From positions 41,276 through 105,275 of the IMG/VR virus record IMGVR_UViG_3300037418_002743: a stretch of DNA of 64,000 nucleotides, one strand, 5' to 3'. Source of the DNA: a virus. Positions 1 through 64,000 of the stretch are shown one piece after another. The notes below the pieces were generated by a model. The model did not search any database. It saw only the letters and a program-made list of their open reading frames with translations, and was not told the DNA's origin. The position numbers were made by a program, and so were the translations under genes. Numbering within the stretch: the first letter of the stretch is position 1; each line of letters starts with the position of its first letter.

Positions 1-25
1 CAGACCGCGCCGGGCCCTTCGTGTG

Positions 26-232
26 TCAGAGGCGGCGGGCGTTCATCCAGTCCGCGCCCCAGCGGGCGGAGCCCTCGGCGCAGAGTCGCAGCCACTGCTC
101 GTTGTTGGTCGTGGCGACGGCGAGGGCGGCCTCGGAGCCGTCGGCGAAGGCGAGGTCCCGGGTCTCGGCGAGCCCGTCGGCCAGGGCTCCGGCCTCGGCG
201 GCGGTGAGGTTCGCGGTCATCGTGTTCGTCAT
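26..232 (-). CDS. Small hypothetical protein (MTNTM..., leaderless, 68 aa)
   Basis: ATG 6 nt downstream of TATGGT -10 of operator-promoter at 243-259. Confidence 0.75.
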   Translation of the reverse strand: MTNTMTANLTAAEAGALADGLAETRDLAFADGSEAALAVATTNNEQWLRLCAEGSARWGADWMNARRL

Positions 233-238
233 GTGTTC

Positions 239-266
239 ACCATACCGCGCGGTGCGGGAGCTGCAA
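239..266 (-). promoter_or_regulatory. Operator-promoter cassette 1 (TTGCAG-N16-TATGGT; palindrome 243-259)
   Basis: TACCGCG-CGG-TGCGGGA between -35 and -10. Confidence 0.8.
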
Positions 267-272
267 GACCTT

Positions 273-629
273 CTATCCGAGGATGTTCCGGCCGTCCGCA
301 TCCGCCTCGGCGAGGTAGCGCTGCACGTCCTGGATCGCGTGCGCGGCGATGTCGAGGTCGAGGAGCCGACGCACCGGCTCCTTCTCCGCGTCGAGCGCGG
401 CATCCGACACGGCCCGCACCGAGACGCGCTCCATGCGGAGCAGGCGGGCCAGGGCGGCGTGTCCGCGCGTCGTCAGCTCCGCCTCGATGTCGACACGACG
501 CCGGCGGGCGGACATCCGGCCCTCGGTGCGCAGGGAGTGAAGCTCGACGTCGTCGGCGGCCGCCTCCGCGGCGATCGCGGCCCGGTACTCGGCGACGGCG
601 GCGGTGAGGGTGCGCACGGGTGCGGTCAC
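273..629 (-). CDS. Hypothetical helical protein (118 aa)
   Basis: ORF with GAAGGAG RBS, preceded by CUGCCA hairpin. Confidence 0.75.
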   Translation of the reverse strand: MTAPVRTLTAAVAEYRAAIAAEAAADDVELHSLRTEGRMSARRRRVDIEAELTTRGHAALARLLRMERVSVRAVSDAALDAEKEPVRRLLDLDIAAHAIQDVQRYLAEADADGRNILG

Positions 630-658
630 GGTGTTCTCCTTCGGGAGGGAAGACGGAC

Positions 659-680
659 GGCCGTGCTGGCAGGCGCGGCC
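659..680 (-). promoter_or_regulatory. CUGCCA-loop hairpin
   Basis: GGCCGCGC-CTGCCA-GCACGGCC on minus strand, followed by TCCCTCCC and RBS. Confidence 0.7.
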
Positions 681-717
681 CTCCGGGGTGAGCGTGAGCG
701 GAATCGTGGGGAGTCGG

Positions 718-1491
718 CTATGACGCGGAGCGCACGTGAAGCTTCCCGTCCTCCCCGTGGACGAAGTGCCCGGACTCGCAGAGCTGGGCGATCACCGCGT
801 CAATGCCGTCGGTGCGCTCCAGCAGGGTGGCGATCGCCGTCTTGCTCGTCCCGCCGTGCCACTCCCCCCGCTCGATCCGCTCCCTGATCTTCGCCACGGT
901 CGCGGCGATGGCCCGCCGACGCTGCCCGCCGACGATCGCCGCGGCCTCCTCGAGCGACCGCGCCGGAGCGGGCCCGGGCTTCGTCTTGCGGTTGATGCGG
1001 TAGGTCTCGACCTGGCTGCGGAGCCAGTAGCCGTCGAGCACCGGGCGCGGGAAGCCGGTGTTGTCCCGGCCCGCCTTCCGGTCGGACTCCAGCTGGTAGA
1101 CGCGCTGGCGGGTCACGCCCAGCTTCTCGGCGAACTCCGCGACGCTCACGACGTCCGGCATCGCGACGGCGTGGAGCCGCTGGGCCACTACCTCATCGGA
1201 GGTGAGCTCGACCTGATCCCAGCCGGTCACGCGGTAGCCGTGCCCGGCGAGGACGCCGACCAGGCAGTTCGCGGCGCGGGTGAGCCGACTGGGCAGCGCG
1301 GTGGGCGTGACCTCGTCGTCATCGTCAATGAGGACCTGGCCCTGCACGAGGTACGCGCCGTCCTGATCGTAGGAGCACATTCCGCCGATGAGCTGGGAGT
1401 CGGCAGCCCAGGCGCGGGACAGCGTCATGGCGGCGTCGGGGTGCATGGGGCGATCAAGGCGGACGCCGAGAGTCAGCGCGTGCGATGTCAT
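718..1491 (-). CDS. AlpA/excisionase-like HTH DNA-binding protein with extra N- and C-terminal domains
   Basis: VVSVAEFAEKLGVTRQRVYQL...FPRPV...WLRSQVETY motif; leaderless-type promoter TTGACG-N17-GATGAT just upstream. Confidence 0.7.
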   Translation of the reverse strand: MTSHALTLGVRLDRPMHPDAAMTLSRAWAADSQLIGGMCSYDQDGAYLVQGQVLIDDDDEVTPTALPSRLTRAANCLVGVLAGHGYRVTGWDQVELTSDEVVAQRLHAVAMPDVVSVAEFAEKLGVTRQRVYQLESDRKAGRDNTGFPRPVLDGYWLRSQVETYRINRKTKPGPAPARSLEEAAAIVGGQRRRAIAATVAKIRERIERGEWHGGTSKTAIATLLERTDGIDAVIAQLCESGHFVHGEDGKLHVRSAS

Positions 1492-1598
1492 GTCAGCATC
1501 ATCCGGTGTCGCTTTCACATCGTCAAGCCGGGCTAGGTGCCCGGTTAGGCTGGCCGGGCGGCCGGGGGAGGGTCCCACTCCCCCGACCGCCCGTTCCC

Positions 1599-1856
1599 TC
1601 AGTTCATCCCCGGGTCGGGATCGCTCCCGAGCACCGGCCCCAGCCGGAACCACCTCGGCCCTTCCGCCTCCGCGAAGGAGGCGATGGCTGCCGCAAGCAG
1701 CAGCTCAAGCGCCTCGTCCTCGAGGACGATCCGGGGGAGGTGCCATGCCGTGCCGGGTACCGCCTTGCTCTGGATCACCAGGTCCTCCTCGTTGAGGTGG
1801 AAGGTGTATCCGCGAGCGCGGAGCCCGAGGACGAACTGATCGGCCAGCTCAGTCAC
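1599..1856 (-). CDS. Hypothetical protein
   Basis: GTG start with AGGAG RBS. Confidence 0.6.
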   Translation of the reverse strand: MTELADQFVLGLRARGYTFHLNEEDLVIQSKAVPGTAWHLPRIVLEDEALELLLAAAIASFAEAEGPRWFRLGPVLGSDPDPGMN

Positions 1857-1933
1857 TGAGCCGCTCCTCTCTGTTGAGTTATCGCTTACAAGAACTAACG
1901 TAAGTCTCGCGGGAGGGTCGCGCAAGACTTATC

Positions 1934-1950
1934 TACCGCGCTCTGCGGTA
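1934..1950 (-). promoter_or_regulatory. Operator palindrome 2 (degenerate promoter)
   Basis: TACCGCG-CTC-TGCGGTA. Confidence 0.65.
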
Positions 1951-2077
1951 GCGTCCGCACCGTTGGATTGACGGGTAATTAGGACCATGACCTGCGTCAA
2001 CCAGAGAGAGTCACCGCGTGAGGCCGGGCGGGTGATCCCGCACCTCCGTCGAGGGGACCGCCCGTCGCCGTCACCGC

Positions 2078-2359
2078 TCACCGGGCACGTTTGATCCCTG
2101 CCCGGTCCGCTACCGCCTCCCAGGAGTCCGCGTGCCCCTCCGCCTGCAGCGCCTGAGCGCGCCGGTAGAGCGCGACCTCGCGGTCCGCGGTCCTGTACTG
2201 CCGGGAGGCCGGATCCGCCCCGTCGCGGCGCGCTGTGGCGTCCCGGAGCCACTCCGCGATCCGCTCCGCCGGGTAGACGTGCGCGATGTTGAGCGCCTGC
2301 GCCTCCGCGGTGCGGGCCGCCCGCTCCGCCATGCGCTCCAGCGCGGTCTTCGCGGGCAT
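2078..2359 (-). CDS. Hypothetical protein
   Basis: ORF coupled to upstream gene. Confidence 0.65.
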   Translation of the reverse strand: MPAKTALERMAERAARTAEAQALNIAHVYPAERIAEWLRDATARRDGADPASRQYRTADREVALYRRAQALQAEGHADSWEAVADRAGIKRAR

Positions 2360-2556
2360 CACGCGCCCCAGATCGCGACGGCGGAGGCCTCGACGAGGAC
2401 GGTGTGCCGCCCGTCGGTCACGTACACGCAGCCCTCGTGGGCGTGCGAGTGCACCTCGACGGGCGTGCCGACCATGATCACGCCGTACTTCTCGCCGGGC
2501 CGGGCGATCATGATGTCCCGGGTGGTCTCCCCCGCGAGCATCACCGGCGCGCTCAT
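2359..2556 (-). CDS. Small hypothetical beta-rich protein (65 aa)
   Basis: Overlapping start/stop coupling. Confidence 0.65.
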   Translation of the reverse strand: MSAPVMLAGETTRDIMIARPGEKYGVIMVGTPVEVHSHAHEGCVYVTDGRHTVLVEASAVAIWGA

Positions 2557-2783
2557 CGCGCACCCGCCGCCGGGTAGAGCCGCGCCATCGTCGTGTGCAG
2601 CTCTCCGCCGTGGTCGCGGAGGCTCAGGCGCGCGAGCTCCTGGACGCGGCCGGTGTGCGGGGACCGGATCGAGAAGACCGCCTCGATGACGACGGGGGCG
2701 GGCGCGCCGGAGGGCATGGTCCAGCCGAGCGGGAGCAGCGCCTCCCAGCGGGGGGCGTGCGGGTCGAGGTCGGTGAGCTGCAT
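2553..2783 (-). CDS. Small hypothetical protein (76 aa)
   Basis: GAAGGAGACC RBS; CUGCCA hairpin upstream. Confidence 0.7.
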   Translation of the reverse strand: MQLTDLDPHAPRWEALLPLGWTMPSGAPAPVVIEAVFSIRSPHTGRVQELARLSLRDHGGELHTTMARLYPAAGAR

Positions 2784-2802
2784 GACGGTCTCCTTCGGGG
2801 AG

Positions 2803-2828
2803 GGCCGGGCGCTGGCAGGCGCCCGGCC
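2803..2828 (-). promoter_or_regulatory. CUGCCA-loop hairpin (perfect 10-bp stem)
   Basis: GGCCGGGCGC-CTGCCA-GCGCCCGGCC. Confidence 0.75.
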
Positions 2829-2850
2829 GGCGGGAGGGATGAGGGGCGTG

Positions 2851-3201
2851 TCAGGCGGGGTCGACGCCGTAGACGACGGCGCCCGGGTACTCGTCCTCGA
2901 ACGCCTCTCGGGCGGCGAGGGAGTCGACCGCGGTCACGGTGGCGATGTCGCGGATGGTGCGGCCGCGGGAGGTCTCGGTGCGGTACCAGACGCGGTAGGG
3001 CCGGGGGCCGTTCGCGGCGGCGGCTCGCTCGGCGGCGGTGAGTTCGTCGGCGATGTGGCCGATCGCGAGGGCGCCGACGGTGCCGGAGGCGACGAGGGCG
3101 GCGGCGGTGGCGCGGGCGGCGGCGGTGGCGCGGAGGTCCTCGCGGAGCTGGGCGGCGGTGCGGGAGGGAAGGGCGGAGGTGGCAGCCTCGGGGTTCGTCA
3201 T
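2851..3201 (-). CDS. Hypothetical protein (MTNPE..., leaderless)
   Basis: ATG 6 nt from -10 of cassette 3. Confidence 0.75.
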   Translation of the reverse strand: MTNPEAATSALPSRTAAQLREDLRATAAARATAAALVASGTVGALAIGHIADELTAAERAAAANGPRPYRVWYRTETSRGRTIRDIATVTAVDSLAAREAFEDEYPGAVVYGVDPA

Positions 3202-3207
3202 GCGTTA

Positions 3208-3235
3208 ACCATACCGCATGACGCGGTGAGCACAA
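3208..3235 (-). promoter_or_regulatory. Operator-promoter cassette 3 (TTGTGC-N16-TATGGT)
   Basis: Palindrome TACCGCA-TGA-CGCGGTG at 3212-3228. Confidence 0.8.
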
Positions 3236-3541
3236 GGGTGGCGACACCATTGCCGTTCCCCTCCGCACGTCCGGCCCCCATCTCGGTCCGCTCGGAGGGG
3301 TGCCATGCCTCCGCCCTTAGGCTTCCTAGTACGGCGATCAGGAGGGCTCGGGACGGCGTCAGGACGGCCGTCCGCTACTGGTGCACACGCGATGAAGGAG
3401 GACGTCTCTCATGACCCACAGACGGGCCCGGGCCCCGGCCCGGACAGTGAGATCGGGACCGCCCTGGTCCGGCGATCCCGATCTCGGCAAGACGCTCATC
3501 GGCACGATCAACCAGGCAGTTTCTCGAACGGAGGTCTCGCG

Positions 3542-3805
3542 ATGGCGAGAGTACGCAAGGAAGTCAAGCGGGTCGTGGCGCGGCTCCGGCCCACGACGGA
3601 GGCGGGCCCGATCGGGTGGCCGGACGTGGCCCTGGGCGTGATCGCCCTGCTCGGGCCGCTGCTCGCGACCAGCACGACGGACCCGGCGGCGACGGAGCGG
3701 CTCGTGCGGATCCTCCGCTGGGTGTGCGCGCTCGTCTTCCTGGGCGCGGTCGCCGTGCTGGCGTACCGGCTCCCCTTCGGCGAGCTGGTCACGCTCCTGA
3801 CCTGA
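3542..3805 (+). CDS. Small two-TM membrane protein
   Basis: GGAGG RBS; two hydrophobic segments; followed by hairpin. Confidence 0.6.
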   Translation: MARVRKEVKRVVARLRPTTEAGPIGWPDVALGVIALLGPLLATSTTDPAATERLVRILRWVCALVFLGAVAVLAYRLPFGELVTLLT

Positions 3806-3823
3806 CCCGCCCCGCTCCGGCGC

Positions 3824-3858
3824 GAAGGCCCGTCCCCTCTCCCGTGGGGCGGGCCTTC
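3824..3858. terminator. Hairpin between convergent genes
   Basis: GAAGGCCCG...CGGGCCTTC inverted repeat. Confidence 0.55.
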
Positions 3859-3900
3859 GTCGTGGGGCCGGCGGCTCCCCGAGGAACTTCGACCCGATCT

Positions 3901-4020
3901 TCAACGACGTCGGGCGGCGGCGCGGAGGTCCCGCAGCTCCGCAAGCTCGGCGTCGGTGAGCCCGCGCCGGCGCATCAGGGCCTCGAGGTCGTCGAGGCGG
4001 TCGAGGTCGTCGAGGTCCAT
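3901..4020 (-). CDS. Micro-protein MDLDDLDRLDDLEALMRRRGLTDAELAELRDLRAAARRR (39 aa)
   Basis: GAAGGAGACC RBS and CCCTCCC motif; below ORF track cutoff. Confidence 0.6.
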   Translation of the reverse strand: MDLDDLDRLDDLEALMRRRGLTDAELAELRDLRAAARRR

Positions 4021-4050
4021 GACGGTCTCCTTCGGGAGGGGCCGGAGCGG

Positions 4051-4272
4051 CTAGAAGCCGCGGTAGGCGTCCTTGACCGCCTCGAATCGATCCCGGAACT
4101 CGTTCATGACGCGGAGGTCGCGGCGGAGCAGGCGGCCGCGCTCCGGGGTCACGACGCCGTTGGGGATCTCGCGGAGCAGGGCGCAGAGGCGCTTGTGCTC
4201 GGCCCAGAGGTCGGTGATGGAGAGGGTGGAGGGGCGGCCGGTGGTCTTGCGGGGCTTCGTGGTGTTCGTCAT
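4051..4272 (-). CDS. Small hypothetical protein (MTNTT..., leaderless)
   Basis: ATG 6 nt from -10 of cassette 4. Confidence 0.75.
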   Translation of the reverse strand: MTNTTKPRKTTGRPSTLSITDLWAEHKRLCALLREIPNGVVTPERGRLLRRDLRVMNEFRDRFEAVKDAYRGF

Positions 4273-4278
4273 GCGTTA

Positions 4279-4306
4279 ACAATACCGCGCTACACGGTAG
4301 TTACAA
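4279..4306 (-). promoter_or_regulatory. Operator-promoter cassette 4 (TTGTAA-N16-TATTGT)
   Basis: TACCGCG-CTA-CACGGTA at 4283-4299. Confidence 0.8.
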
Positions 4307-4338
4307 GGGCTGTAGAGCGAGACCGGTAAAGAAATAAC

Positions 4339-4375
4339 GCGGCCCGGTCCCCCACCAGCCGAGGACCGGGCCGCT
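4339..4375. terminator. GC-rich hairpin terminator
   Basis: GCGGCCCGGTCC...GGACCGGGCCGC with TTATTTCTTT on minus strand. Confidence 0.6.
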
Positions 4376-4404
4376 CTACCGGCGGGACGCCGCCGGGGCT
4401 CACA

Positions 4405-4797
4405 TCACGACAGCTGGAAGACCAGCTGCGCGGAGTCGATCTCGGAGGAGAAGGAGCGGAGCAGGTGCTTCGCCGCGACCCGGACCGCGGAGCCAGCGGC
4501 GTTGGCGAAGGCGGACGACGTCGTCGCCTCGGAGTCGAGGGCCTGACCGATCCGGCTCGCGAGCGAGTCGCGGCGGCGCTCGGCCGGCGCCTTGAGTGTC
4601 GCGGCGAGGATCGCGACCTTCGTCTCGGCGATCACCGCGTCGCGGAGGTAGTGCTCCGCGGCGTAGACGAGGGACGGGCAGTCGGCGATCATCGCCCGCT
4701 GCTTGGTGACGGTCTGCTCGGCGGAGGCGAGCTGGACCTTGAGCGCGTGCTCGAGCTCGACGTCGGTCAGGGCGGCGGAGGCGGGCTTGGTGCTCAT
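4405..4797 (-). CDS. Hypothetical helical protein (130 aa)
   Basis: AAGGAGACC RBS; leader carries CUGCCA hairpin (4825-4844). Confidence 0.75.
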   Translation of the reverse strand: MSTKPASAALTDVELEHALKVQLASAEQTVTKQRAMIADCPSLVYAAEHYLRDAVIAETKVAILAATLKAPAERRRDSLASRIGQALDSEATTSSAFANAAGSAVRVAAKHLLRSFSSEIDSAQLVFQLS

Positions 4798-4858
4798 CGA
4801 GGTCTCCTTGGTTCGGGAGGGAAGGGGCCGCTGGCAGGCGGTCCGTCTTACGTTGTTG

Positions 4859-4886
4859 AGCTTACCGCGGTGCGCGGTGAGTACAA
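4859..4886 (-). promoter_or_regulatory. Operator-promoter cassette 5 (TTGTAC-N16-TAAGCT)
   Basis: TACCGCG-GTG-CGCGGTG at 4863-4879. Confidence 0.8.
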
Positions 4887-4890
4887 GGGC

Positions 4891-5115
4891 TTATGCCCAG
4901 GTGGTTCGGGCCGGGATCTCGACGCCGTACCGGCGGCCGAGGGCGTGCACGGCGGCCTCGTCGGCGACCCGCTTCGTCCAGAGGTGCACGCCGCCGGTGG
5001 CGTTGTAGGCGTCGACGATGAAGCGCTCGTAGTAGGGGTTCCAAGTCACGTAGGCGAAGGGGAGGGCCGGGGTGCCGTCGTCCTCGATGTCCGGGGTGAT
5101 GGTGTTCGTCGTCAT
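4891..5115 (-). CDS. Small hypothetical protein (MTTNT..., leaderless)
   Basis: ATG 6 nt from -10 of cassette 6. Confidence 0.75.
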   Translation of the reverse strand: MTTNTITPDIEDDGTPALPFAYVTWNPYYERFIVDAYNATGGVHLWTKRVADEAAVHALGRRYGVEIPARTTWA

Positions 5116-5121
5116 GACTTC

Positions 5122-5149
5122 ACCATACCGCAGCATGCGGGAGGATCAA
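5122..5149 (-). promoter_or_regulatory. Operator-promoter cassette 6 (TTGATC-N16-TATGGT)
   Basis: TACCGCA-GCA-TGCGGGA at 5126-5142. Confidence 0.8.
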
Positions 5150-5295
5150 GCCTTTCGGCGGGAGGTGACCCAGCGGTCGACCTCGACGCCGCGCTCGTAC
5201 TCGCGGACCTCGAAGTAGACGCGCGGGTCACCGGCCGGGCCGGCGAGCGGCTCCGGGTCCCGGACGGTGCCGGTGAAGTCGGCGGGGATGTTCAT
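5146..5295 (-). CDS. Micro-protein MNIPADFTGTVRDP... (49 aa)
   Basis: GGAG RBS; TGA stop lies within the -35 of cassette 6. Confidence 0.6.
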   Translation of the reverse strand: MNIPADFTGTVRDPEPLAGPAGDPRVYFEVREYERGVEVDRWVTSRRKA

Positions 5296-5307
5296 GACGG
5301 GCTCCGA

Positions 5308-5610
5308 TCAGGCGGCGTGGAAGGGGATCTCGGCGCGGGTGCGGCCCCACGCCCCGCCTTGCGCGGCGGTGTGGCGGCGGAGCGCGTCGAGGTTGGCGAA
5401 GGCGGCGATGGGGCGGGAGCCGATGAGCACTTGGACGGTCGCGCCGCCGGGAGTGCCGTGGAGCGGGATCTCGGTGCGGGTGTAGCCGAGGAGCGCGGAG
5501 CCGCCGCGGGCGGTCATCCAGCGGCGCATCGCGGTGATGTCGGCGAAGGCGCGGATGGGGCGGCCGGCGTCGAGGAGGAGGGTCGCGGTGGGGGCTTCAG
5601 TGTTCGTCAT
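5308..5610 (-). CDS. Hypothetical protein with internal tandem duplication (MTNTE..., leaderless)
   Basis: RPIRAFADITAMRRW...TRTEIPLH / RPIAAFANLDALRRH...TRAEIPFH. Confidence 0.75.
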   Translation of the reverse strand: MTNTEAPTATLLLDAGRPIRAFADITAMRRWMTARGGSALLGYTRTEIPLHGTPGGATVQVLIGSRPIAAFANLDALRRHTAAQGGAWGRTRAEIPFHAA

Positions 5611-5616
5611 GTGATT

Positions 5617-5644
5617 ACCATACCGCGTACCGCGGGAGGTTCAA
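5617..5644 (-). promoter_or_regulatory. Operator-promoter cassette 7 (TTGAAC-N16-TATGGT)
   Basis: TACCGCG-TAC-CGCGGGA at 5621-5637. Confidence 0.8.
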
Positions 5645-5684
5645 GCCCTTCGGCCGGGCGGGTTCGCCCGGCCGGGCCGGAGCC

Positions 5685-5987
5685 CTAGTGCCCGAGGCAC
5701 TTCGCGCAGTCGATCTCGTACCGAGAGGACACGGCGGAGGCGGCGGAGCGGGCGTTGCGGTAGCGCTCGGCGCCGCAGTAGACGCCCACCGTCTTGCCGA
5801 CCGACTCCCCGTAGGCGTTGAGGTAGCGGGTGACCGTGGCGCGGTGCACGGTCTTGGCCTTGCCGACGACCGCGCGGCCGTCGGTGTTCTCCTCGACGGT
5901 GACGACCTGCTTGTGCGCCGGCTTGCCGGCGTCGGCGGCGATCTCGGCGGCGGTGGCGGGGCGGGTGGTGACCGTGGCGTTCGTCAT
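5685..5987 (-). CDS. Hypothetical protein, possible Zn-binding (H...C...CxxC) (MTNAT..., leaderless)
   Basis: VHRA...YCG...DCAKC; ATG 6 nt from -10. Confidence 0.75.
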   Translation of the reverse strand: MTNATVTTRPATAAEIAADAGKPAHKQVVTVEENTDGRAVVGKAKTVHRATVTRYLNAYGESVGKTVGVYCGAERYRNARSAASAVSSRYEIDCAKCLGH

Positions 5988-5993
5988 GTCTTA

Positions 5994-6021
5994 AAGATAC
6001 CGCGTCACGCGGGAGTTTCAA
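5994..6021 (-). promoter_or_regulatory. Operator-promoter cassette 8 (TTGAAA-N16-TATCTT)
   Basis: TACCGCG-TCA-CGCGGGA at 5998-6014. Confidence 0.8.
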
Positions 6022-6203
6022 GCCGCTGAGGCAAGCCAGGTCCAGAACGCTCGCACCGGCCGGGCGATCGCGTCGCAGACGGCGGCGAGGAAGTGCACGA
6101 CGTCCGCGCTGAACGCCACGTACGGGGCGGTGGCCACCGCCGCGACGAGCGCGAGGGCGGCGAGGACCAGGAGGGCGACGGCGGCGCGCTCGGTGGCGTC
6201 CAT
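6018..6203 (-). CDS. Small membrane protein
   Basis: GAAGGAGACC RBS; hydrophobic; stop overlaps -35 of cassette 8. Confidence 0.65.
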   Translation of the reverse strand: MDATERAAVALLVLAALALVAAVATAPYVAFSADVVHFLAAVCDAIARPVRAFWTWLASAA

Positions 6204-6229
6204 GACAGGTCTCCTTCGGATGGGGTCGT

Positions 6230-6460
6230 TCACCGGATGCCGGCGACGTACAGCAGGCCCTCGATGAGCCGGAGCACGAAGACGCCGGCGTCGATGATCG
6301 TGTGGCCGATCAGGGTCCACACGGTCTCGATCATCCCGACGTAGGCGGCCGGGCCGACGATCAGGACGAGGAGCAGGACCGGGAGCAGGCCGAGGCCGGC
6401 GGGGGCGACGGCGTCGATGATCGTGCGGGCGGCGGAGGCGGTGCGTGCGGTGTTCGTCAT
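6230..6460 (-). CDS. Small membrane protein (MTNTA..., leaderless)
   Basis: Hydrophobic; cassette 9 upstream. Confidence 0.7.
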   Translation of the reverse strand: MTNTARTASAARTIIDAVAPAGLGLLPVLLLVLIVGPAAYVGMIETVWTLIGHTIIDAGVFVLRLIEGLLYVAGIR

Positions 6461-6467
6461 GCCGTTG

Positions 6468-6538
6468 AGCTTGCCGCGCGGTGCGGTGTGGTTCAAGAGG
6501 TAGTTTCCTCTTGAGTCCGCCGCATAGAGCGGTATGGT
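6468..6538. promoter_or_regulatory. Divergent operator-promoter cassettes 9 (-, 6472-6488) and 10 (+, 6518-6534; TTGAGT-N16-TATGGT)
   Basis: TGCCGCG-CGG-TGCGGTG and CGCCGCA-TAG-AGCGGTA. Confidence 0.75.
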
Positions 6539-6544
6539 TGTTGC

Positions 6545-6787
6545 ATGACGACGACGGAGCTTGCCGCGGACCACCTCTCCGACGAGGACTTCGCCCTCGC
6601 CGAGCGGATCCTCGACCGCCTCTGCGCCAAGGGCGACCGGAGGGCGTACAGCCCCTCCGAGATCGGCCGGATCGCGAAGGCCGAGACCTCCGCAGTGCGC
6701 CGGGTCCTCCCCGTGCTCGTCGAGGACGGGAACCTCGCCGTGGCCGGGAACGGCGCCTGGCGCCGCTACACCTTCGTGATGGGCTGA
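6545..6787 (+). CDS. Small winged-HTH DNA-binding protein (leaderless)
   Basis: YSPSEIGRIAKAETSAVRRVLPVLVEDGNL...RRY wHTH pattern. Confidence 0.7.
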   Translation: MTTTELAADHLSDEDFALAERILDRLCAKGDRRAYSPSEIGRIAKAETSAVRRVLPVLVEDGNLAVAGNGAWRRYTFVMG

Positions 6788-6788
6788 C

Positions 6789-7466
6789 CTACCCGCGCTG
6801 ACGGCGGATCTCGGCGTCCCGCGCGGCGACCCGGGCCCGCCAGGCGGCCCCGCCGTCCGGCGGCTGCAGGTCCGCGATGAGCTGCTCGATCGGCAGCACC
6901 GCCGGCCCCTTCCGCCGCTTCCCGCGCGGCGCAGTGATCGCCGCCCCGCGCTCCGCGGCCGCCGCCTCCACCGCGGACCGCTTGCCGGCCCGCCGCGGAC
7001 GGACCTCCACCCGCGGGAGCGGAGGCGGCGCAGTGCGCTCCTTCGGCTTCCGCGGCTTCGGCTTCGCCCGCGGCGGCGGCGCGCCCTCGATCGGCGGGAG
7101 CGGCGTCACGAGCAGCCAGCACCGGCCCGGCTCACCCTTCACCGGGTCGTGCAGCACCGGCATGTGCTTGCTCATCCGGTACCGGTCATCGTCCGCGACG
7201 ACGCCGGCGTCGACGAGGCCGTCGCAGATCGCCTTGTACGTCGCGACCGGGTTCTCCTCGTCGTACACACCGCGGCGCGGGACCTGCCAGTGCAGCTCGA
7301 CCGCGACCCGCTCATGCGCCCCGACGGTGTAGTCCTCCGCGAGCTCCTTCGCCAGGGCCCGGATCTGCTTCGTCAGCTTCGCCGCCGCGTGCCGGTCGTG
7401 CCGGTCGTTGAGCGACAGCGGCGGACGCTCCCACGGCAGCGGGAGCGTCCACGACTCCGCCGTCAC
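6789..7466 (-). CDS. rusA: RusA-like Holliday junction resolvase
   Basis: PPLSLN...DEENPVATYKAICDGLVDAGVVADDD motif. Confidence 0.75.
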   Translation of the reverse strand: MTAESWTLPLPWERPPLSLNDRHDRHAAAKLTKQIRALAKELAEDYTVGAHERVAVELHWQVPRRGVYDEENPVATYKAICDGLVDAGVVADDDRYRMSKHMPVLHDPVKGEPGRCWLLVTPLPPIEGAPPPRAKPKPRKPKERTAPPPLPRVEVRPRRAGKRSAVEAAAAERGAAITAPRGKRRKGPAVLPIEQLIADLQPPDGGAAWRARVAARDAEIRRQRG

Positions 7467-7858
7467 GCCGCCCCGTTCTCCCGCCCGGCGGCACGCTTCC
7501 GGGCCTGCGTCGACCGGCCGCCGTGCTTCCCCGACTCCCGGGCGTTCGCCTTCCGGGCGCCCTCGGTGCGCTCCTCGTGCAGCAGCGCCCGGGCGTCGAC
7601 GATCACCTCGCCGAGCAGGCGGTGCCGGGTCTCCCGGTCCATCAGCGGTGACCGGCGGAGGGCGTCGCCGAACCGGCGGGCGCGGGCGTCCGCGTCGTCC
7701 CGGCGGGCCGTCATGAGCACCTGGGCGAGGCGGAGCGCGCACTCGGTGTGGTGCTGCCAGCAGTCGAGGGAGTGCTCCGCCCGCCAGGCCTTCTTCGACC
7801 CGAGCGGGCGGGCGACGACGAGGCCGAGCTCGGTGGTGGTCGGGGCGGGGTCGGTCAC
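7463..7858 (-). CDS. Hypothetical protein
   Basis: GTG start with GGAGG RBS, coupled. Confidence 0.6.
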   Translation of the reverse strand: MTDPAPTTTELGLVVARPLGSKKAWRAEHSLDCWQHHTECALRLAQVLMTARRDDADARARRFGDALRRSPLMDRETRHRLLGEVIVDARALLHEERTEGARKANARESGKHGGRSTQARKRAAGRENGAA

Positions 7859-8076
7859 CCGTGTCCTCCGGTGATGATCAGGCTCAGGAGCGCGTACTCG
7901 AGCCAGAGAGCGATGGGGCCGACGACGGCGAGGATCGTGCCGGCGATGAGCGCGGTCTCGATGCGGTGCCGCCAGGGGCTGGGGCACGGGAGGCGGATCC
8001 CGGTCGCTTTGCCGCCCAGATTCGCCGCTGCGCCGCGATCGGGGGTCGGTCGATACTGGGCGGCCGGGAGGATCAT
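7855..8076 (-). CDS. Small membrane protein (start uncertain)
   Basis: C-terminal hydrophobic helix. Confidence 0.45.
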   Translation of the reverse strand: MILPAAQYRPTPDRGAAANLGGKATGIRLPCPSPWRHRIETALIAGTILAVVGPIALWLEYALLSLIITGGHG

Positions 8077-8195
8077 CGGAATCGTCAGATCGTCACTGAG
8101 CCCGTCGTTCCATGATCCGTTTCCGCGGTATGGGGTTTCCGTCGATCCCACCGCACGGTGCGGGGTCCTCATCGGACGGCCGGTGACCTGCGGAT

Positions 8196-8651
8196 TCACC
8201 TCCGAACCCCGGGCCCACGCATCCAGCCGGGGGCCTCGTCGACGGACGTGCGCGGCTGCGGGGGCTCCGGCGGGCGCACCTCGTGAGCGGCCTCCAGGCG
8301 CGCCAGCTCGGCCCGCTCCGCCTCGGTGATGTCTCCGGCCCGGACATTCCCGCGCAGCTCCCGGATCCGGATCAGCGCCTCGGTGCGGCGCAGCTCGGTC
8401 TCCGCTCCGGCGGACACGGTCGCCGGGATGAGCCCGCGGTCGCGGTCGGTGAGCCCGGGCAGCTCGACACCGGCGTCCTTGAGCCGGTGATCGTGCGCGG
8501 GGAACCACTCCAGGGGGCGGCCGTGCGCGTCGACGCAGACGGCCCCGATCGCGGCGCCGCAGTCGCGGCAGACGACGCGCATCGAGTCGCGGCGGGCCTG
8601 GGCGAGCAGCTCGGACCGGCGGCGGGGCGTCTCGGTGGTCACGACGCCCAC
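8196..8651 (-). CDS. Zinc-finger protein (CxxC-x7-C...H)
   Basis: VVCRDCGAAIGAVCVD...AHDHR, pattern typical of actinophage zinc fingers. Confidence 0.65.
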   Translation of the reverse strand: MGVVTTETPRRRSELLAQARRDSMRVVCRDCGAAIGAVCVDAHGRPLEWFPAHDHRLKDAGVELPGLTDRDRGLIPATVSAGAETELRRTEALIRIRELRGNVRAGDITEAERAELARLEAAHEVRPPEPPQPRTSVDEAPGWMRGPGVRR

Positions 8652-8953
8652 CGGGCGCGGTCGGAGTTCGGGGTGACGCCGAGGTCGCGGAGCGGGACCT
8701 CGCGGCGCTGGAGCGAGCCGGTGATCGCGCAGACGACGTGGAAGTACTCGCCGTCAAGCGAGCGGACGACGCCCTGCCCGACGGTGATCCTCGGGACGCG
8801 GCAGTGCGGGTTCTCGCATCCGCCGGCGTAGACGGCGGTGAAGGGCTGGTCCTCGAGGAGGGTCGCGACGACGTAGTCCGGAGGGGGCGGCGGGGCCTGC
8901 ACCGGGACGGGCCTCTCCGGGACGAACGGGCGGCGGGCGTTGCGACCGGGCAT
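8639..8953 (-). CDS. Hypothetical Zn-binding protein
   Basis: CENPHC...HVVC; GAAGGAGACC RBS; CUGCCA hairpin upstream (8987-9002). Confidence 0.65.
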   Translation of the reverse strand: MPGRNARRPFVPERPVPVQAPPPPPDYVVATLLEDQPFTAVYAGGCENPHCRVPRITVGQGVVRSLDGEYFHVVCAITGSLQRREVPLRDLGVTPNSDRARWAS

Positions 8954-9009
8954 GGCGGTCTCCTTCGGTCGGGAGGGAACGGGTGGCGCCCTGGCAGGGG
9001 CGGGGAGGG

Positions 9010-9933
9010 TCAGACGGCGCGGAGGCGGCGGAGTCCGTGATCGCAGCGGACGGCCGGGTCGACGGGTGGTCCGCCGGCGTACTCCAGGACCCACGTGCCG
9101 TCGCAGCGGCCGCGCTCGGTGCACGCGGCGACGGCGGCGTCGTACTCGGCGAGCTCGGCGGCGCGGGAGGCGGCGGCTTCGTGCTCGGAGGTCTCGGCGC
9201 CCTCGCGGAGCGCGGCGCACTCTCCGCACGGCGGGACGTAGGCGCCGGGAGGCAGGGAGGCGTGCTCGGGACAGCGGCCGGGGTTGCGGCGAGGCGAGAC
9301 GGACGCGGGCCAGATCGACGCCTGGGCGGGGTCCGTCGCGCGCGACGCGCCCGCGTTACCCAGGTGACGTTCCCTCCCTACTGAACCCTTCTTCTCTCCT
9401 CTCCTCTCCTCTGCGATCGGTTTGCGATCGGTTTGCGATCCCGAGTGCGATCCCATCTGCGATCGCACGTGCGACGGCTCCTGCGATCCCCTCCCGGGGT
9501 CGTCCTCGACGCAGAACTTGCAGTCAGGGGACGTCTTACCTGCGCGAACGTGCCAGCGCATGTGGTTGCCGTAGCCGCCGGCGGCCCTCTTCGTCGACGT
9601 AAATTCCGCCGCCTCTTCCGCGGAACGCTGCCAGTCCAGGTAGTCGTGCATGACGACGCCATCACGACGAGATTCCGTCGAGATTCCATCGTCAGCACGC
9701 GGGAAGACCTCGTCGGCGAGCCCGGCCTCGATCAGCTCCCGGCGCACCTTCGGCGTCGTCCGCTTGATCCACGCCTGCTCCGTCACGTACCCGTCGGTGA
9801 GGTGCCGGGAGCAGTAGCACCACAGCTCGATCAGCGTGCGGAAGGCGCGATCGGAGAGCCCCTCGATCTTCGGGTGGTCCGGCATCCCGTCGTGGAGGAA
9901 CATCCACGAGGCGGTGTCGCGGCGCGTCCCCAT
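9010..9933 (-). CDS. Phage replication initiator (O/RepA-like)
   Basis: HDGMPDHPKIEGLSDRAFRTLIELWCYCSRHLTDGYV...MHDYLDWQ N-terminus; internal iteron array. Confidence 0.72.
   Translation of the reverse strand: MGTRRDTASWMFLHDGMPDHPKIEGLSDRAFRTLIELWCYCSRHLTDGYVTEQAWIKRTTPKVRRELIEAGLADEVFPRADDGISTESRRDGVVMHDYLDWQRSAEEAAEFTSTKRAAGGYGNHMRWHVRAGKTSPDCKFCVEDDPGRGSQEPSHVRSQMGSHSGSQTDRKPIAEERRGEKKGSVGRERHLGNAGASRATDPAQASIWPASVSPRRNPGRCPEHASLPPGAYVPPCGECAALREGAETSEHEAAASRAAELAEYDAAVAACTERGRCDGTWVLEYAGGPPVDPAVRCDHGLRRLRAV
9390..9488. repeat. Putative replication origin: 7 TGCGATC iterons plus pyrimidine tract
   Basis: TGCGATC at 9412, 9423, 9434, 9446, 9458, (TGCGACG 9470), 9482; 11-12 bp period. Confidence 0.7.
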
Positions 9934-10340
9934 CAGGCGACCGCCCGCCACTCGACGTGGGTCGTGAGGTTCGGCGGCAGGCGGAGGTCCTGGCGGATCC
10001 TGGCCGCGGTGTAGAGCGTCATCCGGAGCCGGTCCGCGACGTCCGCGTCCGTCCAGCCGCGCCGGTGCAGCACGCGGACGATCACCTGCCGCTGGTGCGT
10101 CGGGAGAGCCTCCGCCGGCTCCTTCCCGTGGATCACGTTCTGCATCTCGATCGGCCACCGGTGGATCGGCTCCGCCGCGTAGTCGATCCGCGGCGCTCGC
10201 TTCACGTGCTGGTGAGGCATCGCCGCTTGCTCGCGGCGGATCGCCCGGAGCTCGAGCTCGGCGAGGTGCCGGTCGTGGAGGGCCTCGACCTCGATGAGGC
10301 GCGCCGACTCGCGGCGGTACGTCTCCTGTGAAAGGGACAT
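9933..10340 (-). CDS. HTH DNA-binding protein
   Basis: LHRRGWTDADVADRLRMTLYTAARIRQDLRLPPN. Confidence 0.7.
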   Translation of the reverse strand: MSLSQETYRRESARLIEVEALHDRHLAELELRAIRREQAAMPHQHVKRAPRIDYAAEPIHRWPIEMQNVIHGKEPAEALPTHQRQVIVRVLHRRGWTDADVADRLRMTLYTAARIRQDLRLPPNLTTHVEWRAVA

Positions 10341-10369
10341 GACACGTCCAGGGGTAGGGAGGGACGGGG

Positions 10370-10401
10370 CGTGCCGCCCGGCTGGCAGGCCGGGCGGCAC
10401 G
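10370..10401 (-). promoter_or_regulatory. CUGCCA-loop hairpin (perfect 13-bp stem)
   Basis: CGTGCCGCCCGGC-CTGCCA-GCCGGGCGGCACG. Confidence 0.75.
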
Positions 10402-10419
10402 ATCGTGCTGAGGGGGGTT

Positions 10420-11325
10420 CTACCGCAGCGCGTCGGGCGCCGCACCCGCCAGGGTGAGCACCTCCGGCCGGAAGAGACCCAGGAGGCGGGCGATCTCGCG
10501 CTGCCAGGCGGCCTGCTTCACGAGCGGGACCTGCTGCAGGCGGATCCCGACCCCGACGCGGCCCTCGGTGTCGACGTCCCACTGCGTGACGGCCTCGACC
10601 TCGAACGGCTCCTCGTCCGGCTCCGCGCCCTGGTAGACGTGGAGCGCGACCTTGAAGCGCGGCGGGAGCTTCGCCGCCCGCGGCACCTTCTGCCCGCGGA
10701 CCTCCTCGGTGTAGGTGATGTTCACCTGCCCGGAGTCGAGGTCGACGTCCTCCTGCGTGGTCTTCACCCGCGACGCGACGAGCTGCATGGCGGCGTCGAT
10801 CATCCGGGACACGTCCGTGCCGCGGATGCTGTGCGCGTGATCGGCGAGGAACTGCCCGAAGGCCTTCTTCGTCATCAGGCGGCCGCCCTGGGAGGCGTCG
10901 ACCTTCTGCCAGGCGAGCCACTCCTCGTCGTACTGCGGGAGGAACACCGCGCGGTGGTCCCGCCAGCCGGGCAGCTCCTCCCCGATGCCGGAGTCGACGA
11001 GGGTCCGGGTGTGGTCGTTGAAGACCGCGGTGATCCGGGTGCGGCCCTGGTCGGCCCACACGGTGGTGCCGAGGTCGGCGAGCCGGTTGACGTACGCGGC
11101 GAAGGAGCGGGCGGTGTGCAGCTCCGCCTCCCCGCGCGCCTCCCGCGGCGACGGGAGCAGCGCCCCGAAGTCGTGGTGCCCGATCCGCTCGTCCTGACGG
11201 AGCCGGCGGACGACCAGGCCCTCGGGGTGGTCGTTGATGTCGATCGGGGAGGCGGCCGCCTCGGCGGCGCGGCGGGCGACGTCCGCGGTGACGGCGGCGT
11301 CAGGGGCGTTGTCGAACTCGGACAT
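10420..11325 (-). CDS. DUF2303 (YfdQ-like) family protein
   Basis: SFAAYVNR...ITAVFNDH...GWRDHRAVF...EWLAW...FGQFLADH. Confidence 0.75.
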   Translation of the reverse strand: MSEFDNAPDAAVTADVARRAAEAAASPIDINDHPEGLVVRRLRQDERIGHHDFGALLPSPREARGEAELHTARSFAAYVNRLADLGTTVWADQGRTRITAVFNDHTRTLVDSGIGEELPGWRDHRAVFLPQYDEEWLAWQKVDASQGGRLMTKKAFGQFLADHAHSIRGTDVSRMIDAAMQLVASRVKTTQEDVDLDSGQVNITYTEEVRGQKVPRAAKLPPRFKVALHVYQGAEPDEEPFEVEAVTQWDVDTEGRVGVGIRLQQVPLVKQAAWQREIARLLGLFRPEVLTLAGAAPDALR

Positions 11326-11738
11326 CACAGCTGACCTCCACCGAACGGAAGGGCGGTCTGGTTCTTCGGGATCGGCGGGTAGTCGAGGAGCTCGCCGCCC
11401 TCGCCGAGCCAGTACTTCGCCCGGGTCTCCCGGTTGACCTTCGGGTGCTTCACGTCGACGTCGTCGTCGACGACCAGGCGGCCGCCGAAGGAGTCGCCGG
11501 GCGCCCAGGAGAACTTGAGCTTGAGGGTGATCGCCCCGGCGTTGGTCGTCTCCTGCACCTCCCCGATGACGGTCGCGAGGGCCTCGGTCAGCTCGTCGCA
11601 CAGCTCGCCGTAGCGGGCGAGGAAGGCGAGGAAGTCCTCCTTGGCCTTCTCCGTGGCGGCGGGCTGCTCGTCGGCCCGCTGCTCCGGCACGGCGGCGGAG
11701 GCGGCGGTGCCGTCCTCCGGCTGGGGGTTGTCGCTCAT
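11325..11738 (-). CDS. Conserved phage protein usually paired with DUF2303
   Basis: ELTEALATVIGEVQETTNAGAITLKLKF...KHPK...YWLGEGGEL...P.Q..LPF. Confidence 0.7.
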   Translation of the reverse strand: MSDNPQPEDGTAASAAVPEQRADEQPAATEKAKEDFLAFLARYGELCDELTEALATVIGEVQETTNAGAITLKLKFSWAPGDSFGGRLVVDDDVDVKHPKVNRETRAKYWLGEGGELLDYPPIPKNQTALPFGGGQL

Positions 11739-11910
11739 GCGGTGTTGATCTCCATCTTCTTCATCGGGAGGGATGGGGTCTGGGGGGTGTCCTCCGGGAC
11801 ATCCGCGCCGGTGCCGCAGGGGCACGACGCGGGGCAGTCGTCCCGGGAGGACGCCAGGAGGGCGGAGGCGGCGCGGTCGAAGACCGCGCGCACCTCCCGC
11901 CCGATGAGGC

Positions 11911-12081
11911 TCACTGGGGCTGCACCTCGCTGAGGCAGTCGCACGCGGCGTCGTGCTCCGTCGCGCACCCGGTGCGGTGCTCCCCGAAGCCCTGCTCGCG
12001 GCAGTGCGGGTCGGCGCAGGCGAGCGCGGCGGACGGATCGCAGAACGCGCACTCGCGCGGGTACCACTCCGGGAGGCCCAC
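11911..12081 (-). CDS. Cys/His-rich micro-protein (56 aa)
   Basis: ECAFCD...CADPHC...HRTGCATEHDAACDC; not in ORF track. Confidence 0.5.
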   Translation of the reverse strand: MGLPEWYPRECAFCDPSAALACADPHCREQGFGEHRTGCATEHDAACDCLSEVQPQ

Positions 12082-12084
12082 CGG

Positions 12085-12762
12085 TCAGCCCGCCCGCAGG
12101 GGGCAATCGCACTCGCCGTCGGTGCGGGCGTCGGGGTTGCAGCGCCCGGTGCACGGCACGTCGACGAGGCGGGCGAGGAGGCGGAGGCACTCGGCGCCGG
12201 CGCGGACGTCGCCCCCGGCGGTGTGGTCGCCGATCTCGACGTCGAGGCGCTCGCAGATCTCCCGGAACGACAGCGGCGGGTGGTCGATCGGGAGGCGGAA
12301 GGCGCCGCGGGCGATCGAGCCGAGGTTCTCCATCCGGTAGTGCCACGGCCGCACCTCGAGGCAGAGGTCCGGGTCCAGGTGCCGGGCGAAGGCCTTCGCG
12401 ATGAAGGCGGCGTCGAAGGCGGGGTTCACGGCGACCAGGGCGCGGCGCGGGACCGGCGGGGCGTCCTCGTCCGGGACGTGATGGATCGGGCCGCCGAACT
12501 GCTCCCAGAGCCGCTGCAGCTCCGGGCCGTTGTCCATCACGTAGGGCTGCCAGAGGCCGCGCTCGACGTAGCGGTTGACCTGCAGGGCCTCGGGCTCCGC
12601 GGCCGCGAGGATCTCCCGCGGGTTGTGCTTCGGGACGAAGCAGCCCGTCTCCCCGGTGGTGATGTTCTCCCAGCCGATCTCGACGGCGTCGTGCCGCTCC
12701 GGGTCGAGCCCGTTGGTCTCGGTGTCGACGAAGATCAGCTCCGTCGGCTCGTAGTCGCTCAT
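12085..12762 (-). CDS. DEDDh 3'-5' exonuclease (DnaQ-like)
   Basis: FVDTETNGLD...EIGW...NPAFDAAF...HTAGGDV. Confidence 0.85.
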   Translation of the reverse strand: MSDYEPTELIFVDTETNGLDPERHDAVEIGWENITTGETGCFVPKHNPREILAAAEPEALQVNRYVERGLWQPYVMDNGPELQRLWEQFGGPIHHVPDEDAPPVPRRALVAVNPAFDAAFIAKAFARHLDPDLCLEVRPWHYRMENLGSIARGAFRLPIDHPPLSFREICERLDVEIGDHTAGGDVRAGAECLRLLARLVDVPCTGRCNPDARTDGECDCPLRAG

Positions 12763-14234
12763 CCTTCGAAGCTCTCCTCATCACGCGGGTCCGGCTCCTC
12801 GCAGAGCCCGCACTCGCCGTTCATCAGGACCGGAACGGTGGTGATCCGTCCGTCGTCGCTCTTGGTCGGGTGCCCGGCCTCGTGCCAGGCGGCGGTGCCG
12901 GGAGTCGGCAGGTCGCCGGCCGGCGCCTCCGCGGCCGGGGTGTCGGTCGCGCCGAGCACCTCGGCGACGAACTCCTGCAGGCGGCCGCCGTCCTTCGCCG
13001 CGGTGAGCTGGCGGATCACCTCGAGCCCCTCCGCGCGGGACAGCTCCGACGTCGACCCGACGGGGACCGAGCGCCCGGCGAGGCGGGACGCGATGAGCTT
13101 CCGGCCGGCGTCGTCGCCGACCCCGCCGGCGCCGATGAGCCGCCCGATCTGCGTCGTCATCGCCCGCGAGATCGCCTCGTCCGCCGCCGGGGCGGCCGCG
13201 GTCGAGGCGGGCGGCTCCGGCGGAGGCGGCACGTCGTCCTCCCGCGGGGCCGGCACGGTCGCGGCCGCGTCGACGTCGCGGAGGGCGTTGGTGTCGTCGT
13301 CGGTCTCGACGTCGATCACCGCGCCCTGGATCGCGCCGCGGCCCGGCTCCGGCTCCGGGTGCCGCGCGGTCAGCATCTCGTCGTAGTCGTCCTGCCCAGC
13401 GGGCTTGTAGGACAGGCGGACCGCGCCGTCGACCTCGGTCGCCGCGGTGAGCAGCCGGTCCGTCGACTTCGGAGCCCACCGCTTCGCGCGGAGGAAGCAC
13501 GTCTTGATCGCCATCTGATCGAAGCCCGTGCCGCCGTCGGGGCCGTCCATGTCGAACCAGGGGCCGGCACCCTGGGCGTTGCCGTCGTTGTCCCGGACGA
13601 CCTCGCCCTTGAAGCGCTTGGTCCCCATCGCGTGGTGATCGCGCCAGGCGATCGCCTCCTCGCGGGTCATCACCCAGAACAGCGGGTCCGCGTCGTGGAA
13701 GAACAGGACCGCGTAGTAGGCGACGACCGGGCCGCGCTCCTTCCCGATCCCGGCCGGACGGTGCACGAGCTTCTCGTCGAGTCCGAACTCGACGTGGAAC
13801 TCGTCGTTGGCGTGCACGGCCCGGCCGACGATCTTCTTGACCGCGCCGGAGCGGTGGACCAGCTCGACGTAGCCCTGGTAGCCGATGACGATCTGCGCCT
13901 CGAGGCGGTTCCCCTTCTTCCAGTTCTTGAAGGGGATCAACCAGCCCTGGCCCATGACGCCCGGGCGGAGCCCGAGCTGGGCGAAGGTCATCAGCCCGCC
14001 GAGGACGGTCTCCGGCACGCACTCCGCGAGGTCCGGGTTCTGCCGGAGCAGCGTCATGGCGTCGCGGATGAGCTGCTGCGCCTCGAAGCCGCGCGGCATC
14101 GCCATCGCGAACTGCTCATGCATGTCCTCGATCTGCTTGCGGAGCGTCGGCCGCTCCCGCTGCTCGACCTCACCTCCGCCGCGGCGCGCGACCTGCGCGC
14201 GGGCGTTGACACGCTCCGCGAGTCCGTTGCCCAT
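12759..14234 (-). CDS. recT: RecT-family ssDNA annealing recombinase with C-terminal extension
   Basis: LAECVPETVLGGLMTFAQLGLRPG...IGYQGYVELVHRSG...FDQMAIKT. Confidence 0.9.
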   Translation of the reverse strand: MGNGLAERVNARAQVARRGGGEVEQRERPTLRKQIEDMHEQFAMAMPRGFEAQQLIRDAMTLLRQNPDLAECVPETVLGGLMTFAQLGLRPGVMGQGWLIPFKNWKKGNRLEAQIVIGYQGYVELVHRSGAVKKIVGRAVHANDEFHVEFGLDEKLVHRPAGIGKERGPVVAYYAVLFFHDADPLFWVMTREEAIAWRDHHAMGTKRFKGEVVRDNDGNAQGAGPWFDMDGPDGGTGFDQMAIKTCFLRAKRWAPKSTDRLLTAATEVDGAVRLSYKPAGQDDYDEMLTARHPEPEPGRGAIQGAVIDVETDDDTNALRDVDAAATVPAPREDDVPPPPEPPASTAAAPAADEAISRAMTTQIGRLIGAGGVGDDAGRKLIASRLAGRSVPVGSTSELSRAEGLEVIRQLTAAKDGGRLQEFVAEVLGATDTPAAEAPAGDLPTPGTAAWHEAGHPTKSDDGRITTVPVLMNGECGLCEEPDPRDEESFEG

Positions 14235-15328
14235 CACTTGCTCCCAGGGGTGTCGTCGATCATCGAGTCGAGGGTCTTGCGGGGGCGGAGCACCCGGCCG
14301 CGGTGCGCGGCGTACTGCTCCGGGTGCTTGGACTTGACCGCGTCGAGGTCGAGGACCTCCGTCGTCTTGCTGCACGCGGCCGCGAGGTCCGGGTACGCGG
14401 CGGTGAAGGCGGACTTCGACATCTGCCCGGTCTGGCCGAAGGTGGCGAGGATGTTCGCCTTCCCGGCCTTGGTGTCGTCGATCGGCGCGGTGAGGTCCCG
14501 GACGACGAGCTCGGCGTCGCCGATGAGGTGCCGGAGCTTGGAGTCCCAGCCGGTGACCTCGGCCTCGGCCATGCGGAGCCGCTCCTTCGCCTCCCGGAGG
14601 TGGCGGAAGGCGTCGAGGATGTCCGCGGTGATCTCGATCGCCTTGCCGGCGTGCGCGGTCGCGTACATCTCGCGGATGACCTCGTTGGTGGCCTCCGTGT
14701 CGTCGAGCGGCGGCATCTCGTCCGCGACGACGTAGGACTCCCACCAGTCCCGCTCGAACGCGACGAGGTCGGCGATCAGCGCCTCGTCCCGCTCGATGCG
14801 GCGCCAGACGAGGGTCTGCCCGCCGATGAGCCCGGCGATCCAGGCGTGCGGGAGCCCGGTCACCGCCATCCCGTGCTGCACCTGCAGCTCGGCGTGGTCC
14901 GGCGCCTGCTCGTTCCCCCACTCGTCCCGCCGCCACAGCGAGCAGGTCTTCCCCTCGTACAGCCCTCCGTCGTTGGTGACCCCGTCGGGGCTGTAGAGCA
15001 TGAAGGGGTTCACGAGGGACCGCTGCATCCCCGCCGCCGCGACGGTGATCCCGGTGCGCCGGGACCACTCGTCCCGGACGACCGGCTCGAGGAGGGTGCC
15101 CCAGAGCGCGGGCTCGTTCGGCGGCTCGTCGGAGTCCTCGTCGACCCGGTCCGTCTTGTCCAGCCACACCCGGACCGGGGAGGAGAACTTGTTGAGCCCG
15201 AGGACGGTCGAGGCGTCGGATCCGCCGATGCCCTCCCGCCGGGCCTCCAGCCACTCGTCCCGGTCCGGGTCCGGCGGGAGCACCTGCTCGGAGCCCGGGA
15301 GGGTCATCACGGCGGCCGGCGCGCTCAT
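14234..15328 (-). CDS. YqaJ-like viral recombinase exonuclease
   Basis: EWLEARREGIGGSDAS...WGTLLEP...SPDG...EGKT...QVQHGMAVTG. Confidence 0.9.
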   Translation of the reverse strand: MSAPAAVMTLPGSEQVLPPDPDRDEWLEARREGIGGSDASTVLGLNKFSSPVRVWLDKTDRVDEDSDEPPNEPALWGTLLEPVVRDEWSRRTGITVAAAGMQRSLVNPFMLYSPDGVTNDGGLYEGKTCSLWRRDEWGNEQAPDHAELQVQHGMAVTGLPHAWIAGLIGGQTLVWRRIERDEALIADLVAFERDWWESYVVADEMPPLDDTEATNEVIREMYATAHAGKAIEITADILDAFRHLREAKERLRMAEAEVTGWDSKLRHLIGDAELVVRDLTAPIDDTKAGKANILATFGQTGQMSKSAFTAAYPDLAAACSKTTEVLDLDAVKSKHPEQYAAHRGRVLRPRKTLDSMIDDTPGSK

Positions 15329-15480
15329 GCTCGGGCCCCGCACATCGGCTCGGCGTCCTCGTCGAGGTGCTCCGTGCAGTGGTGGCACGGGGCGGAGACG
15401 AAGCACGTGCAGCCGCCGCAGTCGGCGAACTCGTCGCGGTCGTCCAGGTCGGTCCAGTCGTCCTCGGGCACGTCGATCAC
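15325..15480 (-). CDS. Cys-rich acidic micro-protein
   Basis: CGGCTCFVSAPCHHC. Confidence 0.55.
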   Translation of the reverse strand: MIDVPEDDWTDLDDRDEFADCGGCTCFVSAPCHHCTEHLDEDAEPMCGARA

Positions 15481-15833
15481 CGGGCACCGCCGACGGGGAT
15501 CTCGACGCGGATCTCGGTCGACCGCTCGGCCTCGGCGTCGCGCACGGCGTAGGCGAGGCAGCCGGGGCACACCCGCTCCCGGATCGTCCAGCGGGTCGCG
15601 GCGAAGCGGCGGGCGACGACGGCGGCTCCGTCGTGCGCGGGCCCGTCGGCCGGCGGGCAGTACTCGCACCCGTCCAGCTCCTCGGCCGGGGTGACGACGA
15701 AGGCGACCCCGAGGTCCTCGAGGGCCTCGACCAGGTCAGGAAGGGCCGCGGAAATGGCGGCGGGAAGCTCGGAAATGGTCTCCGCCGTCGGGGCGGAGGC
15801 GACAGGCGGGCACGCAGCGGCTAGGATGCTCAT
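15477..15833 (-). CDS. Hypothetical Zn-ribbon protein, first gene of recombination/replication operon
   Basis: CEYC...CPGC. Confidence 0.65.
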   Translation of the reverse strand: MSILAAACPPVASAPTAETISELPAAISAALPDLVEALEDLGVAFVVTPAEELDGCEYCPPADGPAHDGAAVVARRFAATRWTIRERVCPGCLAYAVRDAEAERSTEIRVEIPVGGAR

Positions 15834-15866
15834 CGTCTTCTTCTCTTAGGGAGGGAAGGGACATTT

Positions 15867-15922
15867 GACGAAGCCCTGACGTGGACCAACGGGTTGGCAG
15901 ACCCGCCGCGCGGGGCTTCGTC
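15867..15922 (-). promoter_or_regulatory. Extended leader stem-loop capped by CUGCCA loop
   Basis: Outer GACGAAGCCC/GGGCTTCGTC stem, inner CGGCGGGT-CTGCCA-ACCCGTTG. Confidence 0.7.
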
Positions 15923-15935
15923 GCTTTCTACGATC

Positions 15936-15963
15936 ACTCTACCGCTGTTCGCGGTAGCGTCAA
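15936..15963 (-). promoter_or_regulatory. Operator-promoter cassette 11 (TTGACG-N16-TAGAGT)
   Basis: TACCGCT-GTT-CGCGGTA at 15940-15956. Confidence 0.8.
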
Positions 15964-16016
15964 CACCTTTCTTTCTCGCCGCTAGCCGGCGGCAGGGTGT
16001 TTCTCCTGGTCAGACC

Positions 16017-16514
16017 CTACCCCGGGGGTACGACAGTTCCGGAGCCGGCCGAGCCCGCCCGGTAGTAGTCGACGCACGCCGGCCAGTCCCGCCGGACGTC
16101 CGTGCCGGCCCCGTGCGTCGCCCGCGGGTACCGCGTCTCCGCGACCAGCCCGTCCGGGCCGATCCGCGTTCCCGCACGCTTCTCCCAGTGCGTCGGAGCG
16201 TGGCGCGTGACATATGCGCCGGCGAGACACTTCGGGAAACTGCGATTCCCTCCGGGCATCCGCTCCCGGTGGTCGCACGAGCCGCACCGGGGCGTCCCGT
16301 CCGACGGCGGACCGAACTCCCGGGCCGCCTCCGGGTGCAGCGGGAGCGGCGTCCCCAGCGCGACGGAGAGCGGGTGCTGCCCGCGCACGATCGCCGCGGC
16401 GTGCCGGGCCCGACGCCACTCCCCCTCGGTCATCCCCTCGGGGCGCCCAGCGGCGTCCGGGACCCCGACCCGCTCCGGCTCGTCGAACAGCCCCAGCGGC
16501 TCCGCGATGCTCAT
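16017..16514 (-). CDS. Hypothetical Cys-containing phage protein
   Basis: GQHPL...RCGSCDH...FPKC...THGAGTDVRRDWPAC. Confidence 0.65.
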   Translation of the reverse strand: MSIAEPLGLFDEPERVGVPDAAGRPEGMTEGEWRRARHAAAIVRGQHPLSVALGTPLPLHPEAAREFGPPSDGTPRCGSCDHRERMPGGNRSFPKCLAGAYVTRHAPTHWEKRAGTRIGPDGLVAETRYPRATHGAGTDVRRDWPACVDYYRAGSAGSGTVVPPG

Positions 16515-16678
16515 GCGGCGGCCCGCCTCAGGTGCCGGGGGCGGCTCCGGTGCGGCATGCGGAGCACCAGCGCCCGGCCGCGGGCCGCCCGGTGCGCCCC
16601 GACCTGCATCCGCAGGCCGATCACGACCCCGACGGCGATCCCGACGACGAGGGCCAGGACGACGAGCTCCCCGGTCAT
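16511..16678 (-). CDS. Small membrane protein
   Basis: N-terminal TM helix, coupled. Confidence 0.55.
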   Translation of the reverse strand: MTGELVVLALVVGIAVGVVIGLRMQVGAHRAARGRALVLRMPHRSRPRHLRRAAA

Positions 16679-16914
16679 GCGGCCACCGCCACGATCCCGA
16701 CCACGGCCGCGGTGAGCGCACCGATCACGCCGAGCGCGATCACGCCCCAGGAGGCGGTGCGGATGATCGGGCGGATCCACTCCCGGTGCCCCATCCCGCC
16801 GGCGGCCCCGAGGATCACGGCGAAGACGACGGCGGCGCCGAGGATCGTCGCGGCCGCACCGATGCCCCGGTTGAACTGGGCGGAGGTGACCTCCGCGAGG
16901 ACGGTGACGGTCAC
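16675..16914 (-). CDS. Small two-TM membrane protein
   Basis: Hydrophobic, coupled. Confidence 0.6.
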   Translation of the reverse strand: MTVTVLAEVTSAQFNRGIGAAATILGAAVVFAVILGAAGGMGHREWIRPIIRTASWGVIALGVIGALTAAVVGIVAVAA

Positions 16915-17378
16915 GCCTCAGCCCTCCGGGGGCGCGGGGAGGGCACGCGCACGGTCTCCGCGTCGGCGCTCGGCGCGGGCTCCGGCTCCGGCTCCGGCTC
17001 CGCGACGGGCGCGGGCTGCGTCGGAGCGGGCTCCCCGTTGTGGATCACCCACTGGACGCCGTCGATCGTCCCCTGCAGCAGGATGTGCGGGGAGTCCTCG
17101 TAGACCGTGACCAGCGGGCGCGGGGAGAACAGGACCGACCAGCCGAGGACCGTCGCGGTGTCCATGACGGCCGTACATCCATGTTCGGTCACATCCACGC
17201 TGATCGGGTCACCAAGGTTCTGAAGAGCCGCCGCCTCCGCTACCCTTGCCGCGGCAACGAGGCGATCACCGAAAGAGGCGGTTTGATCCCTATCCTTACT
17301 GCTAGTGTCCGCCTCGGTACGGTCGGGAGTCTTACGCGACTCACTAGTAGTTCCGCTGGACATTCCGCCGACGTTCAT
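16911..17378 (-). CDS. Hypothetical protein
   Basis: GAGG RBS; CUGCCA hairpin upstream (17443-17460). Confidence 0.6.
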   Translation of the reverse strand: MNVGGMSSGTTSESRKTPDRTEADTSSKDRDQTASFGDRLVAAARVAEAAALQNLGDPISVDVTEHGCTAVMDTATVLGWSVLFSPRPLVTVYEDSPHILLQGTIDGVQWVIHNGEPAPTQPAPVAEPEPEPEPAPSADAETVRVPSPRPRRAEA

Positions 17379-17469
17379 AGAGCGTTCCTCTCAACGGGAG
17401 GGATGGTGGATGGGACATCCGGCCCCTGGATGGTTCGGCCGGTGGCGCTGGCAGGCGCCGGGGGTTAGA

Positions 17470-17736
17470 TCAGGAAGCCCGCAGGTAGGGCGTCAACAGC
17501 AGCTCGTCACGGGGGGCGAGCATGAAATGGGTTCCGTGGGGCACGCCGAGGGCATCCTCGATCCGGCGAGCACGTTCGGGAGTCACGCGCTGACACACTC
17601 CATGACAGAGGTCCCAGAAGAAGGAAGTGGAGCAACCAGCAAGAGCCGCGATAGAGCCGTAGCTGCGACCCGATCGAGCAGCTTCGAGCCTCTCTGGATC
17701 GCGCGGCACTAAGAAGATCCCCAGCGCGCTAGGCAT
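17470..17736 (-). CDS. Cro-like XRE HTH protein
   Basis: SYGSIAALAGCSTSFFWDLCHG...ARRIEDALGV; divergent from repressor. Confidence 0.75.
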   Translation of the reverse strand: MPSALGIFLVPRDPERLEAARSGRSYGSIAALAGCSTSFFWDLCHGVCQRVTPERARRIEDALGVPHGTHFMLAPRDELLLTPYLRAS

Positions 17737-17880
17737 GATCGTTGATTCCCGTCTCTCGTGTTCGGCAGGACCGAACGTTACCCGGAGGTGTTCATGACGT
17801 CAAACACACGTGTCGATGGGGCCGGACGCTCTGAGGCGGACGCCCGTGTCACTTCGGACAATGGGGACAATGGGGGAAAG

Positions 17881-18303
17881 ATGGTTGCGGCGGAGCCGGA
17901 CCAGACCAATTCCGCGAAGCGCCCGGCGCCGGGCGGACTACAGGATCTAATCGCCCGGCGCAAGAAGGAATTGGGCCTTTCCTACTCGCAGCTGGTGGAA
18001 AGAACCGAAGCCGCCGGCTACCCCATTCGCCGCACGATGTGGCATCACTGGGCGTCGGATCGCTGGTCGGACATCCCGGCGACGGAGGTGATCCACGGGA
18101 TCGCCGCTGGCCTGGGCGTCGACCCCGACGAGGTCCTCGACGCCGCCGCGAAGAGCGTCGGGATCACTCCGCGCGAGCTACACCTCGGCCGCGGCACGCG
18201 GGCGATCCTCGCGCTCATGGAGTCCCGGACGCCGGAGGAGATCGAGGCCCTGGAGGCGGTCGTGCGCTCCGTCACCAAGGCGATGGACGCGACGCGGGAT
18301 TGA
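17881..18303 (+). CDS. Immunity repressor-like XRE HTH protein
   Basis: LQDLIARRKKELGLSYSQL...P..EVIHGIAAGLGVDPDEVLDAAA. Confidence 0.75.
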   Translation: MVAAEPDQTNSAKRPAPGGLQDLIARRKKELGLSYSQLVERTEAAGYPIRRTMWHHWASDRWSDIPATEVIHGIAAGLGVDPDEVLDAAAKSVGITPRELHLGRGTRAILALMESRTPEEIEALEAVVRSVTKAMDATRD

Positions 18304-18481
18304 TCATCGGTGACCTGGGAAATCGGCTCTACCTTTGCCTTAGGGTTACTAATGTGTCTCCCGTTGACACATTGACTCCCAGCGTCACGGGGTAATCTCC
18401 GGTTAACAGATTCCGTCCCTCAAGCAACTGGGGACGGAATTAGTTCGCTTACGGCAACTAATTCGAGAGGCGAGGCACTAA

Positions 18482-18802
18482 ATGAGCCGGAGAGTCCGCG
18501 TGCGCGTCATGCGCGCCTGCCTCGGAGCCGCTGTTGCGGCTGCGATCGCCGACCCGGCGGGTGTCACGCTCCTCGCAGACCCGTCCGTCGACGACGAGCA
18601 GATCCAGCGGTTCATGCAGTACCTCGAGGTGAAGGCGTCCCTCATCCCCGCCCCGGCCGCCCCCAGCCTCGACGAGCTCCCCGCCACGATCTCGGTCCCC
18701 GCCCAGCGCGGCGACGACGACCGCGCCCACATCCTCGTGCTCCCCTCCGCCCCCCAGGACCTGGCAGCCGACGCGGACCAGCCCCGCTCCCCGGTCTTCT
18801 AG
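18482..18802 (+). CDS. Hypothetical protein
   Basis: GAGG RBS, ORF. Confidence 0.55.
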   Translation: MSRRVRVRVMRACLGAAVAAAIADPAGVTLLADPSVDDEQIQRFMQYLEVKASLIPAPAAPSLDELPATISVPAQRGDDDRAHILVLPSAPQDLAADADQPRSPVF

Positions 18803-19098
18803 CCCTCCCCGCGGCGGAGCGCGATCTCGTCCGGGTGCGCCCGGGAAATCAGCTCCGCCAGCGTCGCGGCGTTGCTCGACACGTCGAGCAGGACGTCGTA
18901 CAGCCCCGTGAGCGTCCCGCCGGTCTGGTCGTTGCGATTGCCGACCAGCTCACGGAGGTAGGCCATGCAGCCGGCCATCTGCTCCGCCTCGTCGGTCCAG
19001 CCCGCCGCGCTCATCCGACGCGCGGTCTCCATGACCGTGCGGTCGAGCGCCGAGGCGTCGTCGCCGGTCGCGAACAGGTCGTATCCGGGCGTGTCCAT
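18799..19098 (-). CDS. Hypothetical protein
   Basis: GAGG RBS, ORF. Confidence 0.6.
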   Translation of the reverse strand: MDTPGYDLFATGDDASALDRTVMETARRMSAAGWTDEAEQMAGCMAYLRELVGNRNDQTGGTLTGLYDVLLDVSSNAATLAELISRAHPDEIALRRGEG

Positions 19099-19127
19099 GT
19101 CGGGATCCTCTCGTGCGTCGAGCGGAG

Positions 19128-19156
19128 AGGGCCCGGGGGCGGCTCCCCCGGGCCCT
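19128..19156. terminator. Hairpin
   Basis: AGGGCCCGGGGG-N5-CCCCCGGGCCCT. Confidence 0.55.
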
Positions 19157-19167
19157 GTGGGCGGCGA

Positions 19168-20049
19168 TCAGGCCTCCGCGGTCTCCTCGTCCGCGGCGTC
19201 GTCGTCGGCGGCGGGAGCGACCGCCTGGGCGGCCTTGCGGGCAGCCTCGACCTCGAGCTTGGCCTCCTCGACCCGCTGGGCGGCGCGCTCCGCGGCCCGC
19301 TCCGCCCGGAAGAGCCGGTCCTCGGCGGCCCGGAGCGCCTTGGTCGCGGTGCGGGCCTCGGCGCGGGCGGCCTTCTCCTCGTCGGTGAGCCGCGGACGCT
19401 CCCGGCGCTCGGCGGCGTTGGCGTGCCGCTCCGCCTGGCGCTTGGTCCAGGCGACGTACCAGGCGATCCCGGTCTCGACCTCGACGATCACCTTGTAGCC
19501 CTCGTGGTCGTACAGGCCCGGGAAGGGCACGCCGGCCTTCTCGCTCGCGGCGATCGGGTTGTAGATCCCGCCCAGCTCACCCTCACCCGGGTACAGGCCG
19601 CGCTCGTTGATGACCTTGGTCAGTCCGACCGGGGTGACCCAGCCCGCCGGCATGAAGCCCTTCTTGGTGCTCTTGCGGGCGGCCGGGGCGTCGTTGGCGA
19701 CCGGGGCGGCCGGGAGGTGCTCGGCGGTGCAGCCGTCCAGGTCCTCGCACTCGTCCTTGGTGTGCGGGCCCTGGGCCTCGACCGGCTCGGCGTCGGTGGC
19801 CGGCTCGGTGACGTCGTCGTTGACGTCGACGACCGGGGTCTCGTCGGCCGGGGCGGGCTGGTCCTCGACCTCGACCGGTCGGACGTCGACGGCCTTGAAG
19901 TCGGCGGTCTTCTCGCCGGCGGCGTTGCTGTAGCGGACGGTGATCTTGCCGGCGTCGGTGGTGCCGACGTAGACGCCCTCGCGGGTGCGGCCGCCGGGGA
20001 TGCGGACGATGACGGCCTGGTCGGTGGCGAAGGTGGCGGTGGCGTTCAT
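19168..20049 (-). CDS. Hypothetical multi-domain protein (beta N-terminus, acidic linker, coiled-coil C-terminus)
   Basis: Strong codon bias, GAGGAGG RBS, cassette 12 upstream. Confidence 0.75.
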   Translation of the reverse strand: MNATATFATDQAVIVRIPGGRTREGVYVGTTDAGKITVRYSNAAGEKTADFKAVDVRPVEVEDQPAPADETPVVDVNDDVTEPATDAEPVEAQGPHTKDECEDLDGCTAEHLPAAPVANDAPAARKSTKKGFMPAGWVTPVGLTKVINERGLYPGEGELGGIYNPIAASEKAGVPFPGLYDHEGYKVIVEVETGIAWYVAWTKRQAERHANAAERRERPRLTDEEKAARAEARTATKALRAAEDRLFRAERAAERAAQRVEEAKLEVEAARKAAQAVAPAADDDAADEETAEA

Positions 20050-20106
20050 CGGGGTTCCTCCTCGATCCGGGGGCTTCGCTCTGTGCGGTGCCCTTGCGAT
20101 GACTCA

Positions 20107-20134
20107 AAGATACCGCGCTACACGGTAGGTACAA
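20107..20134 (-). promoter_or_regulatory. Operator-promoter cassette 12 (TTGTAC-N16-TATCTT)
   Basis: TACCGCG-CTA-CACGGTA at 20111-20127. Confidence 0.8.
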
Positions 20135-20155
20135 GGGCTGACGGGCAGAAAAACG

Positions 20156-20203
20156 AGCGGCCCGGGTGGTTCGCCCTGCTGGACGAGCCCACCCGGGCCG
20201 CTC
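20156..20203 (-). terminator. Intrinsic terminator
   Basis: GAGCGGCCCGGGTGG...CCACCCGGGCCGCTC followed by GTTTTT on minus strand. Confidence 0.65.
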
Positions 20204-20232
20204 TCCCCTTCCTCCGCTCCCCAGCGGAAGCC

Positions 20233-20580
20233 CTATGACGTGCGCCGATACCTCTCCGCCCGCGTCCCGTCGATGTCCACCAGCACCTCGCCGGACCGGA
20301 TCATCGGGTCGTGGAACTCCCCGGTCACGAGGCCCGCGAGCCCCGCGCCGCGGGCGATGTCCGACGCCACGACCAGGTGCGGCCGGACGATCACCTCCCC
20401 GATCGCGAGCTGGTGCGTCCGCCGGGAGCCGTACCGGAGCGGGTGCGGCCCGTCGCTCACCCGGGACGACCCGACGAACGACACCGTGCGCTCGTCCGGG
20501 CCCTCCTGGACGTAGAGCCAGCCCGGCACGTGCCGCGCGTACTGCCCGAAGATCAGGCGGGCGTAGGCGTCCCCTTCCAT
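20233..20580 (-). CDS. Hypothetical protein
   Basis: Coupled ORF. Confidence 0.6.
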   Translation of the reverse strand: MEGDAYARLIFGQYARHVPGWLYVQEGPDERTVSFVGSSRVSDGPHPLRYGSRRTHQLAIGEVIVRPHLVVASDIARGAGLAGLVTGEFHDPMIRSGEVLVDIDGTRAERYRRTS

Positions 20581-22175
20581 CACTCGCCTCCGTCCACGGT
20601 CGTCATCCAGTAGCCCTCGAAGCACTCCCCGCACGTCGCGCGGTCGTCGTCCTCGTTCTGCCAGCTCTGGTTCGTCGTCGCCCCGCACTTCGGGCACGGG
20701 CCCGGGTCCCCGTCGCCGGAGCCCTTCGCGATCTCGCGGATCCGCTCCGCGGTCAGCTCCTCGCCGTTGACCTCCACGACCCAGTAGCTCGCAGCCTCCC
20801 CGTCCGGGGTGTCCGCGGGCACGATCCGGAGCAGCGGGACGCCATCGACCGCGGCCCCGATCGCCTGCGCGGCCTCGTCATCGGACTCGAACCGGCGGCA
20901 CTCCTCGCACCGCTGGATCTCGTTGCGGTTGTTGAAGCCCGGCCAGGCGCCCGGAACGACCTCCGCGTAGCACTCGCAGTCAGCCTCCGCCTCGGCCGCA
21001 GCCTCCGCGCCGGCGTCGATGATGAACTGCCCCGCGGCGGAGTCGGAGAGCACACCGAGCACCCCGACCTGGACGTCCGGCACCGCGCCGGCGTACTGGT
21101 CCCGCCGCTCCTCGGTCCCGAAGCCGACCAGGTCGTCGACCCCGTCACGCCAGGCGAGCCAGACCGTCGGCGGCTCCCCCGGCTCCGGCCGGGCCGCGAG
21201 CGCCCGGATCCGGTCCTTGATCTCCGCGGTGAGCCGGTCCGTGCCCTCCGCGCCGAGGTAGAGCCTCGCCGGATCGCGCGGCACCCCGACGCGGCCGTCC
21301 GCGGCCCGGGCGAACAGGTCGATCCCGACCGCCTCCGCCAGCTCCCGGAGGTGCCGGCGGTGCGCCATGCTCTCGTCCCGCCAGCGGTCCCGGAAGTCGT
21401 CGGCCGGGTGCTCCAGGACGACGTTCCGGAGGAAGCTCGCAGCCTCCCCGTACACCTCGGACATGGTGTCGTTCTCGACGTCGTCGGAGTCCTCGACCTC
21501 GTCGACGTGCGTGTCGGCCGATGCCTGGGCCCAGATCGCCGCCTGCGCGGCCAGCGCGCCGCGCAGGGAGTCAGCGGGCGGGGCGTCGGTCAGGTCCGCC
21601 ACCGCGGCCGCCAGGCGCGGCAGGAGGTCCCGCCGCACGGTCACCCGCACCTCCGCCGTAGCGGTCCGGGCGCCCTCGTAGGTCAGCTGCTCGTCGACCT
21701 CGACCCGCGCCAAGACCGGCCGGTTGGAGTCGCCCGCGTAGATGTTGCCCTTGTCGGTCGTCGTGACCTCCCCGAGCGGGGCGAGCAGCCGGGCGGCCGC
21801 GTCGACGTAGGTCTGCCGCTCGGCCGCCCGCGCGTCGGCGGCAGCCTTCTTCGCCCGGACCTCAGCGAGGGATCCGCGGTAGCGCGCGAGCAGCCGGTTC
21901 TTGATGTCCTTCGCCATGACCGCCGGGGGCTTCTCCGCGGAGAACCCGATCTCGGTCCAGAGCCGCGAGAACCCGCGCAGCTCCGCCGGGGTCACCCCGG
22001 TGGCGGTCACCCGGCCCCTGTCCCACTGCAGCCGGATCCGCTCCCCGTCCGGGCCGACGAGCGCGGCCTCCCGCTCCCAGCCGGTCTCGCCTTCCTCAGC
22101 GGACCACTCCGCCGGGTCGAGCTGCTCCGCGATCGCCTTCGCGACCTCGTACGGGGTCGCCGTCTCCGTGCTCAC
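20580..22175 (-). CDS. Large mosaic hypothetical protein with Zn-ribbon motifs
   Basis: CEC...CEEC and CPKC...CGEC. Confidence 0.7.
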   Translation of the reverse strand: MSTETATPYEVAKAIAEQLDPAEWSAEEGETGWEREAALVGPDGERIRLQWDRGRVTATGVTPAELRGFSRLWTEIGFSAEKPPAVMAKDIKNRLLARYRGSLAEVRAKKAAADARAAERQTYVDAAARLLAPLGEVTTTDKGNIYAGDSNRPVLARVEVDEQLTYEGARTATAEVRVTVRRDLLPRLAAAVADLTDAPPADSLRGALAAQAAIWAQASADTHVDEVEDSDDVENDTMSEVYGEAASFLRNVVLEHPADDFRDRWRDESMAHRRHLRELAEAVGIDLFARAADGRVGVPRDPARLYLGAEGTDRLTAEIKDRIRALAARPEPGEPPTVWLAWRDGVDDLVGFGTEERRDQYAGAVPDVQVGVLGVLSDSAAGQFIIDAGAEAAAEAEADCECYAEVVPGAWPGFNNRNEIQRCEECRRFESDDEAAQAIGAAVDGVPLLRIVPADTPDGEAASYWVVEVNGEELTAERIREIAKGSGDGDPGPCPKCGATTNQSWQNEDDDRATCGECFEGYWMTTVDGGE

Positions 22176-22537
22176 TGCTGGGTCGCCCCCTCGTCGATCG
22201 TCAGCCGGTCCCACGGGTCGGGCTCGACCACCCGCACCTCCGGCTCCGGCTCCTGGTCGCGGATCTCCTCGAGCACCGTGCGGACGTCGGTCAGCACGCC
22301 GTAGACGTCCATGACGGACGTCGTGATCGCCTCGACGTCGCGCTCCTGCCACTCCCGGTTGATCCCGAGCCAGTCCACGTGCTCCTTCACGACCCGACGC
22401 ACGAGCCGGCCCTCCGCGCGGCGGTAGAGCGCACGGCGGGCGAGGAGGTCACCGGCGACGACCGCGGCCGCCCAGCCGGCCGGCGGGACGGCCCGGACCG
22501 CCCGGGCGGCCACCTGGGCGATCAGCCGGGCGTTCAC
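22172..22537 (-). CDS. Hypothetical protein
   Basis: Coupled GTG ORF. Confidence 0.6.
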   Translation of the reverse strand: MNARLIAQVAARAVRAVPPAGWAAAVVAGDLLARRALYRRAEGRLVRRVVKEHVDWLGINREWQERDVEAITTSVMDVYGVLTDVRTVLEEIRDQEPEPEVRVVEPDPWDRLTIDEGATQQ

Positions 22538-23289
22538 TGCGCACCGCCCGCGGGCGCGGCCGGCGTGGTGGCGAGCCGGTAGACCTGCCACTCCCAGATC
22601 CGCCCGCGGGCGGACACGGTCAGCCCGTGGCCCGGGATGCCGTGCTCGACGTAGAGCCGCCACCCGCGGGGCGTGAGCCACTCCCCGAGGATCCGGATCC
22701 CCTCCGCGCGCTCGTGCGCGATGTCGCGGGCGTCCTTGCCGAGGTACTTCGGGCCCTCGAACTCCAGGTCGTCGATCTGGACGTGGCCGGCGCGGCGGTC
22801 CCAGATCACGTCGTGCAGCACGGGCGGCCGGACGACGTCGCCCGCCGGGTACTGCCGGAAGGCCTCCGCCCACGGCGTTCCGAGCTGGCGCCCGAGCTCG
22901 CGCACCCGCGCGGCGTCGGTGTCGTACTTGGCGAAGATCTTCTTGATCTGGCTGCTCGTCAGGGTCGGGTCGCCGGCGTCGTCGCAGCTCGCCTCCCAGG
23001 TCCCCAGCTCGGGGGTGTGCCGGAAGATCCGGCCGGGGTCCCCATCGCGGGTGACGCCCTGCCACACCTCCCATGCGCACGTCGACAGCGTGGGCGCCAG
23101 CGCGGCGCAGATGTCGAACGCGGCGCCGGTGGTCGTCGAGCCGTCCTCGGCCCGGTACTCCTCGCCGAGGCGGATCCCGTCCTCGTCCGGGCCGGCGAGC
23201 CCGTACTCCTCGATCGCGTCGAGGAAGGTCTGCGCGTACCAGGGCGGGCACTGGTAGACGGTGAGCCCGCAGTTGATCGAATCGGCCAT
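22534..23289 (-). CDS. DUF3145-like protein with C-terminal extension
   Basis: FRHTPELGTW...GDPTL...LGRQLGTPW resembles DUF3145. Confidence 0.55.
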   Translation of the reverse strand: MADSINCGLTVYQCPPWYAQTFLDAIEEYGLAGPDEDGIRLGEEYRAEDGSTTTGAAFDICAALAPTLSTCAWEVWQGVTRDGDPGRIFRHTPELGTWEASCDDAGDPTLTSSQIKKIFAKYDTDAARVRELGRQLGTPWAEAFRQYPAGDVVRPPVLHDVIWDRRAGHVQIDDLEFEGPKYLGKDARDIAHERAEGIRILGEWLTPRGWRLYVEHGIPGHGLTVSARGRIWEWQVYRLATTPAAPAGGAQ

Positions 23290-23326
23290 GAGGGGCCGCT
23301 CTCCTTCGGGTGGGAGGGATGGGGAT

Positions 23327-23389
23327 GGTGGCCCCTGGCAGGGGGCCGTCGTGCACTCACTACGTTACCGCGTTATGCGGCGGAGTCAA
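23327..23389 (-). promoter_or_regulatory. Operator-promoter cassette 13 (TTGACT-N16-TAACGT; 23366-23382) plus leader CUGCCA hairpin (23327-23350)
   Basis: TACCGCG-TTA-TGCGGCG; GGCCCC-CTGCCA-GGGGCC. Confidence 0.8.
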
Positions 23390-23446
23390 TCGGCATAAGG
23401 GTGATGCGCCCCGGCCGGGCCTTTCGCGGCCCGGCCGGGGGGTCGA

Positions 23447-24499
23447 TCAGACCAGCGACTTCGCCCGCGGGCGGAAGGCGGCGAAGGCGTCAGCCTTGAG
23501 CTGGAAGCCCTTGCCGTCGACCGCGGAGAGCGACCGGGCCGTCATCTTCGCCGTCGCGCCCTTGCCGGTCGCGGCCGCGAAGTGGTCGATGTACTCGGTG
23601 ACCGCGTTGTAGCCAGCCCAGCGGGTCCCGGCGACCTTCGCCTGCGTGTCCGCCTCGGTAAAGAGCTGGATGAGGGTGCGGTCCCGGACCTTCTTCGTGC
23701 TCTGGGTCGTCGGGGAGTCCGAGTCCCGGACCGGCTCGAAGACCGTGTTGACGATCTTGGTGAACTCGTCGACGGAGAGCGCGGCGTCGAGCATCCGCTC
23801 CGCCTCCGCCTGGAAGGCCTCGTTGAACTTGAAGGTCATGGAGAGGGCCTGGCGCGCCTCCTCGACCGCCTTGCTGGCCTTCTTGGTGTGGCGGGTCGCC
23901 CACTTCTGGCGGGCGGAGGCGATCGCCGCGGCCTCCGTGTTCGCGCAGACGACCCGGACCGGAGAGGCGACCGCCATCAGCGCGCGGGTGCCGTCGTGCC
24001 CGTTCATCGTCGTGACGAAGGTGTCGATCGCGTCGACCCCGCCGATCAGCATCTGCTCCGGCAGCTTCGCGCAGTAGAAGACGTGGCGGCCGTTGCGGAG
24101 CGCGCCGGCGGTCTCGATGAAGCGGGCGCCGGACATGTCCAGCAGCGCCTCGAGGAACTCGCCGTGCTCCTCGTTCTGCACGTGGTGATAGCCCGCGCCG
24201 ACGACGCCGAGCCGCTCGGTCTTGCCGCTGACCGGGTTCGTCCGGACGACGCCCTTCCACTCCGGGAAGTCGACGTCCTCGGAGGTGACGCCATCCTCGG
24301 AGATCAGAGTGTCCGTCCCGGCGAGGTCGATCTTGCGGACGTTCCAGCCGGCGAGGTGGGCCTTCTCCATCGCCTCGACGACGGTCATCGGGCGGTCGAA
24401 GACGGTGCCGAGCCGGTGCCAGGCGGGGACCCGGGCGGAGACGAAGTGGTCGACCGTCGTGCCGTCGGAGGCGGTGCTGCGGGCGATCTCGTGGCTCAT
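23447..24499 (-). CDS. DUF932 / phage-plasmid-like TIGR03299 family protein
   Basis: PAWHRLG...LGVVGAGYHHVQN...ETAGALRNGRHVF...NGHDG...PVRVVCANT...GTRWAGYNAVTEYIDH. Confidence 0.88.
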   Translation of the reverse strand: MSHEIARSTASDGTTVDHFVSARVPAWHRLGTVFDRPMTVVEAMEKAHLAGWNVRKIDLAGTDTLISEDGVTSEDVDFPEWKGVVRTNPVSGKTERLGVVGAGYHHVQNEEHGEFLEALLDMSGARFIETAGALRNGRHVFYCAKLPEQMLIGGVDAIDTFVTTMNGHDGTRALMAVASPVRVVCANTEAAAIASARQKWATRHTKKASKAVEEARQALSMTFKFNEAFQAEAERMLDAALSVDEFTKIVNTVFEPVRDSDSPTTQSTKKVRDRTLIQLFTEADTQAKVAGTRWAGYNAVTEYIDHFAAATGKGATAKMTARSLSAVDGKGFQLKADAFAAFRPRAKSLV

Positions 24500-24563
24500 C
24501 TTGTACTCCAGGGAGGGAAGGGGGGTGGCCCCGCCGGGGAGGCGGTGCCGTCGTGCAACACAG

Positions 24564-24591
24564 AGATTACCGCGCCGCGCGGTGTTGTCAA
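24564..24591 (-). promoter_or_regulatory. Operator-promoter cassette 14 (TTGACA-N16-TAATCT)
   Basis: TACCGCG-CCG-CGCGGTG at 24568-24584. Confidence 0.82.
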
Positions 24592-24655
24592 CGGATGACG
24601 AGAAGATTTTTCTGCGGGGGCTCCGCGCCGGCGCCGGAGCCGCACGTCAGGGCAC

Positions 24656-24702
24656 GAAAAAGGGGGAGGGCCCGCCGGCACGGATGCCGGGGGCCCTCCC
24701 CC
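24656..24702 (-). terminator. Intrinsic terminator
   Basis: GGGGAGGGCCC...GGGCCCTCCCC with TTTTT on minus strand. Confidence 0.65.
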
Positions 24703-24724
24703 TGAGACGCTCTCTGCGCGGCGC

Positions 24725-25318
24725 CTACGCGGTCTTCTTCTGGTCCTCCGCCTGCTCGGCGTTCCACTTCTCGAGGAGCGCCTTGCCCTCCTCGGTCGGG
24801 ACGACCTTCCCGCCGACCGGCGGGACCTCGATCATCTTCGCCCGCTGCAGGTCGGTGAACTGCCGGGTGTTCGCCCGGTTCTGCGCGGTCCCGGTGAACG
24901 GCTCCCCGTCGCGAAGCACCCGGACCTGCATGTCCTGGATCTCGACGGTGAAGCGGCCCGCGGCGATCTCGGAGAGCACCTGGTGCCGCATCGGGGTCCG
25001 GTGCGTGATGTCGCGGTGCCAGGCGCCCGGGCCCTTGCGGTCCGCGTTGAACTTCTCGACCGCGTCCATGTCGTACTCCTTCTCCCCCGTCTGCGGGTTG
25101 AAGCCGGGGAGAGGCTTGGGCGCGCCGAGCTGGGAGACCATGCGCCGGTACGTCGAGGCGCTGACGCCCTTGGGGCTCTTGTCGGTCACGCACGCGGCAC
25201 CGGCGTCCGCGGCGTTGCCGCGACGCACGCCGTTCTCGTCGGTCCAGATGGTCACGGTGCTACCGCCCTTCGGTGATGCGTCGATCGCGGTCGATGGTAC
25301 CGCGTGAGGACGGCTCAT
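24725..25318 (-). CDS. Putative DNA-binding protein (AlpA/MerR-like HTH plus winged-helix-like C-terminus)
   Basis: GVSASTYRRMV...APKP...YDMDAVEKF...RKGPG; LQRAKMIE...PTEEGKALL. Confidence 0.55.
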   Translation of the reverse strand: MSRPHAVPSTAIDASPKGGSTVTIWTDENGVRRGNAADAGAACVTDKSPKGVSASTYRRMVSQLGAPKPLPGFNPQTGEKEYDMDAVEKFNADRKGPGAWHRDITHRTPMRHQVLSEIAAGRFTVEIQDMQVRVLRDGEPFTGTAQNRANTRQFTDLQRAKMIEVPPVGGKVVPTEEGKALLEKWNAEQAEDQKKTA

Positions 25319-25530
25319 CGTTGTACGTCTTCGTTGACACGCTCGAGGGAGAACAGTCCGGGCAGACCGACCTCCGCCGCTCCGGTCGCGAGGACCTGCT
25401 GGGCGCGGCGCCAGCGGAACCGCTCCGTCGCCGGAGCGTCCGCGGCAAGCTCCCCGATCTCGCGGGCGACGCGGAGCAGGACGGAGGCGATCCGGTCCGC
25501 CTCCGCCTGCACCTCCGGCGCGGTCACCAC
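25315..25530 (-). CDS. Hypothetical protein
   Basis: Coupled ORF. Confidence 0.5.
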   Translation of the reverse strand: MVTAPEVQAEADRIASVLLRVAREIGELAADAPATERFRWRRAQQVLATGAAEVGLPGLFSLERVNEDVQR

Positions 25531-25679
25531 CGCTCCGTGACGTCCCAGTCCAGCTCGGCGCCGTGCTCGGTCATGACGTCGGCGACCGCCGCGCGGACCG
25601 CGTCGAGCACGGCCGGCGGGAGCGGCTCGGAGGTGGACACGGTCAGGTCGTACTCGTAGCCGAAGGACAGGCCGCTCAT
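25524..25679 (-). CDS. Micro-protein MSGLSFGYEYDLTV... (51 aa)
   Basis: GGAGG RBS, coupled; not in ORF track. Confidence 0.55.
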   Translation of the reverse strand: MSGLSFGYEYDLTVSTSEPLPPAVLDAVRAAVADVMTEHGAELDWDVTERW

Positions 25680-25930
25680 GCCTGCGCCTCCTCGTCCTCG
25701 TCGTGCGGGCCGTAGGTCATGCGGGCGTCGGAGGCGATGCCCCAGGCGACGGCGAACAGCGTCGCAGGCCAGAGGAGCATCACGACCAGGCCGACGATGA
25801 CGTGCAGCGGGTGGACGCGGTCGAGGCGACCGGTGTCGGGGTCGCGGAGCAGCCAGCGGTAGCAGGCGGCGACGAAGACGGATCCGGTCATGCCGGCGCC
25901 GAGCAGGTACGTGGCGAGTGCCGGGGTCAT
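25676..25930 (-). CDS. Small two-TM membrane protein
   Basis: GGAGG RBS; hydrophobic. Confidence 0.65.
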   Translation of the reverse strand: MTPALATYLLGAGMTGSVFVAACYRWLLRDPDTGRLDRVHPLHVIVGLVVMLLWPATLFAVAWGIASDARMTYGPHDEDEEAQA

Positions 25931-25975
25931 GGTGTCCTCCGGGAGGGAAGCGGTCGTACGTGGCAGATGCGGACG

Positions 25976-26056
25976 ACCATACCGCGCTGCGCGGTATCTG
26001 TCACCTCCGACTAGTTCGGCGGGAGCGCTTGACCTTACCGCGTCACGCGGTAAGGT
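25976..26056. promoter_or_regulatory. Divergent operator-promoter cassettes 15 (-, 25980-25996) and 16 (+, 26036-26052; TTGACC-N16-TAAGGT)
   Basis: Perfect palindromes TACCGCG-CTG-CGCGGTA and TACCGCG-TCA-CGCGGTA. Confidence 0.85.
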
Positions 26057-26086
26057 AGTCACATCACCCCGACCGAGGAGGACGAC

Positions 26087-26353
26087 ATGGCCCGCACCGC
26101 CAAGATCACCACCCACTTCGTCCTCATCTCCGCGGTCGACTCCCGTGGGCGCGCCCGCAAGGACCAGCCCCGCGAGTACGCCGTCGAGGAGCGGCAGGGA
26201 CAGGTCCGCCGCACCCTCGGCCGCGTCTACGGCGGCGACGGCCACTGGATGGCACTCCCCGTCGGCGCCGGCGCCTGGACCCGCTACCACCCCACCCGCG
26301 GGGCGGCGCTCGATGCGCTCCGCCTCCGGGAGGACTGCCGCGACTTCTGGTGA
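26087..26353 (+). CDS. Small hypothetical protein
   Basis: GAGGAGG RBS downstream of cassette 16. Confidence 0.75.
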   Translation: MARTAKITTHFVLISAVDSRGRARKDQPREYAVEERQGQVRRTLGRVYGGDGHWMALPVGAGAWTRYHPTRGAALDALRLREDCRDFW

Positions 26354-27389
26354 CCCCGGTCGGGCGGTTCGTCGTGCTGTTAGAGGTCGGCAGAACTTAG
26401 TAGTAGTACGTAGTGCCATAGACCCTGCCGAGAACTGCGCGTAGGCTCATCGCCCTCTCGCGACCGGCAGGGATGAAATGACCATCCAGGTCTGCCGGCT
26501 CAGTAACTGACGAGGTACCCGTTTGCCCCGATGCCGGGTAGACGAACTAAGCCCGACGTCGACGGGCATGCCCATTATTCGACGGTCCCGGAATAGCGCC
26601 AGCGACGCGAAGGCGCAGTTGATGACGGAGCCGGGAGCTATCCATCTGACTCAAAGATCCAGAGTGTTAGGAGATCGTTATGGCACCCCCAGCGCAAGAT
26701 ATTGCAGTGGCACTGATGCAGCAATGGGTCTTTCTTTCCGATGACCCCCAAGTCACAAATTTGATGCCGAAGGCATCGTTCCAGGAGGTTGCGGACCGCA
26801 ACTATCAGCTCAAGAACAAGAAAGTCAGAAGGTTCTTGCAATGGGAGGATCAAATTGGCATGAATATTGGCTGGACCGATGATGCTTCGGCTGCGACGGC
26901 AACGAAGGTCCAGCGGTGGTTCTTCACAAGGGAAGACACCGCTAAGGCGGGGCCAATAACCTATGGAGAGCCGATTGCGCTGGCCAACGGAGAGAAGCCT
27001 TCCTTCATCCATTACGAGAGCCAGACGATCGGCGTAAATCTTCAGTGGCATGACAAACCTTCGTACGAATGGATATTACTTGGAGGCTCGAGGAACCAAC
27101 CAGTCGGCGTTGGCGAGAGCATCGCGATCTATAACCAAGTCGATCTCGAGTGCTTGATATACGTCGACCGCACAATGGGGGGAGACGTGGGCTGGCCCAG
27201 CAGCTCAACTTGGTTTGATCAGATTGGGGATCTATTTAAGGGCCTCACTAAGGCGGTGATAGAGAAGGCGATTAAGGATGGCCTCGTAGAATTGTTTAAG
27301 AAACTCGCGAAATAGCCTTTCGCTGGCACGGCATTCGCGCTGCGGCGCTGCACGCCGTGCGCCGGGCGGGAGGACTGCCGCGACTTCTG
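26327..27389. mobile_element. Low-GC moron-like insertion bounded by 23-bp direct repeat
   Basis: CGGGAGGACTGCCGCGACTTCTG at 26327-26349 and 27367-27389; visibly AT-richer interior. Confidence 0.65.
26680..27315 (+). CDS. Foreign low-GC protein with threefold internal repeat (beta-trefoil-like) and amphipathic C-terminal helix
   Basis: AGGAG RBS; three repeats ending in ..G.N/D..W. Confidence 0.75.
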   Translation: MAPPAQDIAVALMQQWVFLSDDPQVTNLMPKASFQEVADRNYQLKNKKVRRFLQWEDQIGMNIGWTDDASAATATKVQRWFFTREDTAKAGPITYGEPIALANGEKPSFIHYESQTIGVNLQWHDKPSYEWILLGGSRNQPVGVGESIAIYNQVDLECLIYVDRTMGGDVGWPSSSTWFDQIGDLFKGLTKAVIEKAIKDGLVELFKKLAK

Positions 27390-27470
27390 TGGCTCGGGAG
27401 GGGGCCGCCCGACCCATCCACGGACGGCCGCCTCCCCCCGACTTCCCTTCCCGACCGAAGGGGAACCGCG

Positions 27471-27722
27471 TCAGGCGGCGGCGTAGCGGCGCGGGCCACG
27501 GCTCCGACGCCGCACCTCCCGCTCCGCGGCCTCCGCGATCAGGTACGTCGAGCACGGATCCGTGGAGTAGGGCCGGCACTGGTCGACGAGCGGGTCGTGG
27601 GTCACGAGCAGGGCGTCGACGAGGTTCGGGGTGTTCGCCAGCACCTGCACGAACTCCGCCGTGAGCGCGGCGGATGAGCGGATGCGGCGGGGCGAGCGAC
27701 GGGAGGGAAGGGGGACGGTCAC
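27471..27722 (-). CDS. Hypothetical protein (H...C...C)
   Basis: GGAG RBS; ORF. Confidence 0.5.
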   Translation of the reverse strand: MTVPLPSRRSPRRIRSSAALTAEFVQVLANTPNLVDALLVTHDPLVDQCRPYSTDPCSTYLIAEAAEREVRRRSRGPRRYAAA

Positions 27723-27808
27723 GGCAGAGTTCTCCAGCTACTTCCGGTGCCCCTCACCGCGCCGTTGATCCTCCGCCGCGGCGGGCCGGCGGACGAGACG
27801 CTGTCCGG

Positions 27809-27934
27809 GTGGCACGGAACGGCACGGCGGCACGGACACGGACTCCAGGAGGGTGCCGGCACTGCTCTGCACGGCCCTGACCACCGGAAACGGGTGTGTT
27901 CCATCCGTTCCGTGCCACTGTTCCGTGCCGGCAC
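27809..27934. repeat. GGCACGGA direct/inverted repeat cluster
   Basis: Copies at 27811, 27821, 27829, 27835; inverted at 27909, 27922; 14-bp perfect IR 27809-27822/27905-27918. Confidence 0.6.
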
Positions 27935-27958
27935 AGTGGCCACCGTGCAAGTTTCCCC

Positions 27959-27986
27959 TTGTACTTACCGCGTGACGCGGTATCTT
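27959..27986 (+). promoter_or_regulatory. Operator-promoter cassette 17 (TTGTAC-N16-TATCTT)
   Basis: TACCGCG-TGA-CGCGGTA at 27966-27982; ATG 6 nt downstream. Confidence 0.82.
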
Positions 27987-27992
27987 TAAGTC

Positions 27993-28295
27993 ATGAGCAA
28001 CGACACCGCCACCGCCGCCCCGATCGCCACCGCCTCCGGCTTCTACACCGTCGCCGTCAAGGGCCTCCGCGGCCGCAAGTGGTTCGACGCCGGCTGCGGC
28101 CGCTGCGGCGACCAGGCCTTCGTCCAGTCGCTCTGCGACTCCGTCGCCGCCGACCACCCCGAGCTGCGATTCCAGGTCATGGACCCCAAGGGCCTCACCT
28201 ACGCCCCCGACAAGTACCGCCCCTGGGCCGCCGCCTACGGCACCGAGAAGGACGACGACGTCAACGTCGACGAGCTCTCCGACGCCGAGCTCTGA
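27993..28295 (+). CDS. Small hypothetical protein (leaderless, acidic C-terminus)
   Basis: Strong GC3 bias. Confidence 0.75.
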   Translation: MSNDTATAAPIATASGFYTVAVKGLRGRKWFDAGCGRCGDQAFVQSLCDSVAADHPELRFQVMDPKGLTYAPDKYRPWAAAYGTEKDDDVNVDELSDAEL

Positions 28296-28346
28296 CAGCA
28301 AAGGGCCCCGCCCGGCAGCGCCGGACGGGGCCCGCGGGCGTCAGGG

Positions 28347-30692
28347 TCAGGCGGCCCCGCGGGAGAGCCGAGCCGCCGCCGCCCGGAGGTCCGCGACCAG
28401 GAACCCGCGGAGGCGCTGCCCGCCGGCCCGGCGCGGCTCCGTCGGTCGGAGGTTCGCGTCGAGCGCGGAGAGGTCCCGGCCGAGCTGCTCGGCCGCCCGC
28501 CGCTTCGCCTCCGGCTCCGCGTCCCGGTCCACCCGCCCGATCACCTCCGCCAGCCGCTGCGTCGCCACCCACTCCGCCGGCGCGCCCGGGCGGCCGAGGG
28601 CCAGCATCACGATGTCGAGCGGCTCCGGCAGGGGCGGGTGACCCGGGCGGCCGGCGTGCTGCCGCATCGCCTCGACGAGCCGCCGCCCGGCCGCCTCGAT
28701 CCCCGACGTGTCGGGAGCCGGGAGCATCCCACCCGGCGCGGGTGCGTCGGATCCGCCCTGGTCACCCGGTGCGCCCGGGTCCTCGCCCAGCAGCTCCGCC
28801 CACAGGCGGGCGTCGTCGTCCCACCCGGGTGGAAGGTCCGCGGGCGGGAGGTCCGGGTGCGGGTCACCCGCCTCCGCGGCCGGGTGGGCACCCGCCGGCT
28901 CCACCCGCTCCGGGGCGGGCGGGTCACCCGCCGGCGGGCGGGTGGGCTCCGGCGTGGGCTCCGGGCGGCCGCCCGGGTGGTCGTTGCTCATCGGCCACTC
29001 CAGTCCGTGGAGACGCGCCGCCTCGACGAGCTCGCGGTGGCGCCGGGGGTTCCAACGGTCAGCGTAGGTCCGGAGGTCCTTGGTGACATCCGGGTCAAGC
29101 CCGAAGCGCCACTGGGCGTTCCGGGCGGCGACGAGGGGGATCTCGTCGTCGAGGAGGCTCAGGGCCTTGCCGCGCATGCCGCGCTCGTCCGGCTCCCCGG
29201 TCGTCACATAGAACTGCTTGTTCCGCAGCTTGCTGGCGTCCGGGCGGCCGGGGAGCCCGGCGAGGACCTTGTCCGCGTCGTCCCGGCGCTTCGTGTAGAG
29301 CGCGATCCCGATATCGGTGTTGCGCTGCATCCCGGAGCCCGCGGCCCCGAAGGAGGAGAAGAGCTGGTCCTGGTTGGCGATCACGACGTTGACCAGCGCG
29401 GTGCGGCCGAGCGCCTTGATCTCCGCGACCATCTCCGAGGCGGTGAGCATCCGCCCGTCAACGGGCCACTTCTTCGTGGTGCCCAGGACCTTCGACGCCT
29501 CGTCCACGATCACCGTGAGCATGCCGCGGCCCGGCTCGGCCTTCCGGGCGCCCGACGTCGGGGTCCGCTGGTTGCACAGCTTCGCGTAGAGCAGCGCGTC
29601 CGCGAGCGCGGCGAGCGCCTCGTCGAGGGACTCCCCGCCGACCCGGTCGACGGCCGGGCGGTCCACCTCTCCGCGGAGCCACGGGAGCACCCAACCCCAG
29701 GCGAGCTTGACCAGCTTCTCCGTGCCGACCAGCCACACCTCCCCGGCCTTGGACGCGGTGAGGCGGGCGATCAGGACCGCGAGGAGCACACCCTTGCCGG
29801 AGCCGGTCTTGCCGACGATGTCCAGGTGCCGGGCGCCCTCGTCGGGGTGGCACAGCTGCAGCTCGATCGGCCGGTCGTCCTCGTAGCGGCCGATGAGCAT
29901 CCGGGCGTCAGCGTCGGTCGGCTCGTGATCCCAGACGAACGGGATCGGGCCCTCGTGCACCCGCTTCACGGTGAAGTGCAGGAGGAACTCCCCCATGTTG
30001 CGGCCGCGCTCCGGCACCACGTCCTGGTCCTCGAGGTCGATCCCGCGCGTCTCCTCGAACTGCATCGCCGCCTCCGTGGCGATCGCCGGGACGTCGCCGA
30101 GGAAGCCGCCGTAGGTGAGCAGCTTCTTCCCCTCGTGCCGGACCGGGCGGAGGTGCACGGTCTCGACGCCGCCCGAGGGCGAGGTGCTCACCCGGGAGAC
30201 GCGGACATCGGTGACCTGCGCGGCCGTGAGGATCCCCGGGTACGGGCCGACGTCGCCGATCGGCTGCTCCGCCCCCGCCGGCGCAGGCCCGCCCGCCGTC
30301 GTCTCCGCGGCGGCCGCGACGCGCGGCGCGGCGAGCCCGAGGAGGTAGTACCAGGACCCGAACACGCCGAACCAGACGAGCAGCCACGGCGCGAGCGGGA
30401 GCGGCGTCGGGGAGGCGATGAGCATCCAGAACCCGGCCGTGATGCCGGCGAGGCCGGCGCACCAGGAGGCGCCGCCGGTGAAGGCCCGCCCGTAGTCCCG
30501 GGCGGGGAAGAGCAGCCGGGCGCCGAGCGCGCCGAACCCGCCGACCGCGAGCCCGATCACGACGAAGGCCCACCCCTGCAGGGTGGGCACCGAGGCGGCG
30601 ATGTAGGCGGCGACGGGATAGATCAGCGGGTAGGCCCACCAGCCCTCCGGCCGTCGGAACGGCCGGAGGGCTGCGGGCTGGCTGGTGCTCAC
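28347..30692 (-). CDS. traB: TraB-like FtsK/SpoIIIE conjugative dsDNA translocase
   Basis: N-terminal TM helices, Walker A GKTGSGKG, Walker B VIVDEA, Pro-rich linker, C-terminal wHTH-like domain. Confidence 0.82.
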   Translation of the reverse strand: MSTSQPAALRPFRRPEGWWAYPLIYPVAAYIAASVPTLQGWAFVVIGLAVGGFGALGARLLFPARDYGRAFTGGASWCAGLAGITAGFWMLIASPTPLPLAPWLLVWFGVFGSWYYLLGLAAPRVAAAAETTAGGPAPAGAEQPIGDVGPYPGILTAAQVTDVRVSRVSTSPSGGVETVHLRPVRHEGKKLLTYGGFLGDVPAIATEAAMQFEETRGIDLEDQDVVPERGRNMGEFLLHFTVKRVHEGPIPFVWDHEPTDADARMLIGRYEDDRPIELQLCHPDEGARHLDIVGKTGSGKGVLLAVLIARLTASKAGEVWLVGTEKLVKLAWGWVLPWLRGEVDRPAVDRVGGESLDEALAALADALLYAKLCNQRTPTSGARKAEPGRGMLTVIVDEASKVLGTTKKWPVDGRMLTASEMVAEIKALGRTALVNVVIANQDQLFSSFGAAGSGMQRNTDIGIALYTKRRDDADKVLAGLPGRPDASKLRNKQFYVTTGEPDERGMRGKALSLLDDEIPLVAARNAQWRFGLDPDVTKDLRTYADRWNPRRHRELVEAARLHGLEWPMSNDHPGGRPEPTPEPTRPPAGDPPAPERVEPAGAHPAAEAGDPHPDLPPADLPPGWDDDARLWAELLGEDPGAPGDQGGSDAPAPGGMLPAPDTSGIEAAGRRLVEAMRQHAGRPGHPPLPEPLDIVMLALGRPGAPAEWVATQRLAEVIGRVDRDAEPEAKRRAAEQLGRDLSALDANLRPTEPRRAGGQRLRGFLVADLRAAAARLSRGAA

Positions 30693-30735
30693 GGGCGGCT
30701 CTCCCAGGGGAAGTGGGCGGGCGAAGGCAGAGACG

Positions 30736-32661
30736 TCAGGCGACGTCCTGGTTGGCGCCCCAGTCGAGGGAGCGGGCGCGCGGGTCGGTCTCCTGCATGC
30801 GGGCCAGGTCGTCGTTGTGGATCGCGTCGATCCCCGCGGAGACCTCCTCGAGCGACTCGACGGGCGCCTTCACGAAGTTGGCGATCTCGCGGAGCAGGTC
30901 CTCCGCGCCGGCCTTGAAGAGCACGGACTCCACGGACTTGTCGGCGATGGTGGCGAACCCCTCCGCGAGGGCCTCGAAGAGCGCGGGCGCCTCGCCGATG
31001 AGCAGCTTCACCTTCATAAACGACGGGTCGTCGTCGTTGTTGGTCGGCTGCCAGTTCGCGACGGCGTTGCGCCACTCCTCGATCACGGAGTCGAAGGTGC
31101 CCATGGTCGTGTTCCTTCCTGCGGGGAGAGCCCCGGCCGGTCGGCCGGGCGCGGTGGTCGGGATGAGGGACGGGAGGGCCGGGAGCTTCGGCAGCGCCTT
31201 CGGCGGCACGGGCTCCGGGCGGGGACGGCGGTGCCGGACCCACCAGCGGCGGCCGTGGGCCCGCCGGATCCGCTGCCAGCGCCACAGGGCCCGGGCGGTG
31301 CGGATCGGCCGCGAGCGGAGCGCACGGCGCCCGAGAGCGGTGCCGGCGACCCGGCGGGCGGCTCCGCGGGCGACCCGGCCAACCGCTCGGGCGGCGGGGC
31401 CGGCGAGCCGGCGGGCGGCGACCGCGGCGCGGGTGCGATTCGCGGCGTGCGCGATCCGGGCGGCCCGGGCCCCGAAGACGGCGCCCTGCCGGGCGGCCGC
31501 CCGGGCGGCCTTCCCGACCGCCCGCCCGGCCGCGGAGCCGCGGAGCGCGCGGGTGCGGACGAGGCCCCGCCGGTAGGCACGGCGGGCCCGGGCGACGAGC
31601 CCGGCGCGGCGGGCGCCCTGCCGCCCACCCGGGCGGACACCCGGGCGGGTGGAGGCCTTCGGGCCCGGGCGCCCACCCGGGCGGGCGGACGGGTGACCAG
31701 GGCGAACTCCGGCACCCGGGCGGCCGCCCGCCCGGCCGGAGAAGAGCCCGCGGACCTTCCGCGCACCCGCCTTCACCCGGGAGCCGGCCGAGCGGCCGGA
31801 GCGGGTGCCGGGACGGGTAGAGCCGCCCCCGGTGCCGCCGGTGGAGCGGGTGCCGCCCGCCTTGCCGCCCGGGCGGTGCGTGCCGCCGGCGCCGCGGGAG
31901 CGGCCGCCGAAGAGCCCGCGCCGCCCGCCGCCGGCGGTCCCGCCCGAGCGGCCGGCGCCGCCGAAGAGGCTCCGCCGGCCGCCCGCGGTTCCGCCCTTCC
32001 CATGCCCGCCGGCGGTCGCGGACCGGCGGGACCGAGAGGACTTCGAGGAGCCCCGAGACGGGGCCGAGATGCCGCCGGAGCGCGCCGCTGCGGCTCGGGG
32101 CCGGGCAGCAGCGGGCGAGGGCCGGCGGAGGCGGGAGAGGCCGGGCAGACCGCTCGCGCGGCGACCCCCTCCGCTCACACCGCCGGCCCTCGACCCGGCC
32201 GCCCGGCCCTTGGCACCCAGACCGTCCGACCGGCCGCTCGATCGCGGCCGGGTCGGACGGCCCGCCCGGGTGCCCCCACCGGCCGCGCGGGATCCGGCGC
32301 GAGACGGCCGCAGCCGCCCCAGCAGGCCGGAAAGTCCCGCGGACCCCGGACGGACGCGAGGAGAGGCAGGACGGGAGGGAATACCCCGCCCCCTCGCGCG
32401 TCCGCCATCTTCTCCCCCACCCCGAAACCGGTGCAGGGCGTAGCCACCCCCTGCGATCGCGGTCGGGACCGTGTAGCCGAGCCACCCGAAGGCCTGACCT
32501 GCGGTCACGACCCCGGCGACGGAGATCAGCGCGCCGAGCGCGAGGACGGGGCTGGGCATCCGTCGGGGCTCGTCGGCCGTCCGACGGGAGAGGTCCCGGG
32601 CGGGACGCTCCGGCTCCGTCGCCTCCGCCTCCGGCGGGGCCGGGGTCTCGGGGGTCGTCAC
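30736..32661 (-). CDS. TraA-like plasmid transfer protein (TM, Gly/Arg-rich linker, helical C-terminal domain); possible internal start at 31104
   Basis: Position directly upstream of traB; C-terminal HNDDLARMQETDPR...W motif like Streptomyces plasmid TraA. Confidence 0.6.
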   Translation of the reverse strand: MTTPETPAPPEAEATEPERPARDLSRRTADEPRRMPSPVLALGALISVAGVVTAGQAFGWLGYTVPTAIAGGGYALHRFRGGGEDGGRARGRGIPSRPASPRVRPGSAGLSGLLGRLRPSRAGSRAAGGGTRAGRPTRPRSSGRSDGLGAKGRAAGSRAGGVSGGGRRASGLPGLSRLRRPSPAAARPRAAAARSGGISAPSRGSSKSSRSRRSATAGGHGKGGTAGGRRSLFGGAGRSGGTAGGGRRGLFGGRSRGAGGTHRPGGKAGGTRSTGGTGGGSTRPGTRSGRSAGSRVKAGARKVRGLFSGRAGGRPGAGVRPGHPSARPGGRPGPKASTRPGVRPGGRQGARRAGLVARARRAYRRGLVRTRALRGSAAGRAVGKAARAAARQGAVFGARAARIAHAANRTRAAVAARRLAGPAARAVGRVARGAARRVAGTALGRRALRSRPIRTARALWRWQRIRRAHGRRWWVRHRRPRPEPVPPKALPKLPALPSLIPTTAPGRPAGALPAGRNTTMGTFDSVIEEWRNAVANWQPTNNDDDPSFMKVKLLIGEAPALFEALAEGFATIADKSVESVLFKAGAEDLLREIANFVKAPVESLEEVSAGIDAIHNDDLARMQETDPRARSLDWGANQDVA

Positions 32662-32879
32662 CGGAAGGTCCCGGCCACGCCGCCCATCGCGCCGCGGACG
32701 CCGGCCTCGAGACCGGAGGCTCCGGAGGCGGCGATGGTGTGCACCACCGCGGCCGCGGAGCCGCCGAGGAAGACCCCGAAGAGGATCCCCCACATCAGGA
32801 CGAGCCCGTGCCGGTGACCGCGCCGCCACGAGAACCAGGCCAGGAGGCCGAAGATCAACACGAGGGGGATGCCGAACAT
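32658..32879 (-). CDS. Small Spd-like membrane protein
   Basis: Hydrophobic 73 aa in tra operon. Confidence 0.55.
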   Translation of the reverse strand: MFGIPLVLIFGLLAWFSWRRGHRHGLVLMWGILFGVFLGGSAAAVVHTIAASGASGLEAGVRGAMGGVAGTFR

Positions 32880-33247
32880 CAGACGCTTGCCTTCCGGTTG
32901 GGCCGTCCGCGCCGCGTGCCAGGGATGGCCTCCGCGGAGTACGGCGGGGGGAAGAGCGGCAGGAGGTACGCCTGCCGGAGCACGGCGCAGAGGGCGAGGA
33001 TCGGCTCCGCGGGCTCGAACCACTCCGAGTCGAGGCGGTACGCGGCGAACTGCATGTGGCGGGCCTGCTCGAGCTCGCGGCCGCCGGGCTCGACGGCGTG
33101 CCAGACCTCGGCGCGAACCCCGCTCATCCGCGGGCGGAACAGCTTGGTCGTGCCGATCTTGATGCGGTCCCCGACGCCGACGTAGTAGACGACGGGTTGA
33201 TGGTTGGACTGGCTCTCAATGCCGAGACCCACAGCCAGGTCGGACAA
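32879..33247 (-). CDS. GIY-YIG (T5orf172/Mug113-like) nuclease domain protein
   Basis: VVYYVGVGDRIKIGTT...R...E..RHMQFAAYRLDSEWF. Confidence 0.75.
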   Translation of the reverse strand: MSDLAVGLGIESQSNHQPVVYYVGVGDRIKIGTTKLFRPRMSGVRAEVWHAVEPGGRELEQARHMQFAAYRLDSEWFEPAEPILALCAVLRQAYLLPLFPPPYSAEAIPGTRRGRPNRKASV

Positions 33248-33477
33248 GCCGCTGACCTCCTGCTCGCTCTAGCTCCTGGGAGGGATGGACGGCCCCAGCA
33301 TGCGCGCTCCGGTGCTTATATGCAACTCTACGATGCATGCGCTAAGGTCCAGAACGTCGGGCCCGGCCCTCACCTTCCCCGGGGGCCGAGCCCGCCGTAT
33401 GCACGCGGGACTGCCTATATGCACGCCTCGGTGGGACACTGCGGGAGCCCTGCAGGCCCACCGGGAGGGGAAGCCCG

Positions 33478-33735
33478 ATGATCAGGAAGATCGAGATCGA
33501 GACGATGAGCACGCTCGCCGGCACGGCCGACTGCTCCGACCGCTACGAGTGCCCCGCGGTGCTCGCGCTGTCGGACCGGCCGGACGTCTACCACCTGGTG
33601 GTGAAGGCGGACTCGATCGTCACCGACGCCGAGGAGCTCGCCGCGCTCCGTGCGCAGCGCAAGCTCGCCGACGACGAGATCGTGGTGACCCAGGACCGGC
33701 GCGTGATCGACGCACTGCGAGGAGGTGGAAGCTGA
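33478..33735 (+). CDS. Small Cys-containing partner protein of DUF6879 loci
   Basis: C-x5-CPAV...VTD...EIVV. Confidence 0.6.
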   Translation: MIRKIEIETMSTLAGTADCSDRYECPAVLALSDRPDVYHLVVKADSIVTDAEELAALRAQRKLADDEIVVTQDRRVIDALRGGGS

Positions 33736-34301
33736 TGCCGCAGCTGACCGGCCGCGAGATGGCCGAGTTCATCGAGGCGCACTACACCTCCCCCGGGGAC
33801 AACCTCTTCCGGATGGAGCGTCTCCCCATCTACGCGGGGAACGCCGCCCAGACGGCGCGCTGGCTCACCGGAGCCGCGGAGCCGGACTGGGAGGTCAAGC
33901 AGGGCTGGCTCGACGCTCTCCGGGAGGACCGAGAGCGCGGGCTGCGGGCGCAGCGCGTGCGTGTCTTCACTCCGGGGATGACGGACGACGAGAGGGCCGC
34001 ATGCGCCTTCGGGTACGCCTACAACGGCCGGTACGAGGAGATCAGGGTGATCCACCGCGGCGAGCACCCGCCGGTGGACATCCTGGATCACGACTACTGG
34101 CTCATCACGCCTGCCCGCGGGCAGGTCGAGGTCCTGCGGATGCACTACGCGGACGACGGGGCCTTCCTCGGCGCGGACGTGGTGCCGCGTGACGGACACG
34201 AGCCGTACCTGCGGGAGAGCCGGCTGGCCTGGGCGATTGCGGAGGACTTCGCGCCGTGGTGGGAGCGGCACACCGAGCTGCACGAGCGGCTGGCGGCCTG
34301 A
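33735..34301 (+). CDS. DUF6879 family protein
   Basis: FRMERLPIY...RVRV...EEIRVI...HDYWLI...MHYADDGAFLGA. Confidence 0.75.
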   Translation: MPQLTGREMAEFIEAHYTSPGDNLFRMERLPIYAGNAAQTARWLTGAAEPDWEVKQGWLDALREDRERGLRAQRVRVFTPGMTDDERAACAFGYAYNGRYEEIRVIHRGEHPPVDILDHDYWLITPARGQVEVLRMHYADDGAFLGADVVPRDGHEPYLRESRLAWAIAEDFAPWWERHTELHERLAA

Positions 34302-34305
34302 CCAC

Positions 34306-35118
34306 ATGCCTGCAAGGACGCGCCGGGTGCCGGGCGGCCGGGACGAACTGTCCCGGCTGCTCGTCACCCTCCGCGGCACCAAGACCCAGGGCGAGGCCGG
34401 CGCGCTGATCGGGGTCAACCAGTCCAGGATCTCCCGCGCGGAGTCCGGACGCGGCGGGCTCACCGCGGAGCAGGCCGACGCCTACGCCCAGGCGCTCGGC
34501 GCATCCCGGCGGGACCGCAACCGCCTTGTCCAGCTCGTAAAGACCTTCGAGGCCGGCAGCATCACGACCCGGACGACGCTGGTCCGCAAGGCTCCCGAGA
34601 TCCAGGCCCGGATCGAGAAGCTCTACCGCGAGTCGACCGCGATCCGCAGCTGGCAGCCCGAGATCATCCCGGGCGCCGCTCAGACGCGCGCCTACACGCT
34701 GGCCGTGGTCGCCCCGATGACTCCCGGGCCGGCGTGGTGGACGCCGCGCCAGGCCCGGATCGACATGCTCGGCGCGCCCGGGCGCACCTTCCACCTCCTC
34801 GTCTCCGAGGCCGCTCTCCGCTGGGGCATCGGCTCCCGGGAGGTTATGGCGGAGCAGATGCAGCATCTGGACGCCGTGAGCCGCCTCCGCGGCGTCCGGC
34901 TCGGTGTCGTGCCGCTCGACGTCGTGCACCCGGTCGCGCCGCCCTCGGCGTTTGAGCTGTACGGCTCCCGGACCGCCTCCGTGGCGACGCTCTCCGGCAC
35001 GGCCTTCGTTGAGGACCGGCCCGACATCGAGCGCTACGAGGAGGACTTCAACGCCCTCGCCGACCTCGCGCGGTACGACGACGACGCCCGCGCGCTCTTC
35101 GGATCGGTCTGGTCGTGA
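34306..35118 (+). CDS. XRE HTH + DUF5753 transcriptional regulator
   Basis: TQGEAGALIGVNQSRISRAESG; IIPGAAQTRAY...LVSEAALRW...MAEQMQHL. Confidence 0.85.
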   Translation: MPARTRRVPGGRDELSRLLVTLRGTKTQGEAGALIGVNQSRISRAESGRGGLTAEQADAYAQALGASRRDRNRLVQLVKTFEAGSITTRTTLVRKAPEIQARIEKLYRESTAIRSWQPEIIPGAAQTRAYTLAVVAPMTPGPAWWTPRQARIDMLGAPGRTFHLLVSEAALRWGIGSREVMAEQMQHLDAVSRLRGVRLGVVPLDVVHPVAPPSAFELYGSRTASVATLSGTAFVEDRPDIERYEEDFNALADLARYDDDARALFGSVWS

Positions 35119-35119
35119 A

Positions 35120-35160
35120 CGACGAAAGCGCCCCCTCCCGCGGGTGCGGGAGGGGGCGCT
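35120..35160. terminator. Hairpin between convergent genes
   Basis: AGCGCCCCCTCCCGC...GCGGGAGGGGGCGCT. Confidence 0.65.
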
Positions 35161-35170
35161 GGGCGGGCGG

Positions 35171-35491
35171 TCAGCGGAAGCTCTCGATCCACTCGAGGAA
35201 GGCGACCGCCAGCAGGCGGGCCTTGAGCTGGGTCTCGATCTCGCGCCGGTCGCCGCCGGTGAGGGCCCGGTCGATCTCGCAGAGCGCGTCCTCGCGGCGG
35301 CCGGCCTTGTAGTCGGCCGTCATGCGGCGGACGGCGGTCGTGAAGTCGTCGAGGGAGAGGACGCCGTAGGTGACGCCGTTCCAGGTGAAGATCTCGCCCG
35401 CGTGGCGGAGCGCGCCTCGGGCCCGGATGACCGCGTAGATCAGGGCGGTGGAGGAGAGGACGGGGGCGGCGGGGGCTGCGGTGTTCGTCAT
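35171..35491 (-). CDS. Small hypothetical protein (MTNTA..., leaderless)
   Basis: Cassette 18 upstream. Confidence 0.72.
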   Translation of the reverse strand: MTNTAAPAAPVLSSTALIYAVIRARGALRHAGEIFTWNGVTYGVLSLDDFTTAVRRMTADYKAGRREDALCEIDRALTGGDRREIETQLKARLLAVAFLEWIESFR

Positions 35492-35498
35492 GTCAGTT

Positions 35499-35526
35499 AA
35501 GCTACCGCGTGTTACGGTAAGCACAA
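35499..35526 (-). promoter_or_regulatory. Operator-promoter cassette 18 (TTGTGC-N16-TAGCTT)
   Basis: TACCGCG-TGT-TACGGTA at 35503-35519. Confidence 0.75.
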
Positions 35527-35549
35527 GGCCAGTTGACGAGGGAGTTCGA

Positions 35550-36410
35550 ATGAAGATCCGCGACCGCGTCCGCGCCGCCGTGGACTGGTGCGACGACTGG
35601 CGGCAGTCCGCCGGGATCGGTGCCGCGCTCTTCGTGATCCTCGCCGCGGTCAGCGCCTACTACCTCGTGCGCTGGGGCCACGCCAACGGCATGCCCGGCC
35701 TGATCGCCTGGGCCCTCCCCGCCGCCCTCGACTTCTCCGGCTACCGCGCCGTCCTTGTCGCCCGCCGCGCCCGCGACGACGTCGCCCAGTCCTCCGCGAT
35801 GACGCTCGTCTGGTGCTCCGTCGGGCTGTCGATGCTCGGGAACATCGGCTCGCACGCGGTCGACGCCGGGCTGCTCCGCCCGAACTTCTGGACGATGGCG
35901 GCGACCGTCTCCGTCATCCCGCTCATGGCGATCTGGGGTCACATCGTCGGCGGCGGGATCAGCGCCCGCCCGGAGGTCCGCCGGGCCGCCGATGAGCTGG
36001 ACGAGACCCGCGCCGCGCTCGCCGCCGCGACCGCCCGCGCGGAGGCGGCGGAGCGGGAGCGCGACGAGCTCCGCGCCCGGAAGCGCCCGCCGCGCACGCC
36101 GGCCCCGCCCGCGGAGCCGAAGGCGACCGGGCCCGTCCCGGTGCCCTCCCCCGAGGCGCGGCACGCGAAGCCGGACCCGGCACCGAAGCCTCCGCCGTAC
36201 ACCCCGGCACAGCTGGAGAAGGCGATCGAGTACCTCGTCCTGAACCCCGGCAAGGGGCGGCGCGCGGTGGTGTCCGGCATCGGCGGCGGCATCGGGGACA
36301 ACCCGTCGAAGACGCTGCACAAGGACGCTCTCGCGGCGATCGAGGCGCTCCCCGAGCACGCTGTGATGGCGATCCGGGAGCGCGCCGAGGGCGCCACAGT
36401 CGCTGCCTGA
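35550..36410 (+). CDS. DUF2637 / SpdA-SpdB2-like plasmid spread membrane protein
   Basis: Four TM helices (AWALPAALD...SMLGNIGSH...P), coiled coil, Pro-rich linker, C-terminal HTH-like domain. Confidence 0.7.
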   Translation: MKIRDRVRAAVDWCDDWRQSAGIGAALFVILAAVSAYYLVRWGHANGMPGLIAWALPAALDFSGYRAVLVARRARDDVAQSSAMTLVWCSVGLSMLGNIGSHAVDAGLLRPNFWTMAATVSVIPLMAIWGHIVGGGISARPEVRRAADELDETRAALAAATARAEAAERERDELRARKRPPRTPAPPAEPKATGPVPVPSPEARHAKPDPAPKPPPYTPAQLEKAIEYLVLNPGKGRRAVVSGIGGGIGDNPSKTLHKDALAAIEALPEHAVMAIRERAEGATVAA

Positions 36411-36419
36411 GCGCGCCCC

Positions 36420-36725
36420 GCGGGTGGGCGGGTGACACCCGGGTGCACCTCCGGGCGCGGCCGGAGTGCGTTCGCTCCGCACCCGCTCTGTGCCCGGGTG
36501 GCGCTCGGATCACGATCCGGGTGTGTGCCGCCCGCGCCCGGGTGTCGCCTGGGTGCCGCCCGGATGGCAGGTGCAGTGTCGTCGCAGGTAGCGCCCGGGT
36601 GCACCCGGGTGGCGTTCAGAGCATGCAGCGGGTGACACCCAGGTGCGCTCGGGGTGCACCCGCGACGTACCTGGGCCGCGCTCGGAGCGTCATAAGAAAC
36701 CGCTCGGGTGACGCCCGGGCGACAC
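36420..36725. repeat. Cluster of CCCGGGTG 8-bp direct repeats (clt/TRS-like or centromere)
   Basis: Perfect at 36438, 36493, 36537, 36594, 36604 plus at least 6 one-mismatch copies in an intergenic gap. Confidence 0.65.
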
Positions 36726-36804
36726 GCCGAGGGTGGCCCAAGGTCACCTTGAGCCTCACCCCGGTACCGTTCGGCAGCACCGAAGCCACCCTCCGGGAGT
36801 CACC

Positions 36805-37665
36805 TTGCTGCCACAAGCCCTCGCGATCATCAACGGGAAGGGCGGGACCGGGAAGACCTCGCTCACCGCGAACCTGGCCGCGATCTTCGCCGCCGACGGG
36901 TATCGCGTCCTCGCCGTCGACTGGGACCCACAGGGGAACCTCTCCCGCGACCTGGGCTATCACGACGCTGAGGCGAACGACCAGGGCGAGGGCCTCGCCG
37001 CGGCGCTCGCCGGGGACGGAGAGGTCGAGCCGATCCGCGCCGTGCGGGAGCGGCTCGACGTCGTCGCCGGGGGAGCGGGCCTCGAAGACGTCTCCGTGGA
37101 GCCCGACGCCCTGGACAAGGTCCTCGCCCCGCTCGCCGGCGAGTACGACCTGATCGTCTTCGACTGCCCGCCGGGGAACCGGCACCTGCAGATCGCCGCG
37201 CTCACCGCGGCGCACTTCGTCGTCATCCCGACCCGCTCCGACGCCGCCTCGATCGACGGGCTCGCGACGATCGCGCGGCTCTTCGCGGAGATCCGCTCCG
37301 ACGACAACCCCGACCTCGAGCTCCTCGGGGTGACGCTCTTCGACATCGGCACCCAGTCCCGGCGGATCCTCCGCGACACCCGCGACAAGATCGCGAACCT
37401 CTTCGGCCGCGACGACGCCGCGTTCCTGTCGACGATCCGGCACCTCGAGGGAGCCCCGAACGACTGCCGGGAGTTGGGCCTCGTGGTGCACGAGCTCGAC
37501 CGGGAGCTGTACGCGCAACTCATGCAGACCGGGCCGCAGCTCGCCGCGAAGGGCGGGCCGCGCCGGTTCTCCCAGGCGACACCCGGGCTCGCGGGGGACT
37601 ACCAGCGCCTCGCCTCGGAGGTGGCAGAGCGGATGACGGCGGCGGCGGAGCGCGTCGATGCCTGA
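36805..37665 (+). CDS. parA: ParA/Soj partition ATPase
   Basis: NGKGGTGKTS, VDWDPQGNL, FDCPPG. Confidence 0.92.
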   Translation: MLPQALAIINGKGGTGKTSLTANLAAIFAADGYRVLAVDWDPQGNLSRDLGYHDAEANDQGEGLAAALAGDGEVEPIRAVRERLDVVAGGAGLEDVSVEPDALDKVLAPLAGEYDLIVFDCPPGNRHLQIAALTAAHFVVIPTRSDAASIDGLATIARLFAEIRSDDNPDLELLGVTLFDIGTQSRRILRDTRDKIANLFGRDDAAFLSTIRHLEGAPNDCRELGLVVHELDRELYAQLMQTGPQLAAKGGPRRFSQATPGLAGDYQRLASEVAERMTAAAERVDA

Positions 37666-38233
37666 CGAGCTGCTCGCCGCGATGGCGACCCCGCCGAAGC
37701 GACGCCTCCCGACCCTTCGCCCGGCCGCCGTGCCGGAGCCCGCTGCGGAGCCGGAGCCCGAGCCGGCGCCAGCCCAGACAGCTCAGCCGACGCCCGAGCC
37801 GCCGCCAGAGCCGGCGCCGCGAAAGCAGCCGCGGGTGAAGCACACGAAGCCGGAGCCCGAGCCGGCACCGGTCGGGCGACCCCCGACCGGGCGGGACACC
37901 CGCGGGATCGGCCTCCCCGGACCCCTCGCGGACCGCCTCCGCGATCACTGCGAGGCGGAGGGCATCCCGTACGGGGAATTCCTCATGGAGGCCCTGGACC
38001 GCCAGTGGGACGCCCTGGAGAAGGTCTACCCGCCGCTGGAGCGGCGCCGACCCGAGCTGCCGGCGCCCCGGCGGATCCCGCGGCGCACCGTCCCGGGCGG
38101 CCGCCGCCCGGTGAACTTCCGGCTCACGCCCGAGCAGCTCTCCGCGGTCGACGACCGCAAGGACGCGCTCGGCGTGGCGTCCCGCTCGGAGTTCGTCACG
38201 AAGGTGATCGAGCTGGACCTCGGGGAGAGCTGA
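37658..38233 (+). CDS. Ribbon-helix-helix centromere-binding partner (type Ib ParB-like)
   Basis: Disordered N-terminus then two RHH-like units (GIGLPGPLADRL...YGEFLMEAL; VNFRLTPEQL...SRSEFVTKVI). Confidence 0.65.
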   Translation: MPDELLAAMATPPKRRLPTLRPAAVPEPAAEPEPEPAPAQTAQPTPEPPPEPAPRKQPRVKHTKPEPEPAPVGRPPTGRDTRGIGLPGPLADRLRDHCEAEGIPYGEFLMEALDRQWDALEKVYPPLERRRPELPAPRRIPRRTVPGGRRPVNFRLTPEQLSAVDDRKDALGVASRSEFVTKVIELDLGES

Positions 38234-38234
38234 C

Positions 38235-38492
38235 CTACTCGTCGTCGCGGACGAGCCGCAGCCGGGGCGGCTCGTCGGGCGGCATCGCGCGGAGCTGCTC
38301 GAGCAGATCCTCGACCTGCCGGCGCTGCTCCCCGCTGAGCCCGTCACGGGTCTGCTCGAGGTCCGCGATCATCTCGTCATACCCCTGCCGTGGGGTGAGC
38401 CCGCGGGCGGACGGGGCCGCGGACGAGGGCCAGCGCAGGTCGTGCCCCCGGAGCTGCTCGGGGAGTTCGTCATCGCTCACCCGCACAGACAT
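38235..38492 (-). CDS. Hypothetical protein
   Basis: ORF ending LRLVRDDE. Confidence 0.45.
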   Translation of the reverse strand: MSVRVSDDELPEQLRGHDLRWPSSAAPSARGLTPRQGYDEMIADLEQTRDGLSGEQRRQVEDLLEQLRAMPPDEPPRLRLVRDDE

Positions 38493-38503
38493 ACCCCGGA
38501 AAC

Positions 38504-38551
38504 GACGAAATGCCCCCGCACCGGCCGAAGCCAGGTGCGGGGGCGTTCGTC
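38504..38551 (-). terminator. Terminator at end of late operon
   Basis: GCCCCCGCACC...GGTGCGGGGGC hairpin. Confidence 0.65.
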
Positions 38552-38563
38552 ATGCGGGGATCA

Positions 38564-38977
38564 TCAGCCGAGCGAGTCGGTGAGCTGGCCGGAGGGGACC
38601 GTGACGGTGTCGCCGGCGTTCACCGTCTTGCTCGAGGCGAGGGCCGCCCAGAACAGCTTCTTCGGGGTGCCCGAGGAGTCGACCTCGACGCAGCCGGCCC
38701 AGGTGACGGCCGGGGCGTTGGTGATCGTCGCGGCGACGTTGCTCGCCTGCGTCGAGGGGGCGCCCGCGGAGGCGGCCGCGAAGGTCAGGCCGGAGTAGCC
38801 GGTGCCGGCGGTGTAGCCGCCCGACGTCGACCACTCCGTGTCGGAGCCGGTGTCCGAGCTGCGGACCGCCGAGAGGAACAGCAGCTTGATCGGGGTCGCG
38901 AAGGTGACCGCCGTGCCGCCGTGCATCGCGGTGAGGATCGCGGCCGTCGTGGTGGAGTCGATGCCCGAGGTAGCCAT
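38564..38977 (-). CDS. Small virion structural/fibre-associated protein (paralog of 42548-42946)
   Basis: KL.L...T.G.Y...N...DSSGTP...SKT.NAGDT. Confidence 0.7.
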   Translation of the reverse strand: MATSGIDSTTTAAILTAMHGGTAVTFATPIKLLFLSAVRSSDTGSDTEWSTSGGYTAGTGYSGLTFAAASAGAPSTQASNVAATITNAPAVTWAGCVEVDSSGTPKKLFWAALASSKTVNAGDTVTVPSGQLTDSLG

Positions 38978-38982
38978 CTAGA

Positions 38983-39321
38983 TCAGCCCTCCGAAGGAGC
39001 GACGGGAGCGGCCGGAGCCGCGGGGACGTCCGCCACCGGAGCGGCGGGGGCGGGAGCCGGCGCGGGGACCGGGGTGGCGGCCGGGGCCGGCTCGTCGGCG
39101 TGCAGGGCCTCGATGTGCGCCCGCAGGTCGTCGCCGTGCACGCCGGCCTTGGCGGCGTCGACGATCGACTTGACGATGTGGCCGACCTTGGGGTCGGAGA
39201 CCGCGTCGAGGTGGGCCCGGTGCGGGAGGCAGTCGTGGTGGTAGGTCTCGACGCCGTAGTGGAGCTTCGGGTGGTCGTCGGTCTGCCCGCACTGGTCGCA
39301 GGCGGTGAGGGCGTGTGCCAT
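38983..39321 (-). CDS. Cys/His protein (paralog of 42946-43242)
   Basis: CDQCGQTDDHPK...HHDC...G.HG.DLRAH. Confidence 0.7.
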   Translation of the reverse strand: MAHALTACDQCGQTDDHPKLHYGVETYHHDCLPHRAHLDAVSDPKVGHIVKSIVDAAKAGVHGDDLRAHIEALHADEPAPAATPVPAPAPAPAAPVADVPAAPAAPVAPSEG

Positions 39322-39359
39322 CGGTGTTCTCCTCATGCGTCGGGAGGGAAGGTGGGTGG

Positions 39360-42300
39360 TCAGCCGGGCAGGGTTGTGGTGGCCCGGGCGCCGGCGGCGC
39401 TGCTGGCGGACGTGGCCCGCGTGCTGGGCGTCGTCGTCGAGGTGGTCGCCCGGGTGCCGGGTGCGGTGGTCACGCGGGCGGCGGAGAGCGGGTAGGACCG
39501 CGGGGAGGCGACGAGGAGCCCCTCGCCGGAGAGCGGGTACTTCGGGGCGAAGGTGTGCGCTGTCCCGGAGAGTGATCCCTCGCCGGCGAGCGTGGCGGTG
39601 CCGCCGTCGATCTGGCGGACTGCGGTCAGGTCGACGAGGCCGACCGCGATGCCCGTCAGGAACGCCGAGGTGAGGCCGAAGCCGTCGACGGTCGCCGAGC
39701 CCGCGGCGGCGGCGACGAGGATCCCGACAACCGACTGAGCGGTCGCGGCGATGCTCGCCGACCCGGAGGCGGCCGCGGCCACGGCCGAGACGATGACCGG
39801 GATCGGTGCGAGGTCCGCCGATCCGACGCCGGCGGCGGTGAGACCGGACGATGCCGAGGTCGCGCCGATGAGAGCGGCGGCCGCTCCGACGGCCGAGACC
39901 GCGGAGAGGACCCCGACCGGGCCGTTGAGCGTCGCCGAGCCGGCGGCGGCCGCGGTGACGCTCGAGGAGGTGGAGTCGAAGCCGGTGAAGGCCGCGGTTC
40001 CGGCTCCGGCGGCCGAGACCGTCCCCGGGATCGTGGACCGGGTGCTCGCGATGTTCGCCGAGCCCGTACCCGCCGCGAAGATCGCGGAGACCGGCGTAAC
40101 CGCCGCGGTGAACGTCGACGTCCCGGTCGCGGCCGCGGAGACCGTGCTCGCCGTGCTGGCGTAGCCGGTGATCACCGAGGAGCCGGTACCGGCCGCGGAG
40201 ACCGCCGACTCGGCGCCCGGGACGAGGTCCTGGGCGCCGACGCCGGCCGCCGTGATCGTCGGCGGGATCGTGTCGAACCCGCCGACGGAGGCCGCGCCGG
40301 AGCCGGCCGCAGTGAGCGTTCCGGTCACCGACAGGGCCGGCGTGATGCTCGACGATCCGGTGCCCGCGGCAGACACGGCGGACGACGCGGACGTCGCCGT
40401 GATCGCCGACGTGCCGATGCCGGCGGCGGCGACGGGCGAGGAGGCGTAGAAGGCGGTGATCGCCGACGAGCTCGACCCGGCCGCGGTGAGCGTGCCGCGG
40501 GTGGTGTCGATCGGCGTCAGGGCGAGCGAGCCCACGCCGGCCGCGGAGATCAGACCGACGTCGGTCTGTGCCGTGGCGGCGATCGTCGCGGAGCCGATGC
40601 CGGCCGGGGTGAGCGTCGGCAGCTCGGTGACGTACCCGCCGATCGCCGCCGTGCCGGCCGCCGCCGCGGCCAGGGCCGAGGTGATCTGGTCCGGCCCGGG
40701 GACGAGCGTGACCGAGCCGATGCCGGTCGCGGTGAGCGCTCCCGGGAGGGTCTGGGCCGTCGCGCCGAGGGTCGACGCGGCGAGCCCGGCCGCGGAGACC
40801 GCGGAGGACGCCGAGGTCGCGGTGATCGCCGACGAGCCGACGCCGGCGGCCGCGACAGGCGAGGACGCGGACGTCGCCGTGATCGCCGACGTGCCCGCCC
40901 CGGTCGGGGCGAGGATGACCGGGATCGTGTCGACGCCGGCGACACTCGAGGTGCCGGTGGCGGTGGCGGTGATCGCTCCGGGCAGGGTGTCGAGGCCCGT
41001 GAGGGTCGACGAGCCCACGCCGGTCGGGATCAGCGCGGTCGGGACCGTGATGACCCCGAGCAGCGAAGCCGACGCGCCGGCCGCGGCGATCGCACCCGAC
41101 GAGGTCGAGTCGTATCCGCTCAGCGTGGCCGAGCCGAGCCCAGCCGGGGTGAGGGTCGTCGGGATCGTGTCCGCGCCGGCGGTGACCGTCGCGGAGCCGG
41201 TGCCCGTCGCGGTGACGGTGCTCGCGACCGCGGCGTGGATGACCATCGTGCTGGTCGCGGCCGCGGAGAGCGTCTGGCTGATCTCCACGACGGCCGTCAG
41301 CGACACGGACCCCGCGGCGTCCGCCGTGAGCGTCCCTGTCGTGCTGTCGTAGCCGGAGAGGGACGAGGACCCGGAGCCCGCGGCGGCCACCGCGGACGGG
41401 ATCGTGGACGCCCCTGCGGTGATGCTCGCGGAGCCGGTGCCCGTCGCCGTGACCCCGGACGAGGCCGAGGTCGCGGTGATCGCCGACGAACCGGTCCCGG
41501 TGGCGGTGACCGTCGGGAGGATCGTGTGGGAATCGGTGACGCTCGACGACCCGGAGCCCGCGGCGGAGACCGCGGACGACGCGGAAGTCGCGGTGATCGC
41601 CGAGGTGCCGGCGGCCGCCGCGGAGAGCGTCGAGGAGGTGCTGTCGTACCCGCTCAGGCTCGACGAGCCGGAGCCCGCCGCCGCGACCGCGGACGGGATC
41701 GACGAGGCCCCGGCGGTGAGCGAGGAGGACCCGGTTCCGGCCGGGGTGAGGGTGTCCGAGCTGATCGTGTCCGTGCCGGACAGCGACGAGGAGCCGGTGC
41801 CGGTCGCGGAGACCGCGGACGACCAGGTGGTCGTGTTCGTGCCCTCGATGAAGAGGGCGGTCATCGAGATCGACTTGCCGGACGAGCTCTGCGACGACGA
41901 GTTCGGGGTGACCGACCCGGAGCCGACGCTCAGGTTGTACGTCGAGGTGTCGCCGTAGGGGTCGACGGTGTACCAGGTCCAGCCGCCGGTGGTGGAGCCG
42001 TTGCTGCCGGAGTTCTGCGGCGCGGCGATCGCGATCGCCAGCCGGCCGGAGCCGGTCGCGGTGACCGACGGGAACGCCATCGTGGTGCTGGCGGCGTTGA
42101 CCTGCGTGTTGGACCCGTCGACGGTCCACTTCGTGTTCGACCCGTTGGTCGAGCGGTAGGCGGCGGCGTTGTAGTCCGGGAAGTGTGTCGCCATCGACCC
42201 GGAGTAGGTGATGGTGATCGTCGTCCCGGTGTTGGCGGTGCCGATCGTGCACCACCACAGCTGCAGCCAGTCGCCGACCGTGGAGTCCTTGACCCCGGTC

Positions 42301-42494
42301 CCGACCTGCTGCCAGCCAGTCGCGTCCGCGCCGCCGCCGGTGATCCCGGTGACGTTGATCGTCTGCGACGGGGTGACCGTCCAGCAGACCGCGAGGTCGC
42401 CGACCGCGACGGCTCCCGTGAAGGAGAACGTCTGGGTCGTGGTGATCCCGGAAGCGGCCTCGCCGCTCTTGTTCGTTACCGCGGAGATGGTCAC
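39360..42494 (-). CDS. Large Ala/Ser/Thr/Gly-repeat virion appendage/adhesin protein
   Basis: N-terminal beta domain then many ~20-aa repeats (SAVSAAGTGSSS.T). Confidence 0.7.
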   Translation of the reverse strand: MTISAVTNKSGEAASGITTTQTFSFTGAVAVGDLAVCWTVTPSQTINVTGITGGGADATGWQQVGTGVKDSTVGDWLQLWWCTIGTANTGTTITITYSGSMATHFPDYNAAAYRSTNGSNTKWTVDGSNTQVNAASTTMAFPSVTATGSGRLAIAIAAPQNSGSNGSTTGGWTWYTVDPYGDTSTYNLSVGSGSVTPNSSSQSSSGKSISMTALFIEGTNTTTWSSAVSATGTGSSSLSGTDTISSDTLTPAGTGSSSLTAGASSIPSAVAAAGSGSSSLSGYDSTSSTLSAAAAGTSAITATSASSAVSAAGSGSSSVTDSHTILPTVTATGTGSSAITATSASSGVTATGTGSASITAGASTIPSAVAAAGSGSSSLSGYDSTTGTLTADAAGSVSLTAVVEISQTLSAAATSTMVIHAAVASTVTATGTGSATVTAGADTIPTTLTPAGLGSATLSGYDSTSSGAIAAAGASASLLGVITVPTALIPTGVGSSTLTGLDTLPGAITATATGTSSVAGVDTIPVILAPTGAGTSAITATSASSPVAAAGVGSSAITATSASSAVSAAGLAASTLGATAQTLPGALTATGIGSVTLVPGPDQITSALAAAAAGTAAIGGYVTELPTLTPAGIGSATIAATAQTDVGLISAAGVGSLALTPIDTTRGTLTAAGSSSSAITAFYASSPVAAAGIGTSAITATSASSAVSAAGTGSSSITPALSVTGTLTAAGSGAASVGGFDTIPPTITAAGVGAQDLVPGAESAVSAAGTGSSVITGYASTASTVSAAATGTSTFTAAVTPVSAIFAAGTGSANIASTRSTIPGTVSAAGAGTAAFTGFDSTSSSVTAAAAGSATLNGPVGVLSAVSAVGAAAALIGATSASSGLTAAGVGSADLAPIPVIVSAVAAAASGSASIAATAQSVVGILVAAAAGSATVDGFGLTSAFLTGIAVGLVDLTAVRQIDGGTATLAGEGSLSGTAHTFAPKYPLSGEGLLVASPRSYPLSAARVTTAPGTRATTSTTTPSTRATSASSAAGARATTTLPG

Positions 42495-42547
42495 CGCTCA
42501 CCTCCAGGTGGCGGTCGGAGGTGAGCGGTGGCCGGACTCGCGAGCAC

Positions 42548-42946
42548 TCAGCTCAGCGAGATGGTGATGCTCGAGGTCGAGAAGGAGAGCGTGTCGCCGG
42601 CGTTCGTCGTCTTGGAGGCGATCGAGCCGAACCAGTGCCGGACCGGGGTGCCGGCGGAGTCCCAGACCTCGACGGCGTTGACCGTCACGGCGGGCATGTT
42701 CGTGTAGTTGATCGCCGCGGCGGAGTTGGTGACGGAGCCGCCGGTGGCGGTGCCGAGCGCGGTCGTCAGGTTCTGGTCCGCGTAGGAGCCGCCGGTGACG
42801 GCGGTCCCGTTGACGGTCGCGGTCGGGGCGGTGCCGCCGGCGTTGATGAGACGGAGCTTCATCGGGGTCGTCGGGGTCGCGTAGGCCGCGATCCCGAGGG
42901 ACACCTTGAGCAGGTTGTTGGCGTCCGTCTGGTCCATGTTCGCCAT
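42548..42946 (-). CDS. Small virion structural/fibre-associated protein
   Basis: Paralog of 38564-38977. Confidence 0.72.
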   Translation of the reverse strand: MANMDQTDANNLLKVSLGIAAYATPTTPMKLRLINAGGTAPTATVNGTAVTGGSYADQNLTTALGTATGGSVTNSAAAINYTNMPAVTVNAVEVWDSAGTPVRHWFGSIASKTTNAGDTLSFSTSSITISLS

Positions 42947-43242
42947 CAGGCGACACCTCCATCAGCCGGCGCGGCCGGCGGGGTCTGCACGGTCGTGGGG
43001 AGCTCGGGGGTCACGGAGACCGCGGCCTGCGGGCCCTGCATGAGGTGCTGGCGCAGCTCGTGACCCTTGGCGCCGTTGGAGCCGATGAGGGCCTGGGCGC
43101 ACGGGGTGCAGCCGACGGACGCGCAGCAGTCCATGTGCCGCCGCGCCTCCTCGCCGGTGGTCACGTCGAGCACGAAGACGTGCTTCGGGTGGTCGTCGTG
43201 CTGCTCGCACATGTGGCAGGGGTGCGCGTGAAGGTCAGCCAC
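42946..43242 (-). CDS. Cys/His protein
   Basis: CHMCEQHDDHPKH...HMDCC...CTPC. Confidence 0.7.
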   Translation of the reverse strand: MADLHAHPCHMCEQHDDHPKHVFVLDVTTGEEARRHMDCCASVGCTPCAQALIGSNGAKGHELRQHLMQGPQAAVSVTPELPTTVQTPPAAPADGGVA

Positions 43243-43315
43243 GGACGGGCTCCTTTCTCAGGGCATGCCGAAGACCCCCGCGGCCGGAGGCGGCGGGGGT
43301 CTGGGAGGGAAGGGG

Positions 43316-43681
43316 TCAGATCTTGCGGGAGAGGTAGACCGTGCCCTGGCCGACGCGGATGGTCTGGTCAGCGACGGGGGCGGCCGGGTCGTACAGGTAG
43401 AGCTGGTAGCGGGCGGTCCGGAAGGTCCAGGGGAGCGTGAGGTCGGCGGTGATCGTCGGGATGTAGAGGTTCCCGGTGAACACGATCTGCGCCTGCCCGG
43501 CGGTTGGAGAGTTCGACCAGGTCAGCAGGGTGACGCCGCTGATCGGGTCGACGATCGAGCCGGTGGCGATCATCGGCGGGGCGAGGATCTTCGCGTTCCC
43601 GACCGCGTCGACGATGTAGAACTGCTCGCCCGGCCAGTCCGCGCCCTGCTCGATGTGGAAGTCCCGCTCGAGCGCGGTCAC
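43316..43681 (-). CDS. Phage structural protein (IEQGAD... Ig/BppU-like)
   Basis: IEQGADW...ARYQL...GTVYLS. Confidence 0.6.
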   Translation of the reverse strand: MTALERDFHIEQGADWPGEQFYIVDAVGNAKILAPPMIATGSIVDPISGVTLLTWSNSPTAGQAQIVFTGNLYIPTITADLTLPWTFRTARYQLYLYDPAAPVADQTIRVGQGTVYLSRKI

Positions 43682-43684
43682 CGG

Positions 43685-44269
43685 TCAGCCCGCCGCGGGC
43701 GGTGCCGGCGGCTCCGCGGGCACGGCGGCGCCGGTGACGGCGGGCTGCTCGATCGTCGCCTCGACGTCCGGCACCGGTGCCGGCGCGGGAGCCGGAGCCG
43801 CCGCAGCGGCCGCCTCCGGGGCGAAGCCGGTCGACGTGGTGAAGGTGCCGAGCGGGATCGACGCCGGGGGCGCGGAGGTAACGACCGGGAGCGCCTGGGT
43901 CGCCTCGACCGGGGCCGGAGTGACGGCCTCGGCGACCGCGGCACCGGCGGCGGTGTAGCTACCGGCCGGGGCGATCGCGAGGAGCCGGTCGATCTCGGCG
44001 TAGAGCGCGGACTCGATCTGCTGCCGCACGCCGTCCCAGGTGATCCGGCCGGTCGGGGAGACCCGGGAGCGGGCGAGGAAGGCGCCGGCGGTCGCGATGA
44101 CCACGCCGGCGACGGAGGCGATCGTGTCGATCGTGTGGTCCGGGATGGTGACCCAGCCGTAGCCGACGAGGGCCGTGAGGACGACGGTGACCAGGTGCGA
44201 GATCAGCACCGGCTCGTTGCCCAGCGGGCCGCTGGTCGACAGGTCGGAGTCGGAGTTCGAGGAGGTCAT
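43685..44269 (-). CDS. Holin-like membrane protein
   Basis: EPV...two TMs...ARSRVSP directly after endolysin. Confidence 0.7.
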   Translation of the reverse strand: MTSSNSDSDLSTSGPLGNEPVLISHLVTVVLTALVGYGWVTIPDHTIDTIASVAGVVIATAGAFLARSRVSPTGRITWDGVRQQIESALYAEIDRLLAIAPAGSYTAAGAAVAEAVTPAPVEATQALPVVTSAPPASIPLGTFTTSTGFAPEAAAAAAPAPAPAPVPDVEATIEQPAVTGAAVPAEPPAPPAAG

Positions 44270-44282
44270 GCCAGGGTGCCTC

Positions 44283-45323
44283 TCAGCGCTCGTAGACGGT
44301 GAAGATGTGGAGCCCGCCGGGGGCTGCGACGACGAGGTCGAGCTCGTCCGCGCCGGACGGCGGAGCGATCTCCCAGCCGAGGCCGACGTACCGCTCCTGC
44401 AGGCCGGCGACGTTGATCCCCACCGGGTTGTGCGGGACGTTCGGGGTGCCGACGCCGCCGCCGGGCCGCACCCACCAGATGGCCTGCGAGATGAACCCGC
44501 CGGGCTGCGACCAGTGCAGCTTGACGACGCACCGGCCGCCCCAGCCGTTGATCGGGTCGAAGCCGAAGGAGAGCCGCTGGGTGGGCCAGGCGCTCTTGGG
44601 CGCCTTCGGGTCGGCCGGGGCCGGGGTCTGAACGAAGATCGAGGGCATCGAGTCCTCCTCCCCGCGGGCGGGGTCGGACGGTGCCGGCCCGGGAAGCGGG
44701 GCGGCGGAGTGGAAGAGCGCGAGGAGCTGCTCACGGGTGCCGCGGAACGCGGAGGCGTCGCAGGTGTGACCGGCGACGTGCGCGGAGGCGGAGAACTGCA
44801 GCAGCCCGACGTCCGCGCCGCCGTAGCCGTCCCAGTCGCGGAGGATCACCGCGCCGTACTGGGCCGCCGCGGTGGTCTGCCGGGTCGACGGGTACCGCGA
44901 CGACCAGAGCGGGAGCCCGGTCGGCGCGATGTCCGGGGATCCCTCGGTCGCCCAGTACCAGTGCGGGAGGTATCCGAGGACGACGCGGATCCCGGCCGCG
45001 CGGAAGGCGGCGAGGACCCGGATGTAGTTCGCCCAGTCCCCTCCGCCGTTCTCCCAGTCGAGGGCAACGGGGAGCGTCGGGTCCCCGAGCGCGGCGAGGC
45101 AGTTCGCGGCCTGCGCGGCGGCCGGGGACGTGTCGACGAAGTGATACCCGGCGACGATCATGCCGGCGTTCCGCGCTCCGTCGCGCTGCGCCGCCCAGCA
45201 CGGGGACCGGTAGGTCGAGCCCTGGGAGACCTTCCCGATCACGAAGTCGAAGCCCTCGGCGGCGACCCGGGCCATGTTGATCCCGGCCTGGTAGTGGGAG
45301 ACGTCGATACCGAAGATCGTCAC
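44283..45323 (-). CDS. GH25 lysozyme endolysin
   Basis: FGIDVSHYQ...K.SQG...GYHF...ALDWE...LLQFS. Confidence 0.9.
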   Translation of the reverse strand: MTIFGIDVSHYQAGINMARVAAEGFDFVIGKVSQGSTYRSPCWAAQRDGARNAGMIVAGYHFVDTSPAAAQAANCLAALGDPTLPVALDWENGGGDWANYIRVLAAFRAAGIRVVLGYLPHWYWATEGSPDIAPTGLPLWSSRYPSTRQTTAAAQYGAVILRDWDGYGGADVGLLQFSASAHVAGHTCDASAFRGTREQLLALFHSAAPLPGPAPSDPARGEEDSMPSIFVQTPAPADPKAPKSAWPTQRLSFGFDPINGWGGRCVVKLHWSQPGGFISQAIWWVRPGGGVGTPNVPHNPVGINVAGLQERYVGLGWEIAPPSGADELDLVVAAPGGLHIFTVYER

Positions 45324-45336
45324 GGGGGACCTCCGA

Positions 45337-46512
45337 TCACCGGCACTGCTCGACGTTGAAGCGGCAGCGCACGTCGTCCTGGTCCACCGGGGTGCTGTGG
45401 TCGGAGTCGGCGTCGTGGTAGCCCTGCACCTGGATCACGTCGCCCGCCTGCAGCTGCACGGTGACCGGGATCGAGGACACGCAGTTCCAGCCACCGACGA
45501 TCGCGCCCTGGTAGCAGACGGAGCCGACGATCGGGGAGCCGTTGAGCAGGAGCCGCACCCCGACGCCCTGGACGCACCCGGACAGGCCGGGGAGCGCGAG
45601 CCCACCGGTGATCCGGTAGTTCCCGGTGCGGCGACAGCGGAAGATCGACCGGTCGAAGCGGTCACGGCCGGAGTCCGTGTCGATCGAGACGGTGTCGAAG
45701 GTCAGCGTGACCCACGTGCCGCGGACGATGATCTGCGTGACCGACTGGAATGCCGTGAACTGGGAGAGCTTGATCAGTCCGGACCAGGTGCCGGGCGTGC
45801 CGCCCTGCACACACACCCAGATGCCGCCGGTCTGGTCGATCACGAAGTCGCCGACGTAGTAGGTGCCCTGGGTGGGCGGGCCCGACGTCGTGCCGCCGAC
45901 GAACCGCGACGGCGCCGAGGCGCCGATCAGGAGCATCGGCTGCCCGATCGCGGGGGCGTGCGCGGAGCGCCAGTAGCCGGGCGACCCGGACTGGAAGCAC
46001 ACCCAGATCTCGCCGGTCTGGTCGATCACGAAGTCGCCGGCCTGGAAGGTGCCGGAGGCCGGGGAGCCGGCGACCGTGCCGCCGACGAAGCGGGCGCCCG
46101 CGGTCGCCCCGGGCAGCGCTGCCGGGGTGCCGGCGACGTTCGCCCACTGCACGCCGTTGGGGGTGCCGGAGAGGGCCTGCAGGACCTGCCCGTCGGAGCC
46201 GACCGGGAGCCGCGCGAGCTGCCCGGCGCCGGAGCCGATGAGCAGGTCTCCCTTGGCCTGCGCGATCGAGGCAGGGGTGACGTTGAGCTGGATCCACCCG
46301 GAGCCGTAGTCGTAGTAGACCGCGCCGGAGTCGGTCGAGTAGTAGATCCGGCCGTGCTGCCCGGCCGCGGGCCGCGCGCCCGCGGTGCCCTCCGAGTACG
46401 TCATCGCGATCCCGTCGAGGGCGTTCGCGAGGCGCTGGATGTCCGCCGGGACGTTCGTCGGGTCGGATCCGACCGGGTAGGGGAGCGCCAGGCGGCTCGT
46501 GCTGCTACCCAC
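45337..46512 (-). CDS. Tail fibre / receptor-binding protein with C1q/TNF-like C-terminus
   Basis: Two RFVGGT...GDFVIDQTG.IWVC..G.PG.W repeats; LTFDT...GNY.I...VQLQAGDVIQVQGY. Confidence 0.75.
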   Translation of the reverse strand: MGSSTSRLALPYPVGSDPTNVPADIQRLANALDGIAMTYSEGTAGARPAAGQHGRIYYSTDSGAVYYDYGSGWIQLNVTPASIAQAKGDLLIGSGAGQLARLPVGSDGQVLQALSGTPNGVQWANVAGTPAALPGATAGARFVGGTVAGSPASGTFQAGDFVIDQTGEIWVCFQSGSPGYWRSAHAPAIGQPMLLIGASAPSRFVGGTTSGPPTQGTYYVGDFVIDQTGGIWVCVQGGTPGTWSGLIKLSQFTAFQSVTQIIVRGTWVTLTFDTVSIDTDSGRDRFDRSIFRCRRTGNYRITGGLALPGLSGCVQGVGVRLLLNGSPIVGSVCYQGAIVGGWNCVSSIPVTVQLQAGDVIQVQGYHDADSDHSTPVDQDDVRCRFNVEQCR

Positions 46513-46596
46513 GTGTGCTTCCTCCTCAGGGGTGCCCGCACGGCAGCGCGCCCCCGTGACGGATCACGAGGGCGCGCTGGCGGGAAGGGGTTGGGG

Positions 46597-49014
46597 TCAG
46601 CCGGAGAGCGACTGGATCTCGATGCCGATCATCGAGGCCTTCTGCCCGGTCGGGGACGACAGGCCGAAGGTGTAGGTGCCGGGCGTCGACGCGGGCTGGT
46701 AGGCGTACCAGCCGGTGTAGCCGGACACGTACTGGTGGCCCGCCTCGACGGTGCCGGTGCCGCGGTAGTTCGGCGTGCCCTGCTTGGTATTCCAGTCCGA
46801 GGCGCACCAGGCGATGACGGACGCGCCGCCCTCGGTCGTGATCGACTGCGAGACGCTGGTGTTGCTCTGGCTGTACCCGAGGGCCGGGGTGGCGTCGAGC
46901 TGGGCGTTCGCCCAGCGCATCACTCCGATGCCGTGGGAGGCGCCGGAGCCGCCGAAGGTCACCGAGACCGTCATCGAGGCGGGCGGGGTGTTCGGCACGA
47001 CGGCCGTCCACATCCGGACCGGGTCGTTGAACGAGGCGGTGAGGCTCACCCGCGAGTTCCAGGTGAGCCCGCCGCCGGAGACGCCGGTGACCTGGCAGGG
47101 CGAGTCTCCGGAGGTGCCCCACACGACGAGGACCTCCCCGGCGGCCGGGGAGAACGAGGTCGTGGTGATCGTCGAGAGGTCGGAGTTGTTGGTGAAGGGG
47201 TCGTAGAAGCCGACGAGCTGCGGCAGCGAGTGCACCACCGCGGTCCCGCCCAGAGAGCCGGCCCCGGCGAGGGTCGCGACCTCGTACATGGAGTTGTCCG
47301 GGGAGCCGGAGAGCGCGCCGGCCCCGGCGAGCTGCGCGGAGTGCACCACCGCCGAGTAGCTGAGCGCGCCCTGCAGGGAGCCCGCGCCGAGCATCGCCGT
47401 GGGCCCGTACTTCGTGAGCGTGCCGGCGAGGGCGCCGGCACCGGAGAGCAGCGCCGAGGACCAGGACGCGAAGGCGCCGGAGAGCGCGCCGGCGCCGCGG
47501 AGGAGAGCCGAGCTCCAGGAGGCGAAGGCCCCGGAGAGCGCGCCGGAACCGATGAGGGTCGCGTTGCCCTGCAGGATGACGTTCGCGATCAGCCCGGCGG
47601 GCTTCGCGGCGAGCACCGCGGCCTTGACCTGTGCGAGCGACACCGACAGCGCCTGATAGGTGCCGTACTGGCTGGCGAAGCTCGAGTAGCTCGGGAACGA
47701 GACCGCGACATCCGCGTAGGTCCGCGCGCTCACCTGGTTGTCGAAGACCCGGACGGTGATCGTGTAGGCGTCGCCGTCCCGCTCGGTGATCGTCGCGGTC
47801 TGGCCCACCTTGAGGTACTTGTTCGCGGCCGCCTGGATCGCGGCGAGGGTGCCGCGGGCGAACCCGCCTTCCCCGGTGAGCTGGGCACGCTGCTGGGCGT
47901 CGGGGAGCCCGGGGTCGACGGGGACACCGACGAACTGCCCGAGCCAGGGCAGGACGTACGTCGGGGCGCGCGTCGGGTCGAGGACCTGGGACCAGCCGGG
48001 GTCACCGGCCGGGGAGTCCCGACACAGGTCATCGAGGGTCTGGAGCATCTGCCCGGCCGCGGCGTCGACGTACGTGCGGAGCGGGTAGCCCGCCGCGTCG
48101 TCGCCGGCGTTGATCGGCCACAGCTCGTTGTAGAGCGTGAGCCCGGCCTTCGTCGGCGGCTGGGGCTGGAACGGAGGCGGCGGGGGCGGCGCCTCCGTGG
48201 CAGGCGCGGGCGGGGTCCCGGCGCCCGGGTAGCCGAGCATCGTGCCGGAGCCCTGCAGGGAGATCGAGGGCGGGGCGGCCGACTTGAGCACCGCGGACCC
48301 GGACAGGGAGCCGGAGCCCTGCAGGGTCGCGGCGGCGAGGGTCGTGACGGTCTTCGAGCCGCCGGTGTCGTCGGTGGTCGTGGTGACCACGGCGACGAGG
48401 ACCGCGATCGCGTACGAGGTCGACGGGAAGTTGAGCCGCGCGGTGGGCTGCAGAGTGTCCGACGTGTTCGTGTCGAACAGCGTCATGTCGTACGCGGCGT
48501 TGGTCACGTACGTGACGCCGGGGGTCGGGTTGCTCGGCGCGGAGGCGTCGCCGGTGCCGAGGCCATGCCCGAAGTACAGCTCGCCGTCGATCTGCGGAGA
48601 GAGCGACGGGAAGGTCAGCGTCGAGCTGAACGACGTGGTCGTGATGCCGGCCCAGTCGTCGAGCTGCCAGGCCGTCGCGGAGCCGAGGCCGGCGGTGAAC
48701 TCCTGGGCGTCGAGCTCGACGTAGGTGCCGGAGACGGAGGAGTCGAAGGTGACGACGATCGTGTCGGAGCCGATGCTCGACACCGCGGCGCCCCAGATCT
48801 CCAGGTTGTCGTGATGCCCGACCGGGTTGAACGGTCCGGCGAGGCGGAGCCAGCCGCCCGCGGCACGGTTGGAGGTCACGGCGGTGACCTGGGCCCCGTT
48901 GGTCGCCTGCACGGACAGCAGCACGAGGTTCCCGACCGCGTGCGTGGTGATCGAGCGGCGGGTGACCCCGTAGGCCGCGACGCTCTGCAGAGATCCGACC
49001 GCGCTGATACCCAC
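46597..49014 (-). CDS. Baseplate wedge (P2 gpI-like) protein with N- and C-terminal adhesin-like domains
   Basis: LDPTRAP..LPWLGQFVGV...RGTLAAI core after baseplate J. Confidence 0.75.
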   Translation of the reverse strand: MGISAVGSLQSVAAYGVTRRSITTHAVGNLVLLSVQATNGAQVTAVTSNRAAGGWLRLAGPFNPVGHHDNLEIWGAAVSSIGSDTIVVTFDSSVSGTYVELDAQEFTAGLGSATAWQLDDWAGITTTSFSSTLTFPSLSPQIDGELYFGHGLGTGDASAPSNPTPGVTYVTNAAYDMTLFDTNTSDTLQPTARLNFPSTSYAIAVLVAVVTTTTDDTGGSKTVTTLAAATLQGSGSLSGSAVLKSAAPPSISLQGSGTMLGYPGAGTPPAPATEAPPPPPPFQPQPPTKAGLTLYNELWPINAGDDAAGYPLRTYVDAAAGQMLQTLDDLCRDSPAGDPGWSQVLDPTRAPTYVLPWLGQFVGVPVDPGLPDAQQRAQLTGEGGFARGTLAAIQAAANKYLKVGQTATITERDGDAYTITVRVFDNQVSARTYADVAVSFPSYSSFASQYGTYQALSVSLAQVKAAVLAAKPAGLIANVILQGNATLIGSGALSGAFASWSSALLRGAGALSGAFASWSSALLSGAGALAGTLTKYGPTAMLGAGSLQGALSYSAVVHSAQLAGAGALSGSPDNSMYEVATLAGAGSLGGTAVVHSLPQLVGFYDPFTNNSDLSTITTTSFSPAAGEVLVVWGTSGDSPCQVTGVSGGGLTWNSRVSLTASFNDPVRMWTAVVPNTPPASMTVSVTFGGSGASHGIGVMRWANAQLDATPALGYSQSNTSVSQSITTEGGASVIAWCASDWNTKQGTPNYRGTGTVEAGHQYVSGYTGWYAYQPASTPGTYTFGLSSPTGQKASMIGIEIQSLSG

Positions 49015-49070
49015 GCGCGCCCCACCTCGCCCTCAGGTTGCTGGTGTGGAGGGGCGCGCGCCCCGCGTAC

Positions 49071-50246
49071 TCAGGTGACGGTGATCGTGATCGAGCCGGG
49101 CTGGGTGAGCGGGAAGGCCCCGGTGAGGTTGCCGTCCGCGGCCGCCATCGCGCCCGCATTCACCCCGATCTGGAGGTTCGACACGTACGAGACGTTCGGG
49201 ATGTTGTCGAGGATCCCGGCGATCGTCAGGTACCGGACGACGGTCTGGTTCGTCCAGGCCGGAGCGGGGCCGCCCCAGTTCGCCGGGGAGAGGTAGGACT
49301 GCAGCGCGGTCGTCGCGGCCGATGACACGGTCGCGGTGTTCGCCCCGCTCACCGCCTTGAGCGTCGCGGTGATGTTGACCGTGTTGTAGTTCGGCGCCGC
49401 GACCCCGACAACGAAGTTCGCCTCCCGCAGCGCCTGCAGGGAGGTGGCGATCGCGGACATCTGTCCGGAAGAGAGCGCCGCCCCGTTGGCGTCGACGACG
49501 GACACCCCGACGGTCCGGGAGTTCCCCGACGTGCCGTTGCTGGTGTTGTAGCCGTCGATCGCCGTCGCCCGGGCCACGCCGGACTGGTTGCGGGCGAGGA
49601 CCGCGAAGTCGTTCGGGAGGATCGGGCGCGGGCTCATCAGCTGGAGCTCGGCCGCGAGCCGGTCGAGGTACGCGCTCTGGCTCTCCGCGTCCGTGCCGCC
49701 GGCGGAGGTCGTGGTGGACACGACGGAGGCGACGAAGGACAGGTTGCTCACCAGGGACAGCGCGCGCGGGGCGAGCCCGTTCGCGTCCGCCCCGGCGGTG
49801 ATCGCGGTCAGGACGACCGCGCCGGTGCCCGTCGCGTTCGACCCGGCCGGGACGGTGATGTCCGCGGTGGTCTGGAACAGGACGTTCGTCGTCGACGCGG
49901 CCGGGTAGGACACGACCGTGCCCGCCGGGATGAGGTGCCCCTGCGTGTCGGTGAGCGTGAAGGTCGCGTTCATCGAGGCCGCGGATCCGGTGAGCGGCGG
50001 CAGGTTCATCAGCTGTGAGCCGTAGTACTGGAAGATCGAGAGCGGGACCTGCGCGGCCACCTGCGCGGTCTCCGCGCACATCCGGGCGAAGGCCCGGATC
50101 ATCCACACCTCGAGGTGGCCCTCTCGGGCGACCCAGCCGGGCTGCTGCTGCGCGAGGTAGGTGAGCGCGTTGGTCGCCAGAGTGTCGGCGTCCGTCGTGA
50201 CCGGCAGGGCGATGTAGCCGGCGGACCCGGAAACGGGGCTGGTCAC
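49071..50246 (-). CDS. Baseplate J/gp47 family protein
   Basis: IPAGT...F.T...G..AN...GGTDAES..YL.R. Confidence 0.88.
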   Translation of the reverse strand: MTSPVSGSAGYIALPVTTDADTLATNALTYLAQQQPGWVAREGHLEVWMIRAFARMCAETAQVAAQVPLSIFQYYGSQLMNLPPLTGSAASMNATFTLTDTQGHLIPAGTVVSYPAASTTNVLFQTTADITVPAGSNATGTGAVVLTAITAGADANGLAPRALSLVSNLSFVASVVSTTTSAGGTDAESQSAYLDRLAAELQLMSPRPILPNDFAVLARNQSGVARATAIDGYNTSNGTSGNSRTVGVSVVDANGAALSSGQMSAIATSLQALREANFVVGVAAPNYNTVNITATLKAVSGANTATVSSAATTALQSYLSPANWGGPAPAWTNQTVVRYLTIAGILDNIPNVSYVSNLQIGVNAGAMAAADGNLTGAFPLTQPGSITITVT

Positions 50247-50557
50247 GGGCGCACCTCGTCAGGGATCTTGGCGATGATCTGGGCGGAGCCGTCCGGGTTG
50301 ACGGTCACCGTGAGCCGGGTCCCGTTCGCCCGCGTCTCCCACTTGGCGAGGGCCTGGGTGATGTCGGCGACCGCCCGGGACTCGCTGGAGAAGGTCGGGT
50401 CGGGGATCCCGTAGTCCATCTGCTCGATCCGCGTCCCGGTCGGCGTGGAGAGCAGGACCTGCACGCACTGCGAGATCTCCGCGACGGAGTCCTGCGGGAC
50501 GGTGGCGGCCGACCCGGTCGGGTCATAGCGGAACGGGATCGCGAAGTGCTCGGGCAT
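50243..50557 (-). CDS. Baseplate gp25/GPW-like protein
   Basis: LLSTPTGTRI..DYG...L.KWE.R. Confidence 0.8.
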   Translation of the reverse strand: MPEHFAIPFRYDPTGSAATVPQDSVAEISQCVQVLLSTPTGTRIEQMDYGIPDPTFSSESRAVADITQALAKWETRANGTRLTVTVNPDGSAQIIAKIPDEVRP

Positions 50558-50569
50558 GAGTCCCTCCGG

Positions 50570-50950
50570 TCAGTGGCCGTGGCCGTGGCCGAAACCGACC
50601 GGGGTCGTGCCGTCAACCGGAGCCGGGAACGGGATCTCGATGCCCAGCCGCGGCTGCGGCTTGAGCTCGTCCGGGGTGGTGCCGAGGCGGCTGGCGAGCT
50701 GGGCGTGTGCGTCGTCGTATCCGTACCCGGGGGTGTCGAGGACGATCCACACGCTCCCGCAGCGACCACAGAGGATGTGCGGCATCTGCGAGGTGTCCCG
50801 AGCGCGGAGGACGTTGGTGTGCCGCCCGTCCGCGGGGTTCATCTGGTTCGTCCCGCTGACGACGTTCGACATGTCGAACATGTGCCCCTGCTGCTCGCAC
50901 GCCTCCCCGAGGACAGCACGACGCATCTCGTCGGTGATCTCGATCGGCAT
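50570..50950 (-). CDS. Hypothetical Zn-binding protein
   Basis: CEQQGH...LCGRCG. Confidence 0.6.
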   Translation of the reverse strand: MPIEITDEMRRAVLGEACEQQGHMFDMSNVVSGTNQMNPADGRHTNVLRARDTSQMPHILCGRCGSVWIVLDTPGYGYDDAHAQLASRLGTTPDELKPQPRLGIEIPFPAPVDGTTPVGFGHGHGH

Positions 50951-50958
50951 GAGTCCCC

Positions 50959-52317
50959 CTATGTCCAGATCAAGTAGTTGACCCCGATCGAGGCCTGGCG
51001 GTTGTCAAAGCCGGACCCGGAGCCCACGGAGTTCTCGTGGATGCCGTGGTTGTGCCCGCCGTTCCAGTTCATGTTGTGGTTGTGGTCGCCGGCTGCGTCC
51101 TGGCCGTACGGCAGCCCGGAGCCGGTCGGGATCGTGCCCGAGAAGTTGTGACCACCGTGAGAGCCGCCGAAGGCGATGAAGTGGTCGTGGTCGCCGACCC
51201 CGTCGATCGTCACGCCGTGGCTGTGTGCCGGCATGTTCGCCGTCGTCAGGATCCGGGTGTCCGCGCCGACGAGCGCACCGACCGCCTCACCGGTGGCGGC
51301 GACACCGCGCGGGACGCGGCCGCGGAAGTCCGGGAGCCCGAAGGTCGTCGTGCCGTCCCCGTTGGTGAACAGTCCGGTGACGACGAGGCTGTTGGACTGG
51401 ACCCACGCCCAGAGGCCGGCGTAGGTGGTGCGGGAGACCGTAGCCCCGTTCAGGAGCAGGGTGTTCGGCTTCGCGGTCGTCCGGATCGTCATCTCGAGGT
51501 CGCCGGTGGGCTTGCGGTTCGGCGGCGTCCACGTCCCGGGGGAGCCGGCGACGGTGCAGATCCACAGCACCCCGGACTGGTCGACGACGTAGTCGCCGAC
51601 GACGAACGCGCCCGTGGTCGGCGGCCCGGCCGTGGTCGCCCCCACGTACCGCGACGCGGCGGTGGCGCCGGTGAGACCGGCCCCCATGTAGTTGGCCCGC
51701 CAGGTGCCCGGGGAGCCGCCGACGGTGCACACCCAGGTCGCGCCGGTGCGGTCGACGACGAAGTCCCCGACGGCAAAGGTTCCCGCCGTTGGAGCGCCGG
51801 AGGTGGTGCCGCCGACGTAGCGGGTCGCCCCGGTCGCCCCCGTGAGCCCCGCGCCCCAGTAGTTCGCCTCCCAGGTACCCGGGGAGCCGGCGACGGAGCA
51901 CACCCAGGTGGCGCCCGTGCTGGAGTCGACGCAGAAGTCTCCGGCGGCGTAGGTGCCCGACGTGGGCGCACCCCCGGTGGTGCCGCCGACGAACCGGGCC
52001 GGCGTCGTCGTCCCGGTCGTGCCGGTCGCCCCGAAGAGCGTGCCCGGCTGGTCCTGCCAGGCGACAATCCACGGCTGGGTGAGGTCCGTGCCGACGAACT
52101 CGACCAGGCACGGCGTCCCGGGCGGCGGGTAGCCGGTGCCAGGCCAGGAGTACTTCGCCGGGCCAAAGGCCCAGTCCGGGTGGAAGTCCGGGATCTTCAC
52201 CCGCACCCCGGAGGAGTCCGCCGAGATCACGATCGCGGCCTGTGCACCGGGCATCGCGTCGGTGGCGTCCTGCTGCTTGTTGATCGCGTAGCCGAGATCC
52301 TTGGACACGTCACCCAC
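50959..52317 (-). CDS. Baseplate spike-like N-terminus fused to fibre repeats and tail-collar/His-rich tip
   Basis: PPPGTPCLVEFVG..PWI; three RFVGGT repeats; LNGATVSRTTY...FGLPDFRGR collar; HxH motifs. Confidence 0.75.
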   Translation of the reverse strand: MGDVSKDLGYAINKQQDATDAMPGAQAAIVISADSSGVRVKIPDFHPDWAFGPAKYSWPGTGYPPPGTPCLVEFVGTDLTQPWIVAWQDQPGTLFGATGTTGTTTPARFVGGTTGGAPTSGTYAAGDFCVDSSTGATWVCSVAGSPGTWEANYWGAGLTGATGATRYVGGTTSGAPTAGTFAVGDFVVDRTGATWVCTVGGSPGTWRANYMGAGLTGATAASRYVGATTAGPPTTGAFVVGDYVVDQSGVLWICTVAGSPGTWTPPNRKPTGDLEMTIRTTAKPNTLLLNGATVSRTTYAGLWAWVQSNSLVVTGLFTNGDGTTTFGLPDFRGRVPRGVAATGEAVGALVGADTRILTTANMPAHSHGVTIDGVGDHDHFIAFGGSHGGHNFSGTIPTGSGLPYGQDAAGDHNHNMNWNGGHNHGIHENSVGSGSGFDNRQASIGVNYLIWT

Positions 52318-53239
52318 CGCTGCCTCCCGTCCCGCTCGAGGTGGACGAAGACGACCCGGAGGTGCTGGTGGTGTCCTGCTGCACCGGCTCCGGGAGCTCG
52401 GGCTGCGCCTGGATGAGCGTGACGCCGGTCGACTTGAGGAAGAGGCTGCGGCTGATCGCGGAGACCAGCCAGTCGCCCGTGGCGGCCGCGAGGTGCTGCA
52501 CCGCGACGTGAGCGCCGATCCCGGCGAGCCAGGTGTCGGAGTAGGTCGTGACCTTCGCCGTCGCGACCGGCTTGCCGACGTCGAAGTCGAAGTCGATCGT
52601 GTCGACCGCGTCGGTGTACTCCGCGATCTGCATCGCCGGGGCCTGCTTGAGCAGCCAGGAGTCCGGTCCGAACCACACGTTCACCCCGTCGGAGAAGCAC
52701 CGGTACTGCACGTCTCCGGCGATGCGGGTCAGGCAGGCCCAGGTGTCTTCGTCGGGGGTCTGGGAGGTGCCGCGGGTGAGCGGCACGGTCGCGGTGGGCT
52801 CCCCGGTCGCGACCTTCGCGGGCACCCCGGCGGCGCGGAGCAGCTGCGCGGCGAACTGCTCCCGGGTGATGACCCCGGCCGCGGCCGCGAGCTGCCCCTT
52901 CTGCTTGCGGAGCTTCGCGATCACGGAGTCCTCGTAGGTGACCGCGAGCATGTCGCCGCTCTTGGACACCTTCACCATCGTGAAGCGCCGCGGCGGGTTC
53001 GCGCCCGTGTCGATCGTCATCGCCTGGTTGAGCAGCGGCGACGAGAGCAGCTTGCGCTCCGGGTCGACGAAGGTCAGCTTGAGCGTGGACGCCTGGTCGA
53101 TCGCGAGGCTGATCTCGGCGTTGGAGAGCAGGTCGCCGGCGTACGAGGAGATCAGCTTCCCGTTGTCGGCGACGGTCATCATCTCGGCCCGGATGCCGTC
53201 GAGGGCCGGCGTGGTGGTCGCACCGAGCGGGGCGGTCAC
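52310..53239 (-). CDS. Baseplate hub (gp27/XkdQ-like)
   Basis: Position; EDTWACLTRIA...G.W.VSAISR. Confidence 0.7.
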   Translation of the reverse strand: MTAPLGATTTPALDGIRAEMMTVADNGKLISSYAGDLLSNAEISLAIDQASTLKLTFVDPERKLLSSPLLNQAMTIDTGANPPRRFTMVKVSKSGDMLAVTYEDSVIAKLRKQKGQLAAAAGVITREQFAAQLLRAAGVPAKVATGEPTATVPLTRGTSQTPDEDTWACLTRIAGDVQYRCFSDGVNVWFGPDSWLLKQAPAMQIAEYTDAVDTIDFDFDVGKPVATAKVTTYSDTWLAGIGAHVAVQHLAAATGDWLVSAISRSLFLKSTGVTLIQAQPELPEPVQQDTTSTSGSSSSTSSGTGGSGG

Positions 53240-54105
53240 GGCAGGAGGATCCGATCGTTCGGGTTCAGGCTGTTCGGGTCACGGAGCCCGTTGAGCGTCG
53301 CGATCAAGGACCACTTCCGGTAGTCGCCGAGCTCGCGGGCCGCGATGCGGGCGAGGGTGTCCCCGTCCCGCACGACGTAGGTCCGGGCCCCGACGAGCGT
53401 CGGGAGGATCTGGGCGAGCTGCGGGAGCGCGGAGTCGACCACGACCTGCGCGCCCGCGGCGTTGTTCGGGATGCTCGCGACGAAGGACGCCAGCTCCGAG
53501 GTGATCGACGAGGTGACGTCCGGAGAGGCGGAGGAGAGCAGGTTCGGCAGCTGCTCGAGGAGCGCGGCGAGCTGCGCGGGGATCTGCACGCCGGAGGCCC
53601 GGAGGATCCCGAGGATCGCCGCGGTCTGCGCGGCCAGCGTCGGGGAGCCCGGCACGGCCGTGGAGCCGGTGTACTCGATGAGCGTCAGGTCGAGGGCCTG
53701 CTGGATGAGCGCGCCGTCCCGCCGCCGGGTCTGGTCGTCCGACCAGTCGATCTGCTGCACCACCCAGCCGGTCACCCCGAACTGCGTGACGGGGCCGACG
53801 ATCGAGAGGATCGGCGGCTGGTGCGTCGCGGTCGTCGGGTGCCGCCAGGTCTCCACGAGGGTGACGGAGTAGTCGATCGACTGGTCCCCGTCGGCGCCGT
53901 CGAGGATGAGCGGGAGCTTCATCTGCACGAGCTGGTCCTGCGTGAACTCCAGGAACGGCTTGCGCTTCGGGCGCGTGACGGGCGACCAGGCGTAGCCGCC
54001 GGAGGCGTACTGGGAGACCTGCGCCGCCCCAGCCATCCCGAACCCCACGGAGGGGCCGGGCGGCTGGGACGGGGTGATCCACAGGTCGGGAGTGGGCACG
54101 TGCAT
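53236..54105 (-). CDS. Tail tube initiator with C-terminal LysM
   Basis: YVVRDGDTLARIAARELGD...W..IA.LN.L.DPN.L.P...L. Confidence 0.85.
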   Translation of the reverse strand: MHVPTPDLWITPSQPPGPSVGFGMAGAAQVSQYASGGYAWSPVTRPKRKPFLEFTQDQLVQMKLPLILDGADGDQSIDYSVTLVETWRHPTTATHQPPILSIVGPVTQFGVTGWVVQQIDWSDDQTRRRDGALIQQALDLTLIEYTGSTAVPGSPTLAAQTAAILGILRASGVQIPAQLAALLEQLPNLLSSASPDVTSSITSELASFVASIPNNAAGAQVVVDSALPQLAQILPTLVGARTYVVRDGDTLARIAARELGDYRKWSLIATLNGLRDPNSLNPNDRILLP

Positions 54106-54118
54106 CACCTCTCGTGCG

Positions 54119-57100
54119 TCAGCGGCGGGCGATGGCGTCCGAGAGCCCCTGCATGGTGGCCTCGTAGACCGCATGCGGGTCCGACGCCTGGTGGATCACG
54201 ACGGCGCCGGGCTGCACGATGACCTGCGTTCCGCCGAGGCTGCGACTGATCGTCGTGGTGTCCGAGGAGTTGATGACCGTCCCGTCGGAGGCGGGGACGA
54301 ACAGCTCCGGACCGCGCTCCCCGACGAGGTAGGGGAACCCGGTGGAGACGGGGCCGCCGTTCGCCCGCGCTCCCGCGATCGGGAGCGCGACGCCGCCGCC
54401 CGAGTACCAGCCATAGGTCTGCTCGTGCGCGAGCGCGCCCTCCGGGGACCCGTAGCGGGAGGCGATGTAGTTGAGACCGGCGGCGGTCTGCGCGGACGGG
54501 TCAGACGTCTTGCTCGCCCCGTACGCGCCCCAGGTGCCGTCGAGGAACTGGAACATGCCGTAGGCGGTCGACGTCGGGTTCTGGGCGTTGTTGTTGAAGC
54601 CCGACTCCCGCATGATCACGGCGTAGAGCGCATCCCACTGCGCTCCGGTCCAGCCGCGGGCGGCGGCCATCGCCTGGACGAGCCCGACGTTCCCTCCGGC
54701 CGCCGCCGGAGCGCCGGGGACGGCCCCGAGCGCCGCCGCCGCGGCCGCCTGCATCGCCTGCCACCAGGACTTGACCTTGTCGATCAGTCCGTCGATCGCC
54801 TTGCCGGGCACCTCGTAGGCGACCTTCGCGACGGGGCTGGACGCCCCGCCGGCGAGGCTGTCGAAGGCCTCGTGGAGCCACTTGCCCGCCATCCCGACCG
54901 GGTCGGAGAGGAAGTCGGTGATCGAGCCGACGATGCTCCCGACGGCGTTGCCGACGGTCGACACGGCGGAGCCGACCGCGGAGCCGATCGAGGACACGGC
55001 GTTGGTGAAGAAGTTCCCGCTGTTCCCGGAGCCGCCCGGGTCCGGGGCCGCCCCGCCGGCCGCGCGCACGACGCCGCCTCCGGAGAAACCGCCGAGCATC
55101 GTGCCGGGCCGCCCGCCGGAGTAGTGGGCGTTCATCGCCATGATCGCGTCCGGGCCGATCGCCGCGACCAGCTCCGGGACGAGGACTGCCTCGCCGGGGG
55201 AGAGCATCGCGGGGATCGTGTCGACCCCGGGCGCGTAGCCGCCGAGCACGCCGCCGCCCGCGAACTGCGGAGCGTCGGGGAGGTGCGGCAGGGAGACGAA
55301 GTCGGCGACCTTGTCCCACACCGCCTTGATGCCGTTCGTGTAAACGACATCCACGACCCAGTGAATGGGCGTGGCGACGGCCTGCTCGACCTCCGTCCAC
55401 ACCTGGCCGATGAAGTTCTTTGCGTCCTGGAAGGCGGTGCCGAGGAGCGCGATGCCGGCCTTGAAGGGCGTAAAGACGTTCTGGTCGATCCACTGCCAGG
55501 CGGCCGAAATGGCGTTCTGGATTCCGTTCCACACGGGAACGATCACGTTGTGCCAGAAATCCGAGAAAGCATTTCCGACGACGATGATCGCGTTTCGGAT
55601 CGGCGTGAAGACGTTATTGTTGATCCACTGCCACGCCGTGTTGATCGCGTTCTGGATGCCTTGCCACGCAGGCACGACGTACTGCTGCCAGAGCAGACGC
55701 ATGGTCATGCCGAGCAGCGCGATCGCCAGGTTAATCGGCGCGATCACGTTCGCCTGCAGCCAGTTCCAGACCGTCGAGATGGCGTTCTGGATTCCGTTCC
55801 AGGCCGGGACAACGTACTGCTGCCAGAGCTGCGTGAAGAAATTTCCGACCGCGGTGATCGCGGCGCCGATCGGCTGAAACACGTTCGCATTCAGCCAATT
55901 CCAGACCGTGGAAATCGCGGACTGGATTCCGTCCCAGGCGGGCTTGATCGCGACGTTGTAGAGCCAGACCGCTACATCTCCGAGGAGATGGAAGGCGATC
56001 ACGAACGGCGTCACGAGGATCGTCACGATCACCGCGATCAGCACGCGCGCGGCGAGGCCGATCGCGTCGAACACGGGCGAGAGCACCGTGTTCCACAGCC
56101 ACTGCGCGGCCTCACCGATCGCGTGGAAGACCCCGGAGAAGAAGCCCGAGACGGCGTTCCAGGCCGAGACGATGCCGCCCGCGACGGACTGCGCGACCCC
56201 GACGACCCAGTTCCAGGCCGTCTCCGCCCCGGACTTGATCCCGTTCCACAGGCCGACGAAGAAGCCGGCGACCGCGTCCCAGTGCGAGATCAGCTCGTAG
56301 GCGCCGAAGGCGAGCAGCGCGACCGCGGCGACGATCGCGAGGATGATCGCCCAGAGCGGGGCGCCCACCACGGTGAGCGTCGCGATCGGGGCGACCATGC
56401 CCCACAGCGCGATCGTCGCGATGACCAGCGCCCCGACGAGCACGCCGGCGATGACCGTCGCGAGGGCGATCGCGACGCCCTGGTGCTGGGAGAGCCAGGT
56501 CGCGGAGGTCGCGATCCAGCCGACCAGGGTCGTAACCGCCGGGAGGAGCACGGTGCCGATCGAGATCGCGAGCGACCCCATGCTGCTCTTGGCCTCGGAG
56601 AGCTTCTGGTTGAAGGTCCCCTGGATCTCGTCCCAGCCCTTGACGTTGCCGGCCCCGTCGGCGGTCGCCTTGCTCACCGCGTCGATGGCGCCGGCAGTGT
56701 TCTTGGCGTTCTCGCCGCCGATCATCAGGGCGACGTTCATGCCGGTCGCGTCGCCCATCGCCTGGCGGAGCGCACCGGAGTAGGTCTGGTAGGCCTGGGC
56801 TCCGCTCATCTGCTCGTTGCCGACCTGATGGAACGAGCCCGCGAGGGTCGCGAAGGACATCGCCTGCGAGTGGGCGATCGGGTCCATGTCCTTCGCCGCG
56901 GCGACGAACTGCTTGTAGGTGACGGAGCCGTCGAGCAGCTTCTGGCCCAGCTCCTGCACCGGTGCCGGCAGGTTCTTGAGCGCGGTGCCGAGGTCGAGGA
57001 CGACCTTGGATGCGTCCGGCCCGAGGTGCTGGCGGATCGCGTCGCCGATCATGTTGACCGTGCCGGAGAGCCCGTTGGTGCCGAGGCTCTGCTGGACCTG

Positions 57101-58198
57101 CTGGACGGTCAGGCCGAGAGTCGCGAACTCCTTCGACTGCATCTGCGTCGGGGAGGCCATGTGCCGGATGGCGTCGGCGAGGTTGTCGGACGCCTGCTGC
57201 GCCGACATGCCGTGCATGGTCATCGAGGCCAGGTCGCCGAGGACGTCGTTGAGCGCGACGTGGTTCGCGGAGGCGACCGGGAGGATGTTCGACATGGAGC
57301 CCGCGAGCTCCTCGAACGTCATCTTGCCGCTCGCGGTGGCCGCGACCAGCTTCGACGTGACGTCCGCGGCCGACGACGCGGGCAGGTGGTAGTCGGTGAG
57401 CGCGGAGGTCAGGGCGTCCGCGACCGTGGTCAGGTCGGCGTTCTCCGTCTTGGCGCCCTCGGCGGCCGCGCGGAGCACCGCGAGCCCGTCGGCGCCGTGC
57501 TGCCCGCCGGACTCGACCTTGTACATGGCGGTGGCGAGGGCGTCCGCGCTGTAGCCGACATCCCCGGCCATCTGGAGGATCCCCTGCCGGACGAGGTCGA
57601 GGTTCGACTGCGTCTCACCGGCGGAGGTGACCAGCCGCTCGGTCGCGGACTGGAAGTCGGCGGCCATCTTCACGCTCTCGACCGCGACCGCGCCGGCGGC
57701 CACGGCGACCGCGACCCCGACGGCGGCCATCGCCGTCTTCCCGCGGGTGGCGGCCGCCTCCTTCGCGGTAGCGGCCTCCTCGATCGCGGCCGCCTCGCTG
57801 CGGGCGGCGACGGCCGACTCCTCGGCCGCCTTCACCTGTACGAGCGCCGCGTCGCGGGCGGCCGCGGCCGCCTCGAGCTGAGCCTCCGCGAAGACCTGCG
57901 CGGAGCGGGCGGCCGCGGAGTCCGACTCCGCCGCCGCGGTGTTCGCCTCGACGACCGCCTTCTGCGCGTCGACGTACTCGCGCTGCGCCGCGACGGCCGT
58001 CTGCATCGAGGCGGCGAGTTCCTTCTGCGCCGCCTCCTGCGCGACCGTGGCCGCGCGCATCTCGTCGGAGGCGACGGAGGCGGTCTTCGCCCCGGTGCCG
58101 AGGTCGGCGAGGGCCTTCGTCGCCTCCGTGAGCCCGGAGACGTACTCGGCCTGGCCCATCAGCACGAGCCGCGCGCCGACGGTCTCGATCAGATCCAT
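54119..58198 (-). CDS. Tape measure protein with C-terminal SLT transglycosylase
   Basis: TP901-type core, W-periodic repeats, IMRESGFNNNAQNPTSTAYGMFQFL. Confidence 0.92.
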   Translation of the reverse strand: MDLIETVGARLVLMGQAEYVSGLTEATKALADLGTGAKTASVASDEMRAATVAQEAAQKELAASMQTAVAAQREYVDAQKAVVEANTAAAESDSAAARSAQVFAEAQLEAAAAARDAALVQVKAAEESAVAARSEAAAIEEAATAKEAAATRGKTAMAAVGVAVAVAAGAVAVESVKMAADFQSATERLVTSAGETQSNLDLVRQGILQMAGDVGYSADALATAMYKVESGGQHGADGLAVLRAAAEGAKTENADLTTVADALTSALTDYHLPASSAADVTSKLVAATASGKMTFEELAGSMSNILPVASANHVALNDVLGDLASMTMHGMSAQQASDNLADAIRHMASPTQMQSKEFATLGLTVQQVQQSLGTNGLSGTVNMIGDAIRQHLGPDASKVVLDLGTALKNLPAPVQELGQKLLDGSVTYKQFVAAAKDMDPIAHSQAMSFATLAGSFHQVGNEQMSGAQAYQTYSGALRQAMGDATGMNVALMIGGENAKNTAGAIDAVSKATADGAGNVKGWDEIQGTFNQKLSEAKSSMGSLAISIGTVLLPAVTTLVGWIATSATWLSQHQGVAIALATVIAGVLVGALVIATIALWGMVAPIATLTVVGAPLWAIILAIVAAVALLAFGAYELISHWDAVAGFFVGLWNGIKSGAETAWNWVVGVAQSVAGGIVSAWNAVSGFFSGVFHAIGEAAQWLWNTVLSPVFDAIGLAARVLIAVIVTILVTPFVIAFHLLGDVAVWLYNVAIKPAWDGIQSAISTVWNWLNANVFQPIGAAITAVGNFFTQLWQQYVVPAWNGIQNAISTVWNWLQANVIAPINLAIALLGMTMRLLWQQYVVPAWQGIQNAINTAWQWINNNVFTPIRNAIIVVGNAFSDFWHNVIVPVWNGIQNAISAAWQWIDQNVFTPFKAGIALLGTAFQDAKNFIGQVWTEVEQAVATPIHWVVDVVYTNGIKAVWDKVADFVSLPHLPDAPQFAGGGVLGGYAPGVDTIPAMLSPGEAVLVPELVAAIGPDAIMAMNAHYSGGRPGTMLGGFSGGGVVRAAGGAAPDPGGSGNSGNFFTNAVSSIGSAVGSAVSTVGNAVGSIVGSITDFLSDPVGMAGKWLHEAFDSLAGGASSPVAKVAYEVPGKAIDGLIDKVKSWWQAMQAAAAAALGAVPGAPAAAGGNVGLVQAMAAARGWTGAQWDALYAVIMRESGFNNNAQNPTSTAYGMFQFLDGTWGAYGASKTSDPSAQTAAGLNYIASRYGSPEGALAHEQTYGWYSGGGVALPIAGARANGGPVSTGFPYLVGERGPELFVPASDGTVINSSDTTTISRSLGGTQVIVQPGAVVIHQASDPHAVYEATMQGLSDAIARR

Positions 58199-58249
58199 GC
58201 GCCCCCCTGGTGGTCGAGCACGGGCGGTTGACCAGGGGGAGGTGAAGCG

Positions 58250-58489
58250 TCAGAACATCTGGGCGATCTCGGAGGCGATGAGCCGGGCGAGCGCGCGGAA
58301 CTCCTCCACGCGCCGCTCCTGGTAGAGCTTCTGGGCGCGCTGCACGACGGCCGCGGTGATCGTCCAGTCGTCGCCGTCCGCCGCGAGGAACGTGAGCGGA
58401 TCGGCGACGCCCAGGAGCAGGGCTTCGGCGGCGGCGTCGATGAGGCGTTCCTCGTCGGTGTCGCCGCCGCCCGTCAGCTTCCGAAAAAA
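58250..58489 (-). CDS. Tail assembly chaperone -1 frameshift extension (G-T type)
   Basis: Slippery T-TTT-TTC at 58483-58489; -1 frame open to 58250. Confidence 0.75.
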   Translation of the reverse strand, partial: FFRKLTGGGDTDEERLIDAAAEALLLGVADPLTFLAADGDDWTITAAVVQRAQKLYQERRVEEFRALARLIASEIAQMF

Positions 58490-59091
58490 GCCTGGTTGTC
58501 CGAGGGGAGCGCGACGCCGGACCAGCGGAGGAGCTGCTGGACGGCGGCGTCGATGTCGGGCTCGGTGAAGTAGAGCGCGCGGACCACGGCGACGGCGCCG
58601 CAGTTCTCGTCGAGACCGAGGGAGTACGCGAGATCCGGGTCGAACTTCGTCCAGTCGCCGTGCGGGTCGCCGTCGCGGAGCGACAGCTTCGCCCGGGTGT
58701 CCGGCTCACCCTCGGCCGGGGCGTCGCCCTCGACGGCGTAGACGCCGATGCAGGAGGTCACGAGGATCTGGCAGTTCTCCTGGACCATCCAGTCCTTCGG
58801 CTTCTTCTGCTGCTTCTGCCGCTTCTCGATGCGGTCCCGGAACTCCGACGGCTGCGCGGGGCCGTAGCGCACGAAGATCTGCGGGCCGCCGTCGTCGCCC
58901 CAGCGGGGGACGCGAAGGTCGGTGTAGAGGTCGGAGAGCAGCTTCTGCCGGCGGTCGCGGAGCGCGGCGAGCGGGGAGGTCGCGTTGACGGGCGCGGGAA
59001 CGCTGTCGGGAGCCGCGTGCGCCCCTCCGCCCGCGGCGGGGGCGGGCGGAGGGGTGGTCACGGACACGACGCCAGGGGTCGGGTTGGTCAC
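58474..59091 (-). CDS. Tail assembly chaperone
   Basis: Between tube and tape measure, ends at slippery site. Confidence 0.78.
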   Translation of the reverse strand: MTNPTPGVVSVTTPPPAPAAGGGAHAAPDSVPAPVNATSPLAALRDRRQKLLSDLYTDLRVPRWGDDGGPQIFVRYGPAQPSEFRDRIEKRQKQQKKPKDWMVQENCQILVTSCIGVYAVEGDAPAEGEPDTRAKLSLRDGDPHGDWTKFDPDLAYSLGLDENCGAVAVVRALYFTEPDIDAAVQQLLRWSGVALPSDNQAFFGS

Positions 59092-59131
59092 CGGTCAGGG
59101 TTCCTTTCCAGGGGAGGGAGGAGCGGAGGGA

Positions 59132-59539
59132 TCAGGAGCGGGTCTCGACGTTGACCGTCATCTCCCACATCAGCGGGTTCGAGCTGGTCGAGTCGGTGTC
59201 GCCGGGCTTGACGGAGCCGAGGCGGCCCGCCCAGGTCTGCGGGGTGCCCCAGGCGTTGCCCTGCTCGTCGAGGGGCTGGCGGGTCACCTGGACGCGGACC
59301 TTGCCGGCCTGGTCCTGGAGCCAGCGGACGAGCTCCCAGTCCCGGTCGCGCTCGGCGACGCGGGTCAGGGTGATCGCGGAGTAGGTCGGGAGGGTCAGGT
59401 AGGACTTCTCCGGGCCCATGCCGCCGGGGCGGTGCATGGCGGCCTTGACCGTGGTCTCGCCGCCCTTCATGGTGTCGAAGACGCCGAGGTCACGGCCCCC
59501 GACGTTGGCGGTCACGAGGTACTGCTGTGCCGTGCTCAC
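59132..59539 (-). CDS. Tail tube protein
   Basis: 135 aa after sheath; ITLTR...W.G...DS.SS...E. Confidence 0.8.
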   Translation of the reverse strand: MSTAQQYLVTANVGGRDLGVFDTMKGGETTVKAAMHRPGGMGPEKSYLTLPTYSAITLTRVAERDRDWELVRWLQDQAGKVRVQVTRQPLDEQGNAWGTPQTWAGRLGSVKPGDTDSTSSNPLMWEMTVNVETRS

Positions 59540-59649
59540 GACGGCATCACCCCTTCGCAGGCGCGACCCGCGCGGAGGCGGGCATGAAGAAGCCCGCCCC
59601 CGGGATCGGGGGCGGGCGGAGGGTCAGTGCCAGGGGGCTACGGGCTCGG

Positions 59650-61182
59650 TCAGCCGATGCTCTGCGGCGACGACGGGACCTGCTCCGTGAGCGGCACGTT
59701 CAGGATCGAGATCTGGGTGTACTCGGCCATCGCGGAGCGCCGCACCGACAGGGTCGCGAGGACCTGACCGGCCGCGGCGGTCGCGGCGGTGTTGACCTGC
59801 GAGGAGGTGTCGACGACGAAGGCGTCGGTGGCGGAGTTGCCGTAGAGCGCGCCGACCTGCCAGTAGGCCTGGAGCATGCCGGCGAGCTGGCCGTTGAGCC
59901 GGCCGAGGAGCTGGCCCTTCGCGTCGATCGTGGCGAACTCCGCGACGGAGGCGGCAATCGCCTGGCCATCGTTCTGGATCGCCATGCGCAGGCGGGCCCA
60001 GTTGAGCTGGTACCACTGCGGGTCGAGGCTCAGGGTGCGGAAGCCGTAGACCTGCACGACGCCGGCGAGCTGGCGGATCACGTTGACCCCGGCCGCGTTG
60101 AGCGTGCCGCGGTCGGTGTCGGAGTAGGCCTGCGAGACGCCGATGGCGTACTTGCTCGCACCGTTCACGGCGCCGGCCGCGGCGATGTTCTGGTTCGGGA
60201 CGCCGATGCCGCCGTTGGTGCCGGAGGCGATGTCCGAGCGGGCGATCGTCGCGGCGAACAGCGCCGACGGGGCGACGGAGCGCGCGGGCGACGGGATCCC
60301 GTTGGTGGACTGGATCCCGGGGATCGTCACCCACGGGGCGCAGAGGCAGCCGCGGGAGCCGTCGAGCCCGCCGGTCACCGCAGCCGTGGCGGCGGTGATG
60401 AGCGTCGCCGCGGTCGCGGTGTCGACGGCGTCGAGCAGCGCGGTGCGGTTGTTGGTCGCGGCGTGCGCGAGCAGCGCCTGGTGCGCGGCGTCGGTGGTGC
60501 GGCCGGGCGCGGAGACCTGGCCCGGGCCCATGTCCGGGGCGAACACCGTCAGGGCGGTCGTCCAGTGGGTCTCGGTGATCGCGGCGTTGTCGTCGGCGCC
60601 GGAGGTGAGCGGGGTCGCGGAGACCACGGCCGGGTTGTTGTTCGGCGCGGCGGTCGTGGACGCGAGGTCCGTGATCGTCACGTAGTTGGAGAGCGCGGCC
60701 GCCCAGTTCACCGCGTCCTGCGGGGAGGACAGGTTCGGGCTGGTCTCGACGGTGGCGCCGTTGTAGCCGATGACGAGCTGGTAGGTGTTCGCCAGGGAGC
60801 CGGCGACGACCTGCACCGTGAGCTGGTTGCCCCAGGCGCCGACGCTGTTGGCCCACACCTTGATCGTGTCGATCGGGGTGCTCGCGCGGTCCTGCAGGAT
60901 GACGAACGAGGCGACGGCGGCCGGGCCGACGACCCGGGACACGTAGGCCTGCTGCCCGCCGTCGCGGAAGAACAGGTCGAGCGCGTCGTACAGGCTCGCG
61001 TAGTTGGTGCGGGAGCCGCACTTGAGGTTGAAGTCCGACATGCTCTGGATCGAGATCGCCTTGCCGGCCTTGCCGCGCTGGCTGAGGCCGGTGACGAACC
61101 ACGTGGCGGTCGGAACGTTCGGGATCGGGGGCGGCGACGAGAGCGCCGTGGTGACGGTGATACCCGGTGCGGGCGCGGTCAT
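59650..61182 (-). CDS. Contractile tail sheath protein
   Basis: FFRDGGQQAYVSRV...LNAAGVNVIR...YGFRTL...GALYG...AF.VD. Confidence 0.92.
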   Translation of the reverse strand: MTAPAPGITVTTALSSPPPIPNVPTATWFVTGLSQRGKAGKAISIQSMSDFNLKCGSRTNYASLYDALDLFFRDGGQQAYVSRVVGPAAVASFVILQDRASTPIDTIKVWANSVGAWGNQLTVQVVAGSLANTYQLVIGYNGATVETSPNLSSPQDAVNWAAALSNYVTITDLASTTAAPNNNPAVVSATPLTSGADDNAAITETHWTTALTVFAPDMGPGQVSAPGRTTDAAHQALLAHAATNNRTALLDAVDTATAATLITAATAAVTGGLDGSRGCLCAPWVTIPGIQSTNGIPSPARSVAPSALFAATIARSDIASGTNGGIGVPNQNIAAAGAVNGASKYAIGVSQAYSDTDRGTLNAAGVNVIRQLAGVVQVYGFRTLSLDPQWYQLNWARLRMAIQNDGQAIAASVAEFATIDAKGQLLGRLNGQLAGMLQAYWQVGALYGNSATDAFVVDTSSQVNTAATAAAGQVLATLSVRRSAMAEYTQISILNVPLTEQVPSSPQSIG

Positions 61183-61187
61183 TCAGA

Positions 61188-61610
61188 TCACTCCTGAGGG
61201 GCGGCGGGAGTCGTGCCGAGGACGACGGACTGGTGCTGCGCCGGCGTCCAGACGACGGCCGGAGCCGGGTCCGCGGCCGGAGCCGGGTCGGCCGGGGCCG
61301 GGTCCGCGGCGGGAGCCGGGTCGGCCGGGGCGGGGGCGGCCTCCTGCGGGGGGGACAGAACGACCGGAGGCGCCGCCTGAGGCTCCGCGGGAGCCGGGGC
61401 GGGCGCCGGTGCCTGGGAGGGGCCCTGCGGGACCGCAGCGGCCGGATCTGCCGGCGGCAGGGGCCGCGGCGGCGTGGTCTCGACGAGGAGCCCGTCGGCG
61501 ATCAGCTGGCGGTGCCGGGGGCTCCGGTCGATGTCGGCGCGCTCGAGCGGGGCGAGGACCTGACCGTTGTCGAGATCCACGTCGTGGTTGCTGCCGTTGA
61601 TGACGAGCAC
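61188..61610 (-). CDS. Hypothetical virion protein with PAPAAD repeats
   Basis: ORF directly upstream of sheath. Confidence 0.6.
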   Translation of the reverse strand: MLVINGSNHDVDLDNGQVLAPLERADIDRSPRHRQLIADGLLVETTPPRPLPPADPAAAVPQGPSQAPAPAPAPAEPQAAPPVVLSPPQEAAPAPADPAPAADPAPADPAPAADPAPAVVWTPAQHQSVVLGTTPAAPQE

Positions 61611-61640
61611 GGGCAGGGCTCCCCCTTCCGGGGCTCGGGG

Positions 61641-62246
61641 TTAGAGGATCTTGGTGACCTGCACGGACGTGCTGGTCACCGCAGGGGCCGCCGGCGGCGG
61701 CGCGGTCGGATCGACCGGCGGGGAGGCCGGGCCGGCGAAGGCGTCGACGACCCCGTCGACCTGGACCGCGAACTGCACGATTGCCTGCCCGAGCGTGCGG
61801 AAGGCGGTCGTGGCTACCTCCTGGTACCGCTCCGCGCGCCACGTCGTGGACATCGCGAAGCCGCCGAGGGAGGGCTGCTGGAGCATGAGCTGGCGGATGG
61901 CGGTGACGTAGTAGCCGAGGTGGTCCTCGGTCTCCTGGTAGTCCGCGCCCCAGAGCCAGAGCGCGATCTGCACGTCCCACGTCGCGATGTACTTGCCGTC
62001 TCCCTTGCGCATCGGCGGGGAGCCGCCGATCGTGCCGGGGACCGCGACGATGTAGCGGGGCGCCTCCTCGACCGTCGTCGGCGAGTCCAGCGGCTCGTTG
62101 ACGAAGTCGGTGAAGCCGGGGAGCTCGGCGCCGGTCTGGCGGATCGCCTCCGCGACGTAGAACGGTGCCCAGGTCGCGAGGGTCGCGAGGACCGCCTGCC
62201 GGACCTGCGGGGGCCCGACGAACGGGCCCAGCGGGGAGGTGCTCAT
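61641..62246 (-). CDS. Tail terminator/completion protein
   Basis: Synteny upstream of sheath. Confidence 0.6.
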   Translation of the reverse strand: MSTSPLGPFVGPPQVRQAVLATLATWAPFYVAEAIRQTGAELPGFTDFVNEPLDSPTTVEEAPRYIVAVPGTIGGSPPMRKGDGKYIATWDVQIALWLWGADYQETEDHLGYYVTAIRQLMLQQPSLGGFAMSTTWRAERYQEVATTAFRTLGQAIVQFAVQVDGVVDAFAGPASPPVDPTAPPPAAPAVTSTSVQVTKIL

Positions 62247-62725
62247 CAGACCGCCCACAGGGTTGCGTGGAGGATCGCGGCCCACCGGGCGGCGTCCTCC
62301 TCGGTGATGTCGACGACCTTGCGCTGCGGGAGCGTCGCGGAGCCGCGGCCGAAGACACGGATCTGCCGGGGCCCGGTCTGGTGATACTGCGCGTACTTCA
62401 CCGACGTACCCATCACGATCTCGTCGGCGGAGACCTGGAAGACGCTGCCCTCGTTGTTGCCGGTGAGGGAGAACAGCAGCTTGCCCGTGTCGTACAGGAT
62501 CGAGTCCGGCTGCGGGGACCGCTTCCGGGTCTTGATCGCGATCGTCGTCGGGGAGAGCGGAGCCCAGCCGGGGCCCTCGTCGCCGAAGCGACGCGCCTCG
62601 AGGGCGTGGAAGTCCTCCTGGATGAGGTGCGCGGCCGCCTCGAGGACACCCGCGGCGCGGGCCGCGTACTGCCCGAGCTTCACGGCGGCGAGGTTGTCGC
62701 CCTCGATGCTGATCTCGAAGTTCAC
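62246..62725 (-). CDS. Virion morphogenesis / neck protein (Mu gpG / P2 gpS-like)
   Basis: WAPLSP.T...IL.DTG.L...GTSVKYAQYHQ.G...LPQR. Confidence 0.82.
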   Translation of the reverse strand: MNFEISIEGDNLAAVKLGQYAARAAGVLEAAAHLIQEDFHALEARRFGDEGPGWAPLSPTTIAIKTRKRSPQPDSILYDTGKLLFSLTGNNEGSVFQVSADEIVMGTSVKYAQYHQTGPRQIRVFGRGSATLPQRKVVDITEEDAARWAAILHATLWAV

Positions 62726-62734
62726 GCCGCCCCC

Positions 62735-62983
62735 TCAGTCGTCGTCGTGTCCTCCGCCGTGGCGCAGGTAGCGGAGGTAGTCGCGGGCGGCCTCGATCAG
62801 CCCGACGGAGGTGATCCAGTCGAGGTCGGACTCGAACACTCCGAGGCGGACGGAGCCGTCGGAGAGGTCCACGCAGCGGGCGATCACGACGGCGTCGGTG
62901 ACGCGCTCGTTCTCCGCGAGGGGGATCGAGATGCCGAGCTGGTCGAGGATCGGCCCGATCGGGCGGCTCTCCTCGTCGCTCAC
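62735..62983 (-). CDS. Hypothetical protein
   Basis: Coupled ORF. Confidence 0.6.
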   Translation of the reverse strand: MSDEESRPIGPILDQLGISIPLAENERVTDAVVIARCVDLSDGSVRLGVFESDLDWITSVGLIEAARDYLRYLRHGGGHDDD

Positions 62984-63648
62984 GTGCGCGCGTAGGGCTT
63001 GATGAGCGCCCCGATCTCGGCGTCCAGGTCGGCCGTGCTCATGGACGCCCGCCGCTCGGGGGCGATCGACAGGATGAACAGGCGGACGGCCTGCATCATC
63101 GTCGCCTGCACGAGGTCGTCGGGGACGCCGCCGGTGTAGCCGCCGGAGTAGGTGGTCTCGACGATCGACCCGACGGGGCAGTAGGTGCCGAACGGGAGGC
63201 GGAGGTGCCCGGAGTCCGGCTCCGGCCCGACGAGGTTCTGCGTGATCGACTGACCCTGCCCGCCGAAGGGCGGGATGATCAGCACGGACACCGCGGAGTA
63301 GGTCCAGAGCTCGGGGTGCCGCGGCGCGTAGTCGTCAAGCCAGATGTCCCGGACGAGGTTGCTGTTCTGCCCGTAGGCGCGGGCCCGGGACAGCTGCAGG
63401 GTCCCGGTGAGCGAGAGCGGGATGTCCGTCGCCGTGGTGTTCTCGCTCGTCACGCCCTCCGCCCGCTCGGTCTGGGTGACCGGACCGAACGGGGCGAAGC
63501 GGCGGGCGCACCGTGCCTCGATGGCGCGGGATGCCCGGGTCAGCGTCGACTGGATGAAGGACGCGGACGCGCCCTGCAGGGCGTACTTGAAGGGCGAGTC
63601 CTTGAGGTCTTCCTCGCTGGCGAGGGGCTGGTACTGGATCGCGGTCAC
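62980..63648 (-). CDS. Head-tail adaptor/connector
   Basis: LAS.EDLK...ASRAIEARC.R.F...TYSGGY..VPDDLVQA...PY. Confidence 0.75.
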   Translation of the reverse strand: MTAIQYQPLASEEDLKDSPFKYALQGASASFIQSTLTRASRAIEARCARRFAPFGPVTQTERAEGVTSENTTATDIPLSLTGTLQLSRARAYGQNSNLVRDIWLDDYAPRHPELWTYSAVSVLIIPPFGGQGQSITQNLVGPEPDSGHLRLPFGTYCPVGSIVETTYSGGYTGGVPDDLVQATMMQAVRLFILSIAPERRASMSTADLDAEIGALIKPYART

Positions 63649-63676
63649 CGCACCTCCTCGCGCGGCCGGGGCCTAC

Positions 63677-63934
63677 CTACTCGGCGACGGGGGTCTTGCG
63701 GGCGCGGGTGGTCTTCTTGGCCTCCGCGTCGTCGCCCTCGTCCTCTGCGGCCGGCGCGGGGTCGGGGGCCTCGTGCTTGCCGTGGGCGGCCGGGACGACC
63801 TCGGTGAAGCCGGGCTGGAGCAGGATCTCCCGGGCGATCTTGTGGTCGTCGACGGATGCGACGGAGCCGGGGGCGTCCCACACGATGTCGTGCGGGCCGC
63901 GGGCCGCCTTGTCGGACTGGATGTGCACCGTCAT
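63677..63934 (-). CDS. Hypothetical protein (post-capsid position)
   Basis: GAAGGAG RBS. Confidence 0.6.
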   Translation of the reverse strand: MTVHIQSDKAARGPHDIVWDAPGSVASVDDHKIAREILLQPGFTEVVPAAHGKHEAPDPAPAAEDEGDDAEAKKTTRARKTPVAE

Positions 63935-64000
63935 GGCGCTGATCTCCTTCGTGATCGGGGAGGGGGCCAGGGGGTGGGGTGGGGCCCCCACCCCCACGTC

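Follow-up and report, generated by a model that had tools for sequence, protein, structure and literature searches.

Small orphan genes behind repeated leaderless promoters with an operator-like palindrome in a soil actinobacterial phage

Several known systems come close to the array described here. T4-type phages have regulatory cassettes called PeSLs (promoter-early stem-loops; Arbiol et al. 2010, PMC2839356; Comeau et al. 2014, PMC4122927). In Cluster O, a 17-bp dyad (TGTTCGG-N3-CCGAACA) occurs in phages that also have predicted leaderless SigA promoters, most of its sites not being at promoters, and the stoperators of Cluster A are asymmetric and oriented (PMC4351075). Cluster K mycobacteriophages carry start-associated sequences (SAS/ESAS; Pope et al. 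2011, PMC3203893), and in the leaderless genes of Actinobacteria the start codon follows a TANNNT -10 box by a few bases, with no SD sequence (Cortes et al. 2013, PMC3898074). Here, we describe an array in a 105-kb record of a soil actinobacterial phage, a myovirus (IMGVR_UViG_3300037418_002743), with coordinates given, unless marked as contig positions, for a window of 64,000 nt (positions 41,276 to 105,275). The phage is best explained as a temperate-type actinobacterial myovirus with the array in its non-structural arm. On the basis of sequence, we read the array, with a probability of about 0.6, as a multi-promoter regulon under repressor control, made up of small orphan accessory genes with 5' ends tuned for leaderless translation.

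A promoter-with-dyad pattern applied to the whole record detected one promoter in about 21 copies (12 leaderless and 9 with 5' leaders), with a 17-bp palindrome (TACCGC-N5-GCGGTA) lying between its -35 and -10 boxes. All 21 are located at 24 to 77 kb of the contig, in the non-structural part only, with none among the structural genes. The palindrome fills the 16-bp spacer and shares its final TA with the -10 box. The shared module of promoter, operator, and first codons, which a preliminary description of this DNA had put at roughly 45 bp, does exist and extends over about 50 bp by sequence conservation (-37 to about +12). Two subclasses were distinguished, i.e., cCTTGnn...TATGGT-tAAcgC-ATGACGAAC (leaderless) and gTTGAC with a 5' leader. 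The identical promoter-operator also drives the nine leadered transcription units, whose genes are headed by a separate stereotyped SD leader (CCCTCCCGAAGGAGACCGTC). The strict core ACCG-N7-CGGT had 23 matches versus about 10 expected. A blind scan for leaderless-type promoters found 10, all of which contained the operator, and the same scan of five related phage fragments found 0 to 2. The array continues beyond the left edge of the window, with two further leaderless and two leadered copies at contig positions 38516 to 40502.

The units of the array are listed in Table 1. Several carry one to three additional SD-led genes. For the proteins downstream of the modules, no family was found in Pfam or PHROG, and the search of both with the protein of gene 26-232 returned zero matches. 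The cassettes were first proposed to be self-contained, but terminator-like hairpins were seen at two junctions only (i.e., 4339 to 4374 and about 5650 to 5680); thus, not all units are self-contained.

Table 1. Features of the array and related loci (window positions)
Positions	Strand	Feature	Details
26-232	-	Leaderless orphan gene, 68 aa	MTNT...; GC3 0.97
224-267	-	Leaderless module	cTTGCAG, operator TCCCGC-N5-GCGGTA, -10 TATGGT, 6 nt, ATGACGAAC
273-629	-	SD-led gene, 118 aa	Stop 4 nt upstream of the -35 of the 232 unit
718-1491	-	HTH protein, 257 aa	Leaderless, operator-less promoter TTGACG-17-GATGAT-6-ATG
1934-1950		Operator palindrome	TACCGC-N5-GCGGTA; -35 degenerate
2078-3201	-	Four-gene unit	Leaderless 2851-3201 (116 aa), then 2553-2783, 2359-2556, and 2078-2359 (SD-led or overlapping)
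3193-3236	-	Leaderless module	TTGTGC, CACCGC-N5-GCGGTA, TATGGT, ATGACGAAC
3542-3805	+	Membrane-protein gene, 87 aa	Opposite strand
3901-4272	-	Two-gene unit	Leaderless 4051-4272 (73 aa), SD-led 3901-4020 (39 aa)
4264-4307	-	Leaderless module	TTGTAA, TACCGT-N5-GCGGTA, TATTGT, ATGACGAAC
4339-4374	-	Intrinsic-terminator-like hairpin	14 pairs, T-rich tail; 3' of gene 4405-4797
4405-4887	-	Leadered unit	TTGTAC, CACCGC-N5-GCGGTA, TAAGCT; 130-aa gene 4405-4797; 5' leader with CUGCCA hairpin and SD
4891-5150	-	Leaderless unit	Module 5104-5150; 74-aa gene, start ATGACGACGAAC
5146-5645	-	Two-gene unit	Module 5602-5645; leaderless 5308-5610 (100 aa, internal repeat), SD-led 5146-5295 (49 aa; TGA in next -35)
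5685-6022	-	Leaderless unit	Module 5979-6022; 100-aa gene; Cys71, Cys94, Cys97 conserved
6018-6497	-	Two-gene unit	Module 6452-6497, 17-bp spacer, -10 CAAGCT; leaderless 6230-6460 (76 aa), SD-led 6018-6203 (61 aa; TGA in next -35), both hydrophobic
6510-6787	+	Divergent leaderless unit	Module 6510-6553; winged-helix protein 6545-6787, 80 aa
12759-14237	-	RecT	PF03837, E 2.4e-31
14234-15343	-	YqaJ-type exonuclease	Adjoins RecT
27958-28295	+	Leaderless unit, 100 aa	Start ATGAGCAAC
35171-35527	-	Leaderless unit, 106 aa	ATGACGAAC, 7-nt gap

Ten genes had been described as starting 6 to 7 nt after a -10 box, and their positions bear this out. The ATG follows the -10 box by 6 nt (7 nt at 6460 and 35491), the box is a TANNNT hexamer except at 6460 (CAAGCT), and a TTGNNN -35 box is located 16 bp upstream of it (17 bp at 6460). 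Since only 6 to 7 nt separate the -10 box from the ATG, an SD sequence is impossible there. The GC3 of the ten ORFs is 0.95 to 0.99; six have no upstream in-frame start, and the upstream extensions of the other four have a GC3 of just 0.70 to 0.80, which marks the ORFs as real genes. The nine letters ATGACGAAC are present in 10 copies in the window for an expectation of 0.33, and the count stayed below 10 in all 100 shuffles. Seven of these copies are gene starts (232, 3201, 4272, 5610, 5987, 6460, and 35491), in agreement with the seven reported before. The starts of the remaining three of the ten genes are ATGACGACGAAC (5115), ATGACGACGACG (6545, plus strand), and ATGAGCAAC (27993, plus strand). 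The proteins are indeed unrelated (best all-against-all E-value, 0.027), and the tight packing noted earlier was confirmed, the TGA at 5146 to 5148 falling inside the next -35 box (TTGATC) and that at 6018 to 6020 inside TTGAAA.

The right arm of the operator is GCGGTA in 18 of the 20 tabulated copies, while the left arm varies (TACCGC, TCCCGC, CACCGC, and CGCCGC) through uncompensated changes. Hairpins of the palindrome have stems of 4 to 6 bp, no U tract, and minimum free energies of -7 to -14 kcal/mol (z = -2.1 to +1.3 versus shuffled sequence). Because the arm changes are uncompensated and folding is no better than that of shuffled sequence, the palindrome looks like a protein site rather than a structural RNA. 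An RNA or DNA stem-loop that attenuates upstream read-through, as proposed for PeSLs, would dispense with a protein operator and would suit both the placement between -35 and -10 (the commonest PeSL class) and the lack of other terminators in most units; given the short stems and the conserved arm sequence, we regard it as highly improbable. The winged-helix-like 6545 protein (Atlas feature score, 0.93; TM, about 0.7) and the HTH protein 718-1491 are candidate regulators of the module promoters; an activator or a host factor might just as well use the palindrome. Conservation of the start likewise concerns nucleotides: codon 2 is ACG in 10 of the 11 Thr cases of module genes, despite a genome-wide preference for ACC (983 versus 514 ACG) that codon 2 of the SD-led genes shares. 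Compared with 113 SD-led genes, the first 42 nt of the leaderless genes contain less G (0.24 versus 0.32) and fold weakly (-4.8 versus -11.6 kcal/mol; p = 6e-6), and their internal segments fold normally. The unfolded 5' end does not fully explain the exact 9-mer, as avoidance of G leaves the choice of ACG over ACC unaccounted for. Residues 2 to 13 are rich in Thr and Ala in the leaderless genes (27% and 21%, versus 8% and 15% in SD-led genes), as they might be if MTN(T) were a functional N-terminal peptide (a processing, acetylation, or targeting tag) conserved as protein. Such a tag is likewise highly improbable: it would leave the ACG codons unexplained, the motif is missing from SD-led neighbors within the same units, and homologues of the 5987 protein have short Thr-rich N-termini that vary in length and sequence ahead of a core conserved from R9.

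The preliminary description had also proposed that the module acts as a recombination joint for RecT. In its fullest form, this reading makes the module mainly a PeSL-like joint at which homologous or RecT-mediated exchange would move whole units within and between phages, the shared first codons allowing in-frame fusion of any captured ORF. RecT and a YqaJ-type exonuclease are indeed encoded, the layout is identical to that of PeSLs (PMC2839356), and the 5987 and 27993 units are alike over the module and about 14 codons, although their proteins are unrelated. Our comparison concerns one approximately 98.6%-identical metagenomic variant contig (run X3), viewed through alignment coordinates alone. 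In this variant, gene 4891-5115 (body, 4870 to 5109) is replaced (238 nt versus 204 nt), with one end (5109) at the join of ATGACGA and CGAAC and the other (4870) at the center of the next operator; in variants X2 and X3, 143 nt (1935 to 2077) are replaced by 20 nt, with an end exactly at the operator edge (1934). Inside modules fall 3 of the 12 block-difference ends in X3 (0.4 to 0.7 expected; Poisson p = 0.007 to 0.03), and four of the six block differences over 20 kb are within 3.2 kb of the array. However, the other nine ends in this single comparator lie elsewhere, and conserved promoters would mark alignment ends under any mechanism. A block of ~790 bp (about 3115 to 3918) containing gene 3542-3805 is missing from X3 and is flanked by a 13-nt coding direct repeat (GGCGCGGAGGTCC), not by modules, and block changes are absent from five module copies in the 9 kb to the left. 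With a mean identity of 63% within the genome and a longest exact match of 10 nt at the median and 23 nt at most, the module copies are poor homology substrates. The proposed recombination joint is supported in part only, and we consider it unlikely as the main role of the module. Equally doubtful is a portable gene-capture head of ~50 bp, made up of promoter, operator, start codon, and a short Thr/Ala-rich leader peptide without structure. These parts would travel as one, through duplication or through exchange that RecT assists at the conserved cores, and would fuse in frame to foreign ORFs, providing each newly acquired gene with immediate, regulated, SD-independent expression. If true, this would give high-GC phages a leaderless equivalent of PeSL shuffling.

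Compared with the described systems, the array does not amount to a system of a new kind; it is a neat new variation on designs already known from phages. The PeSL parallel drawn earlier is apt, since the PeSL stem-loop also lies mostly between -35 and -10, ahead of orphan genes (PMC2839356). Both have a repeated sigma-70-type promoter with a dyad that sits in the spacer or overlaps the -10 box, and both place it directly ahead of small orphan genes within a plastic, non-structural part of the genome. Stop codons of upstream genes fall within the motif, and close relatives (here, one variant contig) show block differences, some of them with ends in the motif. In contrast to PeSLs, the modules belong to a high-GC actinobacterial phage unrelated in sequence and lineage to T4-type phages; the dyad is conserved in sequence and weakly folded, and thus resembles an operator rather than a terminator; the AT-rich upstream element is absent; the motif ends with the start codon and two further codons and has no SD, whereas PeSLs end with an SD and a start codon; and just 3 of 12 block ends (in one variant contig) fall in motifs. 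The array resembles the Cluster A stoperators and the Cluster O dyads in having about 20 to 30 copies of a 13- to 17-bp site among non-structural genes, presumably bound by one phage protein. It differs in that almost all of its sites form part of a promoter spacer and in its fixed start-codon context, found in neither of those clusters. The conserved inverted repeats of phiC31 are a further example of dispersed sites among temperate actinophages. Like the SAS of Cluster K, the module is a stereotyped repeat tied to the translation starts of many non-structural actinophage genes; the SAS is a 13-bp sequence that precedes the start codon of leadered genes and lies around their ribosome site, while the repeat here consists of promoter, operator, and the first three codons of leaderless genes, and no conserved 13-bp ribosome-site sequence marks these units, which have no ribosome site. 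The layout of actinobacterial leaderless genes (i.e., TANNNT 6 to 8 nt before the start, with no SD or alternative start) is found here, but cellular promoters of this kind are unrelated to one another, whereas twelve here share one operator and one 9-nt start. Integron cassettes are promoterless and are defined by attC sites and a neighboring integron integrase. Each unit here has its own promoter, and the only tyrosine recombinase found is at 14.7 kb of the contig, about 23 kb from the nearest module of the array.

Under the repressor-controlled regulon that we favor, each unit would be fired by one host-type (sigma-70/HrdB-like) promoter. A phage protein that binds the palindrome as a dimer would stand in the way of RNA polymerase, and all units would thereby be switched on or off together. 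In the leaderless subclass, transcription would start from the A of the ATG, giving an mRNA that begins with AUGACGAAC; the A/C-rich Thr, Ala, and Asn codons that follow would keep the 5' end unfolded, and the ribosome could load without an SD. Since a 5'-terminal AUG would be required, read-through from upstream should not express the next leaderless gene, and stop codons within the next -35 box may be tolerated without a terminator because such read-through would be nonproductive. The identical nine letters and the two module subclasses suggest that the copies arose by duplication from one another. As a side effect, the conserved cores may provide short homology patches where related phages can swap genes.

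The twelve promoters that share one core and precede different genes form a natural test set for the translatability of leaderless mRNAs in Actinobacteria, and the weak folding of their first 42 nt offers a rule that can be tested directly. For expression in high-GC hosts, the promoter-operator pair could be used as a compact part that is repressible and needs no SD. Should our reading prove right, about 21 promoters would respond together to a single phage protein. Each small gene would also depend on its own promoter for expression, since leaderless translation requires an AUG at the very 5' end of the mRNA; this would combine compact packing with the insulation of accessory genes without terminators. 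The array could likewise serve to test if gene exchange is directed by repeated regulatory motifs in phages that do not belong to the T4 group.

A looser scan for TTGNNN-N3-CCG-N7-CGG(T/C)ANNNT returned 21 copies of a promoter-operator module, every one of which lies within contig positions 24 to 77 kb (i.e., in coordinates of the whole record). These comprise 12 leaderless copies (10 in the window and 2 just left of it) and 9 copies with 5′ leaders. The spacer is filled by a palindrome, TACCGC-N5-GCGGTA, whose final TA opens the -10 box. The leaderless copies share the consensus cCTTGnn.CT.CCGC..GCGGTATGGT-tAAcgC-ATGACGAAC, in which ATGACGAAC is the nine-letter start common to many leaderless genes (i.e., proteins beginning MTN), while the leadered copies share gTTGAC..CCGC..GCGGTAnnnT. 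Conservation ends near -37 and +12; a multi-part unit of promoter, operator, and first codons, as proposed in the preliminary description, is borne out. Three extra sites carry the palindrome without a TTG -35 box (see the table).

Coordinates of features in and around the small-gene array (window positions unless marked as contig)
Feature	Position	Strand	Remarks
Array of small-gene units	26-6787
CCCTCCCGAAGGAGACCGTC-ATG starts (SD-led genes)	629, 2783, 4020, 4797, 6203, 8953	minus
CUGCCA-loop hairpins (examples)	660-680, 2808-2830, 4823-4843		often precede CCCTCCCGAAGGAGACCGTC-ATG
HTH gene	718-1491	minus	leaderless
HTH gene promoter	1491-1526		TTGACG-17-GATGAT-6-ATG, no palindrome
Palindromes without TTG -35	1934, 25981, contig 15860		degenerate -35 (GTGACA) at 25981
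Exact 13-nt direct repeat	3127-3139, 3919-3931		flanks the ~790-bp block
Clear between-unit hairpins	4339-4374, about 5650-5680
DNA repeat within gene 5308-5610	5354-5427, 5501-5574		70% identical
5987 gene	5685-5987	minus	100 aa
Divergent 6460/6545 promoters	6461-6545		-35 boxes just 14 nt apart, framed by inverted repeat AAGAGG-N6-CCTCTT
Back-to-back palindrome promoters	25956-26060	minus (25981), plus (26029)	adjoin G+C dip to 63% at 26-28 kb
FtsK/TraB-like ATPase and ParA	28347-30869 and 36712-37665
ATGACGAAC without adjoining module	38473, 38553, 60907

In all 10 genes previously listed as leaderless, a -10 hexamer lies 6 or 7 nt before the start (TANNNT in nine; CAAGCT at 6460), with a TTGNNN -35 box a further 16 to 17 bp upstream. 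The GC3 of these ORFs is 0.95 to 0.99. An in-frame upstream start is impossible for six of them, and the upstream extensions of the other four (GC3, 0.70 to 0.80) are noncoding in appearance. The window holds 10 copies of ATGACGAAC (0.33 expected), seven of which are listed gene starts; the remaining three look like ordinary coding sequence. As had been noticed, two genes end within the -35 hexamer of the next unit (TGA at 5146 in TTGATC; TGA at 6018 in TTGAAA). The proteins are mutually dissimilar (best E value in an all-against-all comparison, 0.027), and paralogy among them was rejected on that basis. No Pfam or PHROG family was matched by the small array proteins, except for phrog_7658 (annotated as of unknown function), which is matched by the 6545 protein.

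The shared start is conserved as nucleotides, since Thr codon 2 of the module genes is ACG in 10 of 11 cases despite a genome-wide preference for ACC (983 ACC versus 514 ACG codons) that is also seen at codon 2 of genes led by a Shine-Dalgarno (SD) site. The MTN start is absent from the SD-led genes that belong to these units. Over their first 42 nt, the 12 leaderless genes are C- and A-rich, with a lower G content (0.24 versus 0.32 in SD-led genes) and weaker predicted folding (-4.8 versus -11.6 kcal/mol in 113 SD-led genes; P = 6e-6), while nucleotides 100 to 141 of the same 12 genes fold normally. Residues 2 to 13 of the leaderless proteins are 27% Thr and 21% Ala; the Thr/Ala/Asn-rich start would arise because an open 5′ end suits leaderless translation. 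The open end does not explain ACG rather than ACC. The 5987 and 27993 units have the module and about 14 codons in common, and this sharing, the ACG preference, and the two subclasses of module point to copies that descended from one another.

Homologues of the 5987 protein (11 sequences; 66 to 90% identity) have short Thr-rich N termini of varying sequence, followed by a conserved core from R9 in which Cys71, Cys94, and Cys97 are invariant; the contigs carrying them include ones of 104,644, 102,856, and 87,034 bp. When an AlphaFold model of the 5987 protein (pLDDT, 74.8) was compared with PDB folds, nothing matched at an E value of ≤0.001. The leaderless 5308-5610 product (100 aa) is an internal duplication, with halves sharing RPI.AFA....A.RR...A.GG......R.EIP.H.

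Of 20 copies, 18 have GCGGTA as the right arm of the palindrome; the left arm is variable, with no compensating changes, and the operator hairpins as RNA fold no better than shuffled sequence. These features are better accounted for by a putative site bound by a protein dimer than by a structural element, and repression would be the simplest effect of a protein sitting in the spacer. Candidate binders are the product of the divergently transcribed 6545 gene, an 80-aa winged-helix protein (Atlas score, 0.93; TM, about 0.7), and the HTH protein, whose operator-less promoter would suit a constitutively made repressor. PDB sequence searches with these two proteins found nothing meaningful. The back-to-back palindrome promoters near 26 kb may form a genetic switch.

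The view of the array as self-contained cassettes holds only in part; the units have their own promoters, but several include one to three extra SD-led genes, which carry the stereotyped SD leader CCCTCCCGAAGGAGACCGTC. This leader is a repeated element separate from the promoter-operator module. Clear hairpins separate units at just two places and the other units abut, their insulation perhaps coming from a requirement for a 5′-terminal AUG.

The module had also been proposed as a recombination joint for the phage's RecT, which the genome does encode. We compared the genome with one 38.5-kb contig from another soil metagenome (X3; about 98.6% identical; alignment coordinates only). Over 20 kb, six blocks differ, and four of these lie no more than 3.2 kb from the array. 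X3 has another sequence in place of gene 4891-5115 (238 nt versus 204 nt), the replacement having its ends at 5109 (between ATGACGA and CGAAC) and at 4870 (the center of the next operator), which is the pattern expected of exchange at module cores, and a 143-nt indel ends exactly at an operator edge (1934). Three of the 12 block ends thus fall in modules, compared with 0.4 to 0.7 expected (P = 0.007 to 0.03). However, alignments would tend to end at conserved promoters under any mechanism, and the other nine ends lie outside modules. A 790-bp block missing from X3 (one module plus an opposite-strand membrane-protein gene) is flanked by a direct repeat inside two coding regions, suggesting either that the repeats bounded a deletion or that a single gene was split by an insertion. 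The repeat (13 nt exact; about 20 to 26 nt imperfect) encodes DLRA(T)AAAR in genes 2851-3201 and 3901-4020. Moreover, module copies within the genome have a mean identity of 63% and short exact matches (longest per pair: median, 10 nt; maximum, 23 nt), so ectopic homologous exchange is unlikely for most pairs. From the end positions and the low copy identity, we consider a recombination joint a plausible secondary property of the module rather than its main role.

The record (105,275 bp; 72% G+C; the window is its final 64 kb) carries capsid, portal, and terminase genes at contig 0 to 10 kb and contractile-tail, baseplate, and lysis genes at window 44 to 64 kb. Minus-strand structural genes run off both record ends (contig 1 to 10 kb; window 44 to 64 kb), and the record has the appearance of a circularly permuted genome that is complete or nearly so. 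Between the two blocks lies a long, mostly minus-strand nonstructural arm encoding a tyrosine recombinase, RecT with a YqaJ-type exonuclease, a RusA-like resolvase, ParA, and an FtsK/TraB-like ATPase; the last two, in a contractile-tailed phage, suggest plasmid-like maintenance or transfer functions. Public runs with matching DNA are soil and rhizosphere metagenomes, one of which may be the source; no RNA run was listed among them.

The pattern CCGC-N5-GCGGTA-N3-T-N6-ATGACGAAC had no matches in viral_contigs and only single chance matches elsewhere (three in genome_contigs and five in metagenome_contigs). No related locus in viral_contigs was recovered by protein queries with the HTH gene or with gene 4405-4797, nor did the latter match metagenome_contigs; the 5987-family alignment had no match in viral_contigs. 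Five IMG/VR relatives (terminase, 61 to 86% identical) have only structural genes in common with this genome and showed no array proteins, no comparable leaderless promoter family, and no true module, the lone one-mismatch pattern match (G001) being without a TTG -35 box. Neither INPHARED phages nor PLSDB plasmids gave a close match at the DNA level, and tblastn with a 5987-protein homologue matched nothing in them.

The PeSLs of T4-type phages, to which the array had been likened, have a similar layout, with a promoter whose spacer holds a dyad, orphan genes, and a plastic region; unlike the array, they have an SD, a stem-loop that is a strong terminator, and an AT-rich element upstream, and they belong to a different lineage. 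Dispersed 17-bp dyads, predicted leaderless SigA promoters, and start-associated repeats have already been described in actinophages. The array is a clear, well-supported case in which a known design takes a new form; the new element, judging from sequence, is the fixed leaderless start with its predicted unfolded 5′ end.
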